DNA of 63,945 bases, filler included, from a candidate division TA06 bacterium SM23_40 (GTDB lineage Bacteria; LJUI01; SM1-40), in assembly GCA_001303705.1 (NCBI GenBank). It is 5 parts of 5 records of this genome, joined end to end, with 100 filler letters (N's around TTAATTAATTAA, not from the genome) between each part and the next. Parts side by side here need not be neighbours in the genome. Positions count along the whole stretch, not along the records: positions 1 to 25,018 come from LJUI01000031.1; 4 more parts are not named here. The stretch is one strand, 5' to 3'. Made by a program: the position numbers and the translations under genes. Positions 1 through 63,945 of the stretch are shown here, in pieces; the stretch's first letter is position 1, and every line of letters begins with the position of its first letter. The notes below the pieces were generated by a model. It was not told the DNA's origin and ran no database searches. It worked only from the letters and a program-made list of their open reading frames with translations.

Positions 1-948
1 GAATTCGAGCGGCCGGTCGTGGAGCTCGAGCGCAAGATCGATGAGTTGCGCTCGCTCGCCCGGGGTGAACGCCTGGAAGTGAGCGACGAGATCGCGCACC
101 TCCAGAGGAAGGCCGAGCGGCTTAAGAGGGAGATATACTCGAACCTGAACCGCTGGCAGCGTGTGCAACTGGCGCGCCATCCGGCGCGGCCGTTCACGCT
201 CGACTTCGTCAAGCACATGACGAGCAGTTTCATCGAGTTGCACGGGGATCGTCTATTCCGCGAGGATAAGGCGATCGTCGGGGGACTGGCGACGATCGAT
301 GGGAAATCGATTGTGCTCGTCGGCCACCAGAAGGGGCGGACCACCAAGGAGAAACTGGAGCGGAACTTCGGTATGCCTCACCCCGAGGGATACCGTAAGG
401 CCCTTCGGTTCATGCAGCTGGCGGCCAAGTTCAGGAAGCCCGTTGTCACTCTGATCGACACACCGGGTGCTTATCCGGGGAAGGGCGCCGAGGAACGTGG
501 GCAGTCAGAGGCCATCGCCCTCAATCTGAGAGAGATGGCCCTGTTGCCCGTTCCGATCATAGTGGTCATAACTGGTGAGGGGGGCAGCGGAGGAGCCCTG
601 GCCATGGGGGTGGGAGATCGGGTGCTGATGCTCGAGCAGGCGATCTATTCGGTGATCTCGCCCGAGGGGTGTGCTTCGATCCTCTGGCGCGACAGCGCCA
701 AGGCACCGCAGGCCGCGGAGGCCCTCAAGCTCACGGCAGAGGATCTGGCAGAATTCGGTGTGATCGACGAGATCGTTCGCGAGCCGGTGGGCGGAGCGCA
801 CCGCGATCCTGAGTTGGCGAGCCGGTACGTGAAAGAGGCGGTGATGCGCCATCTCTCCGAGGTCGAGCCGCTGCCGAGCGAGGAGCTGATCCAGAGGCGG
901 ATCAGCAAGTACGCGAAGATGGGGGAATTCGACGGGGGGAGACCATAG
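1..948 (+). CDS. accA: acetyl-CoA carboxylase carboxyltransferase alpha subunit (5' end cut by window edge)
   Basis: Motifs [67 protein letters not shown]. The frame is open from base 1 ([10 protein letters not shown]..), so the real start lies upstream. Confidence 0.96.
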
Positions 949-1051
949 CGAGGTCGATCCGTCCGGATCGATCGAGCCAGGTGCCGAAGGGATCGGCCTG
1001 CGCGGCCATGCCACACGTCTCATGCCTCTCGCCGCAAGAGGAGTTGCCGAG

Positions 1052-1801
1052 ATGGATGACGAGGCGGCCACCTACGAGCTGGAAGGAGATCTCAGACACT
1101 TCGATCTGAGCGATGTGCTGCAGCTCATCGGGTTCGGGCAGAAGGAGGGTGCGCTGCGCATTCAGGGCGAGCGCGGCGAAGGCGTCATCTATTTCGACGA
1201 TGGAACGGCTACCCACGCGGTCGCCGGGGACCTCGTTGGCGATGACGCGATGCTCAGGATCGTTCAGTGGCGCGAAGGTCATTTCTCATTCGATACATCG
1301 GACACGACTGACCAACAGACGGTGCATCTCTCCATTCAACATGTCATTCTGGAGGCTGCTCGCCAAGTCGATGAGTGGCGAAAGATCGAGGCAGTCATTC
1401 CCTCGCTCGATACGGTTGTTGCGTTCATCGATGAACCGAGTGAGGGTGTGGAGAGCATAAAGCTCGAGCCTGACGAGTGGAAAGTGCTCTCGCTCGTCGA
1501 TGGGGTTCGGTCAGTGCGGTCGCTTGCGGAGGGGAGCGCGTTCTCGGAATTCCAGGCATCGCGTATCATCTACCGGCTCCTCACGTCCGGCCTCCTCAGA
1601 ATCGTCCCCGCTCAGGAGGCGGCTGCTCACGTGGGTCCTCCTCGTCCGGCAGCGGAGAGGAAGGAGACCGTTCAGCCGAAAAGTCCGGCGCAGAGGGAGC
1701 CAGAACGGAGAGAGGTTCGCGCCGATCGTGAGCGATCGGGCGCTGTGAAGCGGTTCCTGAGAGGGTTCGGGCGCTCGTCTAAGAACCGGGAGGGAATGTG
1801 A
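1052..1801 (+). CDS. DUF4388 domain-containing protein
   Basis: N-terminal LEGDLRHFDLSDVLQLI..KEGALRI..GVIYFDDG..HA..WREGHFSF..ILEAARQVDEW pattern, followed by a wHTH-like segment. ATG 1052 follows AGAGGAG. Confidence 0.8.
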   Translation: MDDEAATYELEGDLRHFDLSDVLQLIGFGQKEGALRIQGERGEGVIYFDDGTATHAVAGDLVGDDAMLRIVQWREGHFSFDTSDTTDQQTVHLSIQHVILEAARQVDEWRKIEAVIPSLDTVVAFIDEPSEGVESIKLEPDEWKVLSLVDGVRSVRSLAEGSAFSEFQASRIIYRLLTSGLLRIVPAQEAAAHVGPPRPAAERKETVQPKSPAQREPERREVRADRERSGAVKRFLRGFGRSSKNREGM

Positions 1802-2292
1802 AGAAAGGAACCGTGCACGGCAGCCGGGGGAGAGTATCGAGGCGAAAGGGATCGACAACTGAGGACTCCTCGAGGGGCCTGGGGATAGCGGTAGAGGCCG
1901 AGATCAGAGTCAGATACGGCGATACTGACAAGATGGGCGTGGGCTACTACGGCCGCTATCTCGAGTGGTTTGAGGTCGGCCGAACTGAGTTCTTCCGCAG
2001 GCTCGGATTGACCTATGCTGAGCTGGAACGCCGATCGTTTTTTCTTCCTGTTGTCGAGGTCTACTGCAAATATCGAACATCAGTACGGTACGATGATCTG
2101 TTGAGGATACGAACGTCCGTCCTCGAGGTAGGCAAGGCCAGCATAACGTTCGAATACGAGATCGTACGCAATGGCGATACCGTACTGATCGCCACCGGGC
2201 ATACTGTGCACGGTTGTGTGGATGAGTGTGGAAAGCTGGTGCGGCTGCCCGAGGAGGTAAAGACTGCTCTGGCATCATTGAGCGGCTCCTGA
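1798..2292 (+). CDS. acyl-CoA thioesterase, YbgC/FadM (hot-dog fold) family
   Basis: IRVRYGDTDKMGVGYYGRYLEWFEVGRTEFFR motif; start position uncertain. Confidence 0.88.
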   Translation: MKKGTVHGSRGRVSRRKGSTTEDSSRGLGIAVEAEIRVRYGDTDKMGVGYYGRYLEWFEVGRTEFFRRLGLTYAELERRSFFLPVVEVYCKYRTSVRYDDLLRIRTSVLEVGKASITFEYEIVRNGDTVLIATGHTVHGCVDECGKLVRLPEEVKTALASLSGS

Positions 2293-2421
2293 TCGGCCGG
2301 CAGCGGGGCGGCCGGTCCACCGGCCAGCACTGGCTCGTTGCAGGTGAGGTAGCTCTGGGAATCCACGGTCCGGGGGGCCTGCTCGTGGGAGCCCAGAGCT
2401 TAGCACGCGTGAGGGTGATGG

Positions 2422-3159
2422 ATGTCGGGTGTGCTCAACAGGCTCGTACTTTCCGGGGCGGGCTTCGGGACCATCGCCATCGTCCTCTGGATGTTCGTGC
2501 TCTTCAGGGTCGGCAGGGAGCCGGCCCGTTCTCATCGTGGCGGCCCCGGCTCTGTCTTCGGCAGCATCATTCTGCTCCTCGCCGCCCTCGCATCGAGCGT
2601 GGCCAGTTTTGGCGCCTACTGGCTCGCCTCGTCTCTTTCTGGCTATCAGCCGATCGACTCGGCACGACTCGTCGCCATCGTCGAATGTCACCCGAGCATA
2701 GACCCGCACTTCGATATGATGCTCTCCTACACGCCGGTGACCGAAGAGGCCGTGCAGGAGAGACAGACGTTCGGGCTGAAGGGGGATGCGTGGATGGTTG
2801 AGGGGATCGTGCTCGAATGGCACGCGTGGTCCCGCATATTGGGGCTCCGTGCATGCCACCGGACAGTGCGCGTAGCCGGGCAGTACGGGAGCGACTCGCT
2901 GCGAACGAGAGGCGGGAGCATTGCCGATGCTGCTGCGAAACCGGAAACCGGCACGTGGAGTCATGAGCTCGACGAAGAACATACATCCTTCTGGGGCCTG
3001 GTGCGCGACCTCGCGCTCTGGCTGCCGGGAGGTAGTGCTCACCATGTTCGCTCAGCCGCGATCGTCTCCGATTGGAATGCGACGTTCGGGGTCTATGTGA
3101 CGCGGTCAGGATATTCTGTTGCCAGAATCGATGAAGGGTTCATTGCCTGGAGCGCATAA
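2422..3159 (+). CDS. hypothetical membrane protein (two N-terminal TM helices)
   Basis: 245-aa ORF co-oriented with neighbours, with two hydrophobic stretches; no recognised motif. Confidence 0.6.
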   Translation: MSGVLNRLVLSGAGFGTIAIVLWMFVLFRVGREPARSHRGGPGSVFGSIILLLAALASSVASFGAYWLASSLSGYQPIDSARLVAIVECHPSIDPHFDMMLSYTPVTEEAVQERQTFGLKGDAWMVEGIVLEWHAWSRILGLRACHRTVRVAGQYGSDSLRTRGGSIADAAAKPETGTWSHELDEEHTSFWGLVRDLALWLPGGSAHHVRSAAIVSDWNATFGVYVTRSGYSVARIDEGFIAWSA

Positions 3160-3209
3160 GACGCGAGCGCATAACACGATTGTGAGTCACATCAGGGGGT
3201 CGCAGAGAG

Positions 3210-5144
3210 ATGGAGAGGTTGAATCGGGCTGCAGCAGTCGCCTCGTTGTTTGTGCTCGTCGCGGTCTGGGTCGTCGCGTCCGCCTCCCGCCCGGATCTGA
3301 ATCCGACCGCTTCCAGCTCCTCGGGTCCAACGAGCATCACCAATTCGCCGAAGGTGACGGCGCGGGCCGACTTCTATCTAAATTCCCTTGAAGAGGACGA
3401 GCGGGCGAAGCTCTGGGTCTTCTTTACTGATAAGGGAATGGCGGATGAGGAGGAGCGCCGCGCTGCACTGGAGAGGGCCGAGCGCGGGCTGACGGAGCGA
3501 GCCAGGGAGAGGAGACTGCGATCGCGTCCAGCGGAGCGGATCGTTGATGAGTACGACATCCCTGTGTATGGTCCCTATGTCGAGGCGGTGACCGCGGCTG
3601 GTGGTGAGCTGCGCTCCGTGTCGCGGTGGCTCAACGCGGTGAGCGTCACCGTTACGCCCAGAGACGTTGATGCGATTCTGGATCTTTTGTTCGTTAGAGA
3701 GATAGATATCGTGAGGACGTATCGGTGGAGAGAGCCGGCGGTGGAGGCGCTGGAGGTAGGAGAAGGCCGCGAGGGTGTTCCCTCGCAGGTGGCGCCTTCG
3801 CTCCCGATGTACCTCGGGCCAGGCCAGGTCCTTGGACCGCAGACGTTCGACTACGGTCTGTCGAGCCGGCAGATCGAGCAGATCAACGTCGATGGTGCAC
3901 ACGAGGCAGGGTACTTCGGCTCGGGCGTGCTCATCGCCATGCTCGATACCGGGTACGAACGGCGCCACAAGTCGCTCCGCCATCTCGATCAGTATGGGCA
4001 GATCATCGATGAATGGGACTTCATCTACGGAGATGGAGATACGCGCTACAATCCCGACACCGACACCCTGGGGCGCACCCAGACCGACCACGGGACGAGG
4101 ATGCTCTCCCTGATCGCTGGATTCCGCTCCGCCCAGCTCATCGGCCCGGCCTTTGCCGCCGATTATCTGCTGTACGCCACGGAGATACTCGATCCTCCCG
4201 ATCATATCTACGAAGAGGACAACTGGGTGACGGCGTCGGAAAGGGCCGATAGCCTGGGCGCCGATATCATCTCGAGTTCTCTCGGATACCAGGAATTCGA
4301 CGACGGGCCCGATTACACGTTTTCAGACATGGACGGCAACACTGCGCTCACTACTATCGCGGCCGATATCGCAGCGAGCCGGGGGATCCTCGTCGCCAAC
4401 GCCATGGGGAATGTGGGCGGGTTCTCTCAGGACTTCATCAATGCACCTGCAGATGCGGACAGCATCTTGACCGTTGGCGGCGTGAATGTGGACAATACCT
4501 GGCATGATGAAAGCCTGACGGGTCCCACTGCTGATGGCCGCATTAAGCCCGAGGTCGTCGGACCCTATCTGGCGTGGGCGGCTGAGACCGACATATATGT
4601 TTCTTCTTACGAGGATTCTGTCGATGGCACGGCCGGGACATCAGTGGCCACGGCCCTCGTCGCTGGGCTGGCAGCGCTCGTGCTCGAGGCCAATCCAACA
4701 CGCTCGGCTATGGAGCTGCGCGAAGCGATCATGGACAGCGTCGGCGTAGCCGGGAACGACACCATGGGTTACGGGATTCCCGATGCGTGGGCGGCGATGA
4801 ACTACTATGGAGCCGTGCAGGTGCGTGAGGAGGAGGCTCTTCTCGATCTCTACCCCAATCCGTTCCTGCCCGGGGAACATCAGGAACTTATCATTCCCTT
4901 CCGTCTCCTTCACGAGACAGAGATCTCTCTCCGCATCTACAGCATCTCGGGCGAACTGGTGAAGGAGTTCTCCGATGGGGAACTGGGAGGAAGCCGGAAG
5001 CTGGCGGGCGAGTACGTGGAGGACGAGGCACTCCGCTGGGACGGCACGAGCTCATCCGGCAAAACAGTCGCCAGCGGGGTTTATTTCGTCATCCTCTCGA
5101 CCGGTTACGCCGATTCCGTGAAGAGACTCGCCGTCGTGCGTTGA
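3210..5144 (+). CDS. secreted S8 (subtilisin-like) serine peptidase with C-terminal FlgD-Ig/T9SS-type sorting domain
   Basis: Signal peptide; catalytic triad motifs MLDTG, DHGT and GTSVAT; GPTADGRIKPEV; C-terminal YPNPF..IYSISGELV..WDG..ASGVYF..KRLAVVR. Confidence 0.9.
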   Translation: MERLNRAAAVASLFVLVAVWVVASASRPDLNPTASSSSGPTSITNSPKVTARADFYLNSLEEDERAKLWVFFTDKGMADEEERRAALERAERGLTERARERRLRSRPAERIVDEYDIPVYGPYVEAVTAAGGELRSVSRWLNAVSVTVTPRDVDAILDLLFVREIDIVRTYRWREPAVEALEVGEGREGVPSQVAPSLPMYLGPGQVLGPQTFDYGLSSRQIEQINVDGAHEAGYFGSGVLIAMLDTGYERRHKSLRHLDQYGQIIDEWDFIYGDGDTRYNPDTDTLGRTQTDHGTRMLSLIAGFRSAQLIGPAFAADYLLYATEILDPPDHIYEEDNWVTASERADSLGADIISSSLGYQEFDDGPDYTFSDMDGNTALTTIAADIAASRGILVANAMGNVGGFSQDFINAPADADSILTVGGVNVDNTWHDESLTGPTADGRIKPEVVGPYLAWAAETDIYVSSYEDSVDGTAGTSVATALVAGLAALVLEANPTRSAMELREAIMDSVGVAGNDTMGYGIPDAWAAMNYYGAVQVREEEALLDLYPNPFLPGEHQELIIPFRLLHETEISLRIYSISGELVKEFSDGELGGSRKLAGEYVEDEALRWDGTSSSGKTVASGVYFVILSTGYADSVKRLAVVR

Positions 5145-5226
5145 CCCATGTGCGGCGCTGACCCGCGTGCGGCACTGACCCGCGTACGGCACTGACCCAT
5201 GTGCGGCACTGACCCATGTGCGGCAC
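5142..5226. repeat. 17-bp tandem repeat, 5 copies (TGACCCRYGTRCGGCRC)
   Basis: Units start at 5142, 5159, 5176, 5193 and 5210; the first begins at the protease stop codon. Confidence 0.9.
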
Positions 5227-5259
5227 TGAGTGGCGCGCAGCGCTGAGTCGCGACGAACG

Positions 5260-5347
5260 TTGAATCCTGCGCCGACGGACACTGAGTTGTACGTCGACTG
5301 GCGTTGAATCCTGCGCCGACCGACACTGAGTTGTACGCCGACTGACG
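5260..5347. repeat. 44-bp tandem duplication (TTGAATCCTGCGCCGAC..CACTGAGTTGTACG..)
   Basis: Two near-identical units at 5260-5303 and 5304-5347. Confidence 0.85.
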
Positions 5348-5404
5348 GCGAGTCCTGCGCAGAGCAGGGCTGGACCGCGCGCAACATAGCCCTGGAGGTG
5401 CGTC

Positions 5405-5941
5405 ATGAAACAACTCCCGGGAATTACGATCTTCGGGGTCGTCTGCATCGTTCTCGGGGCGCTCGGGATCCTCTTCGCTCCGTTAATCTTGTCTGGACTG
5501 TACGGGGGACCCTTCTTCGTGCGGGGTCATTTCCCTCACCTGCATCGCATCTTCTCGGCCTGGCCCATGGCGGGCGGATACCTGCTCTCTACGAACGTGG
5601 TCGGGACACTGGGGTCGCTTGCCCTCCTCATATCCGGCATCGGCCTCCTCGCCCGTGCCGGCTGGGGCCGCATCCTCTTCTTCATAGTCGCTGTCATGAA
5701 GATCGCACTGGTGACCTTCAGCCTTCCACCGAACATTGTGCTGATGCGGAAGATGTACGAACCGCTGGGGAGTCCGGCCGTTATGTTGGGCACGATCGGC
5801 GGGATTGCGTACCAGCTCCTGAGGTGGATCGCAGTCGTGGTCTTCTTCGGCGTGGGCCTGTGGTACTTCAGCCGGTCGGTTGTTCGCGAGGCGTTTGAGA
5901 GCCGCGCTCTTCCCAGTGTTGGAAGTGCCCCTCCTGGATAG
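5405..5941 (+). CDS. hypothetical integral membrane protein (about 4 TM helices)
   Basis: GGAGG upstream of the ATG; hydrophobic helices throughout. Confidence 0.7.
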   Translation: MKQLPGITIFGVVCIVLGALGILFAPLILSGLYGGPFFVRGHFPHLHRIFSAWPMAGGYLLSTNVVGTLGSLALLISGIGLLARAGWGRILFFIVAVMKIALVTFSLPPNIVLMRKMYEPLGSPAVMLGTIGGIAYQLLRWIAVVVFFGVGLWYFSRSVVREAFESRALPSVGSAPPG

Positions 5942-5959
5942 CGTACCGGGACAAATCGC

Positions 5960-5989
5960 TTGACACGGCGGCTCCGCGGTTGTTATATT
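5960..5989 (+). promoter_or_regulatory. putative sigma-70 promoter for tRNA-Asn
   Basis: TTGACA(5960)-18 nt-TATATT(5984) with an extended TG, about 100 nt upstream of the tRNA. Confidence 0.6.
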
Positions 5990-6090
5990 CCACGTGCGCC
6001 TCGGGAGCGGGCGAGGGCAGCAGGTTCGCCGCTCCTTTCATTCTGCGCCTCATTCGACACAAGATAGCGCAACAACAATACAGATCGCGC

Positions 6091-6166
6091 TCCTCGGTAG
6101 CTCAATCGGCAGAGCGGGTGGCTGTTAACCACTAGGTTGCAGGTTCGAGTCCTGCCCGAGGAGCCA
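6091..6166 (+). tRNA. tRNA-Asn (GTT)
   Basis: Full cloverleaf: acceptor TCCTCGG/CCGAGGA, D arm GCTC/GAGC, anticodon arm GGTGG-CTGTTAA-CCACT, T arm GCAGG-TTCGAGT-CCTGC, encoded CCA. Confidence 0.97.
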
Positions 6167-8445
6167 GCGTTTGGCATAATCGGAGGTAGGCCGTTTCGGA
6201 CGAGCGGTTCTACCTCGTTCTGTTGGTAGGACGGTTGATCTTCGGCATGGTGTCGCCAGGCGAATGTCTAGCGATGTGGGACTGATGCGTTGATTGACGG
6301 TCGACTCGTGGGTAGAGAAGGCGATTTCCGGCATCCGGAGGCCAGAGAGCATGTGGCGACGATTTGGAAGGTCTTGTTGAATGGTCTGGACAACTCCATA
6401 CAGGTCGTGTACTCTTGCGGTGACGGAGGAGCGAGGACTTCTTCACTCATGGGTGGTCCTGATTGATAGGATGGCGAAGTTTGCTCCTGCATGTCGAGGT
6501 CGCCGAGCGCGCCGAGATGAGAGTACATCGTTGTGATGCTCTGGTCGGACGCAATCAGGATACGCAACAGAGGGAGGAGAAAGATGAGAACGATGACCGT
6601 TCTGCTTGCATTGCTGATTCCGCTCACCGCGGGTGCGCAGATCACGTTCGAGCGCACTTACGGCGGCACCTCGGGAGATGAGGGCTATTCGGTCCAGCAG
6701 ACGAGTGATGGAGGATATATCGTCGCGGGATGGACCGGGTTGTACGGTACGGGCTGGGACGACGCAATTCTGATCAAGACAGACGAGGCCGGCGACACGA
6801 TGTGGGTGCGCCCCTATGGTGGGCCCGACGGCGAGCTAGGCTATTCGGTTGATCAGACGGGCGACGGGGGGTATATCATTGCGGGATGGACAAGTTCGTT
6901 CGGTGCTGGGGCGCGTGATGTGTATCTCATCAAGACAGATGGCGTGGGGAACGCGGTCTGGGTGCGCACCTATGGCGCGCAGGAGCATGAAGAGGGCCAT
7001 TCTGTCGAGCAGACGTTGGACGGAGGGTATGTAGTTGCAGGATACACGCATTCGTTCGGGGCTGGCAACAACGACGTGTATCTCATTAAGACTGACAGCG
7101 GGGGGGATACGATGTGGGCGTGCACGTATGGCGGGTCCCTCGAAGACGAGGGCCATTCTGTCGAGCAGACGATGGATGGCGGGTACATCGTCGCGGGGCA
7201 TACGCATTCGTTCGGTTCTGGCCTTGACGACGTCTATTTGATCAAGACGGACGATCAGGGGGACACGGTCTGGACGCGGACGTACGGCGGTCCAGAACAT
7301 GATGTAGGATATTCTGTTGAACAGACGAGCGATGGGGGGTATGTGATCGCGGGCTATACATATTCGTTCGGTTCTGGCCAGGCCGACGTCTATCTGATCA
7401 AGACTGACGGTGCGGGGGACACGGTCTGGACACGGACGTACGGCGGGTCTGGTTGGGAAACAGGCTCATCGGTTGCGGAGACGGATGGTGGGGGGTATGT
7501 CATCGTAGGGAGGACGAACTCGTTCGGTGAAGGCGGCGAGCTGTACCTGATCAGGACTGACGGTGCGGGGGACACGGTCTGGACGCGCACGTACGGCGAC
7601 AGTCTATATGAGGCGGGCTACGCAGTCGAGCAGACGAGCGACGGGGGATATGTCATCTCAGGAGAGGCCACCTCGTTCGGCACTGGTGAGAGCGACGTGT
7701 ACCTTATCAAGACAGATGCCGATGGGTTGGTCCAGGTCAGTGAAGATCATGGTGAGATCCCTCGTCCGGAGTGCCAGTACTTGGCCCAGAACTATCCCAA
7801 CCCGTTCCGGACGAGGACAGCGATTACGTATGCGCTGCCTGATCAGCAGCCGGTCACGTTGGCGATTTACGACGTTCGGGGGGCGCTGGTGCGGGAGTTG
7901 GCTTCCGGAGCGGTCTCGGCTGGTAGTCACCGAGTGACGTGGGATGGGCGGGACGAGCGAGGGCTTGAGGCGGCGAGTGGGGTCTACTTCTGTCATCTGG
8001 AGACCCGCCATCAGTGTGAGACAAGGCGCATGGTCCTGCTACGATAGTATCATATGACCCTGTGAGGCAGCAGATTGAGGCTTTTGCGGCAGTTTCATCA
8101 TGACTTCCGTGAGAAACGGTCCACTTTTGACATTGAGCTAACACGCCACATATCTCCCATGGGGTCAAATGATACGAACATACGTAGCATCAAGAGTCCG
8201 GCATCTTTCGTTCCGCGGGGACGCTGAGAGGGGTGATGCTGCGTATTCTCGGTCTTGAAGATCACAGACTTACCTTGGTAGAGGATGCCGATACCCAGGT
8301 GAGCGGCTCGCCATGGAGTTGCTGGGGAGTGGAGGTCGATAGGGCAGTGTCAGCGGGTGACGAGGGCAATCCTGGTATGTCCCCTGGCGACCCGTTTCAT
8401 TTCAACTCTTGACTGATCCCACAAAAGTACGCTCTGGGACACCAA
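6155..8445. mobile_element. integrase-free cassette 1 (2291 bp) at the tRNA-Asn 3' end
   Basis: Starts at core CCCGAGGAGCCAG (6155-6167) plus arm A, and ends with arm B plus core copy CCCGGGGAGCCAG (8446-8458). Carries one secreted beta-propeller gene. Confidence 0.65.
6584..8047 (+). CDS. secreted repeat protein (7 repeats of about 50 aa, probable beta-propeller) with FlgD-Ig/T9SS-type C-terminal domain
   Basis: Signal peptide after GGAGGAG; seven TYGG..G.SV.QT.DGGY..AG.T.SFG.G..DVYLIKTD..GDT.W repeats; C-terminal QNYPNPF..WDGRDERG..ASGVYF..RRMVLLR. Confidence 0.88.
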   Translation: MRTMTVLLALLIPLTAGAQITFERTYGGTSGDEGYSVQQTSDGGYIVAGWTGLYGTGWDDAILIKTDEAGDTMWVRPYGGPDGELGYSVDQTGDGGYIIAGWTSSFGAGARDVYLIKTDGVGNAVWVRTYGAQEHEEGHSVEQTLDGGYVVAGYTHSFGAGNNDVYLIKTDSGGDTMWACTYGGSLEDEGHSVEQTMDGGYIVAGHTHSFGSGLDDVYLIKTDDQGDTVWTRTYGGPEHDVGYSVEQTSDGGYVIAGYTYSFGSGQADVYLIKTDGAGDTVWTRTYGGSGWETGSSVAETDGGGYVIVGRTNSFGEGGELYLIRTDGAGDTVWTRTYGDSLYEAGYAVEQTSDGGYVISGEATSFGTGESDVYLIKTDADGLVQVSEDHGEIPRPECQYLAQNYPNPFRTRTAITYALPDQQPVTLAIYDVRGALVRELASGAVSAGSHRVTWDGRDERGLEAASGVYFCHLETRHQCETRRMVLLR

Positions 8446-8692
8446 CCCGGGGAGCCAGCGGTGGGCATAATCGGAGGTAGACCGTCTCGGATGAGCGGTC
8501 CTATCTCGTTCTATTTGTGGGGTGGTTGATCTCCGGCACGGTGTCGACAGCCCGTATCAGGTGGTGTTGGACAGGCGCGATGGGGGATAGCTGCAGGTGA
8601 GTGAGTGAGGCTCTCCGGGAGGTCGATCAGGGCTTGGTTGCGAATCTCGTGGCTGTCGAGCTGCCAGCGGCACTCGATGGTCTTTCATGTTG

Positions 8693-9892
8693 TCAAAGTG
8701 TAAGCCACGAGTACACGAGCACCCCAGAACGCTTGAAAGACCGGTCACCGCCGTAGATGAGGGTGGCGCGAGTAGTTTCGTCTCCTGAGACTTTCCGCCA
8801 GTAGGTAAGGTTGTCGAAGAAGTCGGACGCCACTGTCTGGGCGGATTTGGTTTCTACCGGTATCAACTTGCTGCCCATTTCGATAATAACATTCACCTCG
8901 TGCCCTGCCGCATCGCGCCAGAAATAGAGGGGCGGCTGCTCTCCCCGGTGTGAGAAGTTCTTGTAGAGTTCAGAAACCACGAAACTCTCAAAGATTGCTC
9001 CCCGCTCGGCGCGGTGGTAAAGCTCCTCCGGGGATTGAACCTGGAGCAGGTAGCACAAAAGCCCCGTATCCAGGAAGTAGAGCTTAGGACTCTTTGTCAG
9101 CCGCTTGCCGAAGTTCCGGTGATGGGGCCGGAGTAGCGTGATGATGAAGCTGGCTTCGAGTACAGATAACCATCGCTTGGCAGTAGTGTGTGAAATGCCG
9201 CAGTCGGTGGCCAACCCTGAGAGGTTGAGCAGTTGTCCGCAGCGGCCGGCACAAAGCCGTACAAACCTGCCGAACGCCTCGATATTGCCGACGTTCAGGA
9301 CGTTCCGCACGTCCCGCTCGAGGTAGGTCTGGTAATAACTGGCCAGCCAGTCACGCGGGGAAAGGTGCTTATCGTGTATCCGTGGGTAGAAACCCGTGAA
9401 TACGGTATCCATTAAACCGGCTTTGGGCTGCTTGAGGTTCCTGGGCACAGTCTTGCCCAGGGTCTCGAGTGATATGGGCTTTCGGCCCTCGATCTCGGCC
9501 AGTGAGAACGGCAGCAGATGGAGCACCGCGCACCTGCCGGCAAGGGACTGCGAGATGTTCTGGAGAAGCAAGAAGTTCTGTGAACCCGTCAGGATGAACC
9601 TGCCCGTCCAGTCCCGATGCTCGTCAACGAGAACCTGGATATACGAGAACAGATCTGGTGCCCGTTGCACTTCGTCCAAGATGACCGGCCCATCGACCTG
9701 GCTGAGGAAGCCGCGCGGATCTTCCAGGGCGAACTGCCGCTGATCCGGTAGCTCAAGGGACAGGTAGTCGTAGTCCTTGAAAACGGCCTGGACCAGCGTG
9801 GTCTTGCCGGACTGTCGCGGCCCGGTGACTGTTGCCACCGGGAACTGCCTTGCGGCTTCTTTCAGTTTCTTGGCCAGGATTCGTTCTATCAT
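8693..9892 (-). CDS. ATP-binding protein, AAA_14 + DUF4143 family
   Basis: Walker A TGPRQSGKTT, Walker B ILDEVQRAP, ILTGSQ, SLAGR, YLERDV, KSPKLYFLDTGL, FESFVVSEL and YFWRD..GHEV. Confidence 0.92.
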   Translation of the reverse strand: MIERILAKKLKEAARQFPVATVTGPRQSGKTTLVQAVFKDYDYLSLELPDQRQFALEDPRGFLSQVDGPVILDEVQRAPDLFSYIQVLVDEHRDWTGRFILTGSQNFLLLQNISQSLAGRCAVLHLLPFSLAEIEGRKPISLETLGKTVPRNLKQPKAGLMDTVFTGFYPRIHDKHLSPRDWLASYYQTYLERDVRNVLNVGNIEAFGRFVRLCAGRCGQLLNLSGLATDCGISHTTAKRWLSVLEASFIITLLRPHHRNFGKRLTKSPKLYFLDTGLLCYLLQVQSPEELYHRAERGAIFESFVVSELYKNFSHRGEQPPLYFWRDAAGHEVNVIIEMGSKLIPVETKSAQTVASDFFDNLTYWRKVSGDETTRATLIYGGDRSFKRSGVLVYSWLTL

Positions 9893-9913
9893 GCCTGCCT
9901 CCATCCAGATAGT

Positions 9914-9958
9914 TGAATATTCAATATTCACTTTACACGACCAGTGCCCGTCTGTCAA
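9914..9958 (-). promoter_or_regulatory. putative sigma-70 promoter with palindromic operator for the ATPase gene
   Basis: Minus strand TTGACA-17 nt-TAAAGT, then a perfect inverted repeat TGAATATT-C-AATATTCA (9914-9930) over the likely start site. Confidence 0.55.
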
Positions 9959-10320
9959 GCCATTTCTTCTGGCGCGGCGGAGCGCTGGCGGTCTCTAGTT
10001 GGCGCACGCGTCCAAGAATGAAGCTGCGAAAGAAAGCCGCCTATGGCATCGTTTCACCGGTATCGGAGTACAGACCGACTCGGTCATCCTGTCAAGAACA
10101 CTCCCCTGAACAGTAACTTGTACCTCCTAGCTGTCCGTCGTCAGCGACTGTGAAGGAAGAGAAATGAGATTAGATTCTCAGCGGCAGATCTATGCTGAGA
10201 GGAGGGTTATCCTCGTATGTCCCCTGGCGCATCGCTTCATCTCGATTCTTGACAGATCCCACAAGAGTACGCTCCGGGACATCAACCCGAGGAGCCAGTC
10301 TGATCCAGAGGCAGAACTTC

Positions 10321-10350
10321 ACGGGTGAATGGTTTCACCCGTTTCGTTTT
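10321..10350 (+). terminator. intrinsic terminator (probably the displaced native tRNA-Asn terminator)
   Basis: ACGGGTGAA-TGGT-TTCACCCGT followed by TTCGTTTT, 22 nt after the last att core. Confidence 0.7.
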
Positions 10351-10444
10351 CATGGTGATGGTGTAGTCCAGGACTCCGTGAGATGGGTTGTACTCGATTC
10401 GTCTCGCGAGCCAGCGGTGTCCTTGGGTAGTTCCGACAATGTCC

Positions 10445-10473
10445 TTGACATCCTTCCTAAAGGCGTGTAGACT
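10445..10473 (+). promoter_or_regulatory. putative sigma-70 promoter
   Basis: TTGACA-17 nt-TAGACT upstream of the beta-helix genes. Confidence 0.6.
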
Positions 10474-10662
10474 GACAGGGTAGGCGATGAGTTCCCGAGA
10501 TTTCTGCTGGCCACGGACTGGCAGAGGGCGCCCGGTGGCCTCGGGAATGGGCGTAGTTGTGCAACAGCTCAAGGGTGGGTTATTCGAGAGCGACACCGAG
10601 CGTCACAGTGAGGGGTCGTTCTTTTTTTTCTCGTTAGATCAACGAGAGGGAGGATACGAACA

Positions 10663-12606
10663 ATGAGGTGGAACTGGCAAGTAACGATAATATCTTCTGC
10701 CATGGTCAGCCTAGTGGCGACTTGCTCCGCAACTATCATCCACGTTCCGCAGGAGTATCCGACAATCCAAGCGGGCATCGATGCCGCTGTTGACCTGGAC
10801 ACAGTGCTCGTGGCTGATGGAATCTACACGGGCTACGGGAACCGGGATATCGACTTCTTTGGCAAGGATATTGTGGTGATGTCGAAGAACGGAGCAGAGA
10901 CGACGGTTATCGATTGTCAGGGGAGCCCCTCAGATCCCCACCGGGGAGTCGTGTTCCACAGTGGCGAGGATTCGAGCGCTGTGCTTCAGGGTTTCACGAT
11001 CAAGAACGGATGGGCCGAGTGCGGTGCTGGGATCCACTGCTATCACTCTTCCCCAACCATTGTCGACAACATAATCATAGATAATACCACACCGCCCTGC
11101 TTCTGGAACGACGGCGGCGGCATAATGAGCGTGGAGGCTTCTCCGACCATCGTGGGCAATGTGATCGCAGGGAATGTATCGGGCTGGGGGGGAGGCATCT
11201 CTTTTTTCTTCTCTACAGCGATCGTCGTCGATAATACCGTTGAGGGGAATGCATGTGGATGGTCCGGGGGCGGGATCTGGTGCGATCGCACTTCTGGCAT
11301 TATAGAGGGCAATGCGATGGTGGCCAATGCCTCCGAACTGGCTGGCGGAGGAATCATCTGTGACGGAGAGCCGACACCGACGATCAAGGACAATACCATT
11401 GTGGAGAATACTGCGGGCACGTACGGTGGCGGAATCTGTTTCAGTTCTCTAACGCCAATCACAGGCAATACTATTACGGGAAACACTGCCGTCTCAGGAG
11501 GCGGGATCTTCTGTCAGTCTTCTACCATCATTGAGAATAACGTCATCAGCGAGAACATGGCCTCGCTCTACGGCGGCGGCATCTACACGCGATTGTCCGA
11601 ACCACAGATCTTGCTGAACACGATTGTGGGGAATACGGTCGACTACTACGGGGGCGGGATTGCCTGCTGGGAATCGTCTGCGAATATCCAGGCCAACAGG
11701 ATTACCGGCAATGCCGCGACCTGGCACGGCGGAGGAATCTTTTGCCAACTGTCTTCGGTCACTATTGAGGACAACAGGATTGTGGGGAATAGCAGCGGGC
11801 TCGGCGCTGGCTATGGTGGAGGGATCTATTGCTGGGACTGCTCACCGGTCGTCAGTCGCAACACGCTCGCAGAGAATATGGGCGCGTGCGGCGCGGGGAT
11901 TGCCACCTGGGGAACTTCCTCTCCTATCGTCAGGAGCAATACGATTATTGCGAACGCAGCGATTCTGGGTGGTGCAATCTCCTGCTGGTCCCCTTCTTCG
12001 GCAAGCATAGTCAACTCCATTCTGTGGGCGGACAGCGCTGGCACCGGGCCGGAGATCTACTTGGAAGCGGGGAGCTCGATCGACGTCTCATACTCCGACA
12101 TTCAGGGTGGGTGGCCTGGTGAAGGCAATGTAGAAGCTGATCCGATATTCGTGCTGGCCGAGAGGCAAGACTACCGTCTGCTCTGGGGCTCGCCCTGCAT
12201 CGACGCTGGTCACCCGGATTCTCTTGATCCCGATGGCACCCGCAGCGATATGGGCGCGTTCTTCTTCAATCAGGACGACCACATGACATTCTACCTGACG
12301 CCTGATGTCATCGAAGTCACACCAGGCGGCGAGCTGGGGGTGACCTACACCCTCATCAACCGCTGGGCGCAGCCTGAGCCGTTCTGGGTGCATAGCGAGG
12401 CGACTCTGCCGAGCGGAGACACGTTGAGCGTGATGGGGCCCGACCAGTACACCTTGCCAGCCGATTTCACGGTGCAGCAGCACCTGGATCACAGCGTGCC
12501 TGTTGGTGCGCCGCTGGGTGTGTACCGGTATCAGTCTCGGATCGGAGTGGCGCCCTCCACGCTCTACGACGAGGATAGCTTCGAGTTCAAGGTGGTGGAG
12601 CCATAA
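10663..12606 (+). CDS. secreted right-handed parallel beta-helix repeat protein (pectin lyase-like fold) with C-terminal Ig-like module
   Basis: Signal peptide; IHVPQEYPTIQAGIDAA; many N.I..N.A..GGGI.C repeats; DP.FV..DYRL..SPCIDAG.P..DPDGTRSDMGA. Confidence 0.88.
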   Translation: MRWNWQVTIISSAMVSLVATCSATIIHVPQEYPTIQAGIDAAVDLDTVLVADGIYTGYGNRDIDFFGKDIVVMSKNGAETTVIDCQGSPSDPHRGVVFHSGEDSSAVLQGFTIKNGWAECGAGIHCYHSSPTIVDNIIIDNTTPPCFWNDGGGIMSVEASPTIVGNVIAGNVSGWGGGISFFFSTAIVVDNTVEGNACGWSGGGIWCDRTSGIIEGNAMVANASELAGGGIICDGEPTPTIKDNTIVENTAGTYGGGICFSSLTPITGNTITGNTAVSGGGIFCQSSTIIENNVISENMASLYGGGIYTRLSEPQILLNTIVGNTVDYYGGGIACWESSANIQANRITGNAATWHGGGIFCQLSSVTIEDNRIVGNSSGLGAGYGGGIYCWDCSPVVSRNTLAENMGACGAGIATWGTSSPIVRSNTIIANAAILGGAISCWSPSSASIVNSILWADSAGTGPEIYLEAGSSIDVSYSDIQGGWPGEGNVEADPIFVLAERQDYRLLWGSPCIDAGHPDSLDPDGTRSDMGAFFFNQDDHMTFYLTPDVIEVTPGGELGVTYTLINRWAQPEPFWVHSEATLPSGDTLSVMGPDQYTLPADFTVQQHLDHSVPVGAPLGVYRYQSRIGVAPSTLYDEDSFEFKVVEP

Positions 12607-12639
12607 TCTGGGCCACAGCCACGAGAGGAGGAGAGTGAA

Positions 12640-14571
12640 ATGAGGTGCGCATGGCACGTTGTGGCTGCATTTCTCGGTGTGATCAGCCTTGTGTCGGTCG
12701 CTCCAGCGACGGTCATTCATGTCCCACAGGAGTATCCGACCATCCAGGCGGGGGTCGATGCGGCGGTGGATGGCGACACGGTGCTCGTGGCTGACGGCAC
12801 CTACGTCGGGTACGGGAATCGAGATATCGATCCCGGGGGCAAGGCGATAGTTGTGATGTCTAAGAACGGAGCTGAGGCGACGATCGTCGACTGCCAGGGG
12901 ACCTCATCAGATCCGCATCGGGGGTTCCTGTTCCATTGCGGAGAGGACTCCAGCACGGTAGTCCGGGGATTCACGGTCAGGAACGGGTGGGCCCACTGTG
13001 GAGCCGGGATGGATTGCTACTACTCTTCTCCGACCATCGTCGGCAACGTGATCACGGGGAACACGACGCCGCTTTGTCTGTGGTATGAGGGCGGCGGCAT
13101 TTATTGCATCGAATCGTCGGCGATCATCGTCGGCAACACGATCACGGAGAACGCAGCAGGTTTTGGCGGTGGGGTGGCCTTCTCCTATCTGTCTCCGACC
13201 ATTGTGGATAATACCATAGCAGATAACACCGCTGCATGCGGGGGAGGTGGAGTCTATTGCTTCCGCGCCTCTGGTACGGTCGCGCGTAACGAGATCAGGG
13301 GGAATACTGGCGGTTGGGACGGGGGCGGTTTATACTGCGACTACGAGTCTTCTGTCGTAATCGAAGGCAATACCATCGTGGGGAACGTGTCCCCCCGGGG
13401 GGGTGGCATCTATTGCGGGCAGTGTTCGCCAGTCATCGTTTACAATAGTCTAACTGGAAATGAGGCTGTAGAGTACGGCGGGGGGATCTGTGTGTGGTCA
13501 TCCTCTCCGACCATCGAAGGCAATGCGTTTAAGGGGAATGCTGCCCAGCGAGGCGGAGGGATCGACTGCCTGTACTCGTTCGCGGCGATCATCGGAAACA
13601 CCGTGATAGAGAACAGTGCCGACTACGGCGGCGGAATCTCCTGCTGGGAATCCACGCCCACGATCGACTCCAATAGACTCGCCCGAAACATCGCCGTCTG
13701 GGATGGCGGCGGAATATTCTGCCATCAATCTCCGGCGATCATCGTGCGCAACTCGATACTGGAGAACGAGACGGACTACGGAGGAGGAATCTTCTGTTGG
13801 GACTCCTCTCCCAGCATACGTGGTAATACAGTCGCCTTGAATATCGCCACATCCGGGGCCGGCATCTGCTGTTGGGGGAGCTCTTCTCCCGCGATCTACG
13901 GCAATACTGTGTCACAGAATACCGGCATTCTGGGCGGCGGCATCTCCTGCTGGTCGTCCTCCTCGGCGGTCGTAGTCAATTCCATTCTGTGGGCGGACAG
14001 TGCCAGTACGGGGCCGGAGATCTACGTGGAGGAAGGAAGTTCCATGACCGTCGCGTACTCGGATGTGTGTGGCGGCTGGCCCGGCCAGGGGAACGTGGAC
14101 GCTGATCCTGCATTCGTCCTGGCCGAGAGCCAAGACTACCGTCTGCTCTGGGAATCGCCATGCATTGACGCAGGGTATCCTGATTCCCTTGACCCCGACG
14201 GCACACGGAGCGACATGGGGGCGCACTACTTCGACCAGGACGACTATCTTACGCTCTACCTGACGCCCGATGTCCTCGAGCTGGCACCTGGCGGCGAGTT
14301 AGGAGTCACGTACACTGTGATCAATCGCTGGGCACAGCCTGAACCATTCTGGGTACTGACGGAGGCGGTCTTGCCAAACGGAGATACGCTGAACGTCATG
14401 GGGCCGGACTCCTACACTCTGCCGGCGGATCTGACTGTGCAGCGTTACCTCACTCACCGGATCCCGCCGGGTGCAGCGCCTGGTGTCTACGGCTACCGAT
14501 CGAGAATCGGGGTGCCGCCCTCAACGCTCTACGATAAGGACAGCTTCGAGTTCTGGGTTGTGGAGCCGTAG
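12640..14571 (+). CDS. secreted parallel beta-helix repeat protein, tandem paralogue of the preceding gene
   Basis: Same architecture, colinear with 10663-12606 over its full length; GAGGAGGAG RBS. Confidence 0.88.
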   Translation: MRCAWHVVAAFLGVISLVSVAPATVIHVPQEYPTIQAGVDAAVDGDTVLVADGTYVGYGNRDIDPGGKAIVVMSKNGAEATIVDCQGTSSDPHRGFLFHCGEDSSTVVRGFTVRNGWAHCGAGMDCYYSSPTIVGNVITGNTTPLCLWYEGGGIYCIESSAIIVGNTITENAAGFGGGVAFSYLSPTIVDNTIADNTAACGGGGVYCFRASGTVARNEIRGNTGGWDGGGLYCDYESSVVIEGNTIVGNVSPRGGGIYCGQCSPVIVYNSLTGNEAVEYGGGICVWSSSPTIEGNAFKGNAAQRGGGIDCLYSFAAIIGNTVIENSADYGGGISCWESTPTIDSNRLARNIAVWDGGGIFCHQSPAIIVRNSILENETDYGGGIFCWDSSPSIRGNTVALNIATSGAGICCWGSSSPAIYGNTVSQNTGILGGGISCWSSSSAVVVNSILWADSASTGPEIYVEEGSSMTVAYSDVCGGWPGQGNVDADPAFVLAESQDYRLLWESPCIDAGYPDSLDPDGTRSDMGAHYFDQDDYLTLYLTPDVLELAPGGELGVTYTVINRWAQPEPFWVLTEAVLPNGDTLNVMGPDSYTLPADLTVQRYLTHRIPPGAAPGVYGYRSRIGVPPSTLYDKDSFEFWVVEP

Positions 14572-15058
14572 CGTCTGGGGCCGGCACCTCCAGGCAAGAG
14601 GGCCTTCGGGGGCGGACATTGCTACGCTTGCGGGATATACATAGGGGGGTGTTAACACCAATCTGATATGTCCGCAAATCATCGGAATAAGATGTCCACT
14701 TTTCATCGGCGTTGGGGCTACCCATGAAGCTGCCCCGGGCGCCCCAATCGGTGGGAGACGACGCCTATTGCCTTCAGTCTGGCGACCGGCACTGCCATAT
14801 TACGGCGGTCGCCGGTGGACTGTAGGCCATGATGTTGGGCGGATGCCTGCGAGATACAGCCGGCAGATGGCTATTACGGCGGGTCGACGGCCCGCCGTGC
14901 GATTTCGGTGGACAGATCAGGAGGGATAGTGTTATTATGTAACAAATGAACTCTTCACTCTGTGACATCTGGTATGCTGAATGGTACCGCCAGGGATTCC
15001 TCAACTGTTTACTGAATATTACGAGCGGCGGTTGGACAAGAGCAGTAAGGAGCTCAAT

Positions 15059-16534
15059 GTGAGAGTGCTACTCGTCTATCCTGATCATCCCGTCACCTTC
15101 TGGAGCCTGAAGCACGCGGTGAAATTCATCTCGAAAGAAGCGAATTTCCCACCTCTGGGTCTGCTGACGGTCGCTGCCTTGCTCCCTGAAGACTGGGAGA
15201 AGAGGCTCATCGACATGAACGTACAGCCTCTCGGCGATAGCGACATCGAGTGGGCAGATTATGTCTTCGTCAGCGCCATGTCCATCCAGAGGCAATCGGC
15301 AGCGAAGGTGATCAAACGGTGTGCCAGACTGGGAGTAACGACCGTCGCAGGGGGTCCCCTGTTCACATCTTCGTGGGAGGATTTCGAGGGCGTTGATCAT
15401 CTTCTTCTCGGCGAGGCTGAAGATACCCTGCCCGCGTTCCTCGAGGACCTGAGAACGGGAGGCGCGAAACGGATCTACAGACCCGATGGTTGGGCGGACA
15501 TGGGGCGGTCACCGATCCCCCTTTGGGGCCTCGTCGACATGAAGAAGTATGCCTCGATGAACGTCCAGTATTCGAGAGGTTGTCCGTTCAATTGCGAATT
15601 CTGTGACATCACCCAGCTGTACGGTCATAAGCCGAGGACGAAGACCGGGCACCAGGTGTTGGCCGAGCTGGACGGTTTGCATGCCCATGGTTGGAGGGGA
15701 GGTGTTTTCTTCGTCGATGACAATTTCATTGGGAACAGAAGAAAGCTGAAGGCCGAAATGCTGCCCGACCTGATCGCGTGGCAGAGAGAGCGAAAGTATC
15801 CGTTCGATTTTCATGCCGAGGCATCGATTGATCTTGCTGACGATGAGGAGCTCATGAGCATGATGGTGGAGGCCGGGTTCCGCGCGGTCTTCGTCGGCAT
15901 TGAGAGCCCGAACGATATGAGCCTGTCTGAGTGCAGCAAGTTCCAGAACAGGAATCGGGACATGGTCGAGTCTGTGGCGAAGATACAGAGCTACGGCCTC
16001 CAGGTGCAGGGTGGTTTCATCGTCGGTTTCGACAATGATCCACCGTCGATCTTCGACAGCCAGATCGACTTCATTGCGAAAAGCGGCATCGTGGTCGCCA
16101 TGGTCGGATTACTCAATGCACCTCGTGGCACGAGGCTGTACAAGCGCCTCCAGAGAGAGAATCGTCTGCTGAAGGACATGTCGGGCGATAATACGGACTT
16201 CACGATGAACTTCATTCCTAAGATGGACACGACGCAGCTCATCGAGGGCTACGAGAAGGTAGTGAATGCCATCTACTCTCCGCGCGAGTATTATGAGCGG
16301 GTCAGATTGTTCTTGCGGCGATACAAGCCGCCCCGCAAGAGCAGACCCCGCCTCCGGTTCGTGCATATACGTGCGCTCCTACGATCCATGTGGGTTCTTG
16401 GCATGAAGAGGGAGGGCCGGCTGTACTATTGGAAGCTCTTCTTCTGGTCGCTCACCAGGCGCCCCAAGCTCTTTCCTCTGGCAGTAGTCTTCGCCATCTA
16501 CGGATTCCATTTCCGAGAGGTATTGGGGACTTGA
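15059..16534 (+). CDS. B12-binding radical SAM protein (DUF4070-containing, HpnP-like family)
   Basis: PPLGLLTVAALLP, SRGCPFNCEFC (CxxxCxxC), FFVDDNFIGN, FVGIESP, GGFIVGFDND. GTG start follows AAGGAG. Confidence 0.9.
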   Translation: MRVLLVYPDHPVTFWSLKHAVKFISKEANFPPLGLLTVAALLPEDWEKRLIDMNVQPLGDSDIEWADYVFVSAMSIQRQSAAKVIKRCARLGVTTVAGGPLFTSSWEDFEGVDHLLLGEAEDTLPAFLEDLRTGGAKRIYRPDGWADMGRSPIPLWGLVDMKKYASMNVQYSRGCPFNCEFCDITQLYGHKPRTKTGHQVLAELDGLHAHGWRGGVFFVDDNFIGNRRKLKAEMLPDLIAWQRERKYPFDFHAEASIDLADDEELMSMMVEAGFRAVFVGIESPNDMSLSECSKFQNRNRDMVESVAKIQSYGLQVQGGFIVGFDNDPPSIFDSQIDFIAKSGIVVAMVGLLNAPRGTRLYKRLQRENRLLKDMSGDNTDFTMNFIPKMDTTQLIEGYEKVVNAIYSPREYYERVRLFLRRYKPPRKSRPRLRFVHIRALLRSMWVLGMKREGRLYYWKLFFWSLTRRPKLFPLAVVFAIYGFHFREVLGT

Positions 16535-17114
16535 CCCCAGACCATCCTTCTGCTGCAGCCGGATCTGACGAGCGCAATGGGTCGGTCGAATCCTCCATCC
16601 AGGTTGTGTGCCGCATCTCCGTCGTCAGGCAACCGGGACGATGAGAATGAGATGGATATCCCGGGGCAGATCCGTCCTGGCAGCCGCTTGATTTCGGTGT
16701 GTTCGCCGGGGATTCGCTTCGTCTCGATCCTCGGCTGATTTCACTGATGTGCACTCCGGGACGAGGACCCGGGATGTCTCCGAGCCGGAGGGCAGTCCCC
16801 CTCGGGGGATAGTGTTCGCTTGCAATCGCTTTCGGACGACCGAGGCATCTGACAACCGAGGTCGACCATCTACGCCGTCTCTGGTAGACTTGCCAGGGGA
16901 CGGCGTCTTCTTTCTTGACACCGGTGGCGAGCTCTCTGTAGGATTGCCTACAGCGATGGGCGGCGGGATATCTTCTGTCTGCGGGATCAGCGATCTGGGC
17001 CTGTTGTCAGGTATAGGCTCGGCTGTGCCGGTCCGGGCCGCGGCTGATGTGAAGGACGTTGAATCTACTAGGCGAATCCCGCTTCGATGTCTGACTGGAA
17101 CTCGGAGGATACCG

Positions 17115-17384
17115 ATGGACGAAAAGGAACGGTATGAGCAGGCGCGGAAGCGCGTCGAGGAGATCAAGGGATTCTACGTGCATCTGCTTGTCTATGTTCT
17201 TGTGAATCTCGGTCTTTTCCTCGTGAATATTCTACGCTCTCCAGAGACGATTTGGTTCTACTGGCCCCTGTTGGGGTGGGGTTTCGGTGTGGTGGCTCAC
17301 GGGATCAGTGTCTTTGGCCTGAGGGGCGTTCTCGGTCCAGAATGGGAGAAGAGGAAGATCAGGGAGATCATGAGCAAGGAATGA
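17115..17384 (+). CDS. 2TM domain-containing protein
   Basis: [55 protein letters not shown]. Confidence 0.88.
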
Positions 17385-17431
17385 TTGCCGCTCATATCCG
17401 ATTCGTTCGCAATCAGGAAGAAGAAACCCCC

Positions 17432-18091
17432 ATGTCTCTGGTTGATGACGTAGCCAGATACTACGCAGCGCGTGCCCCTGTGTACGACGTATCTGCCGGG
17501 TATACTGATCCTGAGGCAGAGGAGCTTCGTGTTCCCATCAAGGCACGATACCGGGAGATGTTCAAGGGGCACGACGTGCTCGAAATCGCATGCGGGACGG
17601 GATACTGGACCGGGGTGATCGGCGAGGTCGCTACATCTGTTCTCGGGATAGACATCAATTCCTCTCTCATTTCGACCGCACGGGCCAGATGCGCCCACCT
17701 GGGAAACGTCACCTTTCAGGTCGCCGACGCCTACTCGCTCGACGGCGTCCCCGGAGGGTTTACTGCTGCCCTGGCCATTTGGTGGTGGTCACACGTTCCC
17801 AGGAGGCAACTCCCCGAGTTCCTCTCAGTCCTGCACAGCAGACTCGTCTCGGGTGCACTCGTGCTCTTTGTCGATCAGTTGCCATATGAGTGTGAAGCGA
17901 GAAGAGCGGATGCCGAGGGGAATACCCTGGAACGACGTACTCTGCAGGACGGGCGGAGGTTCGAGATCGTCAAGAACTTCCCGACCAGGGAGGAGATCAT
18001 CGAGGTTCTCGAGGACATGGGTGAGAATGTGCGATATATCGAGCGCCCCGAGGAGAAACATTGGAACGTGATCTACAACACGAGGAGATGA
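17432..18091 (+). CDS. class I SAM-dependent methyltransferase
   Basis: [12 protein letters not shown] motif I, FQVADAY, WWSHVP, IVKNFPT. Confidence 0.88.
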
Positions 18092-18171
18092 TCGCCGAGG
18101 GGCGAGGGGAGAGCGAAGCGCGGGACCGCACGCCCGAGCCGTGTCGTCGGATGGCATCAGTGGGGGAGATC

Positions 18172-19260
18172 ATGAAGCCTGGAATCGCAAGAATCGCTAT
18201 GGTATTCGTCATACTAATTGCTGTTGTTGGGCTCGTTCCCGGCCGTTGCCTGCCGGGTGAGCGCTTGGATTTCGATCATCCCGGCACGTTTTCGATCGTT
18301 GCATACGATTCAACGACTGGTGAACTGGGCGTGGCAGTCCAATCGAAGGCGTTTGCTGTGGGAGCAGCAGTACCCCACGCGGAGCCCGGTGTTGGCGCGA
18401 TCGCCACTCAGGCGCAGACTAATCTCAGTTACGGTCCAGAGGGAATCGCACTTCTCGGGATGGGGATCCCGGTCGACAAAGTGGTGGAGATCCTGACGTC
18501 GAAGGATGAGAATGCGGAGGTGCGTCAGTTGGGGATCGTAGACGCACATGGTCACGCCGCCTGCTATACGGGGGAGATGTGTACCGGGTGGGCTGGCCAC
18601 ATTGTGGGACCCCACTACGCGGTGCAGGGAAATATCCTGGCGAACGAGAATGTCGTTCGCGAGATGGCCCGGGCATTTGAGCGGGCAGGCGGCACCCTGG
18701 CGGAACGACTTCTTGCGGCACTGCAGGCAGGGCAGAGAGCGGGAGGGGACCAGCGGGGTCAGCAATCGGCAGCACTGCTTGTCGTCAAGGAGGGATTCAC
18801 TCGATTTGTCGATCTGAGGGTCGATGATCATGAGACGCCGATCGATGAGTTAGAACGCCTGTTCAGATTGCATGAGAGAGGATATGAGTCGATCATGCGG
18901 ATACGTTCGGGCAAGGAATGTCTGGAGGGCGGATTCGCGGAGAAGGCGGAGCGCGAATTCGAGTATGCTCTTGCGATAGTCGAAAAGTATCCCGATGACG
19001 CTGAACTGCAGAATAATACTGCCTGGGCGTTGGCGACCGGCGACGTTCTCCTCGATGACGCTCTGAGACTGGCCGAACGAGCGGTGGAGTTGGCACCGGA
19101 TAAAGGCCACATATGGGATACTCTCGGAGAGGCACACTTCCGTCGGGGAGAACTCGCGCAGGCGATCCGGGCGCAGGAGAAGGCGGTTGAGTTGAGCCCG
19201 GAGACCGAGCTCTTCAGGGAGAGACTGGAAGAGTGGAGAGCCATCGCCCGGGATCGGTAG
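18172..19260 (+). CDS. DUF1028 (Ntn-hydrolase-like) protein with signal peptide and C-terminal TPR
   Basis: TFSIVAYD..GELGVAVQS, GAIATQA, VQGNIL, GGDQRGQQSAAL, DLRVDDH..PIDELERL; TPR segment NNTAWAL..WDTLGEAHF. Confidence 0.88.
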   Translation: MKPGIARIAMVFVILIAVVGLVPGRCLPGERLDFDHPGTFSIVAYDSTTGELGVAVQSKAFAVGAAVPHAEPGVGAIATQAQTNLSYGPEGIALLGMGIPVDKVVEILTSKDENAEVRQLGIVDAHGHAACYTGEMCTGWAGHIVGPHYAVQGNILANENVVREMARAFERAGGTLAERLLAALQAGQRAGGDQRGQQSAALLVVKEGFTRFVDLRVDDHETPIDELERLFRLHERGYESIMRIRSGKECLEGGFAEKAEREFEYALAIVEKYPDDAELQNNTAWALATGDVLLDDALRLAERAVELAPDKGHIWDTLGEAHFRRGELAQAIRAQEKAVELSPETELFRERLEEWRAIARDR

Positions 19261-19404
19261 GGGGAGGGGTTCAGGGTCCTTCGGATAGGAACATGCAGCC
19301 GACACCGGGGTGAGCTCGTGGCCGCCGGCGGAGCGGCGAGAATGGTGGACTTGTGCAGATGAACGATGTTTCCTGACGGGAAAATGCGGAATAGGAGGAG
19401 ATTG

Positions 19405-19818
19405 ATGAGTTCAGATAGTCCGGTTGACGTTGGCATCAGGTTTGTGGAATCCATCAATCGACGAGATCTTGACGGTCTGGTCGCACTCATGCCGCCGGAT
19501 CATAAGCTCTTTCCCGGTGGCGGAGATGTCATCACCGGTCGCGAGAAGGCCCGAGACGCGTTGTCCGACTATGTCTCATCGTGGCCCGAATTCCAGATCC
19601 ACATTTCGGACATCTACCTGGTAGACAATGCCGTGGTCATGATCGGGAGGACGACGGGCTCATGCGCTGATACGCCGAAGGGGATCGAGATTCAGGAGAG
19701 GCGGATCTACGTGGCGAAGGTTGAAGATGGATTTGTGAAGGAGTTCCACCATCTCGATGACAGCGATCAGGTCAGGAAAGAGCTCGGTGTGAGCGCGGAG
19801 AAGAGGATCACGAAATAG
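19405..19818 (+). CDS. NTF2/SnoaL-like domain protein
   Basis: FVESINRRDLDGLVALM..H....G.VITGRE pattern; AGGAGGAG RBS. Confidence 0.75.
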   Translation: MSSDSPVDVGIRFVESINRRDLDGLVALMPPDHKLFPGGGDVITGREKARDALSDYVSSWPEFQIHISDIYLVDNAVVMIGRTTGSCADTPKGIEIQERRIYVAKVEDGFVKEFHHLDDSDQVRKELGVSAEKRITK

Positions 19819-19839
19819 GACCGGTCAGGGGGACGTGCC

Positions 19840-20448
19840 ATGAAACTCCTTCATCCATCCAGTCTTGCGGCAACCATCGATGCTGTGAACGAGGCGCTCT
19901 TCGTGGGGAAGCAGATACCGCCTGCCGAGCGCGCGCGAACAGCGGCCTGGATTGCAGGTCGACAGGGGAAGCGGGGATCCTATGCGAACATGTTCGCTCC
20001 GACTCCCCGGGATTTCGCTGGCGGCATACGGGTCTTTACCGGCGAAGCGGTTAGATCCAACGCCGCGACGGCGCACATCCTTGGTGAGGAAGCCTCGAGG
20101 GCGCTGATCCTTCTCGGTGTGGGGAAGGCCGAAGTGCGGACGGCACTATCTCATGCCACGGCGGGCATGCTTGCGAGGTTGAGGGAGTCCGAATCCGCGG
20201 GGATGTCATCGCGCGGGTTCTACTGTTGTGCCATGTGCTCGTGCGCGCTGTGGCGGCATCTGGGCGTCGGGGGGCTATCCGGTGCTGAGGCACGTCTTCG
20301 GGGTGGTGTGAAGATCCTCAGGACCCACCGGTCAGGTGAGGGTCGCTGGCGGCGTTTCCCATTCTACTACACACTGCTCAGTCTAACCGAGCTCGATCTG
20401 CTGGCTGCCCGGCGGGAACTCCGGTACGCGGCACCGGCATGCGAATAA
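19840..20448 (+). CDS. hypothetical protein, possibly truncated by a premature stop
   Basis: 202-aa ORF with GFYCCAMCS..LWRHL and WRRFPFYYTL; the frame stays open for 26 more codons after the TAA. Confidence 0.65.
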   Translation: MKLLHPSSLAATIDAVNEALFVGKQIPPAERARTAAWIAGRQGKRGSYANMFAPTPRDFAGGIRVFTGEAVRSNAATAHILGEEASRALILLGVGKAEVRTALSHATAGMLARLRESESAGMSSRGFYCCAMCSCALWRHLGVGGLSGAEARLRGGVKILRTHRSGEGRWRRFPFYYTLLSLTELDLLAARRELRYAAPACE

Positions 20449-20585
20449 GCGCTGAAGACTGTCCGGGGCGAGGGCCGGATCGCGGCTCGCCGGCGCGTGT
20501 TGTTGGAGAGAGCTCTAGCAGTACACTAGCTCGGCACTGATATCGACCGAGGGGTGAGAATAGGCAGACTGTCAGAGACAAACAG

Positions 20586-20653
20586 GTGAAGGCCGGAACT
20601 CCCAAGGGCGGGTACGCGATACTGGACGCGATCTCGGTAGTTCCGGCCTTCAC
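20586..20653. terminator. 15-bp perfect inverted repeat between convergent genes
   Basis: GTGAAGGCCGGAACT (20586-20600) and AGTTCCGGCCTTCAC (20639-20653), 38-nt loop, no clear U tract. Confidence 0.5.
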
Positions 20654-20665
20654 GTCTGCTATCGG

Positions 20666-22072
20666 CTAGAGTTGGCGCATGAAGGCGACGATGTCCTTCT
20701 TCTCTTGCTCTGTGAGGTTGAGCTCCATGATCAGATTGAAGAACTCGACCGTGTCCTCCAATGTCAGCAGCCTGCCGTCGTGCAGATATGGCGGTGAGTC
20801 TTTGATGCCACGGAGGGGAAAGGTCTTGATCGGTCCATCCGCCGAAGCCATCCTGCCGTTGATCATGCGCGGCCTGTAGAAGCGCTCCACCTTCATGTTG
20901 TGCATCAGATTGTCAGTGTAGTAGGGCGCAGGATGGCAGCTCGCACAATCGGCTTTGCCGAAGAAAAGACCCTGTCCGCGCATCTCGGACTCGGTGGCTT
21001 TCTCTGGATCGAGCATGCCGTTGACGCGGAGCTTGGGAGCCGGCGGGAAGTCCAACAGCGCCTCGAACTCAGCCATGAAGTGCACCTGGCTGCCCCGTTC
21101 GAGAATGTTGACACCCTTCTTGGTCGCGATTACCGGGTCACCGTCGAAGTACGCAGCCCGCTGCTCGAACTCCGTGAAGTCCTCAACGGTCTTCAACGCC
21201 CGCTGTGAGCCGAACAAACGCTGGATGTTCACGCCACGCAGAGGCGGAGTGTCGATACGGTGACGGAACTCCTGGGGACGGATATCACCAACGAGGTGAG
21301 TCGAGGCATTGGTATGCCCGTTTGCGTGACAGTCGAAGCAGGTGACCCCACGACTCGGGCGTTCGGAACGGCGGTCTTCGGTCTGGTTGAACTGCTGTTG
21401 GGGAAAGGGAGTGACCAACAGCCGCAAGCCCTCGAGTTGTTTGGGATTCAGTATACCGTTAAACAGCTCGTAGTAGTTGTCGATCGTCACAAGCTTGCCC
21501 TGAGAGACGTCGCCGAGGTCCGGTCGCGTGGTCAGATAGATCGGCGCTGGGAACTCGGGCAGGAAGTGGTCTGGTAGGTCGTAATCCAGGTCGAAGCGAG
21601 TGAGGTCGCGCTCTTCCTGCTTCTTGATCTCGTCGATGTGAAACTGAGGGAAGACCATGCCGCCTTCAGCATGGTTGGGATGGGGAAGAGGGAAGAACCC
21701 CGCAGGGAACAGGTCTTTCTCCCGGATTTCTTCGGGGCTCATCGCCGCCAGCTTCTGCCAGGTCATGCCCTTCGCGGGTTTGGCGCGCACACCTTCCTGG
21801 ATCGCCTTTCCTCCGGACATCTTCACGCCCTTGGCTGGGCGGTTGCTCAAGTCATAGCGCTCATTGAGCAGGTCCATATGCCGTTTCATCACGGTGGGTT
21901 TCGCGGCTTTCATTCGGGACATCACCTTTGCGAAATCCTCCATGATGACAACGGGAGCGTAGCTCGAGCGCCCTTTCGCGCCTTCTTCGGCGTAGACCAG
22001 GCCCAGGAAGACGAGCAGACTGGCGAGCATCGCCACTATTGCCCCTATCAGCACGAATTTCTTCTGCTTCAT
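20666..22072 (-). CDS. exported di-heme cytochrome c protein, cytochrome c peroxidase/MauG superfamily
   Basis: Signal peptide; two CxxCH motifs (CFDCH, CASCH); DTPPLRG, KTFPLRGI and SPPYLHDGRLLTLEDTVEFF. Confidence 0.8.
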   Translation of the reverse strand: MKQKKFVLIGAIVAMLASLLVFLGLVYAEEGAKGRSSYAPVVIMEDFAKVMSRMKAAKPTVMKRHMDLLNERYDLSNRPAKGVKMSGGKAIQEGVRAKPAKGMTWQKLAAMSPEEIREKDLFPAGFFPLPHPNHAEGGMVFPQFHIDEIKKQEERDLTRFDLDYDLPDHFLPEFPAPIYLTTRPDLGDVSQGKLVTIDNYYELFNGILNPKQLEGLRLLVTPFPQQQFNQTEDRRSERPSRGVTCFDCHANGHTNASTHLVGDIRPQEFRHRIDTPPLRGVNIQRLFGSQRALKTVEDFTEFEQRAAYFDGDPVIATKKGVNILERGSQVHFMAEFEALLDFPPAPKLRVNGMLDPEKATESEMRGQGLFFGKADCASCHPAPYYTDNLMHNMKVERFYRPRMINGRMASADGPIKTFPLRGIKDSPPYLHDGRLLTLEDTVEFFNLIMELNLTEQEKKDIVAFMRQL

Positions 22073-22332
22073 CGCTTTTCCCTCCCTCCTTCTGATGGAA
22101 CACCGCCTAGGTCTACAGATGCGTTGCAGCGTCGCCGGGATGGCGACTCCATCGAACGCACTGAGTCAGGTGACAGACAGCATCGTAGTGAGGAACAGCC
22201 TCCTGTCAAGTGTGCATTTTTCTACTCTCCGATCCGCTTTGTCGGGAACGCTGGCGCTGAACTCTTCTCCACGTGATGCGAGATCACACTGGACTGGTAG
22301 CAACTCATCCGGGTAGCCGCGCTCTTCTCCGC

Positions 22333-23868
22333 CTAGCTTTCCGCAGCAGTGGCTCTGACTCGTTCTTCCTGAGACATCGCGGCCAGACGCTCCACATCCT
22401 TCAGGTTCAGGCCCAGCCCCTCGGCCACGCGCCGCCCGTAGTCCGGATCGGCCTTGTAGAAGAGGGCTGTCTGGCGCAACTGGATGCGCTTCTCCGCACC
22501 CCCCAGATGGTCCACGATGTTGCCGACGAGGTGCTCTCGATCCTCGTCCGTCATCACCTTGCGGTACAGGTCACCGGCCTGCACGAAGTCATCATTCGGG
22601 TGCTTATACGGGTGCCTTCCCGCCATTCCCGATACCTCGAAGGGGGGTTCGCCGACTCCGGGCTGGGGCTCGGGCCCACCCATGCTGTTGGGATAGTAGT
22701 TCGGCCCGCCTCCAGCGTTGTCGTCGAGACGCATGTACCCGTCACGCTGGTAGTTGGCCATCCGGGCCGCCTTGGGCGCGTTGACCGGCAGAAGCTGGTA
22801 GTTCGGTCCCAGGCGGTACAGGTGAGCATCGTGATAGGAGATGATGCGTGCCTGGAGCATCTTGTCGGGCGAGGCGGCAATGCCCGGAACGAAATTACCC
22901 GGGGAGAACGCGGCCTGCTCTACTTCGGCAAAGTAGTTCTCAGGGTTACGGTTCAGCACCATCCGCCCGATCTCGATGAGCGGGAAGTCGCCGTGCGGCC
23001 AGACCTTTGTGATATCGAGGATGTCGAAGCGATAGTCCTTCGCCTGCTCGGGGGTCATGATCTGCACGCAGACCTTCCATGCCGGGAAATCGCCCCTGGC
23101 AATCGCCTCATGTAAGTCGCGCGTGGCGTGGTCGGGATCCACGCCTGCCAGTCGCGCTGCCTCCTGGCGGGTAAGGTTCTGAATGCTCTGCTCGGTCTTG
23201 AAGTGGTACTGTACCCAGAAGTATTCGCCCTTCTCGTTGTACCATTTGAAGGTGTGGCTGCTGTACCCGTTCATGTGGCGGAAGCTCCTGGGGGTACCTC
23301 GATCCGAGAAGAGGATGGTGACCTGGTGGATCGACTCCGGCGTCAGCGAGAGGAAGTCCCAGAACATGTCGGGGTCCTTTGTGTTGGTCTCGGGATCCCG
23401 CTTCTGCGTGTGAATGAAGTCCGGGAACTTCAGCGGATCGCGGATGAAGAAGACGGGCGTGTTGTTCCCCGTCATATCATAGTTGCCCTCTTCAGTGTAG
23501 AACTTCACCGCAAACCCGCGAGGGTCTCGAGCCGAGTCGGCCGATCCCTTTTCCCCGCCCACAGTCGAGAAGCGCGCGAAGACCTCGGTACGTTTGCCCA
23601 CCTTCGAGAGGAACGCGGCCCTGGTGTACTTGGTGACGTCGGCAGTCACCTCGAAGTAGCCGCCGGCGCCCGCGCCTTTGGCGTGTACTACCCGCTCGGG
23701 GATGCGCTCTCGGTTGAAGTGGGCTAACTTCTCCATGAGATGCACATCCTGCATCAGCACCGGCCCGCGGTCTCCTGCAGTCATACTGTTCTGGTCGTTA
23801 TCGACCGGCGCGCCGGAACTGAGGGTGAGGACCCTCTTCTCTTTCTTTTCCTTCTTGCCTTTTGCCAT
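22333..23868 (-). CDS. katA: monofunctional heme catalase (small subunit)
   Basis: [67 protein letters not shown]. Confidence 0.95.
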
Positions 23869-23939
23869 TGTGGATCTCCTCCCTGGCTGTGCTCTTACTG
23901 TGGTCGGCGTCTCTGCCTGCAGAACGAGAGGTGATGAGG

Positions 23940-24413
23940 TTACGTGACCTGTTCTGTGCCTCGTTTCTGCGCTGCACAGGCTTTGCAGACTCCCCGGAGC
24001 TGAATGTGGATCGTCTTCACATCTCCCAACCTACGAACGGATACGGGAGTTGAGAAGTCCTCGAGCTCCCGACTGTAGAAATCGCGAATCAGCCCGCATT
24101 CTGTACATATGAAGTGGTGGTGGTGATCCGTGTTCGCATCGAACCGCACTCGAGCCGGCAGGACCTCCACCCTGGATATCAAATGTCCCTGTTCCAGGAG
24201 TGCGAGCGTCCTGTAGACAGTATCGAGTGAGACCGTTGGCATTCGGGTACGGACGCAATTGAAGATGGTCTCCGCGTCGGGGTGATCTTCCGTCTGCGCG
24301 ATCTCGCGGAAGATCTCCAGGCGCTGGTGGGTTAGTTTAAGGCCCCTAGCTCTCAGAGCTTCGACGAAGGTCTCGATGCGCCGTTCAATATCCTCGTTAG
24401 TCAGTGCCATCAT
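23940..24413 (-). CDS. perR: Fur-family transcriptional repressor, PerR-like
   Basis: [45 protein letters not shown]; sits directly upstream of catalase. Confidence 0.8.
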
Positions 24414-24451
24414 CCGCCCCTGTACTGGCTGCAAGCTGTTCTTAAATAGGA

Positions 24452-24479
24452 ATTATATGCAATTAGTGCTCTGTGTCAA
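24452..24479 (-). promoter_or_regulatory. sigma-70 promoter for perR-katA, with AT-rich possible Fur/Per box over the -10
   Basis: Minus strand TTGACA-16 nt-TATAAT embedded in AATTGCATATAATTCCTATT. Confidence 0.6.
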
Positions 24480-24877
24480 GTTCTTTTTTTTCGCCTTCCC
24501 CGAAGATAGTCGAACCGCTCTCATTTCTGTCCTTTTTGGATTCCGGATTGCGGGGCGTGGCGCGATGCACGTGAGTGCCGTCAGGGCATTCACACGTGGA
24601 CATCCCGGTGCAGACCGGACACAGATGATCATGGCATCGGCCACCGGGGTGTGCTGAGGGGGACACCTGGATCGGCTCTTGCCGGGACGAAGAGCGCATC
24701 TCTCTACGGCACAAGGATTGGGGTGATGGTGCTGCTCGTGTGTCCCTTGGGTGTCCGGTCCACGTTGAGCGTGATGCTGTTCCATATCGGACGGTCTGGG
24801 GCACTAACCCTGGAAGCCACCAGGCCGAGGCGCAGAACTGCTCCAGAGGGCGGGTTTTGTTTTGCATAACCGCCGTA

Positions 24878-25018
24878 CCGAGCAGGCCGTCAGGCGACAT
24901 GGAAGAGCGGGCCATCAGGCGACAGGTCGAGCGTGCCATCAGGCGATACGGTCGAGCGGGCCATCGGGCGATACGGCCGAGCGGGCCTCAGGCGATACGG
25001 CCGAGCGGGCTATCTGGC
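24878..25018. repeat. degenerate tandem repeat of about 23-25 bp (GAGCGGGCCATCAGGCGATACGGYC), about 6 copies, running into the contig end
   Basis: Visible directly in the sequence; no unique spacers. Confidence 0.8.
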
Positions 25019-25118
25019 NNNNNNNNNNNNNNNNNNNNNNNNNNNNNNNNNNNNNNNNNNNNTTAATTAATTAANNNNNNNNNNNNNNNNNNNNNNNNNN
25101 NNNNNNNNNNNNNNNNNN
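25019..25118. other. artificial contig linker
   Basis: N run containing TTAATTAATTAA (stops in all six frames). Confidence 0.99.
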
Positions 25119-26699
25119 CGCTCGAACCGGGATGAGATTCTAGATCGCTGGCAGACTGGCGTGATCAAGGTGGACGAGGAAGAGCGTCAGCGAGTCGGAG
25201 CTGGTGACGTAGACCTTGGGGGATTCTTAGAGCACTTCTTCAGAGCGATCGAAGACGGCGATCTGAGTCATCTCTACCGAATGCTGGGGGAGGTTGCGAA
25301 GCAGCGATGGCGGATCTGGCGGTTGGCGATTTCGGAGTCCGGGCGCACGGCGCTCTACATCAAGCGTGTTCTGTACGACGTTCTCGACAGGGAATTGACC
25401 GACCGGGCCGAGCTCATGCAGGCGGTGAGGATGATCGATGCGTGCACAACTGAACTGATGTACCACTATATCGAGACGTATCAGGCGATGGCGGTGGCCG
25501 AGCTCCAGCGTCAGGCAGGACGCCTGGCCAAGGCAGAGCAGGACAAGAAGTTCGCCGTGGAGAGACAGCATCTGCTGGAGAAGCTGAGGCAGCAGGAGAG
25601 GCACCTGGCAGCGATCGTCGACGGGAGCGCTGACGCCATTATCGGGCTCGATCCAGATGGTGTCATCCTTTCCTGGAACCGCGGTGCCGAGCTCATCTTC
25701 GGTTATGAGAGTGAGGAGATGATCGGCAGGTCGATCGAAGTGCTCGTGCCCGATCATCTCAAGAGGGCTCGCGAGCATGAAACGATAGCAAGTCAGGTAC
25801 GTAACAATGGATTCGTACGCGGATTGGAGACCGAGCGACTCGCAAAAGGCGGACGCTGGGTGGTTGTCGATCTGACGAGCACGGCGATACGGGACGAACA
25901 GGGGAAGATAGTCGGTATGTCGGCCATCCTCAGAGATATCACGCACCGCAGGCGAATGAGGGAGCGGGTCCTCCATGCTGAACGCCTCGCCACCATAGGA
26001 ATGATGGCAGCCCGCGTCGCGCACGATGTGCGCAGTCCGCTCAGCTCCATTACGCTCAATGCCGACCTGCTGGCAGAGGAGCTCCGGACCTATGCGGAGA
26101 GCAATACGACCGAGGCGCAGGCACTCCTCAGATCGATCGACTCTGAACTGGAGCGGCTCAGCAAGGTGGTGGATGAGTACCTGAGCTTCGCGCGGCCGCC
26201 CGAGGCAAAGTTCGAACCGCATGACATAGCACAGATAGTGGGGGATCTACTGGACTTTCTGGAGAAAGAGATGGCGGGGAACGGTGTCCGGCTGAGCCGG
26301 GCGTTTCACCAGGGCATCCCGCCCATGCTTGTCGATGCGCATCAGATACGGCAGGCCTGCCTCAATCTCCTCAAGAACAGCTGCGAGGCAATGCCCCACG
26401 GGGGCGAGATCACAGCAGGGATCGAGCGTCAGGGCGATGACGTGCTGATCACTATCACCGATACCGGTGTTGGAATTCCTGAAGACGAGATCGATACCAT
26501 GTTCAAACCGTTTACAAGCACCAAAGTGGGAGGGACCGGACTGGGGTTGGCAGTTGCCCAGGAGATTGTGGCGGAACACGGCGGCACGATACGTTGTCAA
26601 AGCAGAGTGGGAGAGGGAGCCACGTTCACCATCAGGTTGCCGCTCTTCCTGGGTAGGATTCGCTCGAAGCCGGAGAGATATGATGCAGATGCAGGGTGA
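25119..26699 (+). CDS. PAS-domain sensor histidine kinase (5' partial), with RsbRD-N-like N-terminus
   Basis: Frame open from the contig start (DEILDRW); PAS segment [19 protein letters not shown] box AHDVRSPL; N box [21 protein letters not shown]. Confidence 0.92.
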
Positions 26700-28371
26700 A
26701 TATCGAGTGCTGGTCGTAGATGATGAGGCAGGCACTCGCGAGTCGCTCTCCAAGGTTCTAGCCAAGGAGGGATACGACGTTGCAGCGGCCAGCGACGGCC
26801 GAGAGGCATTGAATGTAGTGGAGAAGGGTGGGATCAACGTCGTGCTCGCCGATGTGAAGATGCCGAGAATGGACGGAGTGGAGCTCCTGCGTGCCGTGAA
26901 GAGGTACTCACCGGACATCGAAGTCATCCTCATCACCGGGTATGGCACGGTCGAGACCGCTGTCGAGGCAATGCGCGAGGGAGCCTACGACTTCGTGTTG
27001 AAGCCGTTCAGACGAGTCGTCATCACGAAGGCCGTGAGCAAGGCTATCGAGAATCAAATTCTTGTCATCGAGAATCGCGCTCTGCGGGATCAGCTCCACG
27101 CGTTCCAGGAGGGAAAGAGGCTCATCGGCTCCGGACCTGCGATGGCGCGCGTTGTGGAGATCGTTGAGCAGGTCGCTCCCAGTGCTGCCACCGTTCTGAT
27201 GCTGGGGGAGAGTGGTACGGGGAAGGAAGTGGTGGCGAACGCCATCCACCAGCTCAGCCCGCGCCGGGATAGGAGATTCATCAAGGTGAGCTGTGCTGCG
27301 CTGCCGGAGACACTTCTCGAGGCCGAGCTCTTCGGGCATGAGCGTGGGGCCTTCACCGGCGCGGTGGCCCGGAGGGAGGGGCGCTTTGAGGCGGCAGATG
27401 GAGGCACCCTGTTTCTCGATGAGATCGGAGAGATGTCCCTGGCGACTCAGGTGAAACTTCTTCGCGTGCTGCAGGAGGGGGAGTTTGAACGGCTCGGCTC
27501 GACTCGCACCCTCAAAGCTGACGTCAGACTGATTGCCGCCACCAATGAGGATCTGCTTGAGGCTATCGGTCATGGTTCGTTCAGAGCAGATGTCTACTAT
27601 CGTCTCAATGTCATCACCATTACGGTCCCTCCCCTGCGGGAGCGAAAAGAAGACATCCCTCTTTTCGTAGATCACTTTATTCACATTTATTCGAAGAAGA
27701 ACGACAAGAAGATCGAGGGAATATCGGCTGAGGCAATGTCCATGCTCACCCACTACGACTGGCCTGGAAACGTGCGGGAGCTGGAGAACGCTATCGAGCG
27801 GGCAGTCGTACTGACGAGGAGGAAGTTCATCGGCCCACAGGATCTTCCTGTCGATATCAGGCATCCAGGGGACGTCACTGTGGCGGAGGAGATCGCGCCT
27901 GCGGAGACTGAGACAGGCCAGGTGGTCAGGATCCCGATCGGAGTCCCGCTGCGCGTAATCGAGATGCACGTGATAGATGAAACCCTTCGCGCCACAGATT
28001 ACAACAGGAACCGTGCTGCCGAGATCCTCGGTCTGAGCGCCAGGACGATCTACCGGAGGCTGAAATCGAAGGAAGAGTCTCCTGTGGTGGGGAAGATGTT
28101 ACTGGGGCGTCAGGATCTTCCTCGCGATATCACCTCGCGGGATGGCGGGGGCGATCGGATGCTCCACATTCCGATCGGAATGCCGCTACGCGAGGTCGAG
28201 AAGCGGGTCATCGACGAGACCCTGCGAGCTACGAACGGCAATAGGAACCGTGCTGCCGAGATCCTCGGTCTCAGCGCCCGGACTATCTATCGGAGAGTCA
28301 AAGAGACGGAGAAGGATGGCGGCGATTCCAGGGGGATGTCAGGGACGGTGCCGAAGGGTGAAGATTACTGA
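26680..28371 (+). CDS. sigma-54-dependent response regulator (NtrC family) with two C-terminal Fis-type HTH domains
   Basis: Receiver [45 protein letters not shown]; duplicated [19 protein letters not shown]. Confidence 0.93.
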
Positions 28372-28390
28372 AAATCTTCCAACTCTGCTA

Positions 28391-28419
28391 TTGACTGGCG
28401 ACAGTCGTGTTGATATAAT
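28391..28419 (+). promoter_or_regulatory. sigma-70 promoter for the TonB-family gene
   Basis: TTGACT-17 nt-TATAAT. Confidence 0.75.
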
Positions 28420-28510
28420 TCACATGCCTTCCGGGAGATGGTAACTGGACAGACATGAGAAGGACTGAGTTCGCAGCATTGACCGGCGGGTGTACGAGGG
28501 GGTGTTCTAA

Positions 28511-29128
28511 ATGGCCAGCAGAAAGATAGTGGACCTGAAAGAGAGTCACGCGATCTACCTCAGGGTAGCGCTCCTCGCCTCCATAGTCTTACATGGCGTC
28601 GTCCTGTTCGCGGTGCCGTACTTCGAGCCGAACGTCAAGCCGAGGACGTACGAAGACGTCATCATCGAGGACATGGAGGCGCCGCCTGAGGTTGAGGAGC
28701 CTCCGCCTGAGCAGAGACCGGCGCTGCCTGTGGAGGCGGAGTCGGAGGAGGAAGAGGAGCAGGCAGTTGAGACGATCGAGGAGACCGATTTCGATCCGTT
28801 CGCGCGGATCGATCAGCCGATAGCTCCCGAACCTGAGACCCCCGAGTTTGTCGCTTACGATACGCCTCCGCAGCTCATCCGGACCATTGAACCTGAGTAT
28901 CCTGAGATTGCGCGCAGGGCCGGGATCGAGGGGACTGTCTTCGTACGGGTGCTGGTGGATGTCGATGGGACCGTTCTCGATGCTCGCATCGAGAAGGGTC
29001 TCAACGAGGCTCTGGATCGAGCCGCCATCGATGCCGCCCTCAAGAGCAAGTTCTCTCCTGCCAAGCAGCGCGACAAACCGGTGCGCGTCTGGGTCACCTA
29101 TCCGATTCGTTTCACTCTCAAGGGCTAG
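28511..29128 (+). CDS. energy transducer TonB family protein
   Basis: TM helix with SxxxH (SIVLH), Pro/Glu-rich linker, PEYPEIARRAGIEGTV.V.VLVD..G..LDRAAIDA..FSPA..PVRVW..PIRF. Confidence 0.9.
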   Translation: MASRKIVDLKESHAIYLRVALLASIVLHGVVLFAVPYFEPNVKPRTYEDVIIEDMEAPPEVEEPPPEQRPALPVEAESEEEEEQAVETIEETDFDPFARIDQPIAPEPETPEFVAYDTPPQLIRTIEPEYPEIARRAGIEGTVFVRVLVDVDGTVLDARIEKGLNEALDRAAIDAALKSKFSPAKQRDKPVRVWVTYPIRFTLKG

Positions 29129-29157
29129 CGTCCCCTGTGATGCGTGTTACTTCTCAG

Positions 29158-29189
29158 GGCTCCGGTGGGTCCTTCGCCGGGGCCTTTTT
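29158..29189 (+). terminator. intrinsic terminator
   Basis: GGCTCCGGTG..CGCCGGGGCC followed by TTTTT. Confidence 0.7.
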
Positions 29190-29445
29190 CTATGCCGGCG
29201 CCTCTCCTCCATGCCTCTCGGCGGCATATATTTGTATTGACAAAATCGGCCTTCAGTATTAGGTTTGGACTGGGGAAGGGATTCGAGAGGACGCGGACAG
29301 ACAGGACGGGAAGCATCGTCAGGAGATGTCGGGACCGCGCAGTGACGGGGAGCGCATCTCCATGCCGAACCGGAAAGGTCGACGATGCTCCGACTGATAG
29401 CTCTGGTGAGAGCAGGGTGACGTCCACTCGGGGGTGAGATTAGAG

Positions 29446-29760
29446 ATGGGCTGCCCGTATCTTCATCGCGTGGAGATCCGGCTGGCTGGGGTCGATCAGT
29501 ATTACTGTCGCGGATACACCAGCGGCAAGCTGAGGGTCCCCTCACTCTTCGAGCACAACTCCTATTGCTTCTCGGCCAACTATATCAACTGCCCCGTCCT
29601 TGTCCACCGTCGACGAAGACAGCTCCCGGGTACGGCTCGCGATCAGTTGCCTGCCCGTGACGGAGAGCAGGCGGGAAGGTCAGCCCAACGTGTTCTATCC
29701 CCCTCCGCTGACACCGGCTGCCGCTCCGGCGGGCCGCTCTCGGCTCCCTCCGCTGACTAG
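29446..29760 (+). CDS. small four-Cys hypothetical protein
   Basis: MGCPYL..YYC..PS....YC....Y.NCP pattern, followed by a low-complexity tail. Confidence 0.55.
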   Translation: MGCPYLHRVEIRLAGVDQYYCRGYTSGKLRVPSLFEHNSYCFSANYINCPVLVHRRRRQLPGTARDQLPARDGEQAGRSAQRVLSPSADTGCRSGGPLSAPSAD

Positions 29761-29905
29761 CCCCAGAGACGACATTCCTGAGATGACAATCGGCTGATAT
29801 CGCAGATGTCCGAGGCTCTCTGCGCGCGTTCGTTCACAGGTGGCGCACCGTGCGGATACGGATGCTTGAGTATCGGACGCCGGGACAGGGGCCTGCGGAT
29901 GGCAC

Positions 29906-30002
29906 TGACAGAATGTCAGGTGCTGCAGCCCGCAGCCGGGGTAACTGGACATTTTTTCAGGGGAGGTGGTCATCCAGGTCAAAGTGGCGTGACATTCTGA
30001 CA
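29906..30002. promoter_or_regulatory. putative enhancer (UAS) sites for a sigma-54 activator
   Basis: Perfect palindrome TGACA-GAA-TGTCA (29906-29918) plus variants GGACA-TTT-TTTCA (29947), GGTCA-AAG-TGGCG (29977) and TGACA-TTC-TGACA (29990), 120-220 bp upstream of the -24 box. Confidence 0.6.
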
Positions 30003-30123
30003 GAACATGGCGGTTTTCGGAGGACAAGGGCACCCGTGCGATACTCCCGGACCTGCCGCTAGTCTATTGATCGCCTGTGAGTTATGTGCAAGCGTCTTAT
30101 TGGTTCCCGGCCCCAGCCATGGT

Positions 30124-30139
30124 TGGCACGCATCTTGCT
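30124..30139 (+). promoter_or_regulatory. sigma-54 (-24/-12) promoter
   Basis: TGGCAC-GCATC-TTGCT matches the TGGCAC-N5-TTGCW consensus. Confidence 0.85.
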
Positions 30140-30290
30140 CCTATTCAGAGAATGATGTGGTATCGAGACCTCCTCAGGTCACCATCGCCGGTTTTGTCGT
30201 GTGAGCGGGAACTATCGGAGCTCATGCGGCGTTAGGTTGAAGTGGTGCTGCGCTGAAGGAGGTTGAGCCAACGCACCGAACGGCTAGACA

Positions 30291-30458
30291 GGGATTGGGA
30301 CGGGGAACAGAAGGCTGCTACTGTATTGAATGGAGTACCTGTCAGCGGTACGCCACCTCCCGTGATGGGCTCTCCGCAATACAGATTGGTTGACTCGCCG
30401 GGGCGACAATCGCAGTCCTTCTTGTTCCCCGTCTTTTTTGTCCCAGGGGCGGGGAACG
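30291..30458 (+). ncRNA. candidate structured leader RNA (attenuator or translational switch), family not recognised
   Basis: Long-range stem 30299-30318/30412-30433 enclosing two inner hairpins; U tract at 30434-30439; alternative pairing with the RBS region 30448-30457. Confidence 0.5.
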
Positions 30459-30830
30459 ATGGCGCAGAGGATCTTGGTCGTTGATGACGATCGGGAGTTT
30501 CGCAGCGCGCTCGTAAAGATCTTCGAAAGAGAGGGCTATTCCGTCGTGCCGGCCGCCGACGGCGATGAGGCGTTGGATTGTGTGAGGGGGACTTCGTTCG
30601 CACTCATCGTGGCTGACGCTCGTATGCCAAAGCTCGGCGGGCCCGAGCTCGTTCGCCGGCTCAAGGAACAGTGTCCGGGGGCTGCGCTCATTGTGGTCTC
30701 AGCGCTGCCGGATGGTCAGATCAGGGCAGACATGCTGGAGAACGGGGCATTCGATTTTGTCTCGAAGCCGGTGAGACGGGACGAACTGCTCAGGCTGGCA
30801 CGGCGTGCACTCGCGCCACGGGAGCACTGA
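30459..30830 (+). CDS. stand-alone response regulator receiver (CheY-like)
   Basis: RILVVDDD, DARMPKLGG, IVVSA, GAFDFVSKP. Confidence 0.9.
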   Translation: MAQRILVVDDDREFRSALVKIFEREGYSVVPAADGDEALDCVRGTSFALIVADARMPKLGGPELVRRLKEQCPGAALIVVSALPDGQIRADMLENGAFDFVSKPVRRDELLRLARRALAPREH

Positions 30831-30864
30831 TGCTGCTCACTGGAGGAAGAGAGGTACGTGACAG

Positions 30865-31140
30865 ATGGCCAGAGTGAAGGCGCTCGAACACGCGGTCGTC
30901 ACGATCGACCCGGACCAGTGCAAGGGATGCGAACTCTGCGTCATTGCCTGTCCTGAGCACGTACTGGAGATGTCTCCAGAGCTGAACCGGAGGGGATTCC
31001 ATTTCTCGCGCTATATCGGGAGCGGGTGTACAGGCTGCGGATTCTGTTACTATACATGCCCTGAGGCTGGGGCGATCACCGTCTACAAAAAGGGATATAC
31101 CCCTGAGGGGGAGGAAGAAGCTCCATGGCCAGAGAGCTGA
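30865..31140 (+). CDS. 2x[4Fe-4S] ferredoxin-like (delta) subunit of 2-oxoacid:ferredoxin oxidoreductase
   Basis: [12 protein letters not shown] and [13 protein letters not shown]. Confidence 0.92.
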
Positions 31141-32177
31141 TCAAGGGGAACGATGCACTGGTGAAGGGAGCCATCCTGGCCGGCTGCCGATCGTATTTCG
31201 GCTATCCCATCACACCGGCATCGGAGATCGCTGAGGCGGCCGCGAGGTTCATGCCGCTCGTCGGAGGGACGTTCATTCAGGCTGAGAGCGAGGTGGCCGC
31301 TATCAATATGGTGTACGGAGCCGCGTCCGCGGGGCAGCGTACGATGACCGCATCCTCCAGTCCGGGGTTCAGCCTCAAACAGGAGGGGATTTCCTATTGC
31401 GCCGGCTCCGAACTGCCCTGCGTCATTGCCAACATTGTACGAGGAGGACCCGGGCTCGGGAACATCGCGCCTGAGCAAGGTGATTACTTCCAGACGGTGA
31501 AGGGGGGCGGTCACGGCAATTATCGGGTCATCGTCTTCGCCCCGAACTCGGCACAGGAGATGTGCGACTTCTCGATGCTGGCATTCGATCTTGCAGACAA
31601 GTATCGCAATCCCGTGCTGATCATGAGCGATGGGTTCACGGGTCAGATGATGGAGCCGGTCGACTTCCCCGAGCCGAAACCCGTCCCGGAGAGAGACGAA
31701 TCGTGGGCAGTATGCGGCGACGCCGATACGCGGCCGAACCTCATCTCGTCGATCTACCTGGAGCCCGAAGAGCTTGAAGCCCACATCAAGAAGCTGAAGG
31801 CCAAGTACGATGAGATGCAGCGGACCGAGGTGCGGTACGAGGAGTACGAGGCGGATGACGCGGAAATCATGTTGATCGGCTTTGGCATCGTGTCGCGGGT
31901 TCTCAGGAGCGTCGTTGACAGGGCGCGGGAGAAGGGGCTGAAGGTGGGCCTGCTGAGACCCATCACGTTATGGCCGTTTCCCAGTAAGCGGATCGCCCAG
32001 CGGGCGAAACAAGTAGAGACATTTCTGGTTGTCGAGCTGTCGACAGGCCAGATGGTTGAAGATGTACAGCTGGCTGTCATGAATGAGGCGCCGGTCAGGC
32101 TGTACTGGCGTGCCGGCGGCGTGGTGCCGACTGCAGAGGAGATCCTCGGCGAGATCGAAAAGATGATCGAGGGCTGA
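31125..32177 (+). CDS. vorB: 2-oxoacid:ferredoxin oxidoreductase alpha subunit, VorB-type (2-ketoisovalerate)
   Basis: [64 protein letters not shown]. Confidence 0.88.
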
Positions 32178-32178
32178 C

Positions 32179-33645
32179 ATGGCAAAAAAGATATTGAAGA
32201 AGCCGGATGCCCTGTATGACGTCTTCGAGAGAAAGCCCGGTGTCGACAAGACGATGACCCACTATTGCCCGGGCTGTGGTCACGGCATCCTGCACAAGCT
32301 GATTGCAGAGGCGATCGACGACCTCGGTGTTGCCGATCGCACCATTTTCGTGAGTCCTGTCGGGTGCAGTGTCTTCGCATATTACTACTTCGATGTGGGT
32401 AATGTCCAGGTCGCCCACGGGCGAGCTCCCGCCGTTGCTACGGGACTCAAGCGTGCCAGCCCTAACAGCATCGTCATCTCGTACCAGGGCGATGGAGATC
32501 TTGCGGCGATCGGGGGAAACAACATCCTGCAGGCCGCCAACAGAGGTGAGTTATTCACTGTCTTCTTCATCAACAACGGCATCTATGGAATGACCGGCGG
32601 GCAGATGGCCCCGACTACACTCATCGGCCAGAAGACAACGACTACGCCGTACGGCCGGACCATCCGGAATGAGGGATACCCGATACGGGTGTGCGAGCTG
32701 CTCGCGACACTAGAATCTCCGGTCTACATCGAGCGCACCGCGATGACCGATGCAAAGAACATTGCCCGGACCCGTCGTGCCGTCAGGAAGGCGCTCAGGT
32801 GTCAGGTCGATCGGAAGGGATTCTCATTGGTCGAGGTACTCTCTAGCTGTCCCAGCGGGTGGAAGGTCGAACCGCGTGAGGCGCTCAAGTGGATCGAAGA
32901 GAAGATGATGCCGTACTTCCCTCTGGGCGTGTACAAGGATGTGATCGAGGAGCGAGAGCCTGTCGAGCTCGTCGAGCGTACCTACACCTCGGCCGATATC
33001 ATGAAGGGGTTGGCACTGGCGGACGGAGAGGCAGCGGCCAGGGCTCCGCGGCACGAGGACGTAGGCGAAATGGCCATGAAGATAGCGGGCTTCGGCGGCC
33101 AGGGCATCCTCTTTCTCGGGCTGGCGCTGGCTGAGACCGGGATGGATGAGGGGCTGCATGTAACGTGGCTGCCGTCTTATGGTCCGGAGATGCGGGGGGG
33201 CACCGCAAACTGCCATGTCATTCTGTCCGGACGCAGAGTCGGTGCTCCGCTCGTCTCAATCCCCAACGTCTTGATTGCGCTCAACCGACCCTCACTCGAG
33301 AAGTTCGAGCCGGCCTTGAGTGAGGGAGGTCTTATCCTCTATGATAGTTCGCTCATCGATATCAGTCCATCACGAAAGGACATCATACCGCTTCCTGTGC
33401 CGGCGACGAAGTTGGCGGATGAACTGGGGAGCACGAGGGCTGCCAACATGGTCGCCATGGGGGCGCTGATCGGATACACGGATGTGGTCAGCGTGGACGG
33501 GGCGATCGCAGCCCTGCCCAGGCTGGTGAAGAGAGATGAGCTCATATCGCTCAATGAAGCTGCCATCAGGAAGGGCGTCGAACAGGGTCGGCAGCTCCGG
33601 GCGAAGCAGAAAGTGGCGGTAGGAACAGGAAAAGGAGCACGCTGA
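32179..33645 (+). CDS. 2-oxoacid:ferredoxin oxidoreductase fused beta (TPP-binding) + gamma subunit
   Basis: HYCPGCGHG, PVGCS, YQGDGD..NNGIYGMTGGQMAPT; then IAGFGGQG, WLPSYGPEMRGGTANC. Confidence 0.9.
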   Translation: MAKKILKKPDALYDVFERKPGVDKTMTHYCPGCGHGILHKLIAEAIDDLGVADRTIFVSPVGCSVFAYYYFDVGNVQVAHGRAPAVATGLKRASPNSIVISYQGDGDLAAIGGNNILQAANRGELFTVFFINNGIYGMTGGQMAPTTLIGQKTTTTPYGRTIRNEGYPIRVCELLATLESPVYIERTAMTDAKNIARTRRAVRKALRCQVDRKGFSLVEVLSSCPSGWKVEPREALKWIEEKMMPYFPLGVYKDVIEEREPVELVERTYTSADIMKGLALADGEAAARAPRHEDVGEMAMKIAGFGGQGILFLGLALAETGMDEGLHVTWLPSYGPEMRGGTANCHVILSGRRVGAPLVSIPNVLIALNRPSLEKFEPALSEGGLILYDSSLIDISPSRKDIIPLPVPATKLADELGSTRAANMVAMGALIGYTDVVSVDGAIAALPRLVKRDELISLNEAAIRKGVEQGRQLRAKQKVAVGTGKGAR

Positions 33646-33845
33646 ACTTCTGAAACAGTGACTGTTCGCCCTACGGTACTCAGGGCCCAGATGTCTCCAA
33701 TTGGGCGCCGGCCGGATGTGGGATCGAGCTGGCAGGAGGGTGAGTCGCAGCGGTGAGTGCGACGCCCGCTGTCGGCCGTCGTGGCCGGAGGAAGAGGCTC
33801 GTCTGGGCTCCTTTCAGGTTGGCACCATACATCCGGGGGAGGATC

Positions 33846-34976
33846 ATGGACATCGGGGTGCCGAAGGAGGTGCGCCAGCACGAAAAGCGAGTCGGGATCA
33901 CGCCGGGGGGAGTGAGACTGCTCGTCCGCAAGGGGCACCGCGTCTTTGTGCAGTCCGGGGCGGGTGAGGGCTGCGGCTTCCTCGACGAACACTATCAGGC
34001 GGTCGGAGCCGAAATAGTCTTTGACGCCGGAGAGGCTTACGGACGAGCGGATGTCGTCCTCAAGGTGACCGGCCTAATCCCGGAAGAATACGAACTGCTC
34101 CGGGAGGGTCAGGTCATCTTTGCATTCTTTCACCTTGCAGCGGCAGCGAGGCAGCTCGTTGACATCCTATTGAAGAAGGAGATCACGGCAGTCGCCTACG
34201 AGACGGTGCAGAATCCAGATGGAGAGCTGCCCATCCTGGTGCCGATGAGCGAGATCGCCGGCCGCATGGCCCCTGCGATTGCATCTCACTGCCTCTCCAC
34301 GCCGGCAGGGGGGAAAGGGATCCTGCTGGCAGGGATCCCCGGGGTCCCTGCAGCTGAGGTCGTCATCATCGGAGGCGGGGTGGTGGGATACAATGCCGCG
34401 CGTTCGTTCCTCGGCATAGGCGCCCACGTGACGCTTCTCGATCGCAAGGTCTCTGTCCTCCAGCGGCTCGACTCTCTGCTCGGGGGGCATCTGAACACGA
34501 TGATCGCCACGAGGCACAACATCACGCGGGTCTGTCGTTATCTCGACGTGCTCGTCGGCTGTATCCTCCTCCCGGGCGCCCGGACGCCGCACGTGGTCAC
34601 CGAGGAGATGGTGCGTTCGATGCGGCGACGTTCCGTCATTCTCGACATAGCGATCGATCAGGGTGGATGCGTAGAAACGAGCCATCCGACGACACTGGGC
34701 GATCCGACATACATCTCGGAGGGGATCATACACTATTGCGTCCCGAACATGCCTGGCCGGGCATCACGGACATCATCGCATGCGCTCACAAACGCCTCAG
34801 TTCCCTTCCTGCTCGACTTTCTCGAGGCTGGTGAAGAGCGTGCGCTTGTCGAAAATCGCGCTCTCGCCGCCGGGGTCAACACCTACAGAGGACACCTCGT
34901 CAACGAGTCGGTGGCCGCCTCGACTGACATGGAGGCCGTCTCGCTGGAGTCGATACTCGGAGCCACGAAGAGATGA
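33846..34976 (+). CDS. ald: alanine dehydrogenase
   Basis: [74 protein letters not shown]. Confidence 0.9.
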
Positions 34977-36301
34977 ACTGGGTGGACATCTACAAGTCGA
35001 AGATCACCACTGCTGAGGATGCGGCGACGTACATCAAATCAGGCGACCGCGTCTACATCGGTGCGGGATGTGGGGTGCCCCACAGTCTCGTAGACGCTAT
35101 GGTCGGATGCGCCGCAGATCTGTGGAATGTCGAGATCACCCACCTGTTGACCATCGGGCCGGCGCCCTACGCCAAACCTGAGATGGCCGAACACTTCCGC
35201 CACAACGCGGTCTTTGTGGGTGGGAATGTGCGCGAGGCGATCAACTCCGGGAGAGGGGACTACATCCCCATCTACCTCGCCGATGTGCCGAAGCTCTACC
35301 TGCAGGGCCACCTGCCTCTCGATGTCGCGCTCGTCAGCCTCTCGCCGCCCGATGAGCACGGGTTCTGCAGCTTCGGGATCGAGGTTGGCTGCACCAAGCC
35401 CGCAGCGCATGCCGCCAAGAAAGTGATCGCCGAGGTGAACACAGAGATGCCGCGCACCCTGGGGGATAGCTTCATCCACGTATCGAAGGTGGATCAGTTC
35501 GTTGAGGTGTCGCGGCCGCTCGACGTGCTGGGAAAGCCTGAAATATCGGATGTCCACCGTCGTATCGGCCGGTACATAGCTGATCTGATCGAGGATGGTT
35601 CGACTCTCCAGATGGGCATCGGCGCGATCCCTGACGCTGTTCTCCTCTTTCTCGATGAGAAGGAGGACCTCGGGGTGCATACGGAGATGTTTTCGGATGG
35701 GCTGATAGAGCTCATCGAGCGCGGGATCGTGACGAACGACAAGAAGACGGTCCATCCGGGCAAGGCGATCGTCGGGTTTCTTCTCGGGTCGAGAAGACTG
35801 TACGAATTCGTTGACAACAACGCACTCATCGAGTTCCATCCCACGGACTATGTGAACAACCCGCTCCTCATCAGCCAGAACGATAAGATGGTGGCGATCA
35901 ACTCCGCCATTCAAGTCGATATCACCGGCCAGGTGAGCGCGGACTCGATCGGCTACTATATCTACAGCGGGTTCGGCGGTCAGGTCGATTTCATGCGGGG
36001 AGCGGCGCGCTCCAGCGGAGGGAAGCCGATCACTGCGCTTCCGTCCACGGCGAAGGGCGGCGCGGTCTCTCGCATCGTCCCCCACCTGGACGAGGGTGCG
36101 GGGGTGGTCACAAACAGGGCGGACGTTCACTATGTGGTGACAGAGTACGGAGTCGCCTATCTCTACGGCAAGAACCTGAGGCAGCGCGTGCGGGCGCTGA
36201 TCGATCTTGCCCATCCGAACTTCCGGGAAGATCTGTTGCGCTTCGCACATGAACACAACTATCTGCCGCGCGCAACCGCTGTGGGCCGGGATGTTGGGTG
36301 A
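34973..36301 (+). CDS. acetyl-CoA hydrolase/transferase family protein (4-hydroxybutyrate CoA-transferase-like)
   Basis: SPPDEHGFCSFG, MPRTLGD, TLQMGIGAIPDAV, DLGVHTEMFSDG, SGFGGQVDFMRGA, VHYVVTEYGVA. Confidence 0.92.
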   Translation: MNWVDIYKSKITTAEDAATYIKSGDRVYIGAGCGVPHSLVDAMVGCAADLWNVEITHLLTIGPAPYAKPEMAEHFRHNAVFVGGNVREAINSGRGDYIPIYLADVPKLYLQGHLPLDVALVSLSPPDEHGFCSFGIEVGCTKPAAHAAKKVIAEVNTEMPRTLGDSFIHVSKVDQFVEVSRPLDVLGKPEISDVHRRIGRYIADLIEDGSTLQMGIGAIPDAVLLFLDEKEDLGVHTEMFSDGLIELIERGIVTNDKKTVHPGKAIVGFLLGSRRLYEFVDNNALIEFHPTDYVNNPLLISQNDKMVAINSAIQVDITGQVSADSIGYYIYSGFGGQVDFMRGAARSSGGKPITALPSTAKGGAVSRIVPHLDEGAGVVTNRADVHYVVTEYGVAYLYGKNLRQRVRALIDLAHPNFREDLLRFAHEHNYLPRATAVGRDVG

Positions 36302-36364
36302 ACGTGCCGAATCGGTTGCTTCCGAGCAGCGTGGCGTCGACAGGAACGAGAGGTGTATAGGGGC

Positions 36365-36943
36365 ATGAGCGAAAGCGGAGTGATCGAGATCCGATGGCAC
36401 GGCAGAGGAGGCCAGGGGGTGGTGACCGCAGCGCGCCTCCTCGCGGGCGCGGCCCTGAGGGCCGATAAGTATTTCCAGGCCTTTCCCGAGTTCGGCCCGG
36501 AGAGGATGGGAGCACCCATCGTCGCCTTTAATCGCATCTCATCCCGGCCATTCTCCAACTACTCCCAGATCTCGAACCCCGATGTGGTCGTGGTGATCGA
36601 CCCGACCCTGCTCGGGGCAGAGGCTGTCATCGCCGGTGTTGGTGAGGACGCGATCTTCATCGCGAACAGCTCTGAGGAGGCGCGGCCGGTTGCCGGGCGT
36701 CTGGGCCTGGAGCCCGGTCAGGTGTACGTTGTGGACGCCTCGAGGATCGCACGTGAGACGATCGGAAGAGATATTCCTAATACTGCGATGCTGGGTGGCG
36801 TCGTCGGGATTACGGAGATCGTGCCACTCGATGACGTGATCGAAGAGTTGAAGGAGCTGATGGGGGAGAAGCTGGGCTCGGAGAGGATAGAAGGTAACAT
36901 AGAGGCGATTCGCAGGACTTTTGAGACGATACGAGCCAGATAG
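36365..36943 (+). CDS. porC: pyruvate:ferredoxin oxidoreductase gamma subunit
   Basis: EIRWHGRGGQGVVTAA, QAFPEFGPERMGAP, PNTAMLG. Confidence 0.88.
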   Translation: MSESGVIEIRWHGRGGQGVVTAARLLAGAALRADKYFQAFPEFGPERMGAPIVAFNRISSRPFSNYSQISNPDVVVVIDPTLLGAEAVIAGVGEDAIFIANSSEEARPVAGRLGLEPGQVYVVDASRIARETIGRDIPNTAMLGGVVGITEIVPLDDVIEELKELMGEKLGSERIEGNIEAIRRTFETIRAR

Positions 36944-36969
36944 GCGCGAGAAGAGAAAGGCGGAAGAGG

Positions 36970-37488
36970 ATGGCCCGTAAGAAGGAGACGGCAGCTAGGA
37001 AGACGAGGGCGCAGACCCGGAAAGGGAGGAAGACGGAGCGTGTGAAGAGGGCGGGGGGCGCGAAGAAAGTACGTACGTCGGCCGCCGGCGTGAAGACGTC
37101 GACAAGAACGAGAAAAAAGGGGGAGGCCACCTCAGCTATCGGCGCGAAGAGGCCCGCAGGGAGGAAACGGGCGAAAGGCCGGCAGGCAGGAGGGGAGAAG
37201 CCTGGATGGCGCGACATCCCGCGCGGAGGTCTGATTGTCAAGGCCGGCAACGCAGAGACGTACGAGACAGGCTCGTGGAGGACAAAGGCGCCGGCCATCG
37301 ACTTCGACCGATGCACGAACTGTCTCTTCTGCTGGATCTGGTGCCCCGACGGGGCTATTCAGGTGAAGGATGGCAAGGTCGTTGGTATTGATCTGTTTCA
37401 CTGTAAGGGATGCGGGATCTGTGCCCATGAGTGTCCCAAAGAGGCCATCGCCATGGTAGATGAGCGGAGGACAACACATGTCGCATAG
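36970..37488 (+). CDS. porD: pyruvate:ferredoxin oxidoreductase delta subunit with long basic N-terminal extension
   Basis: TGSWRT..P..D..RCTNCLFCWIWCPD, CKGCGICAHECP; the first about 78 aa are K/R/A/G/T-rich. Confidence 0.85.
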   Translation: MARKKETAARKTRAQTRKGRKTERVKRAGGAKKVRTSAAGVKTSTRTRKKGEATSAIGAKRPAGRKRAKGRQAGGEKPGWRDIPRGGLIVKAGNAETYETGSWRTKAPAIDFDRCTNCLFCWIWCPDGAIQVKDGKVVGIDLFHCKGCGICAHECPKEAIAMVDERRTTHVA

Positions 37489-38722
37489 AGGGAGACGCAC
37501 AGGATCAGGGGCTCGGGTGCTGAGGGCTCCGGCACCTGCCAAGGGCACGATCGTGAAGGCACTGAGGGGTGCCGACGCCGTGGCCGAGGCGATGCGCCAG
37601 GTCAACCCGGGAGTTGTCGCCGCCTATCCGATCACACCTCAGACGGACGTCGTGGAACGGTTCTCCGAATTCGTCGCCGATGGAGAAGTCGGCACCGAAT
37701 TCGTCACCGTTGAGAGTGAGCATAGCGCGATGAGTGCATGCATCGGCGCGGCTGCCGCCGGGTGCAGGGTGATGACAGCGACCTCTGCCAACGGGTTGGC
37801 TCTCATGTGGGAGATGCTCTATATCGCTGCCTCCTACCGGGCGCCGATCGTGATGGCAGTGGCGAACAGGGCTCTGAGCGGCCCGATAAATATCCACTGT
37901 GACCACAGTGACTCAATGGGGGCGAGGGACAGCGGTTGGATTCAGATTTATTCCTCGACGGTCGAGGAAGTGTATGACAATGTCATCCAGGCGGTGCGGA
38001 TCGGCGAGTCGAAAGACGTGAGATTACCGGTGATGGTGATGTTCGACGGGTTCATCATCAGTCACCTCTTGGAACGCGTCCGGGTGTTGCCCGACAAGAA
38101 GGTCCAGTCGTTCATCGGTCCCCCGCGGCCCGTCTACTCCTTGCTCGATATTGATCATCCCCTCACATATGGGCCGCTCGATCTGTTCGACTACTACTTT
38201 GAACACAAGCGCCAGCAGGTCGATGCAATGGAGTATGCCGAAAAGGCGATCACGGACGTGGGAAAGGAATACGGTCAGGTTTCGGGTCGGCTATATGGAT
38301 ATTACGAGGCGCACGAGCTCGATGATGCGGAGGTAGCGGTGGTGGCTCTCGGCTCAACTGCCTCGACGATAAAGGGACTCATTCCTGAGATCCGGGATGA
38401 GCGGATCAAGGGCGGCCTGCTGAAGGTGCGGCTATTCCGTCCCTTCCCGACCAGAGATGTCGTTCGGAGGCTGTCAGCGACGAAGGCTGTCGCGGTCCTC
38501 GATCGCTCGGCGTCATTCGGGGCTGATGGTGGACCTCTCTATCTCGAGGTGTCGAACGCCCTCGGCAGGGCGGGGGCGAAGACGAAGGTGACCAACTATA
38601 TCTATGGCCTGGGAGGGCGCGACATTTCGCACGAGCACATTATGCGTGTCTATCAGGATCTGACAAGAATGGCGCGTGGGCGCCTCAAGCCCGGTACACG
38701 GTATCTGGGAGTGAGAGAGTAG
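37478..38722 (+). CDS. porA: pyruvate:ferredoxin oxidoreductase alpha subunit
   Basis: VAAYPITPQT, VESEHSAMSACIGA, ANRALSGPINIHCDHSD, DGFIISH, YGLGGRD. Confidence 0.9.
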   Translation: MSHRGRRTGSGARVLRAPAPAKGTIVKALRGADAVAEAMRQVNPGVVAAYPITPQTDVVERFSEFVADGEVGTEFVTVESEHSAMSACIGAAAAGCRVMTATSANGLALMWEMLYIAASYRAPIVMAVANRALSGPINIHCDHSDSMGARDSGWIQIYSSTVEEVYDNVIQAVRIGESKDVRLPVMVMFDGFIISHLLERVRVLPDKKVQSFIGPPRPVYSLLDIDHPLTYGPLDLFDYYFEHKRQQVDAMEYAEKAITDVGKEYGQVSGRLYGYYEAHELDDAEVAVVALGSTASTIKGLIPEIRDERIKGGLLKVRLFRPFPTRDVVRRLSATKAVAVLDRSASFGADGGPLYLEVSNALGRAGAKTKVTNYIYGLGGRDISHEHIMRVYQDLTRMARGRLKPGTRYLGVRE

Positions 38723-38748
38723 AGCACCAATCGGAGAAAGGTCGAACG

Positions 38749-39726
38749 ATGGCCAACTTGAAAGAGCTAGCTACGAGGGAAGAGCTGTTGACGGGCGGGC
38801 ATCGCCTGTGTGCCGGCTGTGCCGCGTCGATCATCGTCAGACAGATACTGCTCTCGTCGAAGTATCCTCTCGTCGTCTCTTCGGCGACAGGGTGTCTCGA
38901 AGTGGCGACGACCATCTATCCATATACGGCATGGAAGACAGCATGGATCCACAGCGCATTCGAGAACGTCGCCGCTACCATTAGCGGGGTGGAGGCGGCA
39001 TACACCTATCAACGTCGGACAGGCACGCTCGATCAGGAGTTCCGGTTCATCGCGTTCGCCGGAGATGGGGGCACGTACGATATTGGAATCCAGGCTCTCT
39101 CCGGGGCGCTGGAGCGCGGGCACCAGTTCCTGTACGTCTGCTATGACAACCAGGCCTATATGAATACTGGCATTCAGCGTTCGAGCGCCACTCCTGCCGG
39201 CGCATGGACGACGACGTGTCCGCCCGGCAAGCAGAGCCGCGGCAAGCGCCAGTATCGGAAGAACCTGACGGAAGTCGTCGCCGCACACAGGATCCCCTAT
39301 GCGGCTCAGGCATCGCCCAGCCACTGGAAGGATCTGGTGACGAAGATCGAGAAAGCTCTGGAGGTTGAGGGTCCTGCGTTCATGAACATCATCGCCCCCT
39401 GTCCACGGGGCTGGCGACACGAGACAGATGAGACGATCGAGATCGCCCGTCTCGCCGTCGAGAGCCGGTTCTGGCCCCTTTTCGAGGTGGAGGAGGGACG
39501 GTGGCGGCTCAATTACCGCCCGCGCAGGCCGATCCCGGTCGTCGACTGGCTCAGGCGGCAGGGGCGGTTCAAACATCTATTCACCGAGGGATGCGAGTCG
39601 ATGCTCGATGAGATCCAGGCTCGCGTCGATAGGGAATGGGAAGACCTGGTCAGCAGGTGCGCCGCCGACAAGGAACGAGCAGCCGGGGGCGAATCCAGGA
39701 CCGGAGAAGGTGGTGCTGAGCAATGA
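38749..39726 (+). CDS. porB: pyruvate:ferredoxin oxidoreductase beta subunit
   Basis: [50 protein letters not shown]. Confidence 0.9.
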
Positions 39727-41975
39727 TCAGAAAAGAAGATGCTCTCAATTACCATTCGGAGGGTCGCAGGGGCAAGATCGAGGTGCGGGCGACGAAGCCG
39801 TGCCTCACACAGCGGGATCTCTCGTTGGCGTATACGCCGGGAGTGGCTGAGCCCTGCCGGGAGATCGTCCGCGACGCACAGGAGGCGTTCACCTACACCG
39901 CGAAGGGAAACCTGGTGGCAGTTGTTTCGAACGGGACGGCTGTCCTAGGCCTGGGGAACATCGGCGCGCTTGCCGGGAAGCCGGTGATGGAAGGGAAGGG
40001 CGTCCTGTTCAAGCGGTTTGCGGACATCGATGTCTTCGATCTTGAGGTCGACACGGAGGACTCAGACGAGTTGATCCGTGTCGTTAGACTCCTCGAGCCG
40101 ACATTTGGTGGAATCAATCTCGAGGATATCAAGGCGCCCGAGTGTTTCTACATCGAGGAGACATTGAAACGGGAGATGGCGATTCCGGTCTTCCACGACG
40201 ATCAGCACGGCACGGCGATCATCTCGGGTGCCGCGCTCCTCAACGCTCTTGAGCTGGTGGGGAAGCGGATGGAAGATGTCAAGGTGGTGTACAACGGCGC
40301 AGGAGCGGCGGGGATCGCGTGCGCAGCCCTGTACATCACTCTCGGCGTCAAACCCGAGAACATGATCATGTGCGACTCGTTGGGAGTCATTTACAAGGGT
40401 CGTGAGAAGGGGATGAACCCGTACAAGGAGCGATTCGCCGTCGACACCGACCTGCGTACCCTCGAGGATGCGATGAAGGGATCAGATGTCTTCGTGGGGG
40501 TATCGGTCGCCGATGTCGTGAGCAAGAAGATGGTGCGGTCGATGGCCGATCGTCCGATCGTCTTCGCTATGGCCAACCCCGATCCGGAGATCACCTACCC
40601 GGACGCCAAGGCGGCGCGCGACGACATCATCATGGCCACGGGGAGGAGCGACTATCCGAACCAGGTGAACAATGTTCTTGGATTCCCCTTCATCTTCCGG
40701 GGGGCACTCGACGTGCGGGCCACGGCGATCAATGAGGCGATGAAGGTGGCGGCCTGCCATGCTCTCGCAGCTCTGGCGAAAGAGGGCGTGCCGGAATCGG
40801 TCTCGAAGGCTTACGGAGTGGAGGGATTCGAATTCGGGCCGGACTACATCATCCCGAAGCCCCTCGACCCCCGCGTGCTGTTATGGGAGGCCCCGGCCGT
40901 GGCCAAGGCGGCGATCGACTCCGGGGTCGCCGGGAACGAGCTCGATATGGACGTGTACCGAGAACAGCTGGAGGCGAGACTCGGCCGCTCGCGCGAGGTG
41001 ATGCGGGTCGTCATCAACAAGGCGAAGAAGTCACCGAAGCGGATCGTTTATCCTGAGGGCGACCACGAGAAGATACTGAGGGCGAGCCAGATCATCATCG
41101 ACGAGGGAATCGCTCATCCGATCTTGCTGGGAAACAAAAAAGTCATCAAGCAGAAGATCGAGGATCTGAAGCTCGATCTGCCCCGCATACAGATCTTCGA
41201 CCCATACGCGTGCGATCGGTTCGAAGATTATGCCCGTGAGTTCTACGAACTGCGCCAGCGGCACGGGGTGACGGTCCACTGGGCCCGGAAGATGATGCGC
41301 AACCGCAACTACTTCGGATCGATGATGGTCCGCATGGGGGATGCCGACGGCCTCATCTCAGGAGTGACCCAGAACTACCCGGAGACGATCCGGCCTGCCC
41401 TTCAGGTGATCAAGGTACGTGATGATGTGAGGCGCGTCTCGGGCGTGTACATGATGATCGTGAAGAACGACGTCTACTTCTTTTCCGATGCAACGGTCAA
41501 CATCGACCCGACTGCTGACGATCTCGCTGAGATCGCCATCTGCTGCGCGGAGCAGGTGAGACGGTTCGAGATCGAGCCGAGGGTGGCGATGCTCTCCTTC
41601 TCAAACTTCGGTTCGACGAAACACCCGCTTTCCGAAAAGGTGAAAAGAGCGGTGGAGATCGTGAAAGAGAGGGTTCCCGACCTCGCGATCGACGGAGAGA
41701 TGCAGGCCGATACTGCGGTCGTGCCCGAGATCATCCGGGAGCTGTACCCGTTCTGTCAGATCCCCAGTGGCGCCAACGTGCTCATCTTCCCGGACCTCCA
41801 ATCAGGAAACATCGCGTACAAGCTGCTCGCGCGGCTGGGCGGGGCAGAGGCGATCGGCCCCATCCTGATGGGGATGAGCAAACCCGTCCACGTCCTGCAA
41901 TTCGGCGGCGGCGAGGTAAAAGACGTCGTCAACATGACAGCCGTCGCCGTCGTCGACGCCCAAAACCTCACCTAA
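39723..41975 (+). CDS. maeB: NADP-dependent malic enzyme with C-terminal phosphotransacetylase-like domain
   Basis: [58 protein letters not shown] part [17 protein letters not shown]. Confidence 0.95.
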
Positions 41976-41992
41976 CCCCGGGGACGCCCCCT

Positions 41993-42199
41993 GGGGACGT
42001 TGGTAGGTTCTGTAGGTTGTGGGGGCGTATCCACATTTTGAGGGTTATTTGTTAGGGACGTACCTCGGTTTTAAGGTCATTGGCCAGGGATGTACGTAGG
42101 TCTTGAAGGTTATTGGGAAGAGAAACCTCTTGGGCCGAGTGTGTGAGTGTTTGATTGGGGGAGCGATATCGATAACCTTCTGAGCCTACCAACGTCCCC
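41993..42199. repeat. 207-bp MITE/REPIN-like element with terminal inverted repeats and internal degenerate repeats of about 30 bp
   Basis: GGGGACGTTGGTAGGTTC (41993-42010) versus the reverse complement of GAGCCTACCAACGTCCCC (42182-42199), 17/18 match; internal GGGAYGTA..GGTYWT units. Confidence 0.6.
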
Positions 42200-42352
42200 G
42201 GCGGGGGAACTTATTGTAGTTCTTGATGTTTCTTAATTGTGGTGGGCACTCGATCTGGGGCTGCTTCTGTGCGTGGCCCCAGGAATATTCTTGCCAAGCC
42301 GGGTGGTGACGTGATAGGGTAGACGATCTGTTGATCAGTAACCTCGTCTCTC

Positions 42353-44653
42353 TTGGGACCTTCGGTGGAACAGAGGCTCAAAATCATCGTCCGTGGCGTA
42401 GTGCAGGGGGTTGGGTTTCGCCCCTTTGTCTATCGGCTCGCCCGTTCCCACGATCTCGGGGGGTATGTTGCCAATACCGATCAGGGAGTGACCATCGAGG
42501 TTCAGGGTGAGAAGGCTCGGGTGGCGGAGTTTCTCGACCGGCTGCGCACCGATCATCCCCCGCTGGCCGAGATTACGGACGTCGAGATCGCAGAGCTGCC
42601 TCTTAACTCACGGAAGGCATTCAGTATCGAGGGGAGCACCTCGGTCGGCGAAGAGGAGGCGCTCGTAACACCGGACGTCGCGACCTGCGACGACTGCCTG
42701 CGAGAGCTCCGGGATCAGGACGATCGTCGGTACCGCTATCCGTTCATCAACTGCACCAACTGCGGCCCTCGGTTCACGATCATCGCTCATCTCCCCTACG
42801 ATCGGCCGCGGACGACCATGCGCGCGTTCCGGATGTGTCCGGCCTGTGACGCAGAGTACCACGACCCTGCCGACAGGCGGTTCCATGCCCAGCCGAATGC
42901 CTGCCCTGTCTGCGGTCCCTCACTAACCTACGTGGCTGAGGACGGGAGCGAAGTGCGCGGCGCCGATCCGCTTGCTGCGGCAGTCGATGCTCTGCGCGCC
43001 GGGAAGGTGATAGCAGTGAAGGGGCTCGGTGGGGTGCACCTCGCCTGCGACGCGCGTCGCGACGATGTGGTGGCGCGGCTCCGGGCGCGGAAGGACCGGG
43101 AGGAGAAACCGCTCGCGATCATGGTCTCTGGGATGGAGGAGGTGGAGGCGCTCTGCGAGGTGTGTCCGGAAGAGCGCGCTCTCCTCGTCTCGCCGAGGCG
43201 GCCCATCGTCCTGATGAGGAAACGTCAAGGAGCAGAGATATCCGATCTCGTCGCGCCGCACCAGAAGTATCTGGGTGTGATGCTGCCATACACGCCGCTT
43301 CACCATCTGCTCCTCCGCGATTCCGGAATGGTTCTCATAATGACGAGCGGCAACAGGAGCGAGGAGCCCATCGTTCACACAAACCCCGGTGCGCTCGATC
43401 GCCTCACTTCCATCGCCGACGGCTTTCTCCTTCATGATCGAGAGATCGAGACTCGCTGCGACGACTCGGTGACGCGAGTCTGGCGCGGCAAGGAACTCAT
43501 CGTTCGGCGCTCGCGGGGATATGCTCCCCTTCCGATCGAGATGCCGGTAGGGTGTGATCGAAGCATCCTCGCCTGCGGCGGCGAGCTCAAGAATACCTTC
43601 TGTCTCACCCGCGGGTCCGAGGCGATCCTCAGCCATCACATCGGCGATCTGAAGGAGGAGCCGGCGTTCGACTCATTTGTACAGGGGATCGAGCACCTGA
43701 GACGGCTCTTCCACATCGATGTTCAGGTCGTCACCCATGATCTCCATCCCGACTATCTGTCGACGCGGTATGCGTTGTCACTCGAAGGAGTGAGGAATGT
43801 CGGGGTGCAGCATCACCATGCGCACGTGGCGAGTTGTCTGGCAGAACACGGGCGCGATGAGCCGGTCATCGGGATTTCGTTCGACGGTGCGGGGTACGGC
43901 CCGGACGGCACGATCTGGGGAGGCGAGTTCCTGATCGCCGATCTCGGTGGATATGAGCGTGCGGGGCGGCTCGCCCACCTCTCCATGCCCGGCGGCGATC
44001 GGGCGACTGAGGAGCCCTGGAGGATGGCACTCTCACTCCTGTACCGTGTCTTCGGAGAGGATCTGCCGCCGCTAAGGTGTGCTGCTGTGCGTGAGCGGGA
44101 ACGCCGGGGCTGGCCCGTGTTGGCGCGCATGATCGATGTCGGTCTCAGGACTCCCTTGACCTCGAGTGCGGGCCGGTTGTTCGATGCCGTCGCCAGCCTT
44201 GCAGGAGTGCGCGACTACATCAGTTACGAGGGCCAGGCGGCGATCGAGCTCGAGATGGCCGCCGATGAGCGCGAACCGGGCGCGTACTCGTTCGGTCTTT
44301 CCGTCGAGCCTGGAGAGGACGGCAAGGAGGTCCTCGTCGTCGACCCTGAACCCATGGTGCACGAACTCGTTTCCGATCTTCTCGCTGGACAGGAAGCCTC
44401 GATTGTTGCTGCACGATTTCATCGCGGTCTGGCACAGATCACCGGTCAGACTGCGCAGCGCATTCGCGATCGCGGCGGGCCGGGGACGGCGGTCCTGACC
44501 GGCGGGGTGTTTCAGAACATGTTCTTGTGTGAGCTTGTGGCCGGAGAACTGGAGGAGCGAGGCTTCGAGGTTCTTGTCCATAGCCGTGTTCCTCCGAACG
44601 ATGGTGGTATCTCCCTCGGCCAGGCAGCGGTGGCGGCCGTCCGGAGTCGGTGA
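42353..44653 (+). CDS. hypF: carbamoyltransferase HypF ([NiFe]-hydrogenase maturation)
   Basis: GVVQGVGFRPFVY acylphosphatase domain; CDDC..CTNCGPRF and C.AC..CPVCGP zinc fingers; VQHHHAH; PPNDGGISLGQA. Start may be GTG 42365. Confidence 0.96.
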   Translation: MGPSVEQRLKIIVRGVVQGVGFRPFVYRLARSHDLGGYVANTDQGVTIEVQGEKARVAEFLDRLRTDHPPLAEITDVEIAELPLNSRKAFSIEGSTSVGEEEALVTPDVATCDDCLRELRDQDDRRYRYPFINCTNCGPRFTIIAHLPYDRPRTTMRAFRMCPACDAEYHDPADRRFHAQPNACPVCGPSLTYVAEDGSEVRGADPLAAAVDALRAGKVIAVKGLGGVHLACDARRDDVVARLRARKDREEKPLAIMVSGMEEVEALCEVCPEERALLVSPRRPIVLMRKRQGAEISDLVAPHQKYLGVMLPYTPLHHLLLRDSGMVLIMTSGNRSEEPIVHTNPGALDRLTSIADGFLLHDREIETRCDDSVTRVWRGKELIVRRSRGYAPLPIEMPVGCDRSILACGGELKNTFCLTRGSEAILSHHIGDLKEEPAFDSFVQGIEHLRRLFHIDVQVVTHDLHPDYLSTRYALSLEGVRNVGVQHHHAHVASCLAEHGRDEPVIGISFDGAGYGPDGTIWGGEFLIADLGGYERAGRLAHLSMPGGDRATEEPWRMALSLLYRVFGEDLPPLRCAAVRERERRGWPVLARMIDVGLRTPLTSSAGRLFDAVASLAGVRDYISYEGQAAIELEMAADEREPGAYSFGLSVEPGEDGKEVLVVDPEPMVHELVSDLLAGQEASIVAARFHRGLAQITGQTAQRIRDRGGPGTAVLTGGVFQNMFLCELVAGELEERGFEVLVHSRVPPNDGGISLGQAAVAAVRSR

Positions 44654-44783
44654 ACGGTTTCCAGGGGCGAGCCGACCGCCCCACGTGATGGCCTATCCGA
44701 CCGTTAGATTTCGTAAGATCGCGCACTGTCAGGTCCGTTGCATAACCGGCCCAGAGGGTGGGCGCTAACAAGAGTCTGTGCAC

Positions 44784-44827
44784 ATGTGCCTTGCCATACC
44801 GATGAAAGTCGTTGAGATCGAGGGAGA
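44784..44827 (+). CDS. hypC: hydrogenase maturation chaperone HypC (3' partial, absent from the ORF track)
   Basis: MCLAIPMKVVEIEG, the diagnostic HypC N-terminus, downstream of hypF and cut by the contig end. Confidence 0.88.
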
Positions 44828-44927
44828 NNNNNNNNNNNNNNNNNNNNNNNNNNNNNNNNNNNNNNNNNNNNTTAATTAATTAANNNNNNNNNNNNNNNNN
44901 NNNNNNNNNNNNNNNNNNNNNNNNNNN
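44828..44927. other. artificial contig linker
   Basis: N run with TTAATTAATTAA. Confidence 0.99.
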
Positions 44928-44929
44928 CC

Positions 44930-45202
44930 CTCGTCTCCGACCGGGCCCGGAGGATTCTGGAGTCCATCTCGGAGGCGGATCTCGAAGAGGCGAATCTCCG
45001 CGACAAGGCCGTCGCGGCCTCCATCATGATCGAGAAGCGCCAGCTTCTTTCGGGCGAGCCCACCGAGATCATCGACATGCAGTCCCGCGAGCACGTCAAC
45101 GTGCTCGTCCAAGCGCTCGTCGTTGAGGCGAAGCGACGCGGGATCGACTTCGACGTGACGGGCGACGTGCCGCGTGCGATCGATGCGGAGGTGGTCCCCT
45201 GA
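44930..45202 (+). CDS. probable terminase small subunit, C-terminal part (5' partial, absent from the ORF track)
   Basis: LVSDRARRILESISEADLEEANLRDKAVAASIMIEKRQLLSGEPTEII..IDAEVVP*; lies upstream of TerL; TGA overlaps the next ATG. Confidence 0.55.
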   Translation, partial: LVSDRARRILESISEADLEEANLRDKAVAASIMIEKRQLLSGEPTEIIDMQSREHVNVLVQALVVEAKRRGIDFDVTGDVPRAIDAEVVP

Positions 45203-45534
45203 TGCCGTTTCAGGCGATGATACGGAGGAGCTACTCGAGTGGCATCGCGATCGGCCCGCCGCGCTTTGAGACGAAGACCGCCGACTACTCGATGCAGGTC
45301 TGGGACCAAGTGATCCTCGGCGACGCGACCGGCGGGGCAATCACGATCAGCCTTCCCGATCCATCGCTCAACGTCGGGCCCAACTACATCATCAAGAAGA
45401 TCGACGCCTCGGCCAATGCCGTCACGGTGAGCGCGGGCAGTGCCACGATCGACGGCTCGTCGACCTACGCGCTCTCGAGCCGGTGGGATACGCTGAGAGT
45501 CACGACTGATGGGACGTCCTGGTATGTCGTCTAG
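45202..45534 (+). CDS. small phage structural protein resembling a fibre/decoration beta-sandwich module
   Basis: DATGGAITISLP..IIKKIDASANAVTV..TIDG..L..RWDTLRVTTDGTSWYVV, a pattern usually seen in phage fibre proteins. Confidence 0.6.
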   Translation: MPFQAMIRRSYSSGIAIGPPRFETKTADYSMQVWDQVILGDATGGAITISLPDPSLNVGPNYIIKKIDASANAVTVSAGSATIDGSSTYALSSRWDTLRVTTDGTSWYVV

Positions 45535-47257
45535 GAAGCCCCAGGGATACGAGTGGATCAAGAGCAAGTCCGTGGCGGAGATCCAGCCGCGAATGCTCCA
45601 CAAGCTTCCCGATCGCGACTTCAAGGATGTGGCGCGGCGGATCTTGGCGATCCAGCAGCGCGACCGCAAGGAGAATGCGCTTCTCTACTACCAGCCGGCC
45701 TCCGAGGGCGTCCTGAAGGTCCACCAGTCGATGAGGCGCTTCCTCGGCGTCGGCGGCGGCAACGCCTCCTCGAAGACCGAGGGCTGTCTCGCCGAGATGG
45801 TGGCCTGCGCGACGGGCGTCATCCCCGAGTCGCTCCGCGACGAGCTCGACTGGAGCCGGAAGCTGAGAGGGCCTATCCAGTGCCGGCTCGTCTGCGAGTC
45901 GCTTACGACGGTTCTCTACCCCACGATCCTGCCGAAGCTCCAGTGGTTCAAGTGGACCGGGATCGATGCACCGGGCGGCGAGCGGGGCCACTGGGGCTGG
46001 GTGCCGCGGGCGTGCCTGGTGGGCGGCTCGTGGGAGAGGAGCTGGAGCGACAAGTTTCGGGTCTTGCGGATCCTCTACCGCAACCCCGACAACTGGGACG
46101 AGGTGATCGGCGAGTCGAGCATCCAGTTCTGCTCGATCGATCAGGATCCCTCGGACTTCGCCTCCGGCGAGTTCCACTACATCATGCACGACGAGCCGCC
46201 GCCGTATGCCATCTGGCGCGAGAACGAGGCGCGGGTCATGCGCGTCAACGGACGCATGGTGCTCGCGATGACCTGGCCCGACGATCCGGCGATCCCGGTG
46301 GACTGGATCTTCGACCAGATCTACGAGCCTGCCACCTCCGGCACCGATCCCGAGAAAGAGTGGATCAACCTCTTCACGACGGAGAATCGATTCATCGACC
46401 AGACGGGGATCGTGCAGCAGATGAAGACCTGGAGTCCGGAGATCGTGAAGGTCAGGATCTACGGTCAGCCGATCCGCTTCAGCAACCGCGTTCACCCGGA
46501 CTTCACCGACCAGACGCTCTGGTGGTGCTTCGACTGCAAGAAGAGTTCGGTCGTCGAGAAGGGCCGCTGTGTCAAGTGCGGCTCAGTCGACGTGATCGAC
46601 TACAATCACGTGACGCACATCGTTGCCAACCCGACCTGGCCGACTGTCTTCCTGCTCGATCCGCATCCCCGCAAGCCGCACATGTTCCAGTGGGTGCAGA
46701 TCGATCCGAAGGACGATCTCTGGCAAGTGGCCGAGGGCCAGATCGATGGCGACCCGGTGGAGCTCAAGCGCGAGTGCGATCGGATCGAGGGCGAGCTTGG
46801 GCTTCATGTGACGCAACGGCTCATCGATCCCAACATGGGGCGTAGTCCGGCCGGAGTGCGACGCAAGATCACCTGGCAGGACGAGTTCGATGCGGTGGGT
46901 CTTCACTGCGATCTTGCCGACGACTCCGATGTGGGACGTGAGCGCTTCAACGAGTACCTCAAGCCCGATGCGAGGACGCATGCGCCGAGAGTCCACATCG
47001 ATGTTGGCTGTACGACGACGATCCAGCAGATCAAACGCTACATCTGGGACGAGTACAAGCAGTCGCTCGACAAGGACCAGAAGCAGAAGCCGAAGACCAA
47101 GAATGACGACCACCCCACGCTCTGGAAGTACCTGCTGAATCAGGACCCGAGCTTCAGGCAGTCCTTTCTCGCGACCCAGTACATGTGCCACCGGGGCCAG
47201 AGGCGGGAGGAGAGCAAGCGCCCATTCGAGTACCGGAGCGTATTCGTGAGGAGGTAG
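45524..47257 (+). CDS. phage terminase large subunit
   Basis: YQP adenine-binding motif, Walker A-like GGGNASSKT, Walker B YIMHDEPPP, coupling motif AMTW, RNase H-like FLLDPH and LIDP; Zn-ribbon insert. Confidence 0.85.
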   Translation: MSSRKPQGYEWIKSKSVAEIQPRMLHKLPDRDFKDVARRILAIQQRDRKENALLYYQPASEGVLKVHQSMRRFLGVGGGNASSKTEGCLAEMVACATGVIPESLRDELDWSRKLRGPIQCRLVCESLTTVLYPTILPKLQWFKWTGIDAPGGERGHWGWVPRACLVGGSWERSWSDKFRVLRILYRNPDNWDEVIGESSIQFCSIDQDPSDFASGEFHYIMHDEPPPYAIWRENEARVMRVNGRMVLAMTWPDDPAIPVDWIFDQIYEPATSGTDPEKEWINLFTTENRFIDQTGIVQQMKTWSPEIVKVRIYGQPIRFSNRVHPDFTDQTLWWCFDCKKSSVVEKGRCVKCGSVDVIDYNHVTHIVANPTWPTVFLLDPHPRKPHMFQWVQIDPKDDLWQVAEGQIDGDPVELKRECDRIEGELGLHVTQRLIDPNMGRSPAGVRRKITWQDEFDAVGLHCDLADDSDVGRERFNEYLKPDARTHAPRVHIDVGCTTTIQQIKRYIWDEYKQSLDKDQKQKPKTKNDDHPTLWKYLLNQDPSFRQSFLATQYMCHRGQRREESKRPFEYRSVFVRR

Positions 47258-47259
47258 CG

Positions 47260-47439
47260 ATGCCCTATACGAGATTCGTGAGGCGAGGTAACAAGATCGA
47301 TGTCTACAAAGATGGCAAGGCGTTCACTAGCCACAGCCCGTCCAAGGCGGAGGCTCACAGGACGGCTGGTCTGCGGCACTCAGCCAGGAAGGGGAAGCTT
47401 CGTGTCGCGAAGCGCCGCAGCAAGAAGAGGAGACGATGA
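47260..47439 (+). CDS. small basic phage protein (59 aa)
   Basis: GAGGAGG RBS; MPYTRFVRRGNK..KRRSKKRRR; stop overlaps the next ATG. Confidence 0.65.
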   Translation: MPYTRFVRRGNKIDVYKDGKAFTSHSPSKAEAHRTAGLRHSARKGKLRVAKRRSKKRRR

Positions 47440-47606
47440 TGGTACTCATTCGCAAGCGCAAGAAGAAGCCGGCAGGCAAGAAGAATCCGGAAGGCAAGAA
47501 GACCAACAAGAAGCCTTACAGGCCGATCAACCCACACATGCGAAAGCTGCTCAGGCAGGCTGAAGAAGCCGAGGTCCAACCGAAGAGGAAGGGGCGGCCT
47601 CGCTAG
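47436..47606 (+). CDS. small Lys-rich phage protein (56 aa, absent from the ORF track)
   Basis: AGAGGAG RBS, ATGA coupling; MMVLIRKRKKKPAGKK..PKRKGRPR*; fills the gap up to the portal RBS. Confidence 0.6.
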   Translation: MMVLIRKRKKKPAGKKNPEGKKTNKKPYRPINPHMRKLLRQAEEAEVQPKRKGRPR

Positions 47607-47619
47607 CAAAGGAGAAGCC

Positions 47620-49971
47620 ATGGCGGCACCGACTGCTCCGCAGCCGACGAGTGTTCGCAGGACGCGCCAGCGGCGTGCGATGCGGAAGAGCAAGCGTCTT
47701 TCGATTGCCAACCGGGTGATTGACTTCTACCGCGCTGACAACGACGCGCGGAGCACGGATCTCGACCGCAGGCTCCAGCGCTATGCCAAGTTTCGTCAGT
47801 GGACGTCGGCGGATAGCGAGCCTTATCCCGGCTCAAGCAATCAGGCCCTGCCGGATATCACCTCTGCGGTGCTCCGCACGGAGGATACGCTCCACAACGC
47901 GGTGATGTCGAATCGGCCGGTTGCTGTCTCGCGTGCGATCCACAAGAGCGACGAGGAGAAGCAGCAGCTCATCGACGATCTCCATGACTTCCAGCTCTTC
48001 GTCGAGCAGAATGGCGAGCGGACGATCGAAGAGCTAATCGACCAGTACGTGAAGGAAGGAGTCTTCACGGCCTATGTCCCGTGGATCGAGGAGCATCGCG
48101 AGGTGGAGGGTCGGAGGACTTTTGAGCCGATACCGGAAGACGAGTTGCCGGTGGACTATTTCGAGACGCTGATTCGGCAGGAGTTTCCGTCGTCGAAGAT
48201 CTATCCGCCTCGTGAGGACGAGGATGGCTGGGACTGGACGATCGAGAATGAGGAGGGCAAAGAGGTCGAGATCTCCTTCTTCACGACGCCCGACGAGCTG
48301 GAAATGGTGACGAAGCAAAGTGTCGAGGTCTTCAACGGGCCCAGGATCTTCGTCAAGAGCTACAATCAAGTGGTCTATCCGCCGGGCGTCCACAACCTCC
48401 AGATCCCGAGCCCGAGCAATCCGGGCGGTGCGCCGCATGTGATCCTGTGGGACAAGCCGACGACTGACGAGATCGCGAGGCTTCAGAAGTCAGGCTACTA
48501 CGATCTCATCGGCACGGACGACGTGAAGGCGCTGGAGCAGCAGAGCGAGGACAAGCAGGACCAGGAGGAGCAGCGGCAGAAGACGATCATCCACGGGAAG
48601 GACGAGATCAAGCAGGAGAAGGAAAAGAAGCATCAGAGATTCACGCGGCTCGTCTGCTTCGATCTCTACGACCAGGACGGCGACGGGATCGCCGAGGACA
48701 TGATCTGGTGGGTGCTTCTCGAGCCGAAGCTCCTGCTGCGGGCTAAGCGGCTGACGGAGGTCTATCCCTTCACGCCGCCGCGGAGGCCCTTTGCGGAGGC
48801 GACCTTCCTGCCCGTGAAGGACATGCGGGAGGGGATCGGTCTGATCGAGCTGATGGAGCCGCTCCAAGACTTCAAGAAGGTGATCACCGACCTGATGGTC
48901 GACTCGGGCGCACTCGCCAACTCGCCCTTCTTCTTCTACCGCCCTGTCTCGGGAATCAACCCGGAGCGATTCCGACCCTGGCCTGGAGACGGCATCCCGG
49001 TCAACGATCCGAGAAACGATATCGTCTTCCCAGACCTCTCGAATAGCACCCAGGCATGGGCCATCAACCTGATGGCGCTGATCACGCAGATGGAGGAGAG
49101 GCTCAACGTGATCGGCGACCTCCAGCTTGGGCGCGTCCCGGCCGGGAAGTCCTCGGCACTCCGCACGGTGGGCGGCATCCAGACGATTCTCTCGCAGGGC
49201 GAGGCGCGGCCAGAGCGGATCTTGCGGCGCTTCTTCATGGGAGTGACGGAGATCATCCGGCAGATGCATGAGCTCAACCAGCGATTTCTGCCCGACCGGA
49301 AGATATTTCGCGTGCTGGGCCCCGTACTGCCGGACCAGGATCCCTACCGGGTGGTGGAGAGCGCCGGCCAGATCTCGGGCCGGTTCCGCTTCGACTTCGA
49401 TGCCAACGTGCTGAATGCCAGCAAGGCTGCACTCCAAGCGTCGCTCGAGACCCTGATCGGGGTCTACGTGAGCGATATCGCGATCCAGATGGGGATCTCG
49501 ACGCCCGAGACGATCTACAGGCTCTTCACGGACTACGGCCAAGCCGTGGGCCAGAAGCCGGCGCGCTATCTCGAGGCGCCCTCTCCGGTTGCGATGAAGC
49601 CGAGGTTGACGGCCGAGGAGGCCATCGTGCAGATCAGCTACGGGGCAACGGAGTTCGATTGGCTGCCTGCGGAGGGTGCTGAGCAGCACTTCCAGAAGCT
49701 CATCACCTTCGTCCAGGGCGATAAGGTGGGGCTCTTGCCGCAGGATGTGATACCCAATCTGAGGTCCTATCTGAGCCAGATCGGTCAGGCTGCGGCAAGC
49801 GAGCGGCAGCTTGCCGCGCAGGCGCAGGCCGCGGGACGGGTTGGGGGCCCGCTGGGCCCCGGCGGCCAGGGCCGGCAGCCGGTGCCGCCGGGCCCGCAGG
49901 AGCCCACCATGGTCGGTGAGGGTGAGCTTCTTCCAGAGGATCTGCCTACCAGCAGGGGGCTTGCGCCGTGA
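47620..49971 (+). CDS. phage portal protein (long, P22-like size) with Pro/Gln-rich tail
   Basis: 783 aa downstream of TerL; RPFAEATF.P....EGIGLIELMEPLQD..K.ITDLMVD..ALAN and RTVGGIQTIL segments are typical of portals; AAGGAG RBS. Confidence 0.8.
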   Translation: MAAPTAPQPTSVRRTRQRRAMRKSKRLSIANRVIDFYRADNDARSTDLDRRLQRYAKFRQWTSADSEPYPGSSNQALPDITSAVLRTEDTLHNAVMSNRPVAVSRAIHKSDEEKQQLIDDLHDFQLFVEQNGERTIEELIDQYVKEGVFTAYVPWIEEHREVEGRRTFEPIPEDELPVDYFETLIRQEFPSSKIYPPREDEDGWDWTIENEEGKEVEISFFTTPDELEMVTKQSVEVFNGPRIFVKSYNQVVYPPGVHNLQIPSPSNPGGAPHVILWDKPTTDEIARLQKSGYYDLIGTDDVKALEQQSEDKQDQEEQRQKTIIHGKDEIKQEKEKKHQRFTRLVCFDLYDQDGDGIAEDMIWWVLLEPKLLLRAKRLTEVYPFTPPRRPFAEATFLPVKDMREGIGLIELMEPLQDFKKVITDLMVDSGALANSPFFFYRPVSGINPERFRPWPGDGIPVNDPRNDIVFPDLSNSTQAWAINLMALITQMEERLNVIGDLQLGRVPAGKSSALRTVGGIQTILSQGEARPERILRRFFMGVTEIIRQMHELNQRFLPDRKIFRVLGPVLPDQDPYRVVESAGQISGRFRFDFDANVLNASKAALQASLETLIGVYVSDIAIQMGISTPETIYRLFTDYGQAVGQKPARYLEAPSPVAMKPRLTAEEAIVQISYGATEFDWLPAEGAEQHFQKLITFVQGDKVGLLPQDVIPNLRSYLSQIGQAAASERQLAAQAQAAGRVGGPLGPGGQGRQPVPPGPQEPTMVGEGELLPEDLPTSRGLAP

Positions 49972-50348
49972 GCTACTCCTACGAGACGTGGAATGAGGGT
50001 CAGAGGAAGCAGCTAAGGGGCCGGCTCGATGAGCGGCTCGGCGAGCTTCGGCTGGCTCAGCAGGCCGAGGTTGCGGCCAAGCTCTTGACCGAGGACTCCC
50101 ACTGGAATGCCTTCCTCCAGATCCTCCAGACCGAGATCAACTACTGTCGGGACCGGCTGCGGCAGATCGAGGAGCGGGTTTGCTCGGCTGCCGTGGTGAG
50201 CAGTGACGAGGTGCAGAGCCTCCGCATGGACGCGATCCGCCTCAGGACGATCGCAGAGACGCTCGAGCGGGTCTTGGAGCTTCCCACCAGCCTGAGGGAG
50301 AAGGGTGAAAAAGCGCGAGACATATTGCGTACTTACACGTCCGATTGA
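49968..50348 (+). CDS. hypothetical phage protein (helical, post-portal)
   Basis: GTGA-coupled to the portal gene; L.EDSHW..F..VLELP pattern. Confidence 0.7.
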   Translation: MSYSYETWNEGQRKQLRGRLDERLGELRLAQQAEVAAKLLTEDSHWNAFLQILQTEINYCRDRLRQIEERVCSAAVVSSDEVQSLRMDAIRLRTIAETLERVLELPTSLREKGEKARDILRTYTSD

Positions 50349-50514
50349 GCTTCGCTGCCCCTCCTGCGGGCGCTTTCTTCTCAGGTATCGCAGGAGCGTT
50401 GAGGAGTATCTGGAGGTCCGCTGTAGGCGGTGCAAATCGATGGTGATCGTGGATGGGGAGTCCGTGGAAGCCGTACCTTCTACGAGCCGGGACTTGACAA
50501 GACAGATGATCTAG
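50305..50514 (+). CDS. Com-like zinc-ribbon regulator
   Basis: ELRCPSCGRFLL....EVRCRRCK, the Mu Com-type CxxC..CxxC pattern. Confidence 0.65.
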   Translation: MKKRETYCVLTRPIELRCPSCGRFLLRYRRSVEEYLEVRCRRCKSMVIVDGESVEAVPSTSRDLTRQMI

Positions 50515-50558
50515 GTAAGACATAGGCTAGGAAGCCCAGTAAGCACAGCAGTGCGATT

Positions 50559-50590
50559 AGGGCGTCTCACAGGCGTGAGGCGCCTTTTTT
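50559..50590 (+). terminator. GC-rich hairpin plus U tract upstream of the scaffold-like gene
   Basis: AGGGCGTCTCAC-AGGC-GTGAGGCGCCTT followed by TTTT. Confidence 0.7.
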
Positions 50591-50611
50591 GCTGCAAGAT
50601 AGAGGACCTGT

Positions 50612-51137
50612 ATGCCGTCCGAGGAAGCCTCAGAGACTGGATCCGAGAGTCAGGAAGGTCAGAAGTCCGAGCAGGTGAACGTGCTCGCGGAAGGAGCTCG
50701 AGAGCCGGATCGAGAGGAAGGCGACCGAGCAGCAGGGGAGAGCGCAGATCGAGGCGAAGCTCAGTAGCGAGATCGACTCCTACAAGGAGAGGATCCCGGC
50801 GATCATGAAGGAGGGGTCCCGAGAGCGTGCGAGGCTCGCCAAGGAGTACGACTACTTGCGGAATCTCGGCCATGCGGAAGGCATGGCGACCGAGCTTGCG
50901 GCACTCCGCTCCTGCTTCGGGCCCGTGGATCGGATCAAGGAGACGACCAAGCCCCGTGCCGAGTCCCATCAGGAGACGGGCACGCCCGCGGGCGAGGTCG
51001 GTGAGCCCGAGAAGGGGCCCAAGATCTCGCCGCGCTTGAAGGCCCACTACGAGAAGATGATCGAGAAGAGGCACTTCACGGGCTGGGATGACCCCAAGCT
51101 CAAGAAGGAACTCGAGTACGCTCCGAGGCCATCGTGA
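50612..51137 (+). CDS. probable capsid scaffolding protein, split by a +1 frame break
   Basis: ATG 50612 after GAGGA gives acidic MPSEEASETGSESQEG.. (stop 50765-50767); the coiled-coil-like continuation SRKELESRIERKATEQQ..KKELEYAPRPS is in the +1 frame (open 50679-51137). Confidence 0.55.
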
Positions 51138-51538
51138 CGCAGATCATTCTCCCCAGCACGATCAAGCCTTCTGGGCTCTGGAAGAAGAGGGGAGAAGCGT
51201 TTCGCTTGAAGCTCGCACGCAAGCAGATTTGGAACCCGAATGGGCGGATTCCAAAGCTTCACGAGCATCCCGGTCGCCAGATTGGTAAGCCTGCCGGCAC
51301 CTACGTGCTCGATCTGGTTGAGCGCCGGAAGGCCATCATTCTTTGCTGGCGCTGTCAGCCTCACTTCAATCACAAGAGAGCCAACTACTACAAGGATATG
51401 CGCTTCTCGCATGTCGTCGGTCGCTGCGACGGCTGTCGCGAGTACATGAATCATCAGACCAAGCTGTATATCCACGAATCTTTTCTCGGGGAGCCTGGCG
51501 GCCAGACGTGGGCTGGTCAGGTTTGGACCCCGCTATAG
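51134..51538 (+). CDS. hypothetical phage protein with two CxxC motifs
   Basis: LCWRCQ..RCDGCRE; GTGA-coupled to the upstream gene. Confidence 0.65.
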   Translation: MTQIILPSTIKPSGLWKKRGEAFRLKLARKQIWNPNGRIPKLHEHPGRQIGKPAGTYVLDLVERRKAIILCWRCQPHFNHKRANYYKDMRFSHVVGRCDGCREYMNHQTKLYIHESFLGEPGGQTWAGQVWTPL

Positions 51539-51548
51539 GAGCTATGAG

Positions 51549-52271
51549 ATGGAGCTTGCATACATCCTTTCCGGTGGTGCCCCTGTCATCAAGAGGTACA
51601 TGGCGGGGACGACGATGTCGACTGCCGGAATCCCTCTGCTCGGTGCGGTCGACGCCGCGACGGACTTGGCAAGTGTTGAGCCGATGGCGGCTTCTACTGC
51701 CGTTAATCAGGGCAGTCAGGTGGGTTTACTGCTCGATACGTCTGGGACGGTTGCTGCGACTGGCGTCACAGACTCGGATGACTTGATGGTCTCGGTGATC
51801 ATCAATCCTGATGCTGTGCTTCGTGCTCGCATGAATAACGGTACCTCCTCCAATACGGCACTGGCGCTCACGTCTGCCACGGCGGCTGATACCACCGGGG
51901 CGACGATCACCGGGGCGACGACCTTTGACAATGGTGCAGTTTGGGGCTACTCGGGAAGCAATGTCGGTCAATTCCGGCGCTGTGACGATACGGCGGGGAG
52001 CCTATCGATCAACTTCACGAACGGCATTCTGACGACGGACGAGTATATCGCCATTCACGGCTTTCCGTGCTCGGTCGAGCTCACCAACTGGGAGTGCTAC
52101 GACCTGACGACCGATCTCACCCAGGTCATTGCTCAGACGGCGGTCACGGACATGGACGACTTCGCGACCGTCGATCTTGAGATGCGAGACATCAGTGATG
52201 ATGGTAGAAACAAGAGCTACTACCATCTCATCGCCAATAATCATCTGTTTGGCTCGTGCTCGATCGCGTAG
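51549..52271 (+). CDS. probable head decoration/cement protein
   Basis: Thr/Ala/Gly-rich beta-type protein immediately upstream of the major capsid gene; VSVIINPDAV motif; ends ANNHLFG. Confidence 0.6.
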   Translation: MELAYILSGGAPVIKRYMAGTTMSTAGIPLLGAVDAATDLASVEPMAASTAVNQGSQVGLLLDTSGTVAATGVTDSDDLMVSVIINPDAVLRARMNNGTSSNTALALTSATAADTTGATITGATTFDNGAVWGYSGSNVGQFRRCDDTAGSLSINFTNGILTTDEYIAIHGFPCSVELTNWECYDLTTDLTQVIAQTAVTDMDDFATVDLEMRDISDDGRNKSYYHLIANNHLFGSCSIA

Positions 52272-52293
52272 TGATCGGGTGGATAGGAGGCTA

Positions 52294-52820
52294 TGATGGC
52301 TGTACCGCACATCAGTGAGAACTTTGGAGACCTTCTGGACCCGAGATTCCAGAGGATCTTCGATGAGGAGTATAAGCAGCTCCAATCGATGATCCCAGAG
52401 CTCTATACCGACGTCCCGTCGAATGGCCGGAACAACATGATGTGGAGCGAGGTCGGCACGCTACCGGACTTCGATCAGTTTAGTGGCATGGTCGGATACC
52501 ACTCGCAGAATCAGGGCTACGACACGACGGCGACCTATCTGGAGTTCACCAACGGGATCCAGGTCGAGCGGAAGCTCTTTGACGACGACCAGTACAACGT
52601 GATCGATCAGAGGCCGAGAGCCCTTGCTGCATCAGCGGCGAGGACCCGTGAGAAGCACGGGGCAGCGCCATTCAACAACGCCTTCGCTGTGGATACGACC
52701 TTCTACAGCAACTCGGAGGCGGTGGCGCTGTGCTCCAACTCGCACACGACGACCTCTGGAGCCTCGACTGCGAACGGCTTCGACAATCTTGTGACGACGG
52801 CTCTCTCGGCTGTGGCACTC
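52294..52820 (+). CDS. major capsid protein, Mu gpT-like (3' partial)
   Basis: FGDLLDP..RIFDEEY, EFTNGIQVERKLFDDDQY..I..RPRALAASAART.E..A..FNNAF, ALCSNSH; AGGAGG RBS. Start is the ATGATG at about 52293-52296. Confidence 0.85.
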
Positions 52821-52920
52821 NNNNNNNNNNNNNNNNNNNNNNNNNNNNNNNNNNNNNNNNNNNNTTAATTAATTAANNNNNNNNNNNNNNNNNNNNNNNN
52901 NNNNNNNNNNNNNNNNNNNN
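52821..52920. other. artificial contig linker
   Basis: N run with TTAATTAATTAA. Confidence 0.99.
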
Positions 52921-53007
52921 CGGAGGCTGCGCCACGCCTCGCGGAGCCGCAGACTGAAGAACCACCTCACGTAGGGGCTCCCGTGAACTGAAGGGAGGGA
53001 GGAGTGT

Positions 53008-53262
53008 ATGCCGACCTATGACTATCGATGTGAGAAGTGCGGTTACCAGTTCGAGGAGTTTCAGTCGATCACGGAGAAACCCCTGAGCAGATGTCCCCAC
53101 TGCGGTGGACCGGTGCGGAGACTCATTGGAGCAGGAGCCGGATTCCTGTTCAAGGGCTCCGGCTTTTACGTCACCGATTATCGGAGCGATAGTTATAAGA
53201 AAGCGGAGAAGGCGGACAGAGGAGAATCGAAGGGGGAGAAGACCGAATCGAAGAGGGAGTGA
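53008..53262 (+). CDS. FmdB-family zinc-ribbon regulatory protein
   Basis: MPTYDYRCEKCGYQFE..CPHCGG.VRRLI..FKGSGFYVTDY. Confidence 0.92.
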   Translation: MPTYDYRCEKCGYQFEEFQSITEKPLSRCPHCGGPVRRLIGAGAGFLFKGSGFYVTDYRSDSYKKAEKADRGESKGEKTESKRE

Positions 53263-53305
53263 TGGGGCGGGTCGGGTGCCGAAGGGCTGTCGGTCCGGTG
53301 GACAA

Positions 53306-53339
53306 TGGGAGCAGGGGACGCTGCTCCCAATTTTGTTTT
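53306..53339 (+). terminator. intrinsic terminator
   Basis: TGGGAGCAG-GGGACG-CTGCTCCCA followed by ATTTTGTTTT. Confidence 0.65.
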
Positions 53340-53396
53340 GCCCTTTGCCCGCAGAAGAGAATGCGACGCACACAATGAGTTGGAGGTGTTGAACGA

Positions 53397-56036
53397 ATGA
53401 ACCTGGAGAAACTGACTATAAGAGCCCGGGAGGCCTTGGGTCGAGCCCAGCAGGTGGCCATGGACAATGGGCAGCAGGCCATAGAAGGTGTTCACCTTCT
53501 CAAAGCCCTCCTCGAGGACGCGGAGGGTGTCGTTCCCGCTGTTATCAAGAAACTGGGAGCCAGCTTTGACGCTGTGAGGGGTGAAACGGAGAAGGCACTG
53601 CAGAAGCTCCCCACGGTCACAGGAAGCGGTGAAGGGCAGGTCTACCTTTCGGGTGAGTTGAACACCATTCTCAATGGGGCTCTCACAGAGGCGAATCAGT
53701 TGAAGGACGAATACGTCAGCTCAGAGCACGTCCTCATCGCCATGGCTGAGACCCCGAGGAGTCCCGCTGGTGAGATTCTGCGGAGGAACGGCATTACGAA
53801 GGACGCTATCTACAAGGTTCTTCAGGAGATCCGGGGTCACCAGCGGGTGACAGGTCCCAGCCCTGAGGATACGTATCAGGCTCTGGCGCGATACAGTCGC
53901 GATCTGAACGATCTGGCCCGCCGCGGAAAACCCGATCCGGTCATCGGTCGCGACGAAGAGATACGACGGGTTTTGCAGGTCCTGGCTCGCCGGACGAAGA
54001 ACAATCCCGTCCTTATCGGCGACCCGGGTGTGGGAAAGACGGCCATTGTCGAGGGCATCGCCCACCGGATCGTCAACGGTGATGTGCCGGAGAATCTGAA
54101 GTCGAAGCGGATCGTTGCCCTCGACATCGGTGCGCTCGTTGCCGGGGCTAAGTTTCGGGGCGAATTCGAGGAGCGGCTCAAGGCCGTCCTCCGGGAAGTG
54201 ACTGAATCTGAAGGAGAGATCATACTCTTCATTGACGAGTTGCACACAGTGGTCGGGGCAGGAGCGGCGGAAGGCGCCGTCGATGCCTCGAACATGCTGA
54301 AGCCGGCCCTCGCTCGTGGGGAGCTGCGCTGCATCGGAGCGACCACCGTTGACGAATACCGAAAGCACATAGAGAAAGACAAGGCTCTCGAGAGGCGCTT
54401 TCAGCCGACTCTCGTTGGCGAACCGAGCGTCGATGACACTATCTCGATCCTGCGCGGGCTGAAGGAGAAGTACGAAGTTCACCACGGCGTCCGCATTCAG
54501 GACGCAGCCCTGGTCGATGCCGCCGTCCTCTCCCATCGGTACATCAGCGATCGGTTCCTCCCTGACAAGGCCATCGACCTCATCGACGAGGCAGCATCGA
54601 AACTCCGCATCGAGATAGACTCCCTGCCCGAGGAGCTCGATGAGGTGGAGCGGCGCATCAAACAACTGGAGATCGAGCAGGTGGCCCTGAAGAAGGAAAA
54701 GGACGAGGCATCCAGGGAGCGGCTCAAGAAAGTGAAAGAAGAGCTGGCCAACCTGAAGGAGACGAGCAGTCATCTGAAGGCTCATTGGCAGGCTGAGAAG
54801 CAGGCCATCACCCAGATTCGGGCCATCAAGGCCGACATCGATCAGATGAAAGTCGAAATGGAGAAGGTCGAGCGCGAGGGTGATCTGAGGAAAGCCGCCG
54901 AAATCCGCTACGGGAAACTGCCAGAACTCCAGAAGCGACTCGAAAGCGAAAACGCCAAGCTGGCCGAGCTGCAGAAGGACAATAAGATGCTCAAGGAGGA
55001 GGTGGATGAGGAGGACATTGCCGAGGTGGTCTCGCGTTGGACCGGCATTCCCGTGTCGAGGATGCTGGAAAGCGAAAAAGTGAAACTGCTGAGGATGGAA
55101 GAGCGGATTTCGCGGCGGGTCGTCGGCCAGAGGGAGGCGATCGCTGCCGTTGCCGACGCTATTCGCCGCTCCCGGGCAGGACTTGGCGATCCGAAGCAGC
55201 CTATTGGGTCTTTCATTTTCCTCGGGCCGACCGGCGTGGGCAAGACGGAGCTGGCCCGCGCGCTGGCGGAGTTCCTCTTCGACGACGAGAACGCCATGGT
55301 TCGCATCGACATGTCCGAATACATGGAGCGCCACGCCGTCTCACGCCTCATCGGTGCCCCGCCCGGATACGTCGGCTACGAGGAGGGGGGACAGCTCACC
55401 GAGGCGGTGCGCCGTCGGCCCTATTCGGTGATCTTACTCGATGAGATCGAGAAGGCGCATCCCGAGACGTTCAATATCCTCTTACAGATTCTGGACAATG
55501 GCCGGCTTACTGACAATAAAGGACACACAGTCAATTTCAAGAACACCATCTTGATCATGACCTCCAACATCGGTGCTCCCCTCATCATGGAAAAGTCGAT
55601 GGGAATCACTGAGAAGAATCGAGAGGAAGTCTACGAGGAGATTAAGAAGGACGTTCTGGCTCTCCTTCGGCAGGGTCTGCGGCCGGAGTTTCTCAACCGC
55701 ATCGATGAGATCCTTGTCTTTCATTCCCTGACGCGCGACGAGATCAGGGAGATCGTCAGGTTGCAGTTTCATCGCATCAAAACGGCCATGAGGGGCCAAG
55801 GGCTTGAGGTTGAGCTGACCGAGGCCGCCCAGGCGTATCTGGCCGATAGAGGATACGAACCGGCCTTCGGTGCTCGCCCCCTGAAGAGGGTGCTCCAGCG
55901 GGAGGTTGTCAATGAACTCGCCAAGGAGGTCCTTGAGGGAGCGTTCAGGAAGGGCGACCGGATTCGCATCGACTCCATCGATGGCAGCCTGACCTTCGAG
56001 CGATCGGAACCGGCCGAGGCAAAGGCCGTGGCGTGA
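53397..56036 (+). CDS. clpB: ATP-dependent chaperone ClpB
   Basis: Clp N-domain, two AAA modules ([16 protein letters not shown]), long coiled-coil middle domain, [20 protein letters not shown]. Confidence 0.97.
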
Positions 56037-56067
56037 AGTAGCAAGCCTTAAGAAGAGACAGAAGTGA

Positions 56068-56102
56068 AGCCGCTGTATCAGAAACAGTGCAGCGGCTCTT
56101 TT
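56068..56102 (+). terminator. intrinsic terminator after clpB
   Basis: AGCCGCTGTA..TGCAGCGGCT followed by CTTTT. Confidence 0.7.
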
Positions 56103-56250
56103 ATGGCGGAACGATAGAACGCATGTATCAGAAGAAGGCTGTCATTCCAGTCCAAGCAAAGCGGAATACCGGAATCCCATATTCATCAAGAGACAATCTT
56201 GCCGGATAGAAATACCCCCTTACGAAACAAGGGCTGGCACTGGATAAACC

Positions 56251-56315
56251 AAAAATGACAGGCACCTTTGAGACTCCTGCCTTCACTGTGGCCAAAAAGG
56301 TGTCAGGAACCTTTT
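56251..56315. repeat. REP-like short palindromes upstream of the RAYT gene
   Basis: AAAAGGT-GTCAGGA-ACCTTTT and a degenerate copy AAAAATGACAGGCACCTTT. Confidence 0.55.
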
Positions 56316-56428
56316 ATCGCGAGGGAACGGCAGTAATTGTACACAATGCGCTCAGAGGCGCACATTTGTCCCAAGACGCTTGTGGTGAATACAGACATTC
56401 CCAGACGTTTACACAGACGGATAGGATC

Positions 56429-57110
56429 GTGGGACGACCACAGCGAGCAGCAATGGGTGCCCTCGTCTATCATGTATTGAAGCGGACAAATGCACGCCTG
56501 CCGATCTTCGAGAAAGATGAAGAGTACGCAGCCTTCGAGCGCGTCGCGAGAGAGGGGCGGAAACGCTACGACGGGCGAATTCTCGCCTATTGCTTCATGC
56601 CACATCATTGGCACGTGGTGATGTGGCCGAAGGGGGGATGGAGATATGTCGCGCTTCACGGATTGGATCACCCTGACTCACACCCAGCGCTGGCACGCTC
56701 ATTAGGGCTCCGCTGGTTCAGGGCATCTTTACCAGGGGCGTCTCAAATCCTTTTCCATTCAGCAGGACCATCATTTTCTGACTGTGTGTCGCTGTGCAGA
56801 GCGCAATGCTTTGCGAGCGTTATTATTGCTCCTTGCATGGCAAATGCAACATAGATTGTTCTTCAGCGTGGGGCATCTTACCTGCAAAGAGCAATAGGAA
56901 GGCGTGACGAAGGGTGGCGTTAGTCAAGTCTTTGGAGATACCTGTGTGTGTGGGCACGAGGGACCGCTGCTTTCCGAGTGGCCGGTGCCGCGTTTCCGAG
57001 AATGGGTTGCTCACGTCAATCGGCCTCAAACCGAGGTGGAGGTCCAGGCTATTCAGCGCTGTATTCGGCGGAGCCGGCCGTTTGGCGGTGAGCAATGGAC
57101 CGTGAGGATA
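56429..57110 (+). pseudogene. REP-associated tyrosine transposase (RAYT, IS200/Y1 HUH family) pseudogene
   Basis: MGRPQR..VYHVLKR.NAR..IF..ILAYCFMPHHWH, then a frameshift near 56635-56640 to DGDMSRF..THTQRWHAH*GS.GSGHLYQGRLKS (TAG 56703-56705); C-terminal WPV.R..W...VN.PQTE.E...RSRPFG in a further frame. Confidence 0.85.
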
Positions 57111-57418
57111 GTCCCCGATTGCGGCTTTGGTACTCGGAATTATTGGAGTTGTCCACGTACCGATGGAGTTGGAGTAGTCGGATTTTCTTCGAGCTCTGCT
57201 GAAGCCTGGTCAGAAGAGTTGCATCTTCTCAATGATACATACATATTTACAGTGAGTGGGGCCAAGGCTCTGTGTCTGATGCATTCTCTGGGAGCATATT
57301 CTGAGAGCACGGAACAAAAGGACTGTGGGCGGGTCAAAAGAGTGCTTCATTCGCTCCTTGCGTCCGGTGGACAGAAGAATATGAGACGGAATTCAGCCTG
57401 TATTCTCTGGAGGAAGCT

Positions 57419-58623
57419 ATGAACGATACGACGAAAAAGGGTCTGGGAGTCCTTTCTTCGAGAGTGGCAAAGATCGGGCTTCTGCTGGCCGTCGTGGCGG
57501 TCGTTGCATTTATCCTCTTGGCTCGCGGTCGGATCGCAACTCGCCACGGGGATATTGCGTCCTTCGAGGCTGAACGGGGCGAGTTCGTCATCGCTGTCAC
57601 CGAAAGCGGGGAGCTGGAGGCGAAGAATGCCATCAACGTCTCGGCCCCTTCGGTTCGAACCAGCTCGAGGCGACTCCAGATTGTCGAACTCGTTCCAGAG
57701 GGGACGGAGGTGAAGGAGGGCGATTTCCTCATTCAGTTCGATACCCAGGAGGTGCAGAAGCAGATCAACGACGAGGAGGCCGAGCTGGAGATATCTCATG
57801 CGGATCTGGAGAAGGAGAGGGCCAGCCAAGCCTCGCTCATGGCCCAGTTGGAGTCGAACCTCCAGGACGCCCAGGCCTCCTACGAGTTGGCCCAACTGCG
57901 CCTGGAGCAGGTGAAATACGAGGCCGATGTCGAAGTGGAAAAGGCACGATTAGAACTGCAGAGGGCCGAGATCGCTCTGAAGCAGGCCGGGTCGAAGCTC
58001 GAAGCTCAAAAGGTGATTAACAGGGCCGAACTCCAGAAGCTGAGCCTCAGGATCCGCCAGGCCGAAGAAGAGCTCGCGAAGGCAGAAAGAGGACTGGAGG
58101 ACTTGACTGTGAAGGCGCCGAAACCCGGCCTCGTGGTCCACAGCAAGATATGGAAGGGCGGGGACGAACAGGAAAAGATCAAAGTGGGCGATCAGACGTG
58201 GCCAGGGCAGAAACTGATCGAGATTCCCGATCTGTCGGTGATGTTGTTGAAGACCCATGTCAACGAAGTGGACATCAGCAAGGTCGTCAAGGGACAGGAG
58301 GTGGAGATCAGACTGGACGCTTTCGATGAACCGACTTTTCACGGCATCGTTACGGAGATCGCATCACTGGCCCGCAAGAAGGAGCAGGAGTCCGACGTGA
58401 AGGTCTTCGATGTGACGGTGGGGATCGATCACAGCGATCCGAAGCTGAAGCCGGGCATGACGGCCAGGGCCGAGATCGTGGTGGAAAAGATCCCTGACGT
58501 TGTTTACGTGCCCATTGAAGCGGTCTTCGAGAAGGAGGACACCACAGTCGTCTACACCATATCCTCGCTGCCCAGGCCGACGAAGGTAAAGACTGGCAAG
58601 CGAAATGATAACTACGTGGTCCT
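57419..58623 (+). CDS. efflux transporter periplasmic adaptor (HlyD/MacA-like), 3' partial
   Basis: N-terminal TM; ESGELEA; VPEGTEVKEGD lipoyl half; coiled coil; VKAPKPGLV; VNEVDISKV..GQ; LKPGMTA. Confidence 0.9.
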
Positions 58624-58723
58624 NNNNNNNNNNNNNNNNNNNNNNNNNNNNNNNNNNNNNNNNNNNNTTAATTAATTAANNNNNNNNNNNNNNNNNNNNN
58701 NNNNNNNNNNNNNNNNNNNNNNN
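58624..58723. other. artificial contig linker
   Basis: N run with TTAATTAATTAA. Confidence 0.99.
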
Positions 58724-61144
58724 CGAGTACACCAGATCAGGACTCCGGACCGGGATCTCGATCACCGTGTAGTAGTCCTGCCCCCCGGTATGCGCCCTCA
58801 GCACGAACTGCAGCAGATGCCCGCTCGTGCACGCCGTCGACACCTGGAAGTCGAAGTCCTCCTGCGATGGGACCGTGCTCCCCGGGCCGATCGTCCCGAA
58901 CTGCTCCTCACCATCGGTTATCGTCACCCACGGATCGTCAGAGGTCAGGTATCCGGTCACCGAGGAAGCCGTCTGCGTGCCCCAGTTCCTGAGCCCCACC
59001 GGCATCTCGATCGTCTCGCCCGGATTGACATACCCGTCGCCGTTCCCCTGGCTTCCCCCCACATTGTCGTCATCGATCGCATGGGCGACATACCCGACGA
59101 AGAGACTCGCCTGATTGATGCTCACGATTCCCAGGTACGGCTTCCCGTTCACCCTCGTAACCGTCACCCACAGATCACCGGTAGTAACCGGGTCAAACGT
59201 GATCGCGGCGGATCCGTCAGCATCCGCGTATTCCCGGGAGAAGATTTCGTCTTCCTTGTACAGGCAGATGAGCGCGCCTTCCCCGGGTGCCGATCCCGCC
59301 ACCACGTCCACGCTCAGGTAGTTCTTCCCGAGGGGAATCGATGCCGCGTGGTCGACCGTCAGCCCCTCCGGCGCCGCGGTCCAGAGGTTGAGCTCGGGAT
59401 CCCCGAGCACATTGTAGATATGGAAGTAGTGCTCGACCGTGCCGCCGGGATAGATGATGCTGGGGAAGTTATTGTACAGCTCGATCTTCCCTCGCAACAC
59501 CGCCTGGGCGAACTCCATCAGCCCTTCGTCGAAGATACCGCGATAGATCCCCGCATCGATGGCATTGTTCCACTTGGTGTGGGTGTACAGATCGGACGGC
59601 CCGACGAAAACAGGCCCGCCCTTCGGGTTCGACGTTGTCCCGTACCTGATCCACGCCTCGCCGAAGCAGGGATCGATGGAGTTGGCGAAATCCCCCGTGT
59701 CGCAGATGATACTCGTCATCACCGGCAACTTCCATCCGTTCGTCAGGGAAGCGATATCGCTCACCGTGAACGACGGAGAGGACCACCCGTAAGCATCAGC
59801 AAAGCCGCGATAATTGACATAACCCACGCCATTATTGATGGAGGTCTTGATCGGTCCCGAACTCCAGGTCGGAGGACACCAGACCTCATCGACGTACTCG
59901 AACCCGTACTCGAGCATCTTCTCCTTGACGTAGAGTTTCGTCGTCTTGCAGGAGTATGCATAGGTAGCTGCCACCACCAGCCCCCGCCGATACCACGATG
60001 TCGAGCCCATGTACGGATCGCGCTCATATCCGAGTGTCTTCGCCACGACGATGTTCGCCTCGTTCTCCGAATCGACCGACATCCTCCCGATCAGAACTTC
60101 GGGAAAGTAGTCGTTCCCTTCCAGCAGCGCGTACGGCAGATCGGTACAGTCGCCCTGATGGCTGAAGGTCGGGAACTGGCCGATCGAACCCATATAGTTG
60201 TCGCCGACCAGCAATACGTACTCCGGAGGGATCTCCCAGGTGAAGTACGCATCCGAGATGTAGTTCTTGATATCGGCCGAGGAAGGCGAGGGATCGATCT
60301 CGGAGAGCTTCGTCACCACCACATCCCATCCCTTCCGCTCCTTCCACTCCGCGAGCGGCGTGATCTCCTCCACGAACTGATCATGGGTGATGATCAGATA
60401 GCTGCCCCGCTCCACACCATCCGAGTCCCGTCCGAGCTCATCATAGTTGAGCACCAGGCTCCGATACAAATCCTCGAACCCGGCGGACGGACGCCGGCGC
60501 ACCAGAGTCTTCTCATTCGATCCATCGTCCGTGAACTCGATCTCTATTTCGACGTTCTGATACACATGGAGCTCGCGACGGGCGGGGTTGTATCGGACCG
60601 GATAGATCACAACCTGCACTAGCCGCAGATCTCGCATGATCGCCGGTGGTCCGAGTTCAGCCAGGGACGCTGGGTACAGCGCATCCCGGCCGTATACCGT
60701 CTCGTCGAACGTCAGGGCTTCGTCATCGCCCGCGGACGGTCCGTCCAGCCTGGGGTCCTCCGCCGGCGGAATATCCACATCCTCGAGAATGAGCGAATCG
60801 ACTGCATGGGCATGAACCTCGACACCGCCGCGGGCGGGGATCGCCACGAGGCGCGTGATCGCCGGCAATGAGGGCCGACCCACCTCCCCTGTCTCGCCTG
60901 CGCCGGGGATGCCGACCGTCGTATAGGCAATCCCCTCACGTTCCGTCTGTTGACGCTCGACGCCGGGAATAGAGACCGCGACGCTCATCCGGCACCTGTC
61001 AGCCTCCGTCACCGCGACCCGCGCCGGTCCGGCCTCGGCATTCGCCTCCAGCCGCATCCACGCACCATCCGCCGGCAACGCCATGCAGAGCATCGTTGCC
61101 AGGATCGACAATGCCAATACCTGGTCGTACCTTCTCCTCCACAT
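58724..61144 (-). CDS. secreted gingipain-like C25 family protein with propeptide (3' partial)
   Basis: Signal peptide; propeptide G.P.LP..RLVAIP..IMRDLRLV..YP.RYNP; YLIIT..EWKERKG, YVLLVGD, PEVLIGRMS, SIICDTG, CFGEAW, YNVLGDPEL. Confidence 0.88.
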
Positions 61145-61374
61145 CGGAATTCTCCCCTCTACGGCGCACAAACGTGGCCTATTACCCCTCTTCCCCCGGT
61201 ATCGTCATTCCGGTAGACGCGTATACCGGGGGACACTCCACCATCCCAGAGGATGCCTCAGGGCTGACCTTCGACCACCCCAACTCGGGATACCTCCGAG
61301 CGAGCGGCACCGGATCAGCCCCTTTCCGCAGCCGTCGCTCCATACTCTCTCGTGCTGCCCGCTGCGTCATGCGT

Positions 61375-63945
61375 TCACGGCATCACGACGAACAGGAACT
61401 CATCCTGAGCGATGACTTCGCCTTCACCGTTCTCGATCGTCACGGCATAGACATATGTCCCCAGCGGCGCAGCGTTCGGGATGAAGTGCGTCAGGTGCGG
61501 ATGCACGCTCTGACCGGCCGAGAGATTGACCGCCCGCGGGCCAACCACCGGATTGCCGGGATAGGGGTTCCCGTTGGGCAGCGTCACATCTGCGCGCCCC
61601 ACCACGCTCCGGCTGTGGCTCGTGTTGTTCGAGACGTAGGCAGTATATCCGAGCGTCTCGCCGCGATGGTAGATCGTCGCATCCGGCTCGAGCTCGAGGG
61701 CGATCGCCGGGAGATGCGGCGAATCGGTCGTGAACTTGATTGCCCGGCCGGAGACGAGCGACGGCGCCTCGGGAGCATAGTGATTTGCATACGTATACTC
61801 GAGCCCGTACCACTGACCAGGCTCTTCAATACCCACCGTCGCGTAGTTCTCATTCGAATCGCCATTGTACACGGTCTCATACTGGAAAAGGATCTCACCG
61901 TCCCCTGTCTGCGTCTCGTAGTACAGAGGATCGTACAGCACAATCTCGAACGTCTCTTCGTAACTCTGGTAGACGTTATGTTTCCGGCTCCACTCTATGA
62001 CGTACCGGTGCTGCGCGACGTCGTAGTACTTGTACACGCCGCCTCCGCTGAGCCCATCCCAGAACGCAGCGAGCATCGCGTCAGGCCCGAACGCGGCGGG
62101 TATCCCCCAGTTCCGGGGAATCGCTACCCAGGTCTCGCCGAGCGCGGCGAACCCGTTCGAACAGACCGAGATCTCGTTATATGCCCCGCCGTAATAACGG
62201 AACGTGAACGGCAACGCCAGAGTATCGACATCATCGTTAGTCAGCGAGACGAGCTGCCCCCATCCGCCATAGTTGGGATCGATCTCGATCCAGTCATATT
62301 CAGGGGCCTCCTCGTACCCGGTATCCGTGTTGTCATATGCATAGTAGCCATACTCATCAGGACCCATGGGATCGTTCGTCCCCGTCGTCCCCACCTCGAT
62401 GACCAGAGGCACCGTTGTCTCATACCCGCCATCTCCGAAGATCTCCAGGGTGAAGTGAGCCTTATACCCGTCGCGAAGCCAGGGATCGGCCGTGAGCGTG
62501 AAGGGATTCGAGGAGTTGCTCGCCGTCGCTCCGGGTCCTACATTCCCGAAGCTGCCCACCGCATCCTCGATCGTGAACCAGAGGTCAGTGCTCACGAGCT
62601 CCGCCCCCACCCCCGTCACTCCCGCAAGACCCTCGTTGAGGAGTGTCACCACGAGGTTTGCCGTCTCGCCCGGGTCGAGTATCCCGTTTCCGGCGAAAGA
62701 ACCGCCGTCGATGATCGAATGGTCCGAGTACACGAGATCGGGAGCGCGAACCGGTATCTCGACCAGGGTATAGTAATCCTCACCGCCAGAATTCGCCCTC
62801 AGCAGAAACCGTAACATATGGCCGCTCGGGCATGCCTCTGACACCTGAAAGTCGAAGTCCTCCTGCGACGGGGCCGTGCTCCCCGGGCCGACCGTCCCGA
62901 AACTCTCCTCCCCGTCAGTGATCGTCACCAACTCGTCATCGCATGTCAGATAACCGGTCACCGAGGAGGCGCTCAGCGTGCCCCAGTTCCTCACCACCAT
63001 CGGCATCTCTATCGTCTCTCCTGGGTTGACATACCCGTCGCCGTTCCCCTGGCTCCCGCCGACGTTGTCGTCGTCGATCGTATGAGAGATATAGCCCACG
63101 AATCGGCCGGCCTGATTGATGCTCACGCTCCCCAGATAGGGGGCGCCGTTCCGCATCGTCGCCGTCACCAACAGATCACCTGTCGTCCCCGGGTCGAAGG
63201 CAATGGTGGCCGAACCCGAAGCGTCGAGATATTCCCTCGCGAAGACCTCCCCCTCCTTGTACAGGCAGGCGAGCGCGCCCTCAGCAGGCCGGGTGCCGGC
63301 CTCCACATCCAGCGTGAGGAAGTTCGTCCCCAGGGCAAGGGACGCTGCATGATCCCCGGTCATCTCGTCAGGGACCGCAGTCCACATGTTGATCTCCGGA
63401 TCGCCGAGCACGTTATAGACGTGCCAGTAGAACTCGACCTGGCCACCCGGATTGATGTTATTCGGGAAGTTATTGTACAGCTCTATCTTTCCGCGGAACA
63501 TCGCCTGGGCGAACGTCGGCAGGGCGTCATCGAAGATGCCCCAGTAGATACCCGAGTCGATGGAGTTGTTCCACTTCGTGTGGGTCCAGTACTCAGAAGG
63601 TCCGAAGAATGCCGGGCCGCCCTTCGGATTGGAGGTCGTCCCATATCTGATCCATGCCTCGCCAAGACAGGGATCGGTCGAGCTGTCGAAATTGCCCGAA
63701 CTGCAGACGATGCTCGTCATCAGCGGCTGCTTCCAGCCGTTCGTCAGGGCGTTGACATCATTGACCTTGAATGAGGGAGCATACCAGCCGCTCGCCGTCG
63801 TGGCCCATCCCCGGTAGTTGACGAACGTCACGCCCTCGTTAATCGAGGCTTTGACGAGCTCGGGGCCGGAGTGCGGTGGGTACCATACGCTGTCGACCTC
63901 AGTGAACCCGTTGTCGAGCATCTTGTGGAGGACGTACAGCTTGGT
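61375..63945 (-). CDS. gingipain-like C25 family protein, paralogue (5' end cut by window edge)
   Basis: VNYRGW, SIVCSSG, CLGEAW, YNVLGDPEI, two GDG..PGET Ig-like repeats, GPDEYGYYAYD..FTFRYYG..ISVCSNG domain; frame open to base 63945. Confidence 0.88.
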   Translation of the reverse strand, partial: TKLYVLHKMLDNGFTEVDSVWYPPHSGPELVKASINEGVTFVNYRGWATTASGWYAPSFKVNDVNALTNGWKQPLMTSIVCSSGNFDSSTDPCLGEAWIRYGTTSNPKGGPAFFGPSEYWTHTKWNNSIDSGIYWGIFDDALPTFAQAMFRGKIELYNNFPNNINPGGQVEFYWHVYNVLGDPEINMWTAVPDEMTGDHAASLALGTNFLTLDVEAGTRPAEGALACLYKEGEVFAREYLDASGSATIAFDPGTTGDLLVTATMRNGAPYLGSVSINQAGRFVGYISHTIDDDNVGGSQGNGDGYVNPGETIEMPMVVRNWGTLSASSVTGYLTCDDELVTITDGEESFGTVGPGSTAPSQEDFDFQVSEACPSGHMLRFLLRANSGGEDYYTLVEIPVRAPDLVYSDHSIIDGGSFAGNGILDPGETANLVVTLLNEGLAGVTGVGAELVSTDLWFTIEDAVGSFGNVGPGATASNSSNPFTLTADPWLRDGYKAHFTLEIFGDGGYETTVPLVIEVGTTGTNDPMGPDEYGYYAYDNTDTGYEEAPEYDWIEIDPNYGGWGQLVSLTNDDVDTLALPFTFRYYGGAYNEISVCSNGFAALGETWVAIPRNWGIPAAFGPDAMLAAFWDGLSGGGVYKYYDVAQHRYVIEWSRKHNVYQSYEETFEIVLYDPLYYETQTGDGEILFQYETVYNGDSNENYATVGIEEPGQWYGLEYTYANHYAPEAPSLVSGRAIKFTTDSPHLPAIALELEPDATIYHRGETLGYTAYVSNNTSHSRSVVGRADVTLPNGNPYPGNPVVGPRAVNLSAGQSVHPHLTHFIPNAAPLGTYVYAVTIENGEGEVIAQDEFLFVVMP

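Follow-up and report, generated by a model that had tools for sequence, protein, structure and literature searches.

CIMEs and their accretion in Streptococcus are reportedly the subject of primary papers by Pavlovic in 2004 and Bellanger in 2011. In the available portion of PMC5704250, CIMEs are described as elements that have lost the genes for integration and transfer, have kept attL and attR and accrete with incoming elements. Among the ssrA islands of Dehalococcoides, 15 were found to be without an integration module and were proposed to be cis-mobilizable or fixed, as far as the accessible sections of PMC3146451 extend. The Islander approach, according to the part of PMC4383910 at hand, takes an intact tDNA and a displaced 3′ fragment in direct orientation as the ends of an island, with an attP of about 250 bp that includes the tDNA fragment and a crossover where the T stem meets the acceptor stem. 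Here we analyzed a locus of candidate division TA06 bacterium SM23_40, an uncultured sediment bacterium, in which two short units are stacked at a tRNA gene. The DNA analyzed, termed the window, comprises 63,945 bases and consists of five contigs joined by N spacers rather than of one molecule; the locus is on the first piece (1-25018).

The tRNA-Asn locus and its repeats

A single tRNA-Asn(GTT) was detected at 6091-6166 by ARAGORN and confirmed by Rfam (69.9 bits). The 13-nt core at its 3′ end, CCCGAGGAGCCAG, was found in three copies in direct order, all on the + strand; core 1 takes in the final T-stem base, the 3′ strand of the acceptor stem, the discriminator, CCA and a single base beyond it. 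The order at the locus is tRNA-core-A1-gene 1-B1-core-A2-gene 2-B2-core, with one gene in each unit and unit lengths of 2291 bp (insert 1) and 1840 bp (insert 2). The features are as follows:

5960..5989, + strand: promoter-like site upstream of tRNA-Asn, TTGACA-18-TATATT (11/12 consensus match, TG extension)
6091..6166, + strand: intact tRNA-Asn(GTT), whose last 12 nt make up the left portion of core 1
6155..6167, + strand: core 1, attL crossover region, CCCGAGGAGCCAG, 0 mismatches
6168..6259, + strand: arm A1, left arm of insert 1; hairpin at 6183-6216, then a T-rich tail
6584..8047, + strand: gene 1, secreted repeat beta-propeller protein (487 aa) with a T9SS/FlgD-Ig C-terminal sorting domain
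8359..8445, + strand: arm B1, right arm of insert 1; repeat pairing with arm B2
8446..8458, + strand: core 2, 1 mismatch (A to G at the 5th base); centre of the hybrid B1-core-A2 junction
8459..8550, + strand: arm A2, left arm of insert 2; hairpin at 8474-8507
8693..9892, − strand: gene 2, AAA_14/DUF4143 ATPase (399 aa); matches PADLOC defence candidate PDC-S01 (E 2.7e-112)
9930..9958, − strand: promoter-like site for gene 2, TTGACA-17-TAAAGT
10199..10285, + strand: arm B2, right arm of insert 2; repeat pairing with arm B1
10286..10298, + strand: core 3, attR; the original 3′ end of the tRNA, now displaced, which agrees with core 1 at 13/13 positions
10321..10352, + strand: intrinsic-terminator-like hairpin and T run, 23 nt past core 3 (-16.8 kcal/mol, z -4.2)

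Three core matches were reached in 0 of 100 dinucleotide shuffles (shuffle mean 0.23), and a core search at 2 mismatches added only two matches against a chance mean of 3.98. By its consensus match only, the site at 5960..5989 is a putative promoter of tRNA-Asn. The hairpin at 10321..10352, which just 1 of 200 shuffles equals in folding, is probably the original tRNA-Asn terminator, and the sequence from 10299 onward would then be the old attB flank; a strong terminator 23 nt past core 3 is what would be expected if this flank once directly followed the tRNA.

Arm A, which stands after cores 1 and 2, was identical at 77/92 positions (6168-6259 vs 8459-8550), and arm B, which stands before cores 2 and 3, at 82/98 with the core included (8361-8458 vs 10201-10298) and at 70/85 without it. 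A repeat search of the window returned the same arm pairs at 85% and 84%, and blastn inside the window paired the two arm A copies at E = 7e-15 and the two arm B copies at E = 3e-11. Beyond the arms, identity between the units drops immediately to 1-5 matches in 10 nt, with homology ending at a sharp boundary within about 10 nt of the inner arm edges on both sides; no shared internal sequence was left between units 1 and 2 at a blastn word of 7-8. The cores match at 25/26 positions, compared with 0.83 for the arms when pooled (P = 0.05 under the arm rate), which suggests that the arms were already different when the units arrived. The core 2 mismatch and the 16-17% arm difference could also represent decay. 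The arm A hairpin is retained in both copies through three one-sided compatible changes, at -19.7 kcal/mol (z -1.8) in arm A1 and -18.9 kcal/mol (z -1.7) in arm A2, with 10 and 12 of 200 shuffles folding equally well; with two copies only, neither the conservation blocks nor this hairpin is statistically compelling. All core positions of a preliminary description of this DNA were reproduced to the base, and our own count of arm identities and unit sizes was the same as given there.

The two units carry unrelated cargo in opposite orientations. Gene 1 is a member of a lineage-typical family of paralogues and is 60-63% identical to proteins of candidate division TA06, and a copy 87% identical was found beside a 54.5% paralogue on an 11,756-nt metagenome contig, on which no gene 2 or beta-helix homologue was recognised by size among the best 120 matches. 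Homologues of gene 2 with 82-86% amino acid identity were found in MAGs named Deltaproteobacteria and Firmicutes, compared with at most 64% in GTDB species genomes for the housekeeping AccA of the same contig; thus, gene 2 is clearly horizontally mobile. Similarity to the gene 2 copies of other phyla extends to window position 9939.

Searches for a recombinase, further copies and polymorphism

Recombinase, resolvase and transposase families were hit by none of the 82 Pfam and none of the 39 PHROG queries, which included 20 small ORFs spanning about 1.1 kb of non-coding DNA in and beside both units. Neither PF00589 nor any other recombinase was present in gene 1, gene 2 or the 20 small ORFs of the region, and in these ORFs of the non-coding parts no integrase fragment or transfer-gene remnant was detectable. 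A profile search found no tyrosine recombinase on the 25-kb contig carrying the stack, the region had no Resolvase or Recombinase domain (unlike a DsiB-type module), and no cognate integrase was found within the approximately 63.6 kb of genome examined. The earlier statement that neither unit encodes a recombinase was therefore borne out, small ORFs included.

A third copy of arm A or B was detected neither by blastn within the window nor in GTDB species genomes, IMG/VR, JGI metagenome contigs, phages or plasmids. The arm A 17-mer occurred at 15 loci in genome contigs (every match ≤25 nt), at 1 chance locus in viral contigs and at 34 loci in metagenome contigs, two of them real and both on the window's own piece-1 contig; the arm B 20-mer returned 0 and 0 matches in the collection searches. 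Blank or chance matches only were obtained for an empty site, an alternative-cargo allele or a circular junction in the collections searched, and none of these collections yielded a parent ICE/IME-like element for the units. Since no third arm copy was found there, just two units (n = 2) stand behind the idea of related elements. The preliminary description had proposed a family of integron-like cassettes; this was not upheld, as two units were found and arm searches of genome, viral, metagenome, phage and plasmid collections gave no copy with other cargo. Separately, in a MAG of no close relationship, an identical tRNA-Asn was seen to carry a 3-kb insert that is likewise integrase-less.

Near-identical assemblies of the same population (98.8-100% amino acid identity across the 18 protein pairs compared) were probed indirectly. 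Locus tags leave exactly three features from the 245-aa protein to gene 1 in one named MAG and exactly six from the 245-aa protein to the second beta-helix gene in another, while contigs from three other runs span arm B2, core 3 and the flank without change. Judged solely by a size match, a 4,260-nt contig may carry gene 2 adjoining the first beta-helix gene. All of these assemblies are consistent with the order described above. In the sampled population the stack looks stable, with no polymorphism seen and no sign of present-day movement.

Relationship to described systems

The units resemble CIMEs, as these are portrayed in the available text, in that (i) their sequence layout is one of tandem attL/attR-bounded units that follow the 3′ end of a target gene; (ii) both are without integration or transfer genes; and (iii) they would depend on the cognate integrase of another element, as is proposed here. 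By the same text, CIMEs are ICE/IME deletion derivatives usually in tandem with a functional partner, whereas no partner or integrase is in view at this locus; the single-gene units of 1.8-2.3 kb, with inter-unit homology limited to the attachment site, also differ from them. The Dehalococcoides ssrA islands, in the sections of PMC3146451 that could be consulted, are likewise arrayed in tandem downstream of a t(m)RNA gene with direct repeats of its 3′ end, and an extra conserved motif lies just upstream of each repeat. Those islands are multi-gene and target tmRNA, and 16 islands of the arrays carry the large serine recombinase DsiB. Here, in contrast, tRNA-Asn is the target, a recombinase is missing from every array member, and conserved arms of about 90 bp stand on both sides. 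Given that CIMEs and the ssrA islands have been described, in what is accessible of these sources, as integrase-less, att-bounded and tandem, the layout itself is not new, and the stack is a small-scale case of an already known type of stacked genomic island.

Tycheposons of Prochlorococcus offer a further likeness, as their elements are stacked at a tRNA with a partial tRNA copy as the sole separator and carry adaptive or defensive cargo, with degenerate remnants and extra partial tRNAs scattered within the islands (available part of bioRxiv 10.1101/2020.12.28.424599). However, the tycheposons reported there have integrases, with a tyrosine recombinase in 910/937 elements, and the remnants are said to be without clear boundaries, while the units here have no integrase and are flanked by complete, sharply bounded arms. 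The tDNA pattern used by Islander is found at the locus, with the tRNA at 6091-6166 and 12-nt 3′ fragments at 8446 and 10286 on the + strand. Yet Islander, in the portion of PMC4383910 available, demands an integrase gene per island and a minimum length of 2 kb; the integrase is absent here and, although unit 1 (2291 bp) is above the length limit, unit 2 (1840 bp) is below it. Both units would thus be rejected by design.

Like integron cassettes, the units are recombinase-less, carry single genes and lie head to tail at one platform. Integron cassettes have attC sites that are palindromes folded as single strands, lie beside intI/attI/Pc, and are mostly promoterless and co-oriented. The B-core-A junction was examined as a candidate attC and rejected: its single-stranded fold had a z of -0.16, 86 of 200 shuffles were as good, and there was no inverted repeat between A and B. 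An integron platform was likewise rejected, as no tyrosine recombinase is on the 25-kb contig and the platform is a tRNA gene, and integron-type orientation was rejected because gene 2 is on the opposite strand with its own promoter-like site. The integron-like nature once suggested for the units is not supported by their folding and orientation. Compared by description, IMEX or Xer-dif modules have 28-bp dif-like XerC/XerD sites at their ends; the core of the present units is tRNA 3′ sequence, and their conserved arms measure about 90 bp.

Origin and significance of the stack

We consider it likely that the locus consists of two related but distinct, non-autonomous CIME-like elements stacked by successive integration at tRNA-Asn. 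Each element would comprise an attachment site of about 190 bp (arm B, 13-bp core and arm A) and one cargo gene, and the two would have been inserted successively into the tRNA-Asn 3′ end by a site-specific recombinase encoded by neither. At each insertion the core of the element, presumably in a circular intermediate, would recombine with the tRNA-derived core; this would restore the last 12 nt of the tRNA from element DNA, shift the previous copy downstream and set arm A behind the tRNA, where its hairpin and T-rich tail may serve as a replacement terminator. Whichever unit is presumed to have arrived first, the second insertion would have passed through attL or attR of the first, which amounts to accretion. 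The conserved arms of about 90 bp per side suggest that the enzyme acting in trans is probably an arm-dependent (lambda-type) tyrosine integrase. The preliminary description had likewise read the layout as what remains once site-specific integration at a tRNA 3′ end has taken place twice in succession, which our results support, and its preference for independent captures over tandem duplication is the better fit, given cargo that is unrelated and oppositely oriented and cores matching at 25/26 positions with arms at 83%.

An alternative that we regard as somewhat unlikely is that the units are scars decayed in place, in which two ordinary integrase-bearing islands each lost the integrase and all else but one gene through internal deletion and the remnants became fixed and inert. 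Such a history is how CIMEs classically arise in the available text of PMC5704250, and the core 2 mismatch, arms that are only 83-84% alike, the lineage-typical paralogue family of gene 1 (60-63% to TA06 proteins) and an arrangement compatible with being the same in all population assemblies probed would agree with it. However, it requires two independent deletions, each reaching the inner edge of both arms, and it has to accommodate inter-unit homology that is lost, on either side, no more than about 10 nt from the arm ends, the lack of a detectable integrase fragment in the 20 small ORFs of the non-coding parts, and cores (25/26) that have not drifted along with the arms.

It is quite improbable that tRNA-Asn is a capture platform, at which minimal double-stranded cassettes of 'attP plus one gene' are continually inserted and excised by a chromosomal recombinase, with a chromosomal or phage integrase acting. 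With two units only, no further arm copy in any collection searched, no polymorphism seen and no recombinase beside the platform, this reading has to rely on the attachment site being all that the units have in common, on their sharp edges and single self-contained cargo genes, on the widely transferred defence-candidate family of cargo 2, and on the 87% gene 1 copy beside its 54.5% paralogue on the 11,756-nt contig. The unfoldable B-core-A junction (z -0.16), arms without a mutual inverted repeat, and cassettes that are not co-oriented, gene 2 having its own promoter-like site, also speak against it. The direct repeats, 13 bp together with the arms, could allow cores to cross over unequally, so that one unit would be duplicated in tandem and the cargo of one copy then replaced; this is very hard to reconcile with cargo that is unrelated, different in length and opposite in orientation and that shares nothing further by blastn at word 7-8, and with arms 16-17% diverged while the cores match at 25/26. 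The probability of a chance resemblance, or of a dispersed intergenic repeat unrelated to tRNA ends, is negligible in view of the shuffles (three cores in 0/100), the E-values of the arm matches (7e-15 and 3e-11), the lack of another arm copy in the five contigs of the genome, and cores in direct order and in register with the tRNA 3′ end.

The locus is one clean example, with no evidence of activity, and integrase-less inserts at tRNAs may be more common than the literature suggests. Small att-bounded units of this type would be systematically missed; Islander, for example, by the available text of PMC4383910, drops candidates that are integrase-less or shorter than 2 kb. If the platform reading were true, the locus would be functionally analogous to an integron while consisting of lambda-type att sites, and would move single genes such as defence candidates between genomes; such cassettes, if real, would have no recombinase, replication or transfer functions and would escape island finders. 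If the CIME-like elements favored here are still mobilised in trans, they would provide a route for the exchange of single genes, in this case a defence-candidate ATPase and a secreted surface protein, and such exchange would act in uncultured lineages without obvious conjugative elements.

Layout of the tRNA-Asn locus

The locus lies on the first of the five contigs (1-25018), which matches a public 25,018-nt metagenome contig exactly; the window therefore strings together contigs of a single bin, and linkage across the N spacers is not to be assumed. In the list below, cores are 13-nt copies of the tRNA 3' end, arm A is the repeat to the right of cores 1 and 2, arm B is the repeat to the left of cores 2 and 3, and units 1 and 2 are the inserts that hold genes 1 and 2.

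Features of the tRNA-Asn locus and of the window
5960-5989, promoter-like site before the tRNA
6091-6166 (+), tRNA-Asn(GTT), the sole tRNA gene in the window (Rfam, 69.9 bits)
6155-6167 (+), core 1, CCCGAGGAGCCAG, the last 12 nt of the tRNA plus one base
6183-6216 and 8474-8507, arm A hairpins of 11-12 bp with a T-rich tail after them (-19.7 and -18.9 kcal/mol; z -1.8 and -1.7)
6584-8047 (+), gene 1, secreted repeat beta-propeller protein with a T9SS/FlgD-Ig sorting tail
8446-8458 (+), core 2, one mismatch to core 1
8693-9892 (-), gene 2, AAA_14/DUF4143 ATPase
9958-9930 (-), promoter-like site of gene 2
10286-10298 (+), core 3, exact copy of core 1
10321-10352, terminator-like hairpin and T run, 23 nt after core 3 (z -4.2)
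10663-14571, two NosD-like beta-helix paralogues directly after core 3, 61% identical to each other
25019-25118, 44828-44927, 52821-52920 and 58624-58723, N spacers (paired 44-N runs with 12 bases between)

The three cores were found exactly as the preliminary description had placed them, and three core matches were reached in none of 100 dinucleotide shuffles of the window; a search allowing two mismatches added only two more matches, which is the chance level. Core 1 comprises the last T-stem base, the 3' acceptor strand, the discriminator, CCA and one more base, and is positioned at the T-stem/acceptor junction, a sublocation included in the list that Islander is described as using for tDNA islands (PMC4383910). 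Hand counts made earlier for the arms and units were reproduced to the base: arm A (6168-6259 versus 8459-8550) is identical at 77/92 positions, arm B plus core (8361-8458 versus 10201-10298) at 82/98, and units 1 and 2 measure 2291 and 1840 bp. Both arm pairs were also recovered by repeat search, by MAFFT and by blastn within the window (E = 7e-15 for arm A and 3e-11 for arm B), the last of which detected no third copy of either arm in the window. Outside the arms, unit-to-unit identity drops immediately to a background level of 1-5 matches in every 10 nt, and the interiors of the units showed no similarity to each other or to the rest of the window. GC content displayed no sharp break across the locus.

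The two copies of the arm A hairpin differ at three positions, each one-sided, with pairing kept; on the basis of these two copies, the hairpin may act as a replacement terminator for the tRNA after integration. The terminator-like hairpin 23 nt after core 3 is what would be expected if the DNA from 10299 onward once directly adjoined the tRNA. An Rfam scan of the window returned no family besides the tRNA, and arm B plus core was found to be neither a tRNA nor an Rfam family. Arm B contains two short frames in both of its copies: (i) a minus-strand frame of 31 codons (8350-8445 and 10190-10285), which is open in both and begins at the core; and (ii) a plus-strand frame of 11 codons after an AGGAGG-like motif (8377-8412 and 10217-10252). 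The majority of substitutions in these frames alter the residue, and 10 of 31 residues differ where the DNA is 84% alike, which indicates no coding constraint; the frames were rejected as genes and probably are not genes.

Cargo genes, flanking DNA and the search for a recombinase

Each unit holds one gene, with gene 2 opposite in strand to gene 1. Gene 1 is a member of a large family of paralogues that is typical of candidate division TA06 and neighbouring groups (60-63% identity), and a homologue at 87% was found on an 11,756-nt metagenome contig, to which no gene 2 or beta-helix homologue could be assigned by size, the only basis used, among the best 120 matches. Among PADLOC models, gene 2 hits the candidate defence family PDC-S01 (E 2.7e-112). 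Homologues from MAGs labelled Deltaproteobacteria and Firmicutes reach 82-86% identity, and one from a Nitrospirae MAG 73%; the DNA common to them is the coding sequence with ~47-50 nt upstream and ~25 nt downstream, and neither a tRNA nor the arms were detected near the homologues at these loci. Gene 2 is thus a frequent traveller, though it does not always move within an arm-bounded unit. One homologue adjoins a type I restriction system. At one locus the gene is located between 75-nt inverted repeats (3671-3744 and 5334-5406 of that locus; 85%); the homologues occupy ~3950-5225 of their loci.

Past the stack, the first beta-helix gene had no homologue above 61% among 5.8 billion proteins, the near-identical copies of its own 90% cluster aside, and thus the DNA just beyond core 3 also looks lineage-specific, judged from these comparisons of sequence. 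No further core copy bounds the stretch of beta-helix genes.

The earlier statement that neither unit encodes a recombinase was upheld: no tyrosine or serine recombinase or transposase was detected by Pfam (0/82 queries) or PHROG (0/39 queries), with queries drawn from every long ORF on the five contigs plus 20 small ones located in or beside both units. The search extended over ~63.6 kb of the organism's genome only. A phage-like portal gene (Pfam SU10_portal, 1.4e-33; phrog_1216) and a major-head-protein-like fragment (phrog_371, 3.8e-08) were observed in the window regions 47620-49971 and 52293-52820, among ORFs with no family match. These genes may be what is left of a prophage, on a contig of the bin other than that of the locus; no integrase was found beside them in these regions.

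Arm copies elsewhere and the state of the locus in the population

A search for arm copies with other cargo had been proposed, and the scans returned only chance matches or the window's own contig. The scans used exact patterns, a 17-mer for arm A (its longest conserved block) and a 20-mer for arm B, which overlook copies that have diverged to the extent seen between the arms of the two units. The chance matches to arm A extended over no more than 28 nt. The arm A 17-mer was detected at 15 loci in GTDB species genomes (all chance), at one locus in IMG/VR (chance) and at 34 loci in JGI metagenome contigs (32 chance and two on the window's own contig), while the arm B 20-mer had no match in IMG/VR or GTDB species genomes. 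By blastn, the middle junction (B-core-A) had no match in phages or plasmids or in the five genomes reached via AccA loci (0/5), and five matches of 22-25 nt, near chance, in 206 genomes of one candidate phylum, where a search with the 178-aa ORF upstream of the tRNA gave no match (0/206). This phylum is probably the wrong one for the organism, since ClpB is only 55-61% identical to that of five of its genomes. No close relative was found among GTDB species genomes, with AccA at most 64% identical across 80 loci, none of which had a tRNA-Asn within 10 kb (0/80).

The 28-mer at the tRNA-Asn 3' end was found at at least 121 loci in GTDB species genomes of many phyla. Arm-like sequence was detected at none of the 121 listed loci, and extra core copies inside a single locus occurred at two of the 121, both as entire additional tRNA genes. 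In a third case a single contig had two matches to the 28-mer, 2,982 nt apart and split over two loci. This contig, of a Candidatus Saccharicenans MAG, was observed to carry a tRNA-Asn identical to that of the window followed by a 2,982-bp insert (2000-5010 in merged coordinates, tRNA on +), which is bounded by a 44-nt displaced copy of the tRNA 3' portion from the anticodon loop onward. Its two ORFs encode 432 aa (weak FadL/TodX match) and 424 aa (no match), with no integrase domain, and the ~45 nt past the tRNA and ~45 nt past the fragment are alike by eye. The MAG, from an unrelated phylum, provides another case of a tRNA-Asn insert that lacks an integrase.

Twelve public runs contain the stretch, none of them listed as RNA, and Logan contigs of four were compared with window positions 4000-13000. 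Arm B2-core 3-flank was bridged unchanged in three of the four runs and tRNA-core 1-arm A1 in one, and the middle junction was bridged by no piece among those listed, with 735 more in the full output. None of the 15 joints listed, out of 25, displayed a skipped or circularised unit; Logan contigs show presence and not absence, rare excision is invisible to them, and this result is not evidence against it. Summed Logan depth over the non-coding 7913-8514 and 10321-10621 was 2-4x that of neighbouring genes in four metagenomes, with up to five contigs at position 8076 in one run. Neither region has a second copy in the window, and the raised depth could reflect strain bubbles or related sequence elsewhere in the communities.

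Exact look-ups placed the same proteins, with identities of 98.8-100%, on contigs measuring 208,719, 183,167, 25,980, 22,534 and 4,260 nt, and public MAGs under two different names are among the sources. Locus tags in one of these MAGs leave room for three features from the 245-aa protein upstream of the tRNA to gene 1, which fits the peptidase, 178-aa ORF and tRNA; those in the other leave room for six from that protein to the second beta-helix gene, which fits the peptidase, ORF, tRNA, gene 1, gene 2 and first beta-helix gene. A contig size of 4,260 nt was recorded both for a near-identical copy of gene 2 and for one of the first beta-helix gene, and from this equal size the two are assumed to share one contig. 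Based on these matching gaps and this contig, all probed assemblies of the population are compatible with the same stack. The population evidence points towards stability, with a single population being a weak test.

Origin of the stack and its relation to known elements

Two site-specific integrations at a tRNA 3' end, with subsequent accretion, classically produce this layout, and this part of the preliminary description stood; its proposal of a mobile cassette family did not find support, with no third arm copy in the window or the collections searched. An incoming circle would carry B-core-A, and recombination inside the core would restore the tRNA from element DNA and displace the old 3' end. 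Conservation at the attachment site spans ~87 + 13 + 92 bp, and the attP is given as ~250 bp in the Islander account (PMC4383910). This is the length of an arm-dependent attP, and we therefore favour a lambda-type tyrosine integrase acting in trans over a large serine recombinase of the kind found in Dehalococcoides ssrA islands.

We consider it probable that the units are non-autonomous, CIME-like elements accreted in trans. That they are scars decayed in place is a less likely though still tenable account. Core 2 carries a mismatch, a third copy is absent and the population is uniform, all of which speak against current activity. Homology stops sharply at both inner arm edges, and identity is higher in the cores (25/26) than in the arms (0.83; P = 0.05); both features argue that the units differed and were already small on arrival, rather than having been trimmed at the site. 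A dedicated integron-like cassette platform, as was first suggested for these single-gene units, is doubtful: the locus fails integron tests, B-core-A was rejected as an attC site by single-stranded DNA folding no better than that of shuffles (z -0.16), and arm A is not an inverted repeat of arm B, so the junction is not attC-like. Duplication with a cargo swap is highly improbable, and chance, set beside the shuffled windows, is the most improbable of all.

Comparable elements have been described. CIMEs are defined as elements lacking an integrase but retaining attL and attR, in tandem at a target gene (PMC5704250); arrays at the Dehalococcoides tmRNA gene are reported to include 15 islands without an integration module and a conserved motif beside each repeat (PMC3146451); and Prochlorococcus islands are presented as stacked elements with partial tRNAs between them, plus remnants (bioRxiv 10.1101/2020.12.28.424599). 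The tRNA-Asn case differs from these in degree: its units are of 1.8-2.3 kb with single genes, the part they share is the attachment site only, and, unlike in those islands, no recombinase-bearing partner is in view. The locus also shows no integrase of the kind that Islander requires. The tRNA-Asn stack represents a known type of element, one that is possibly under-counted.
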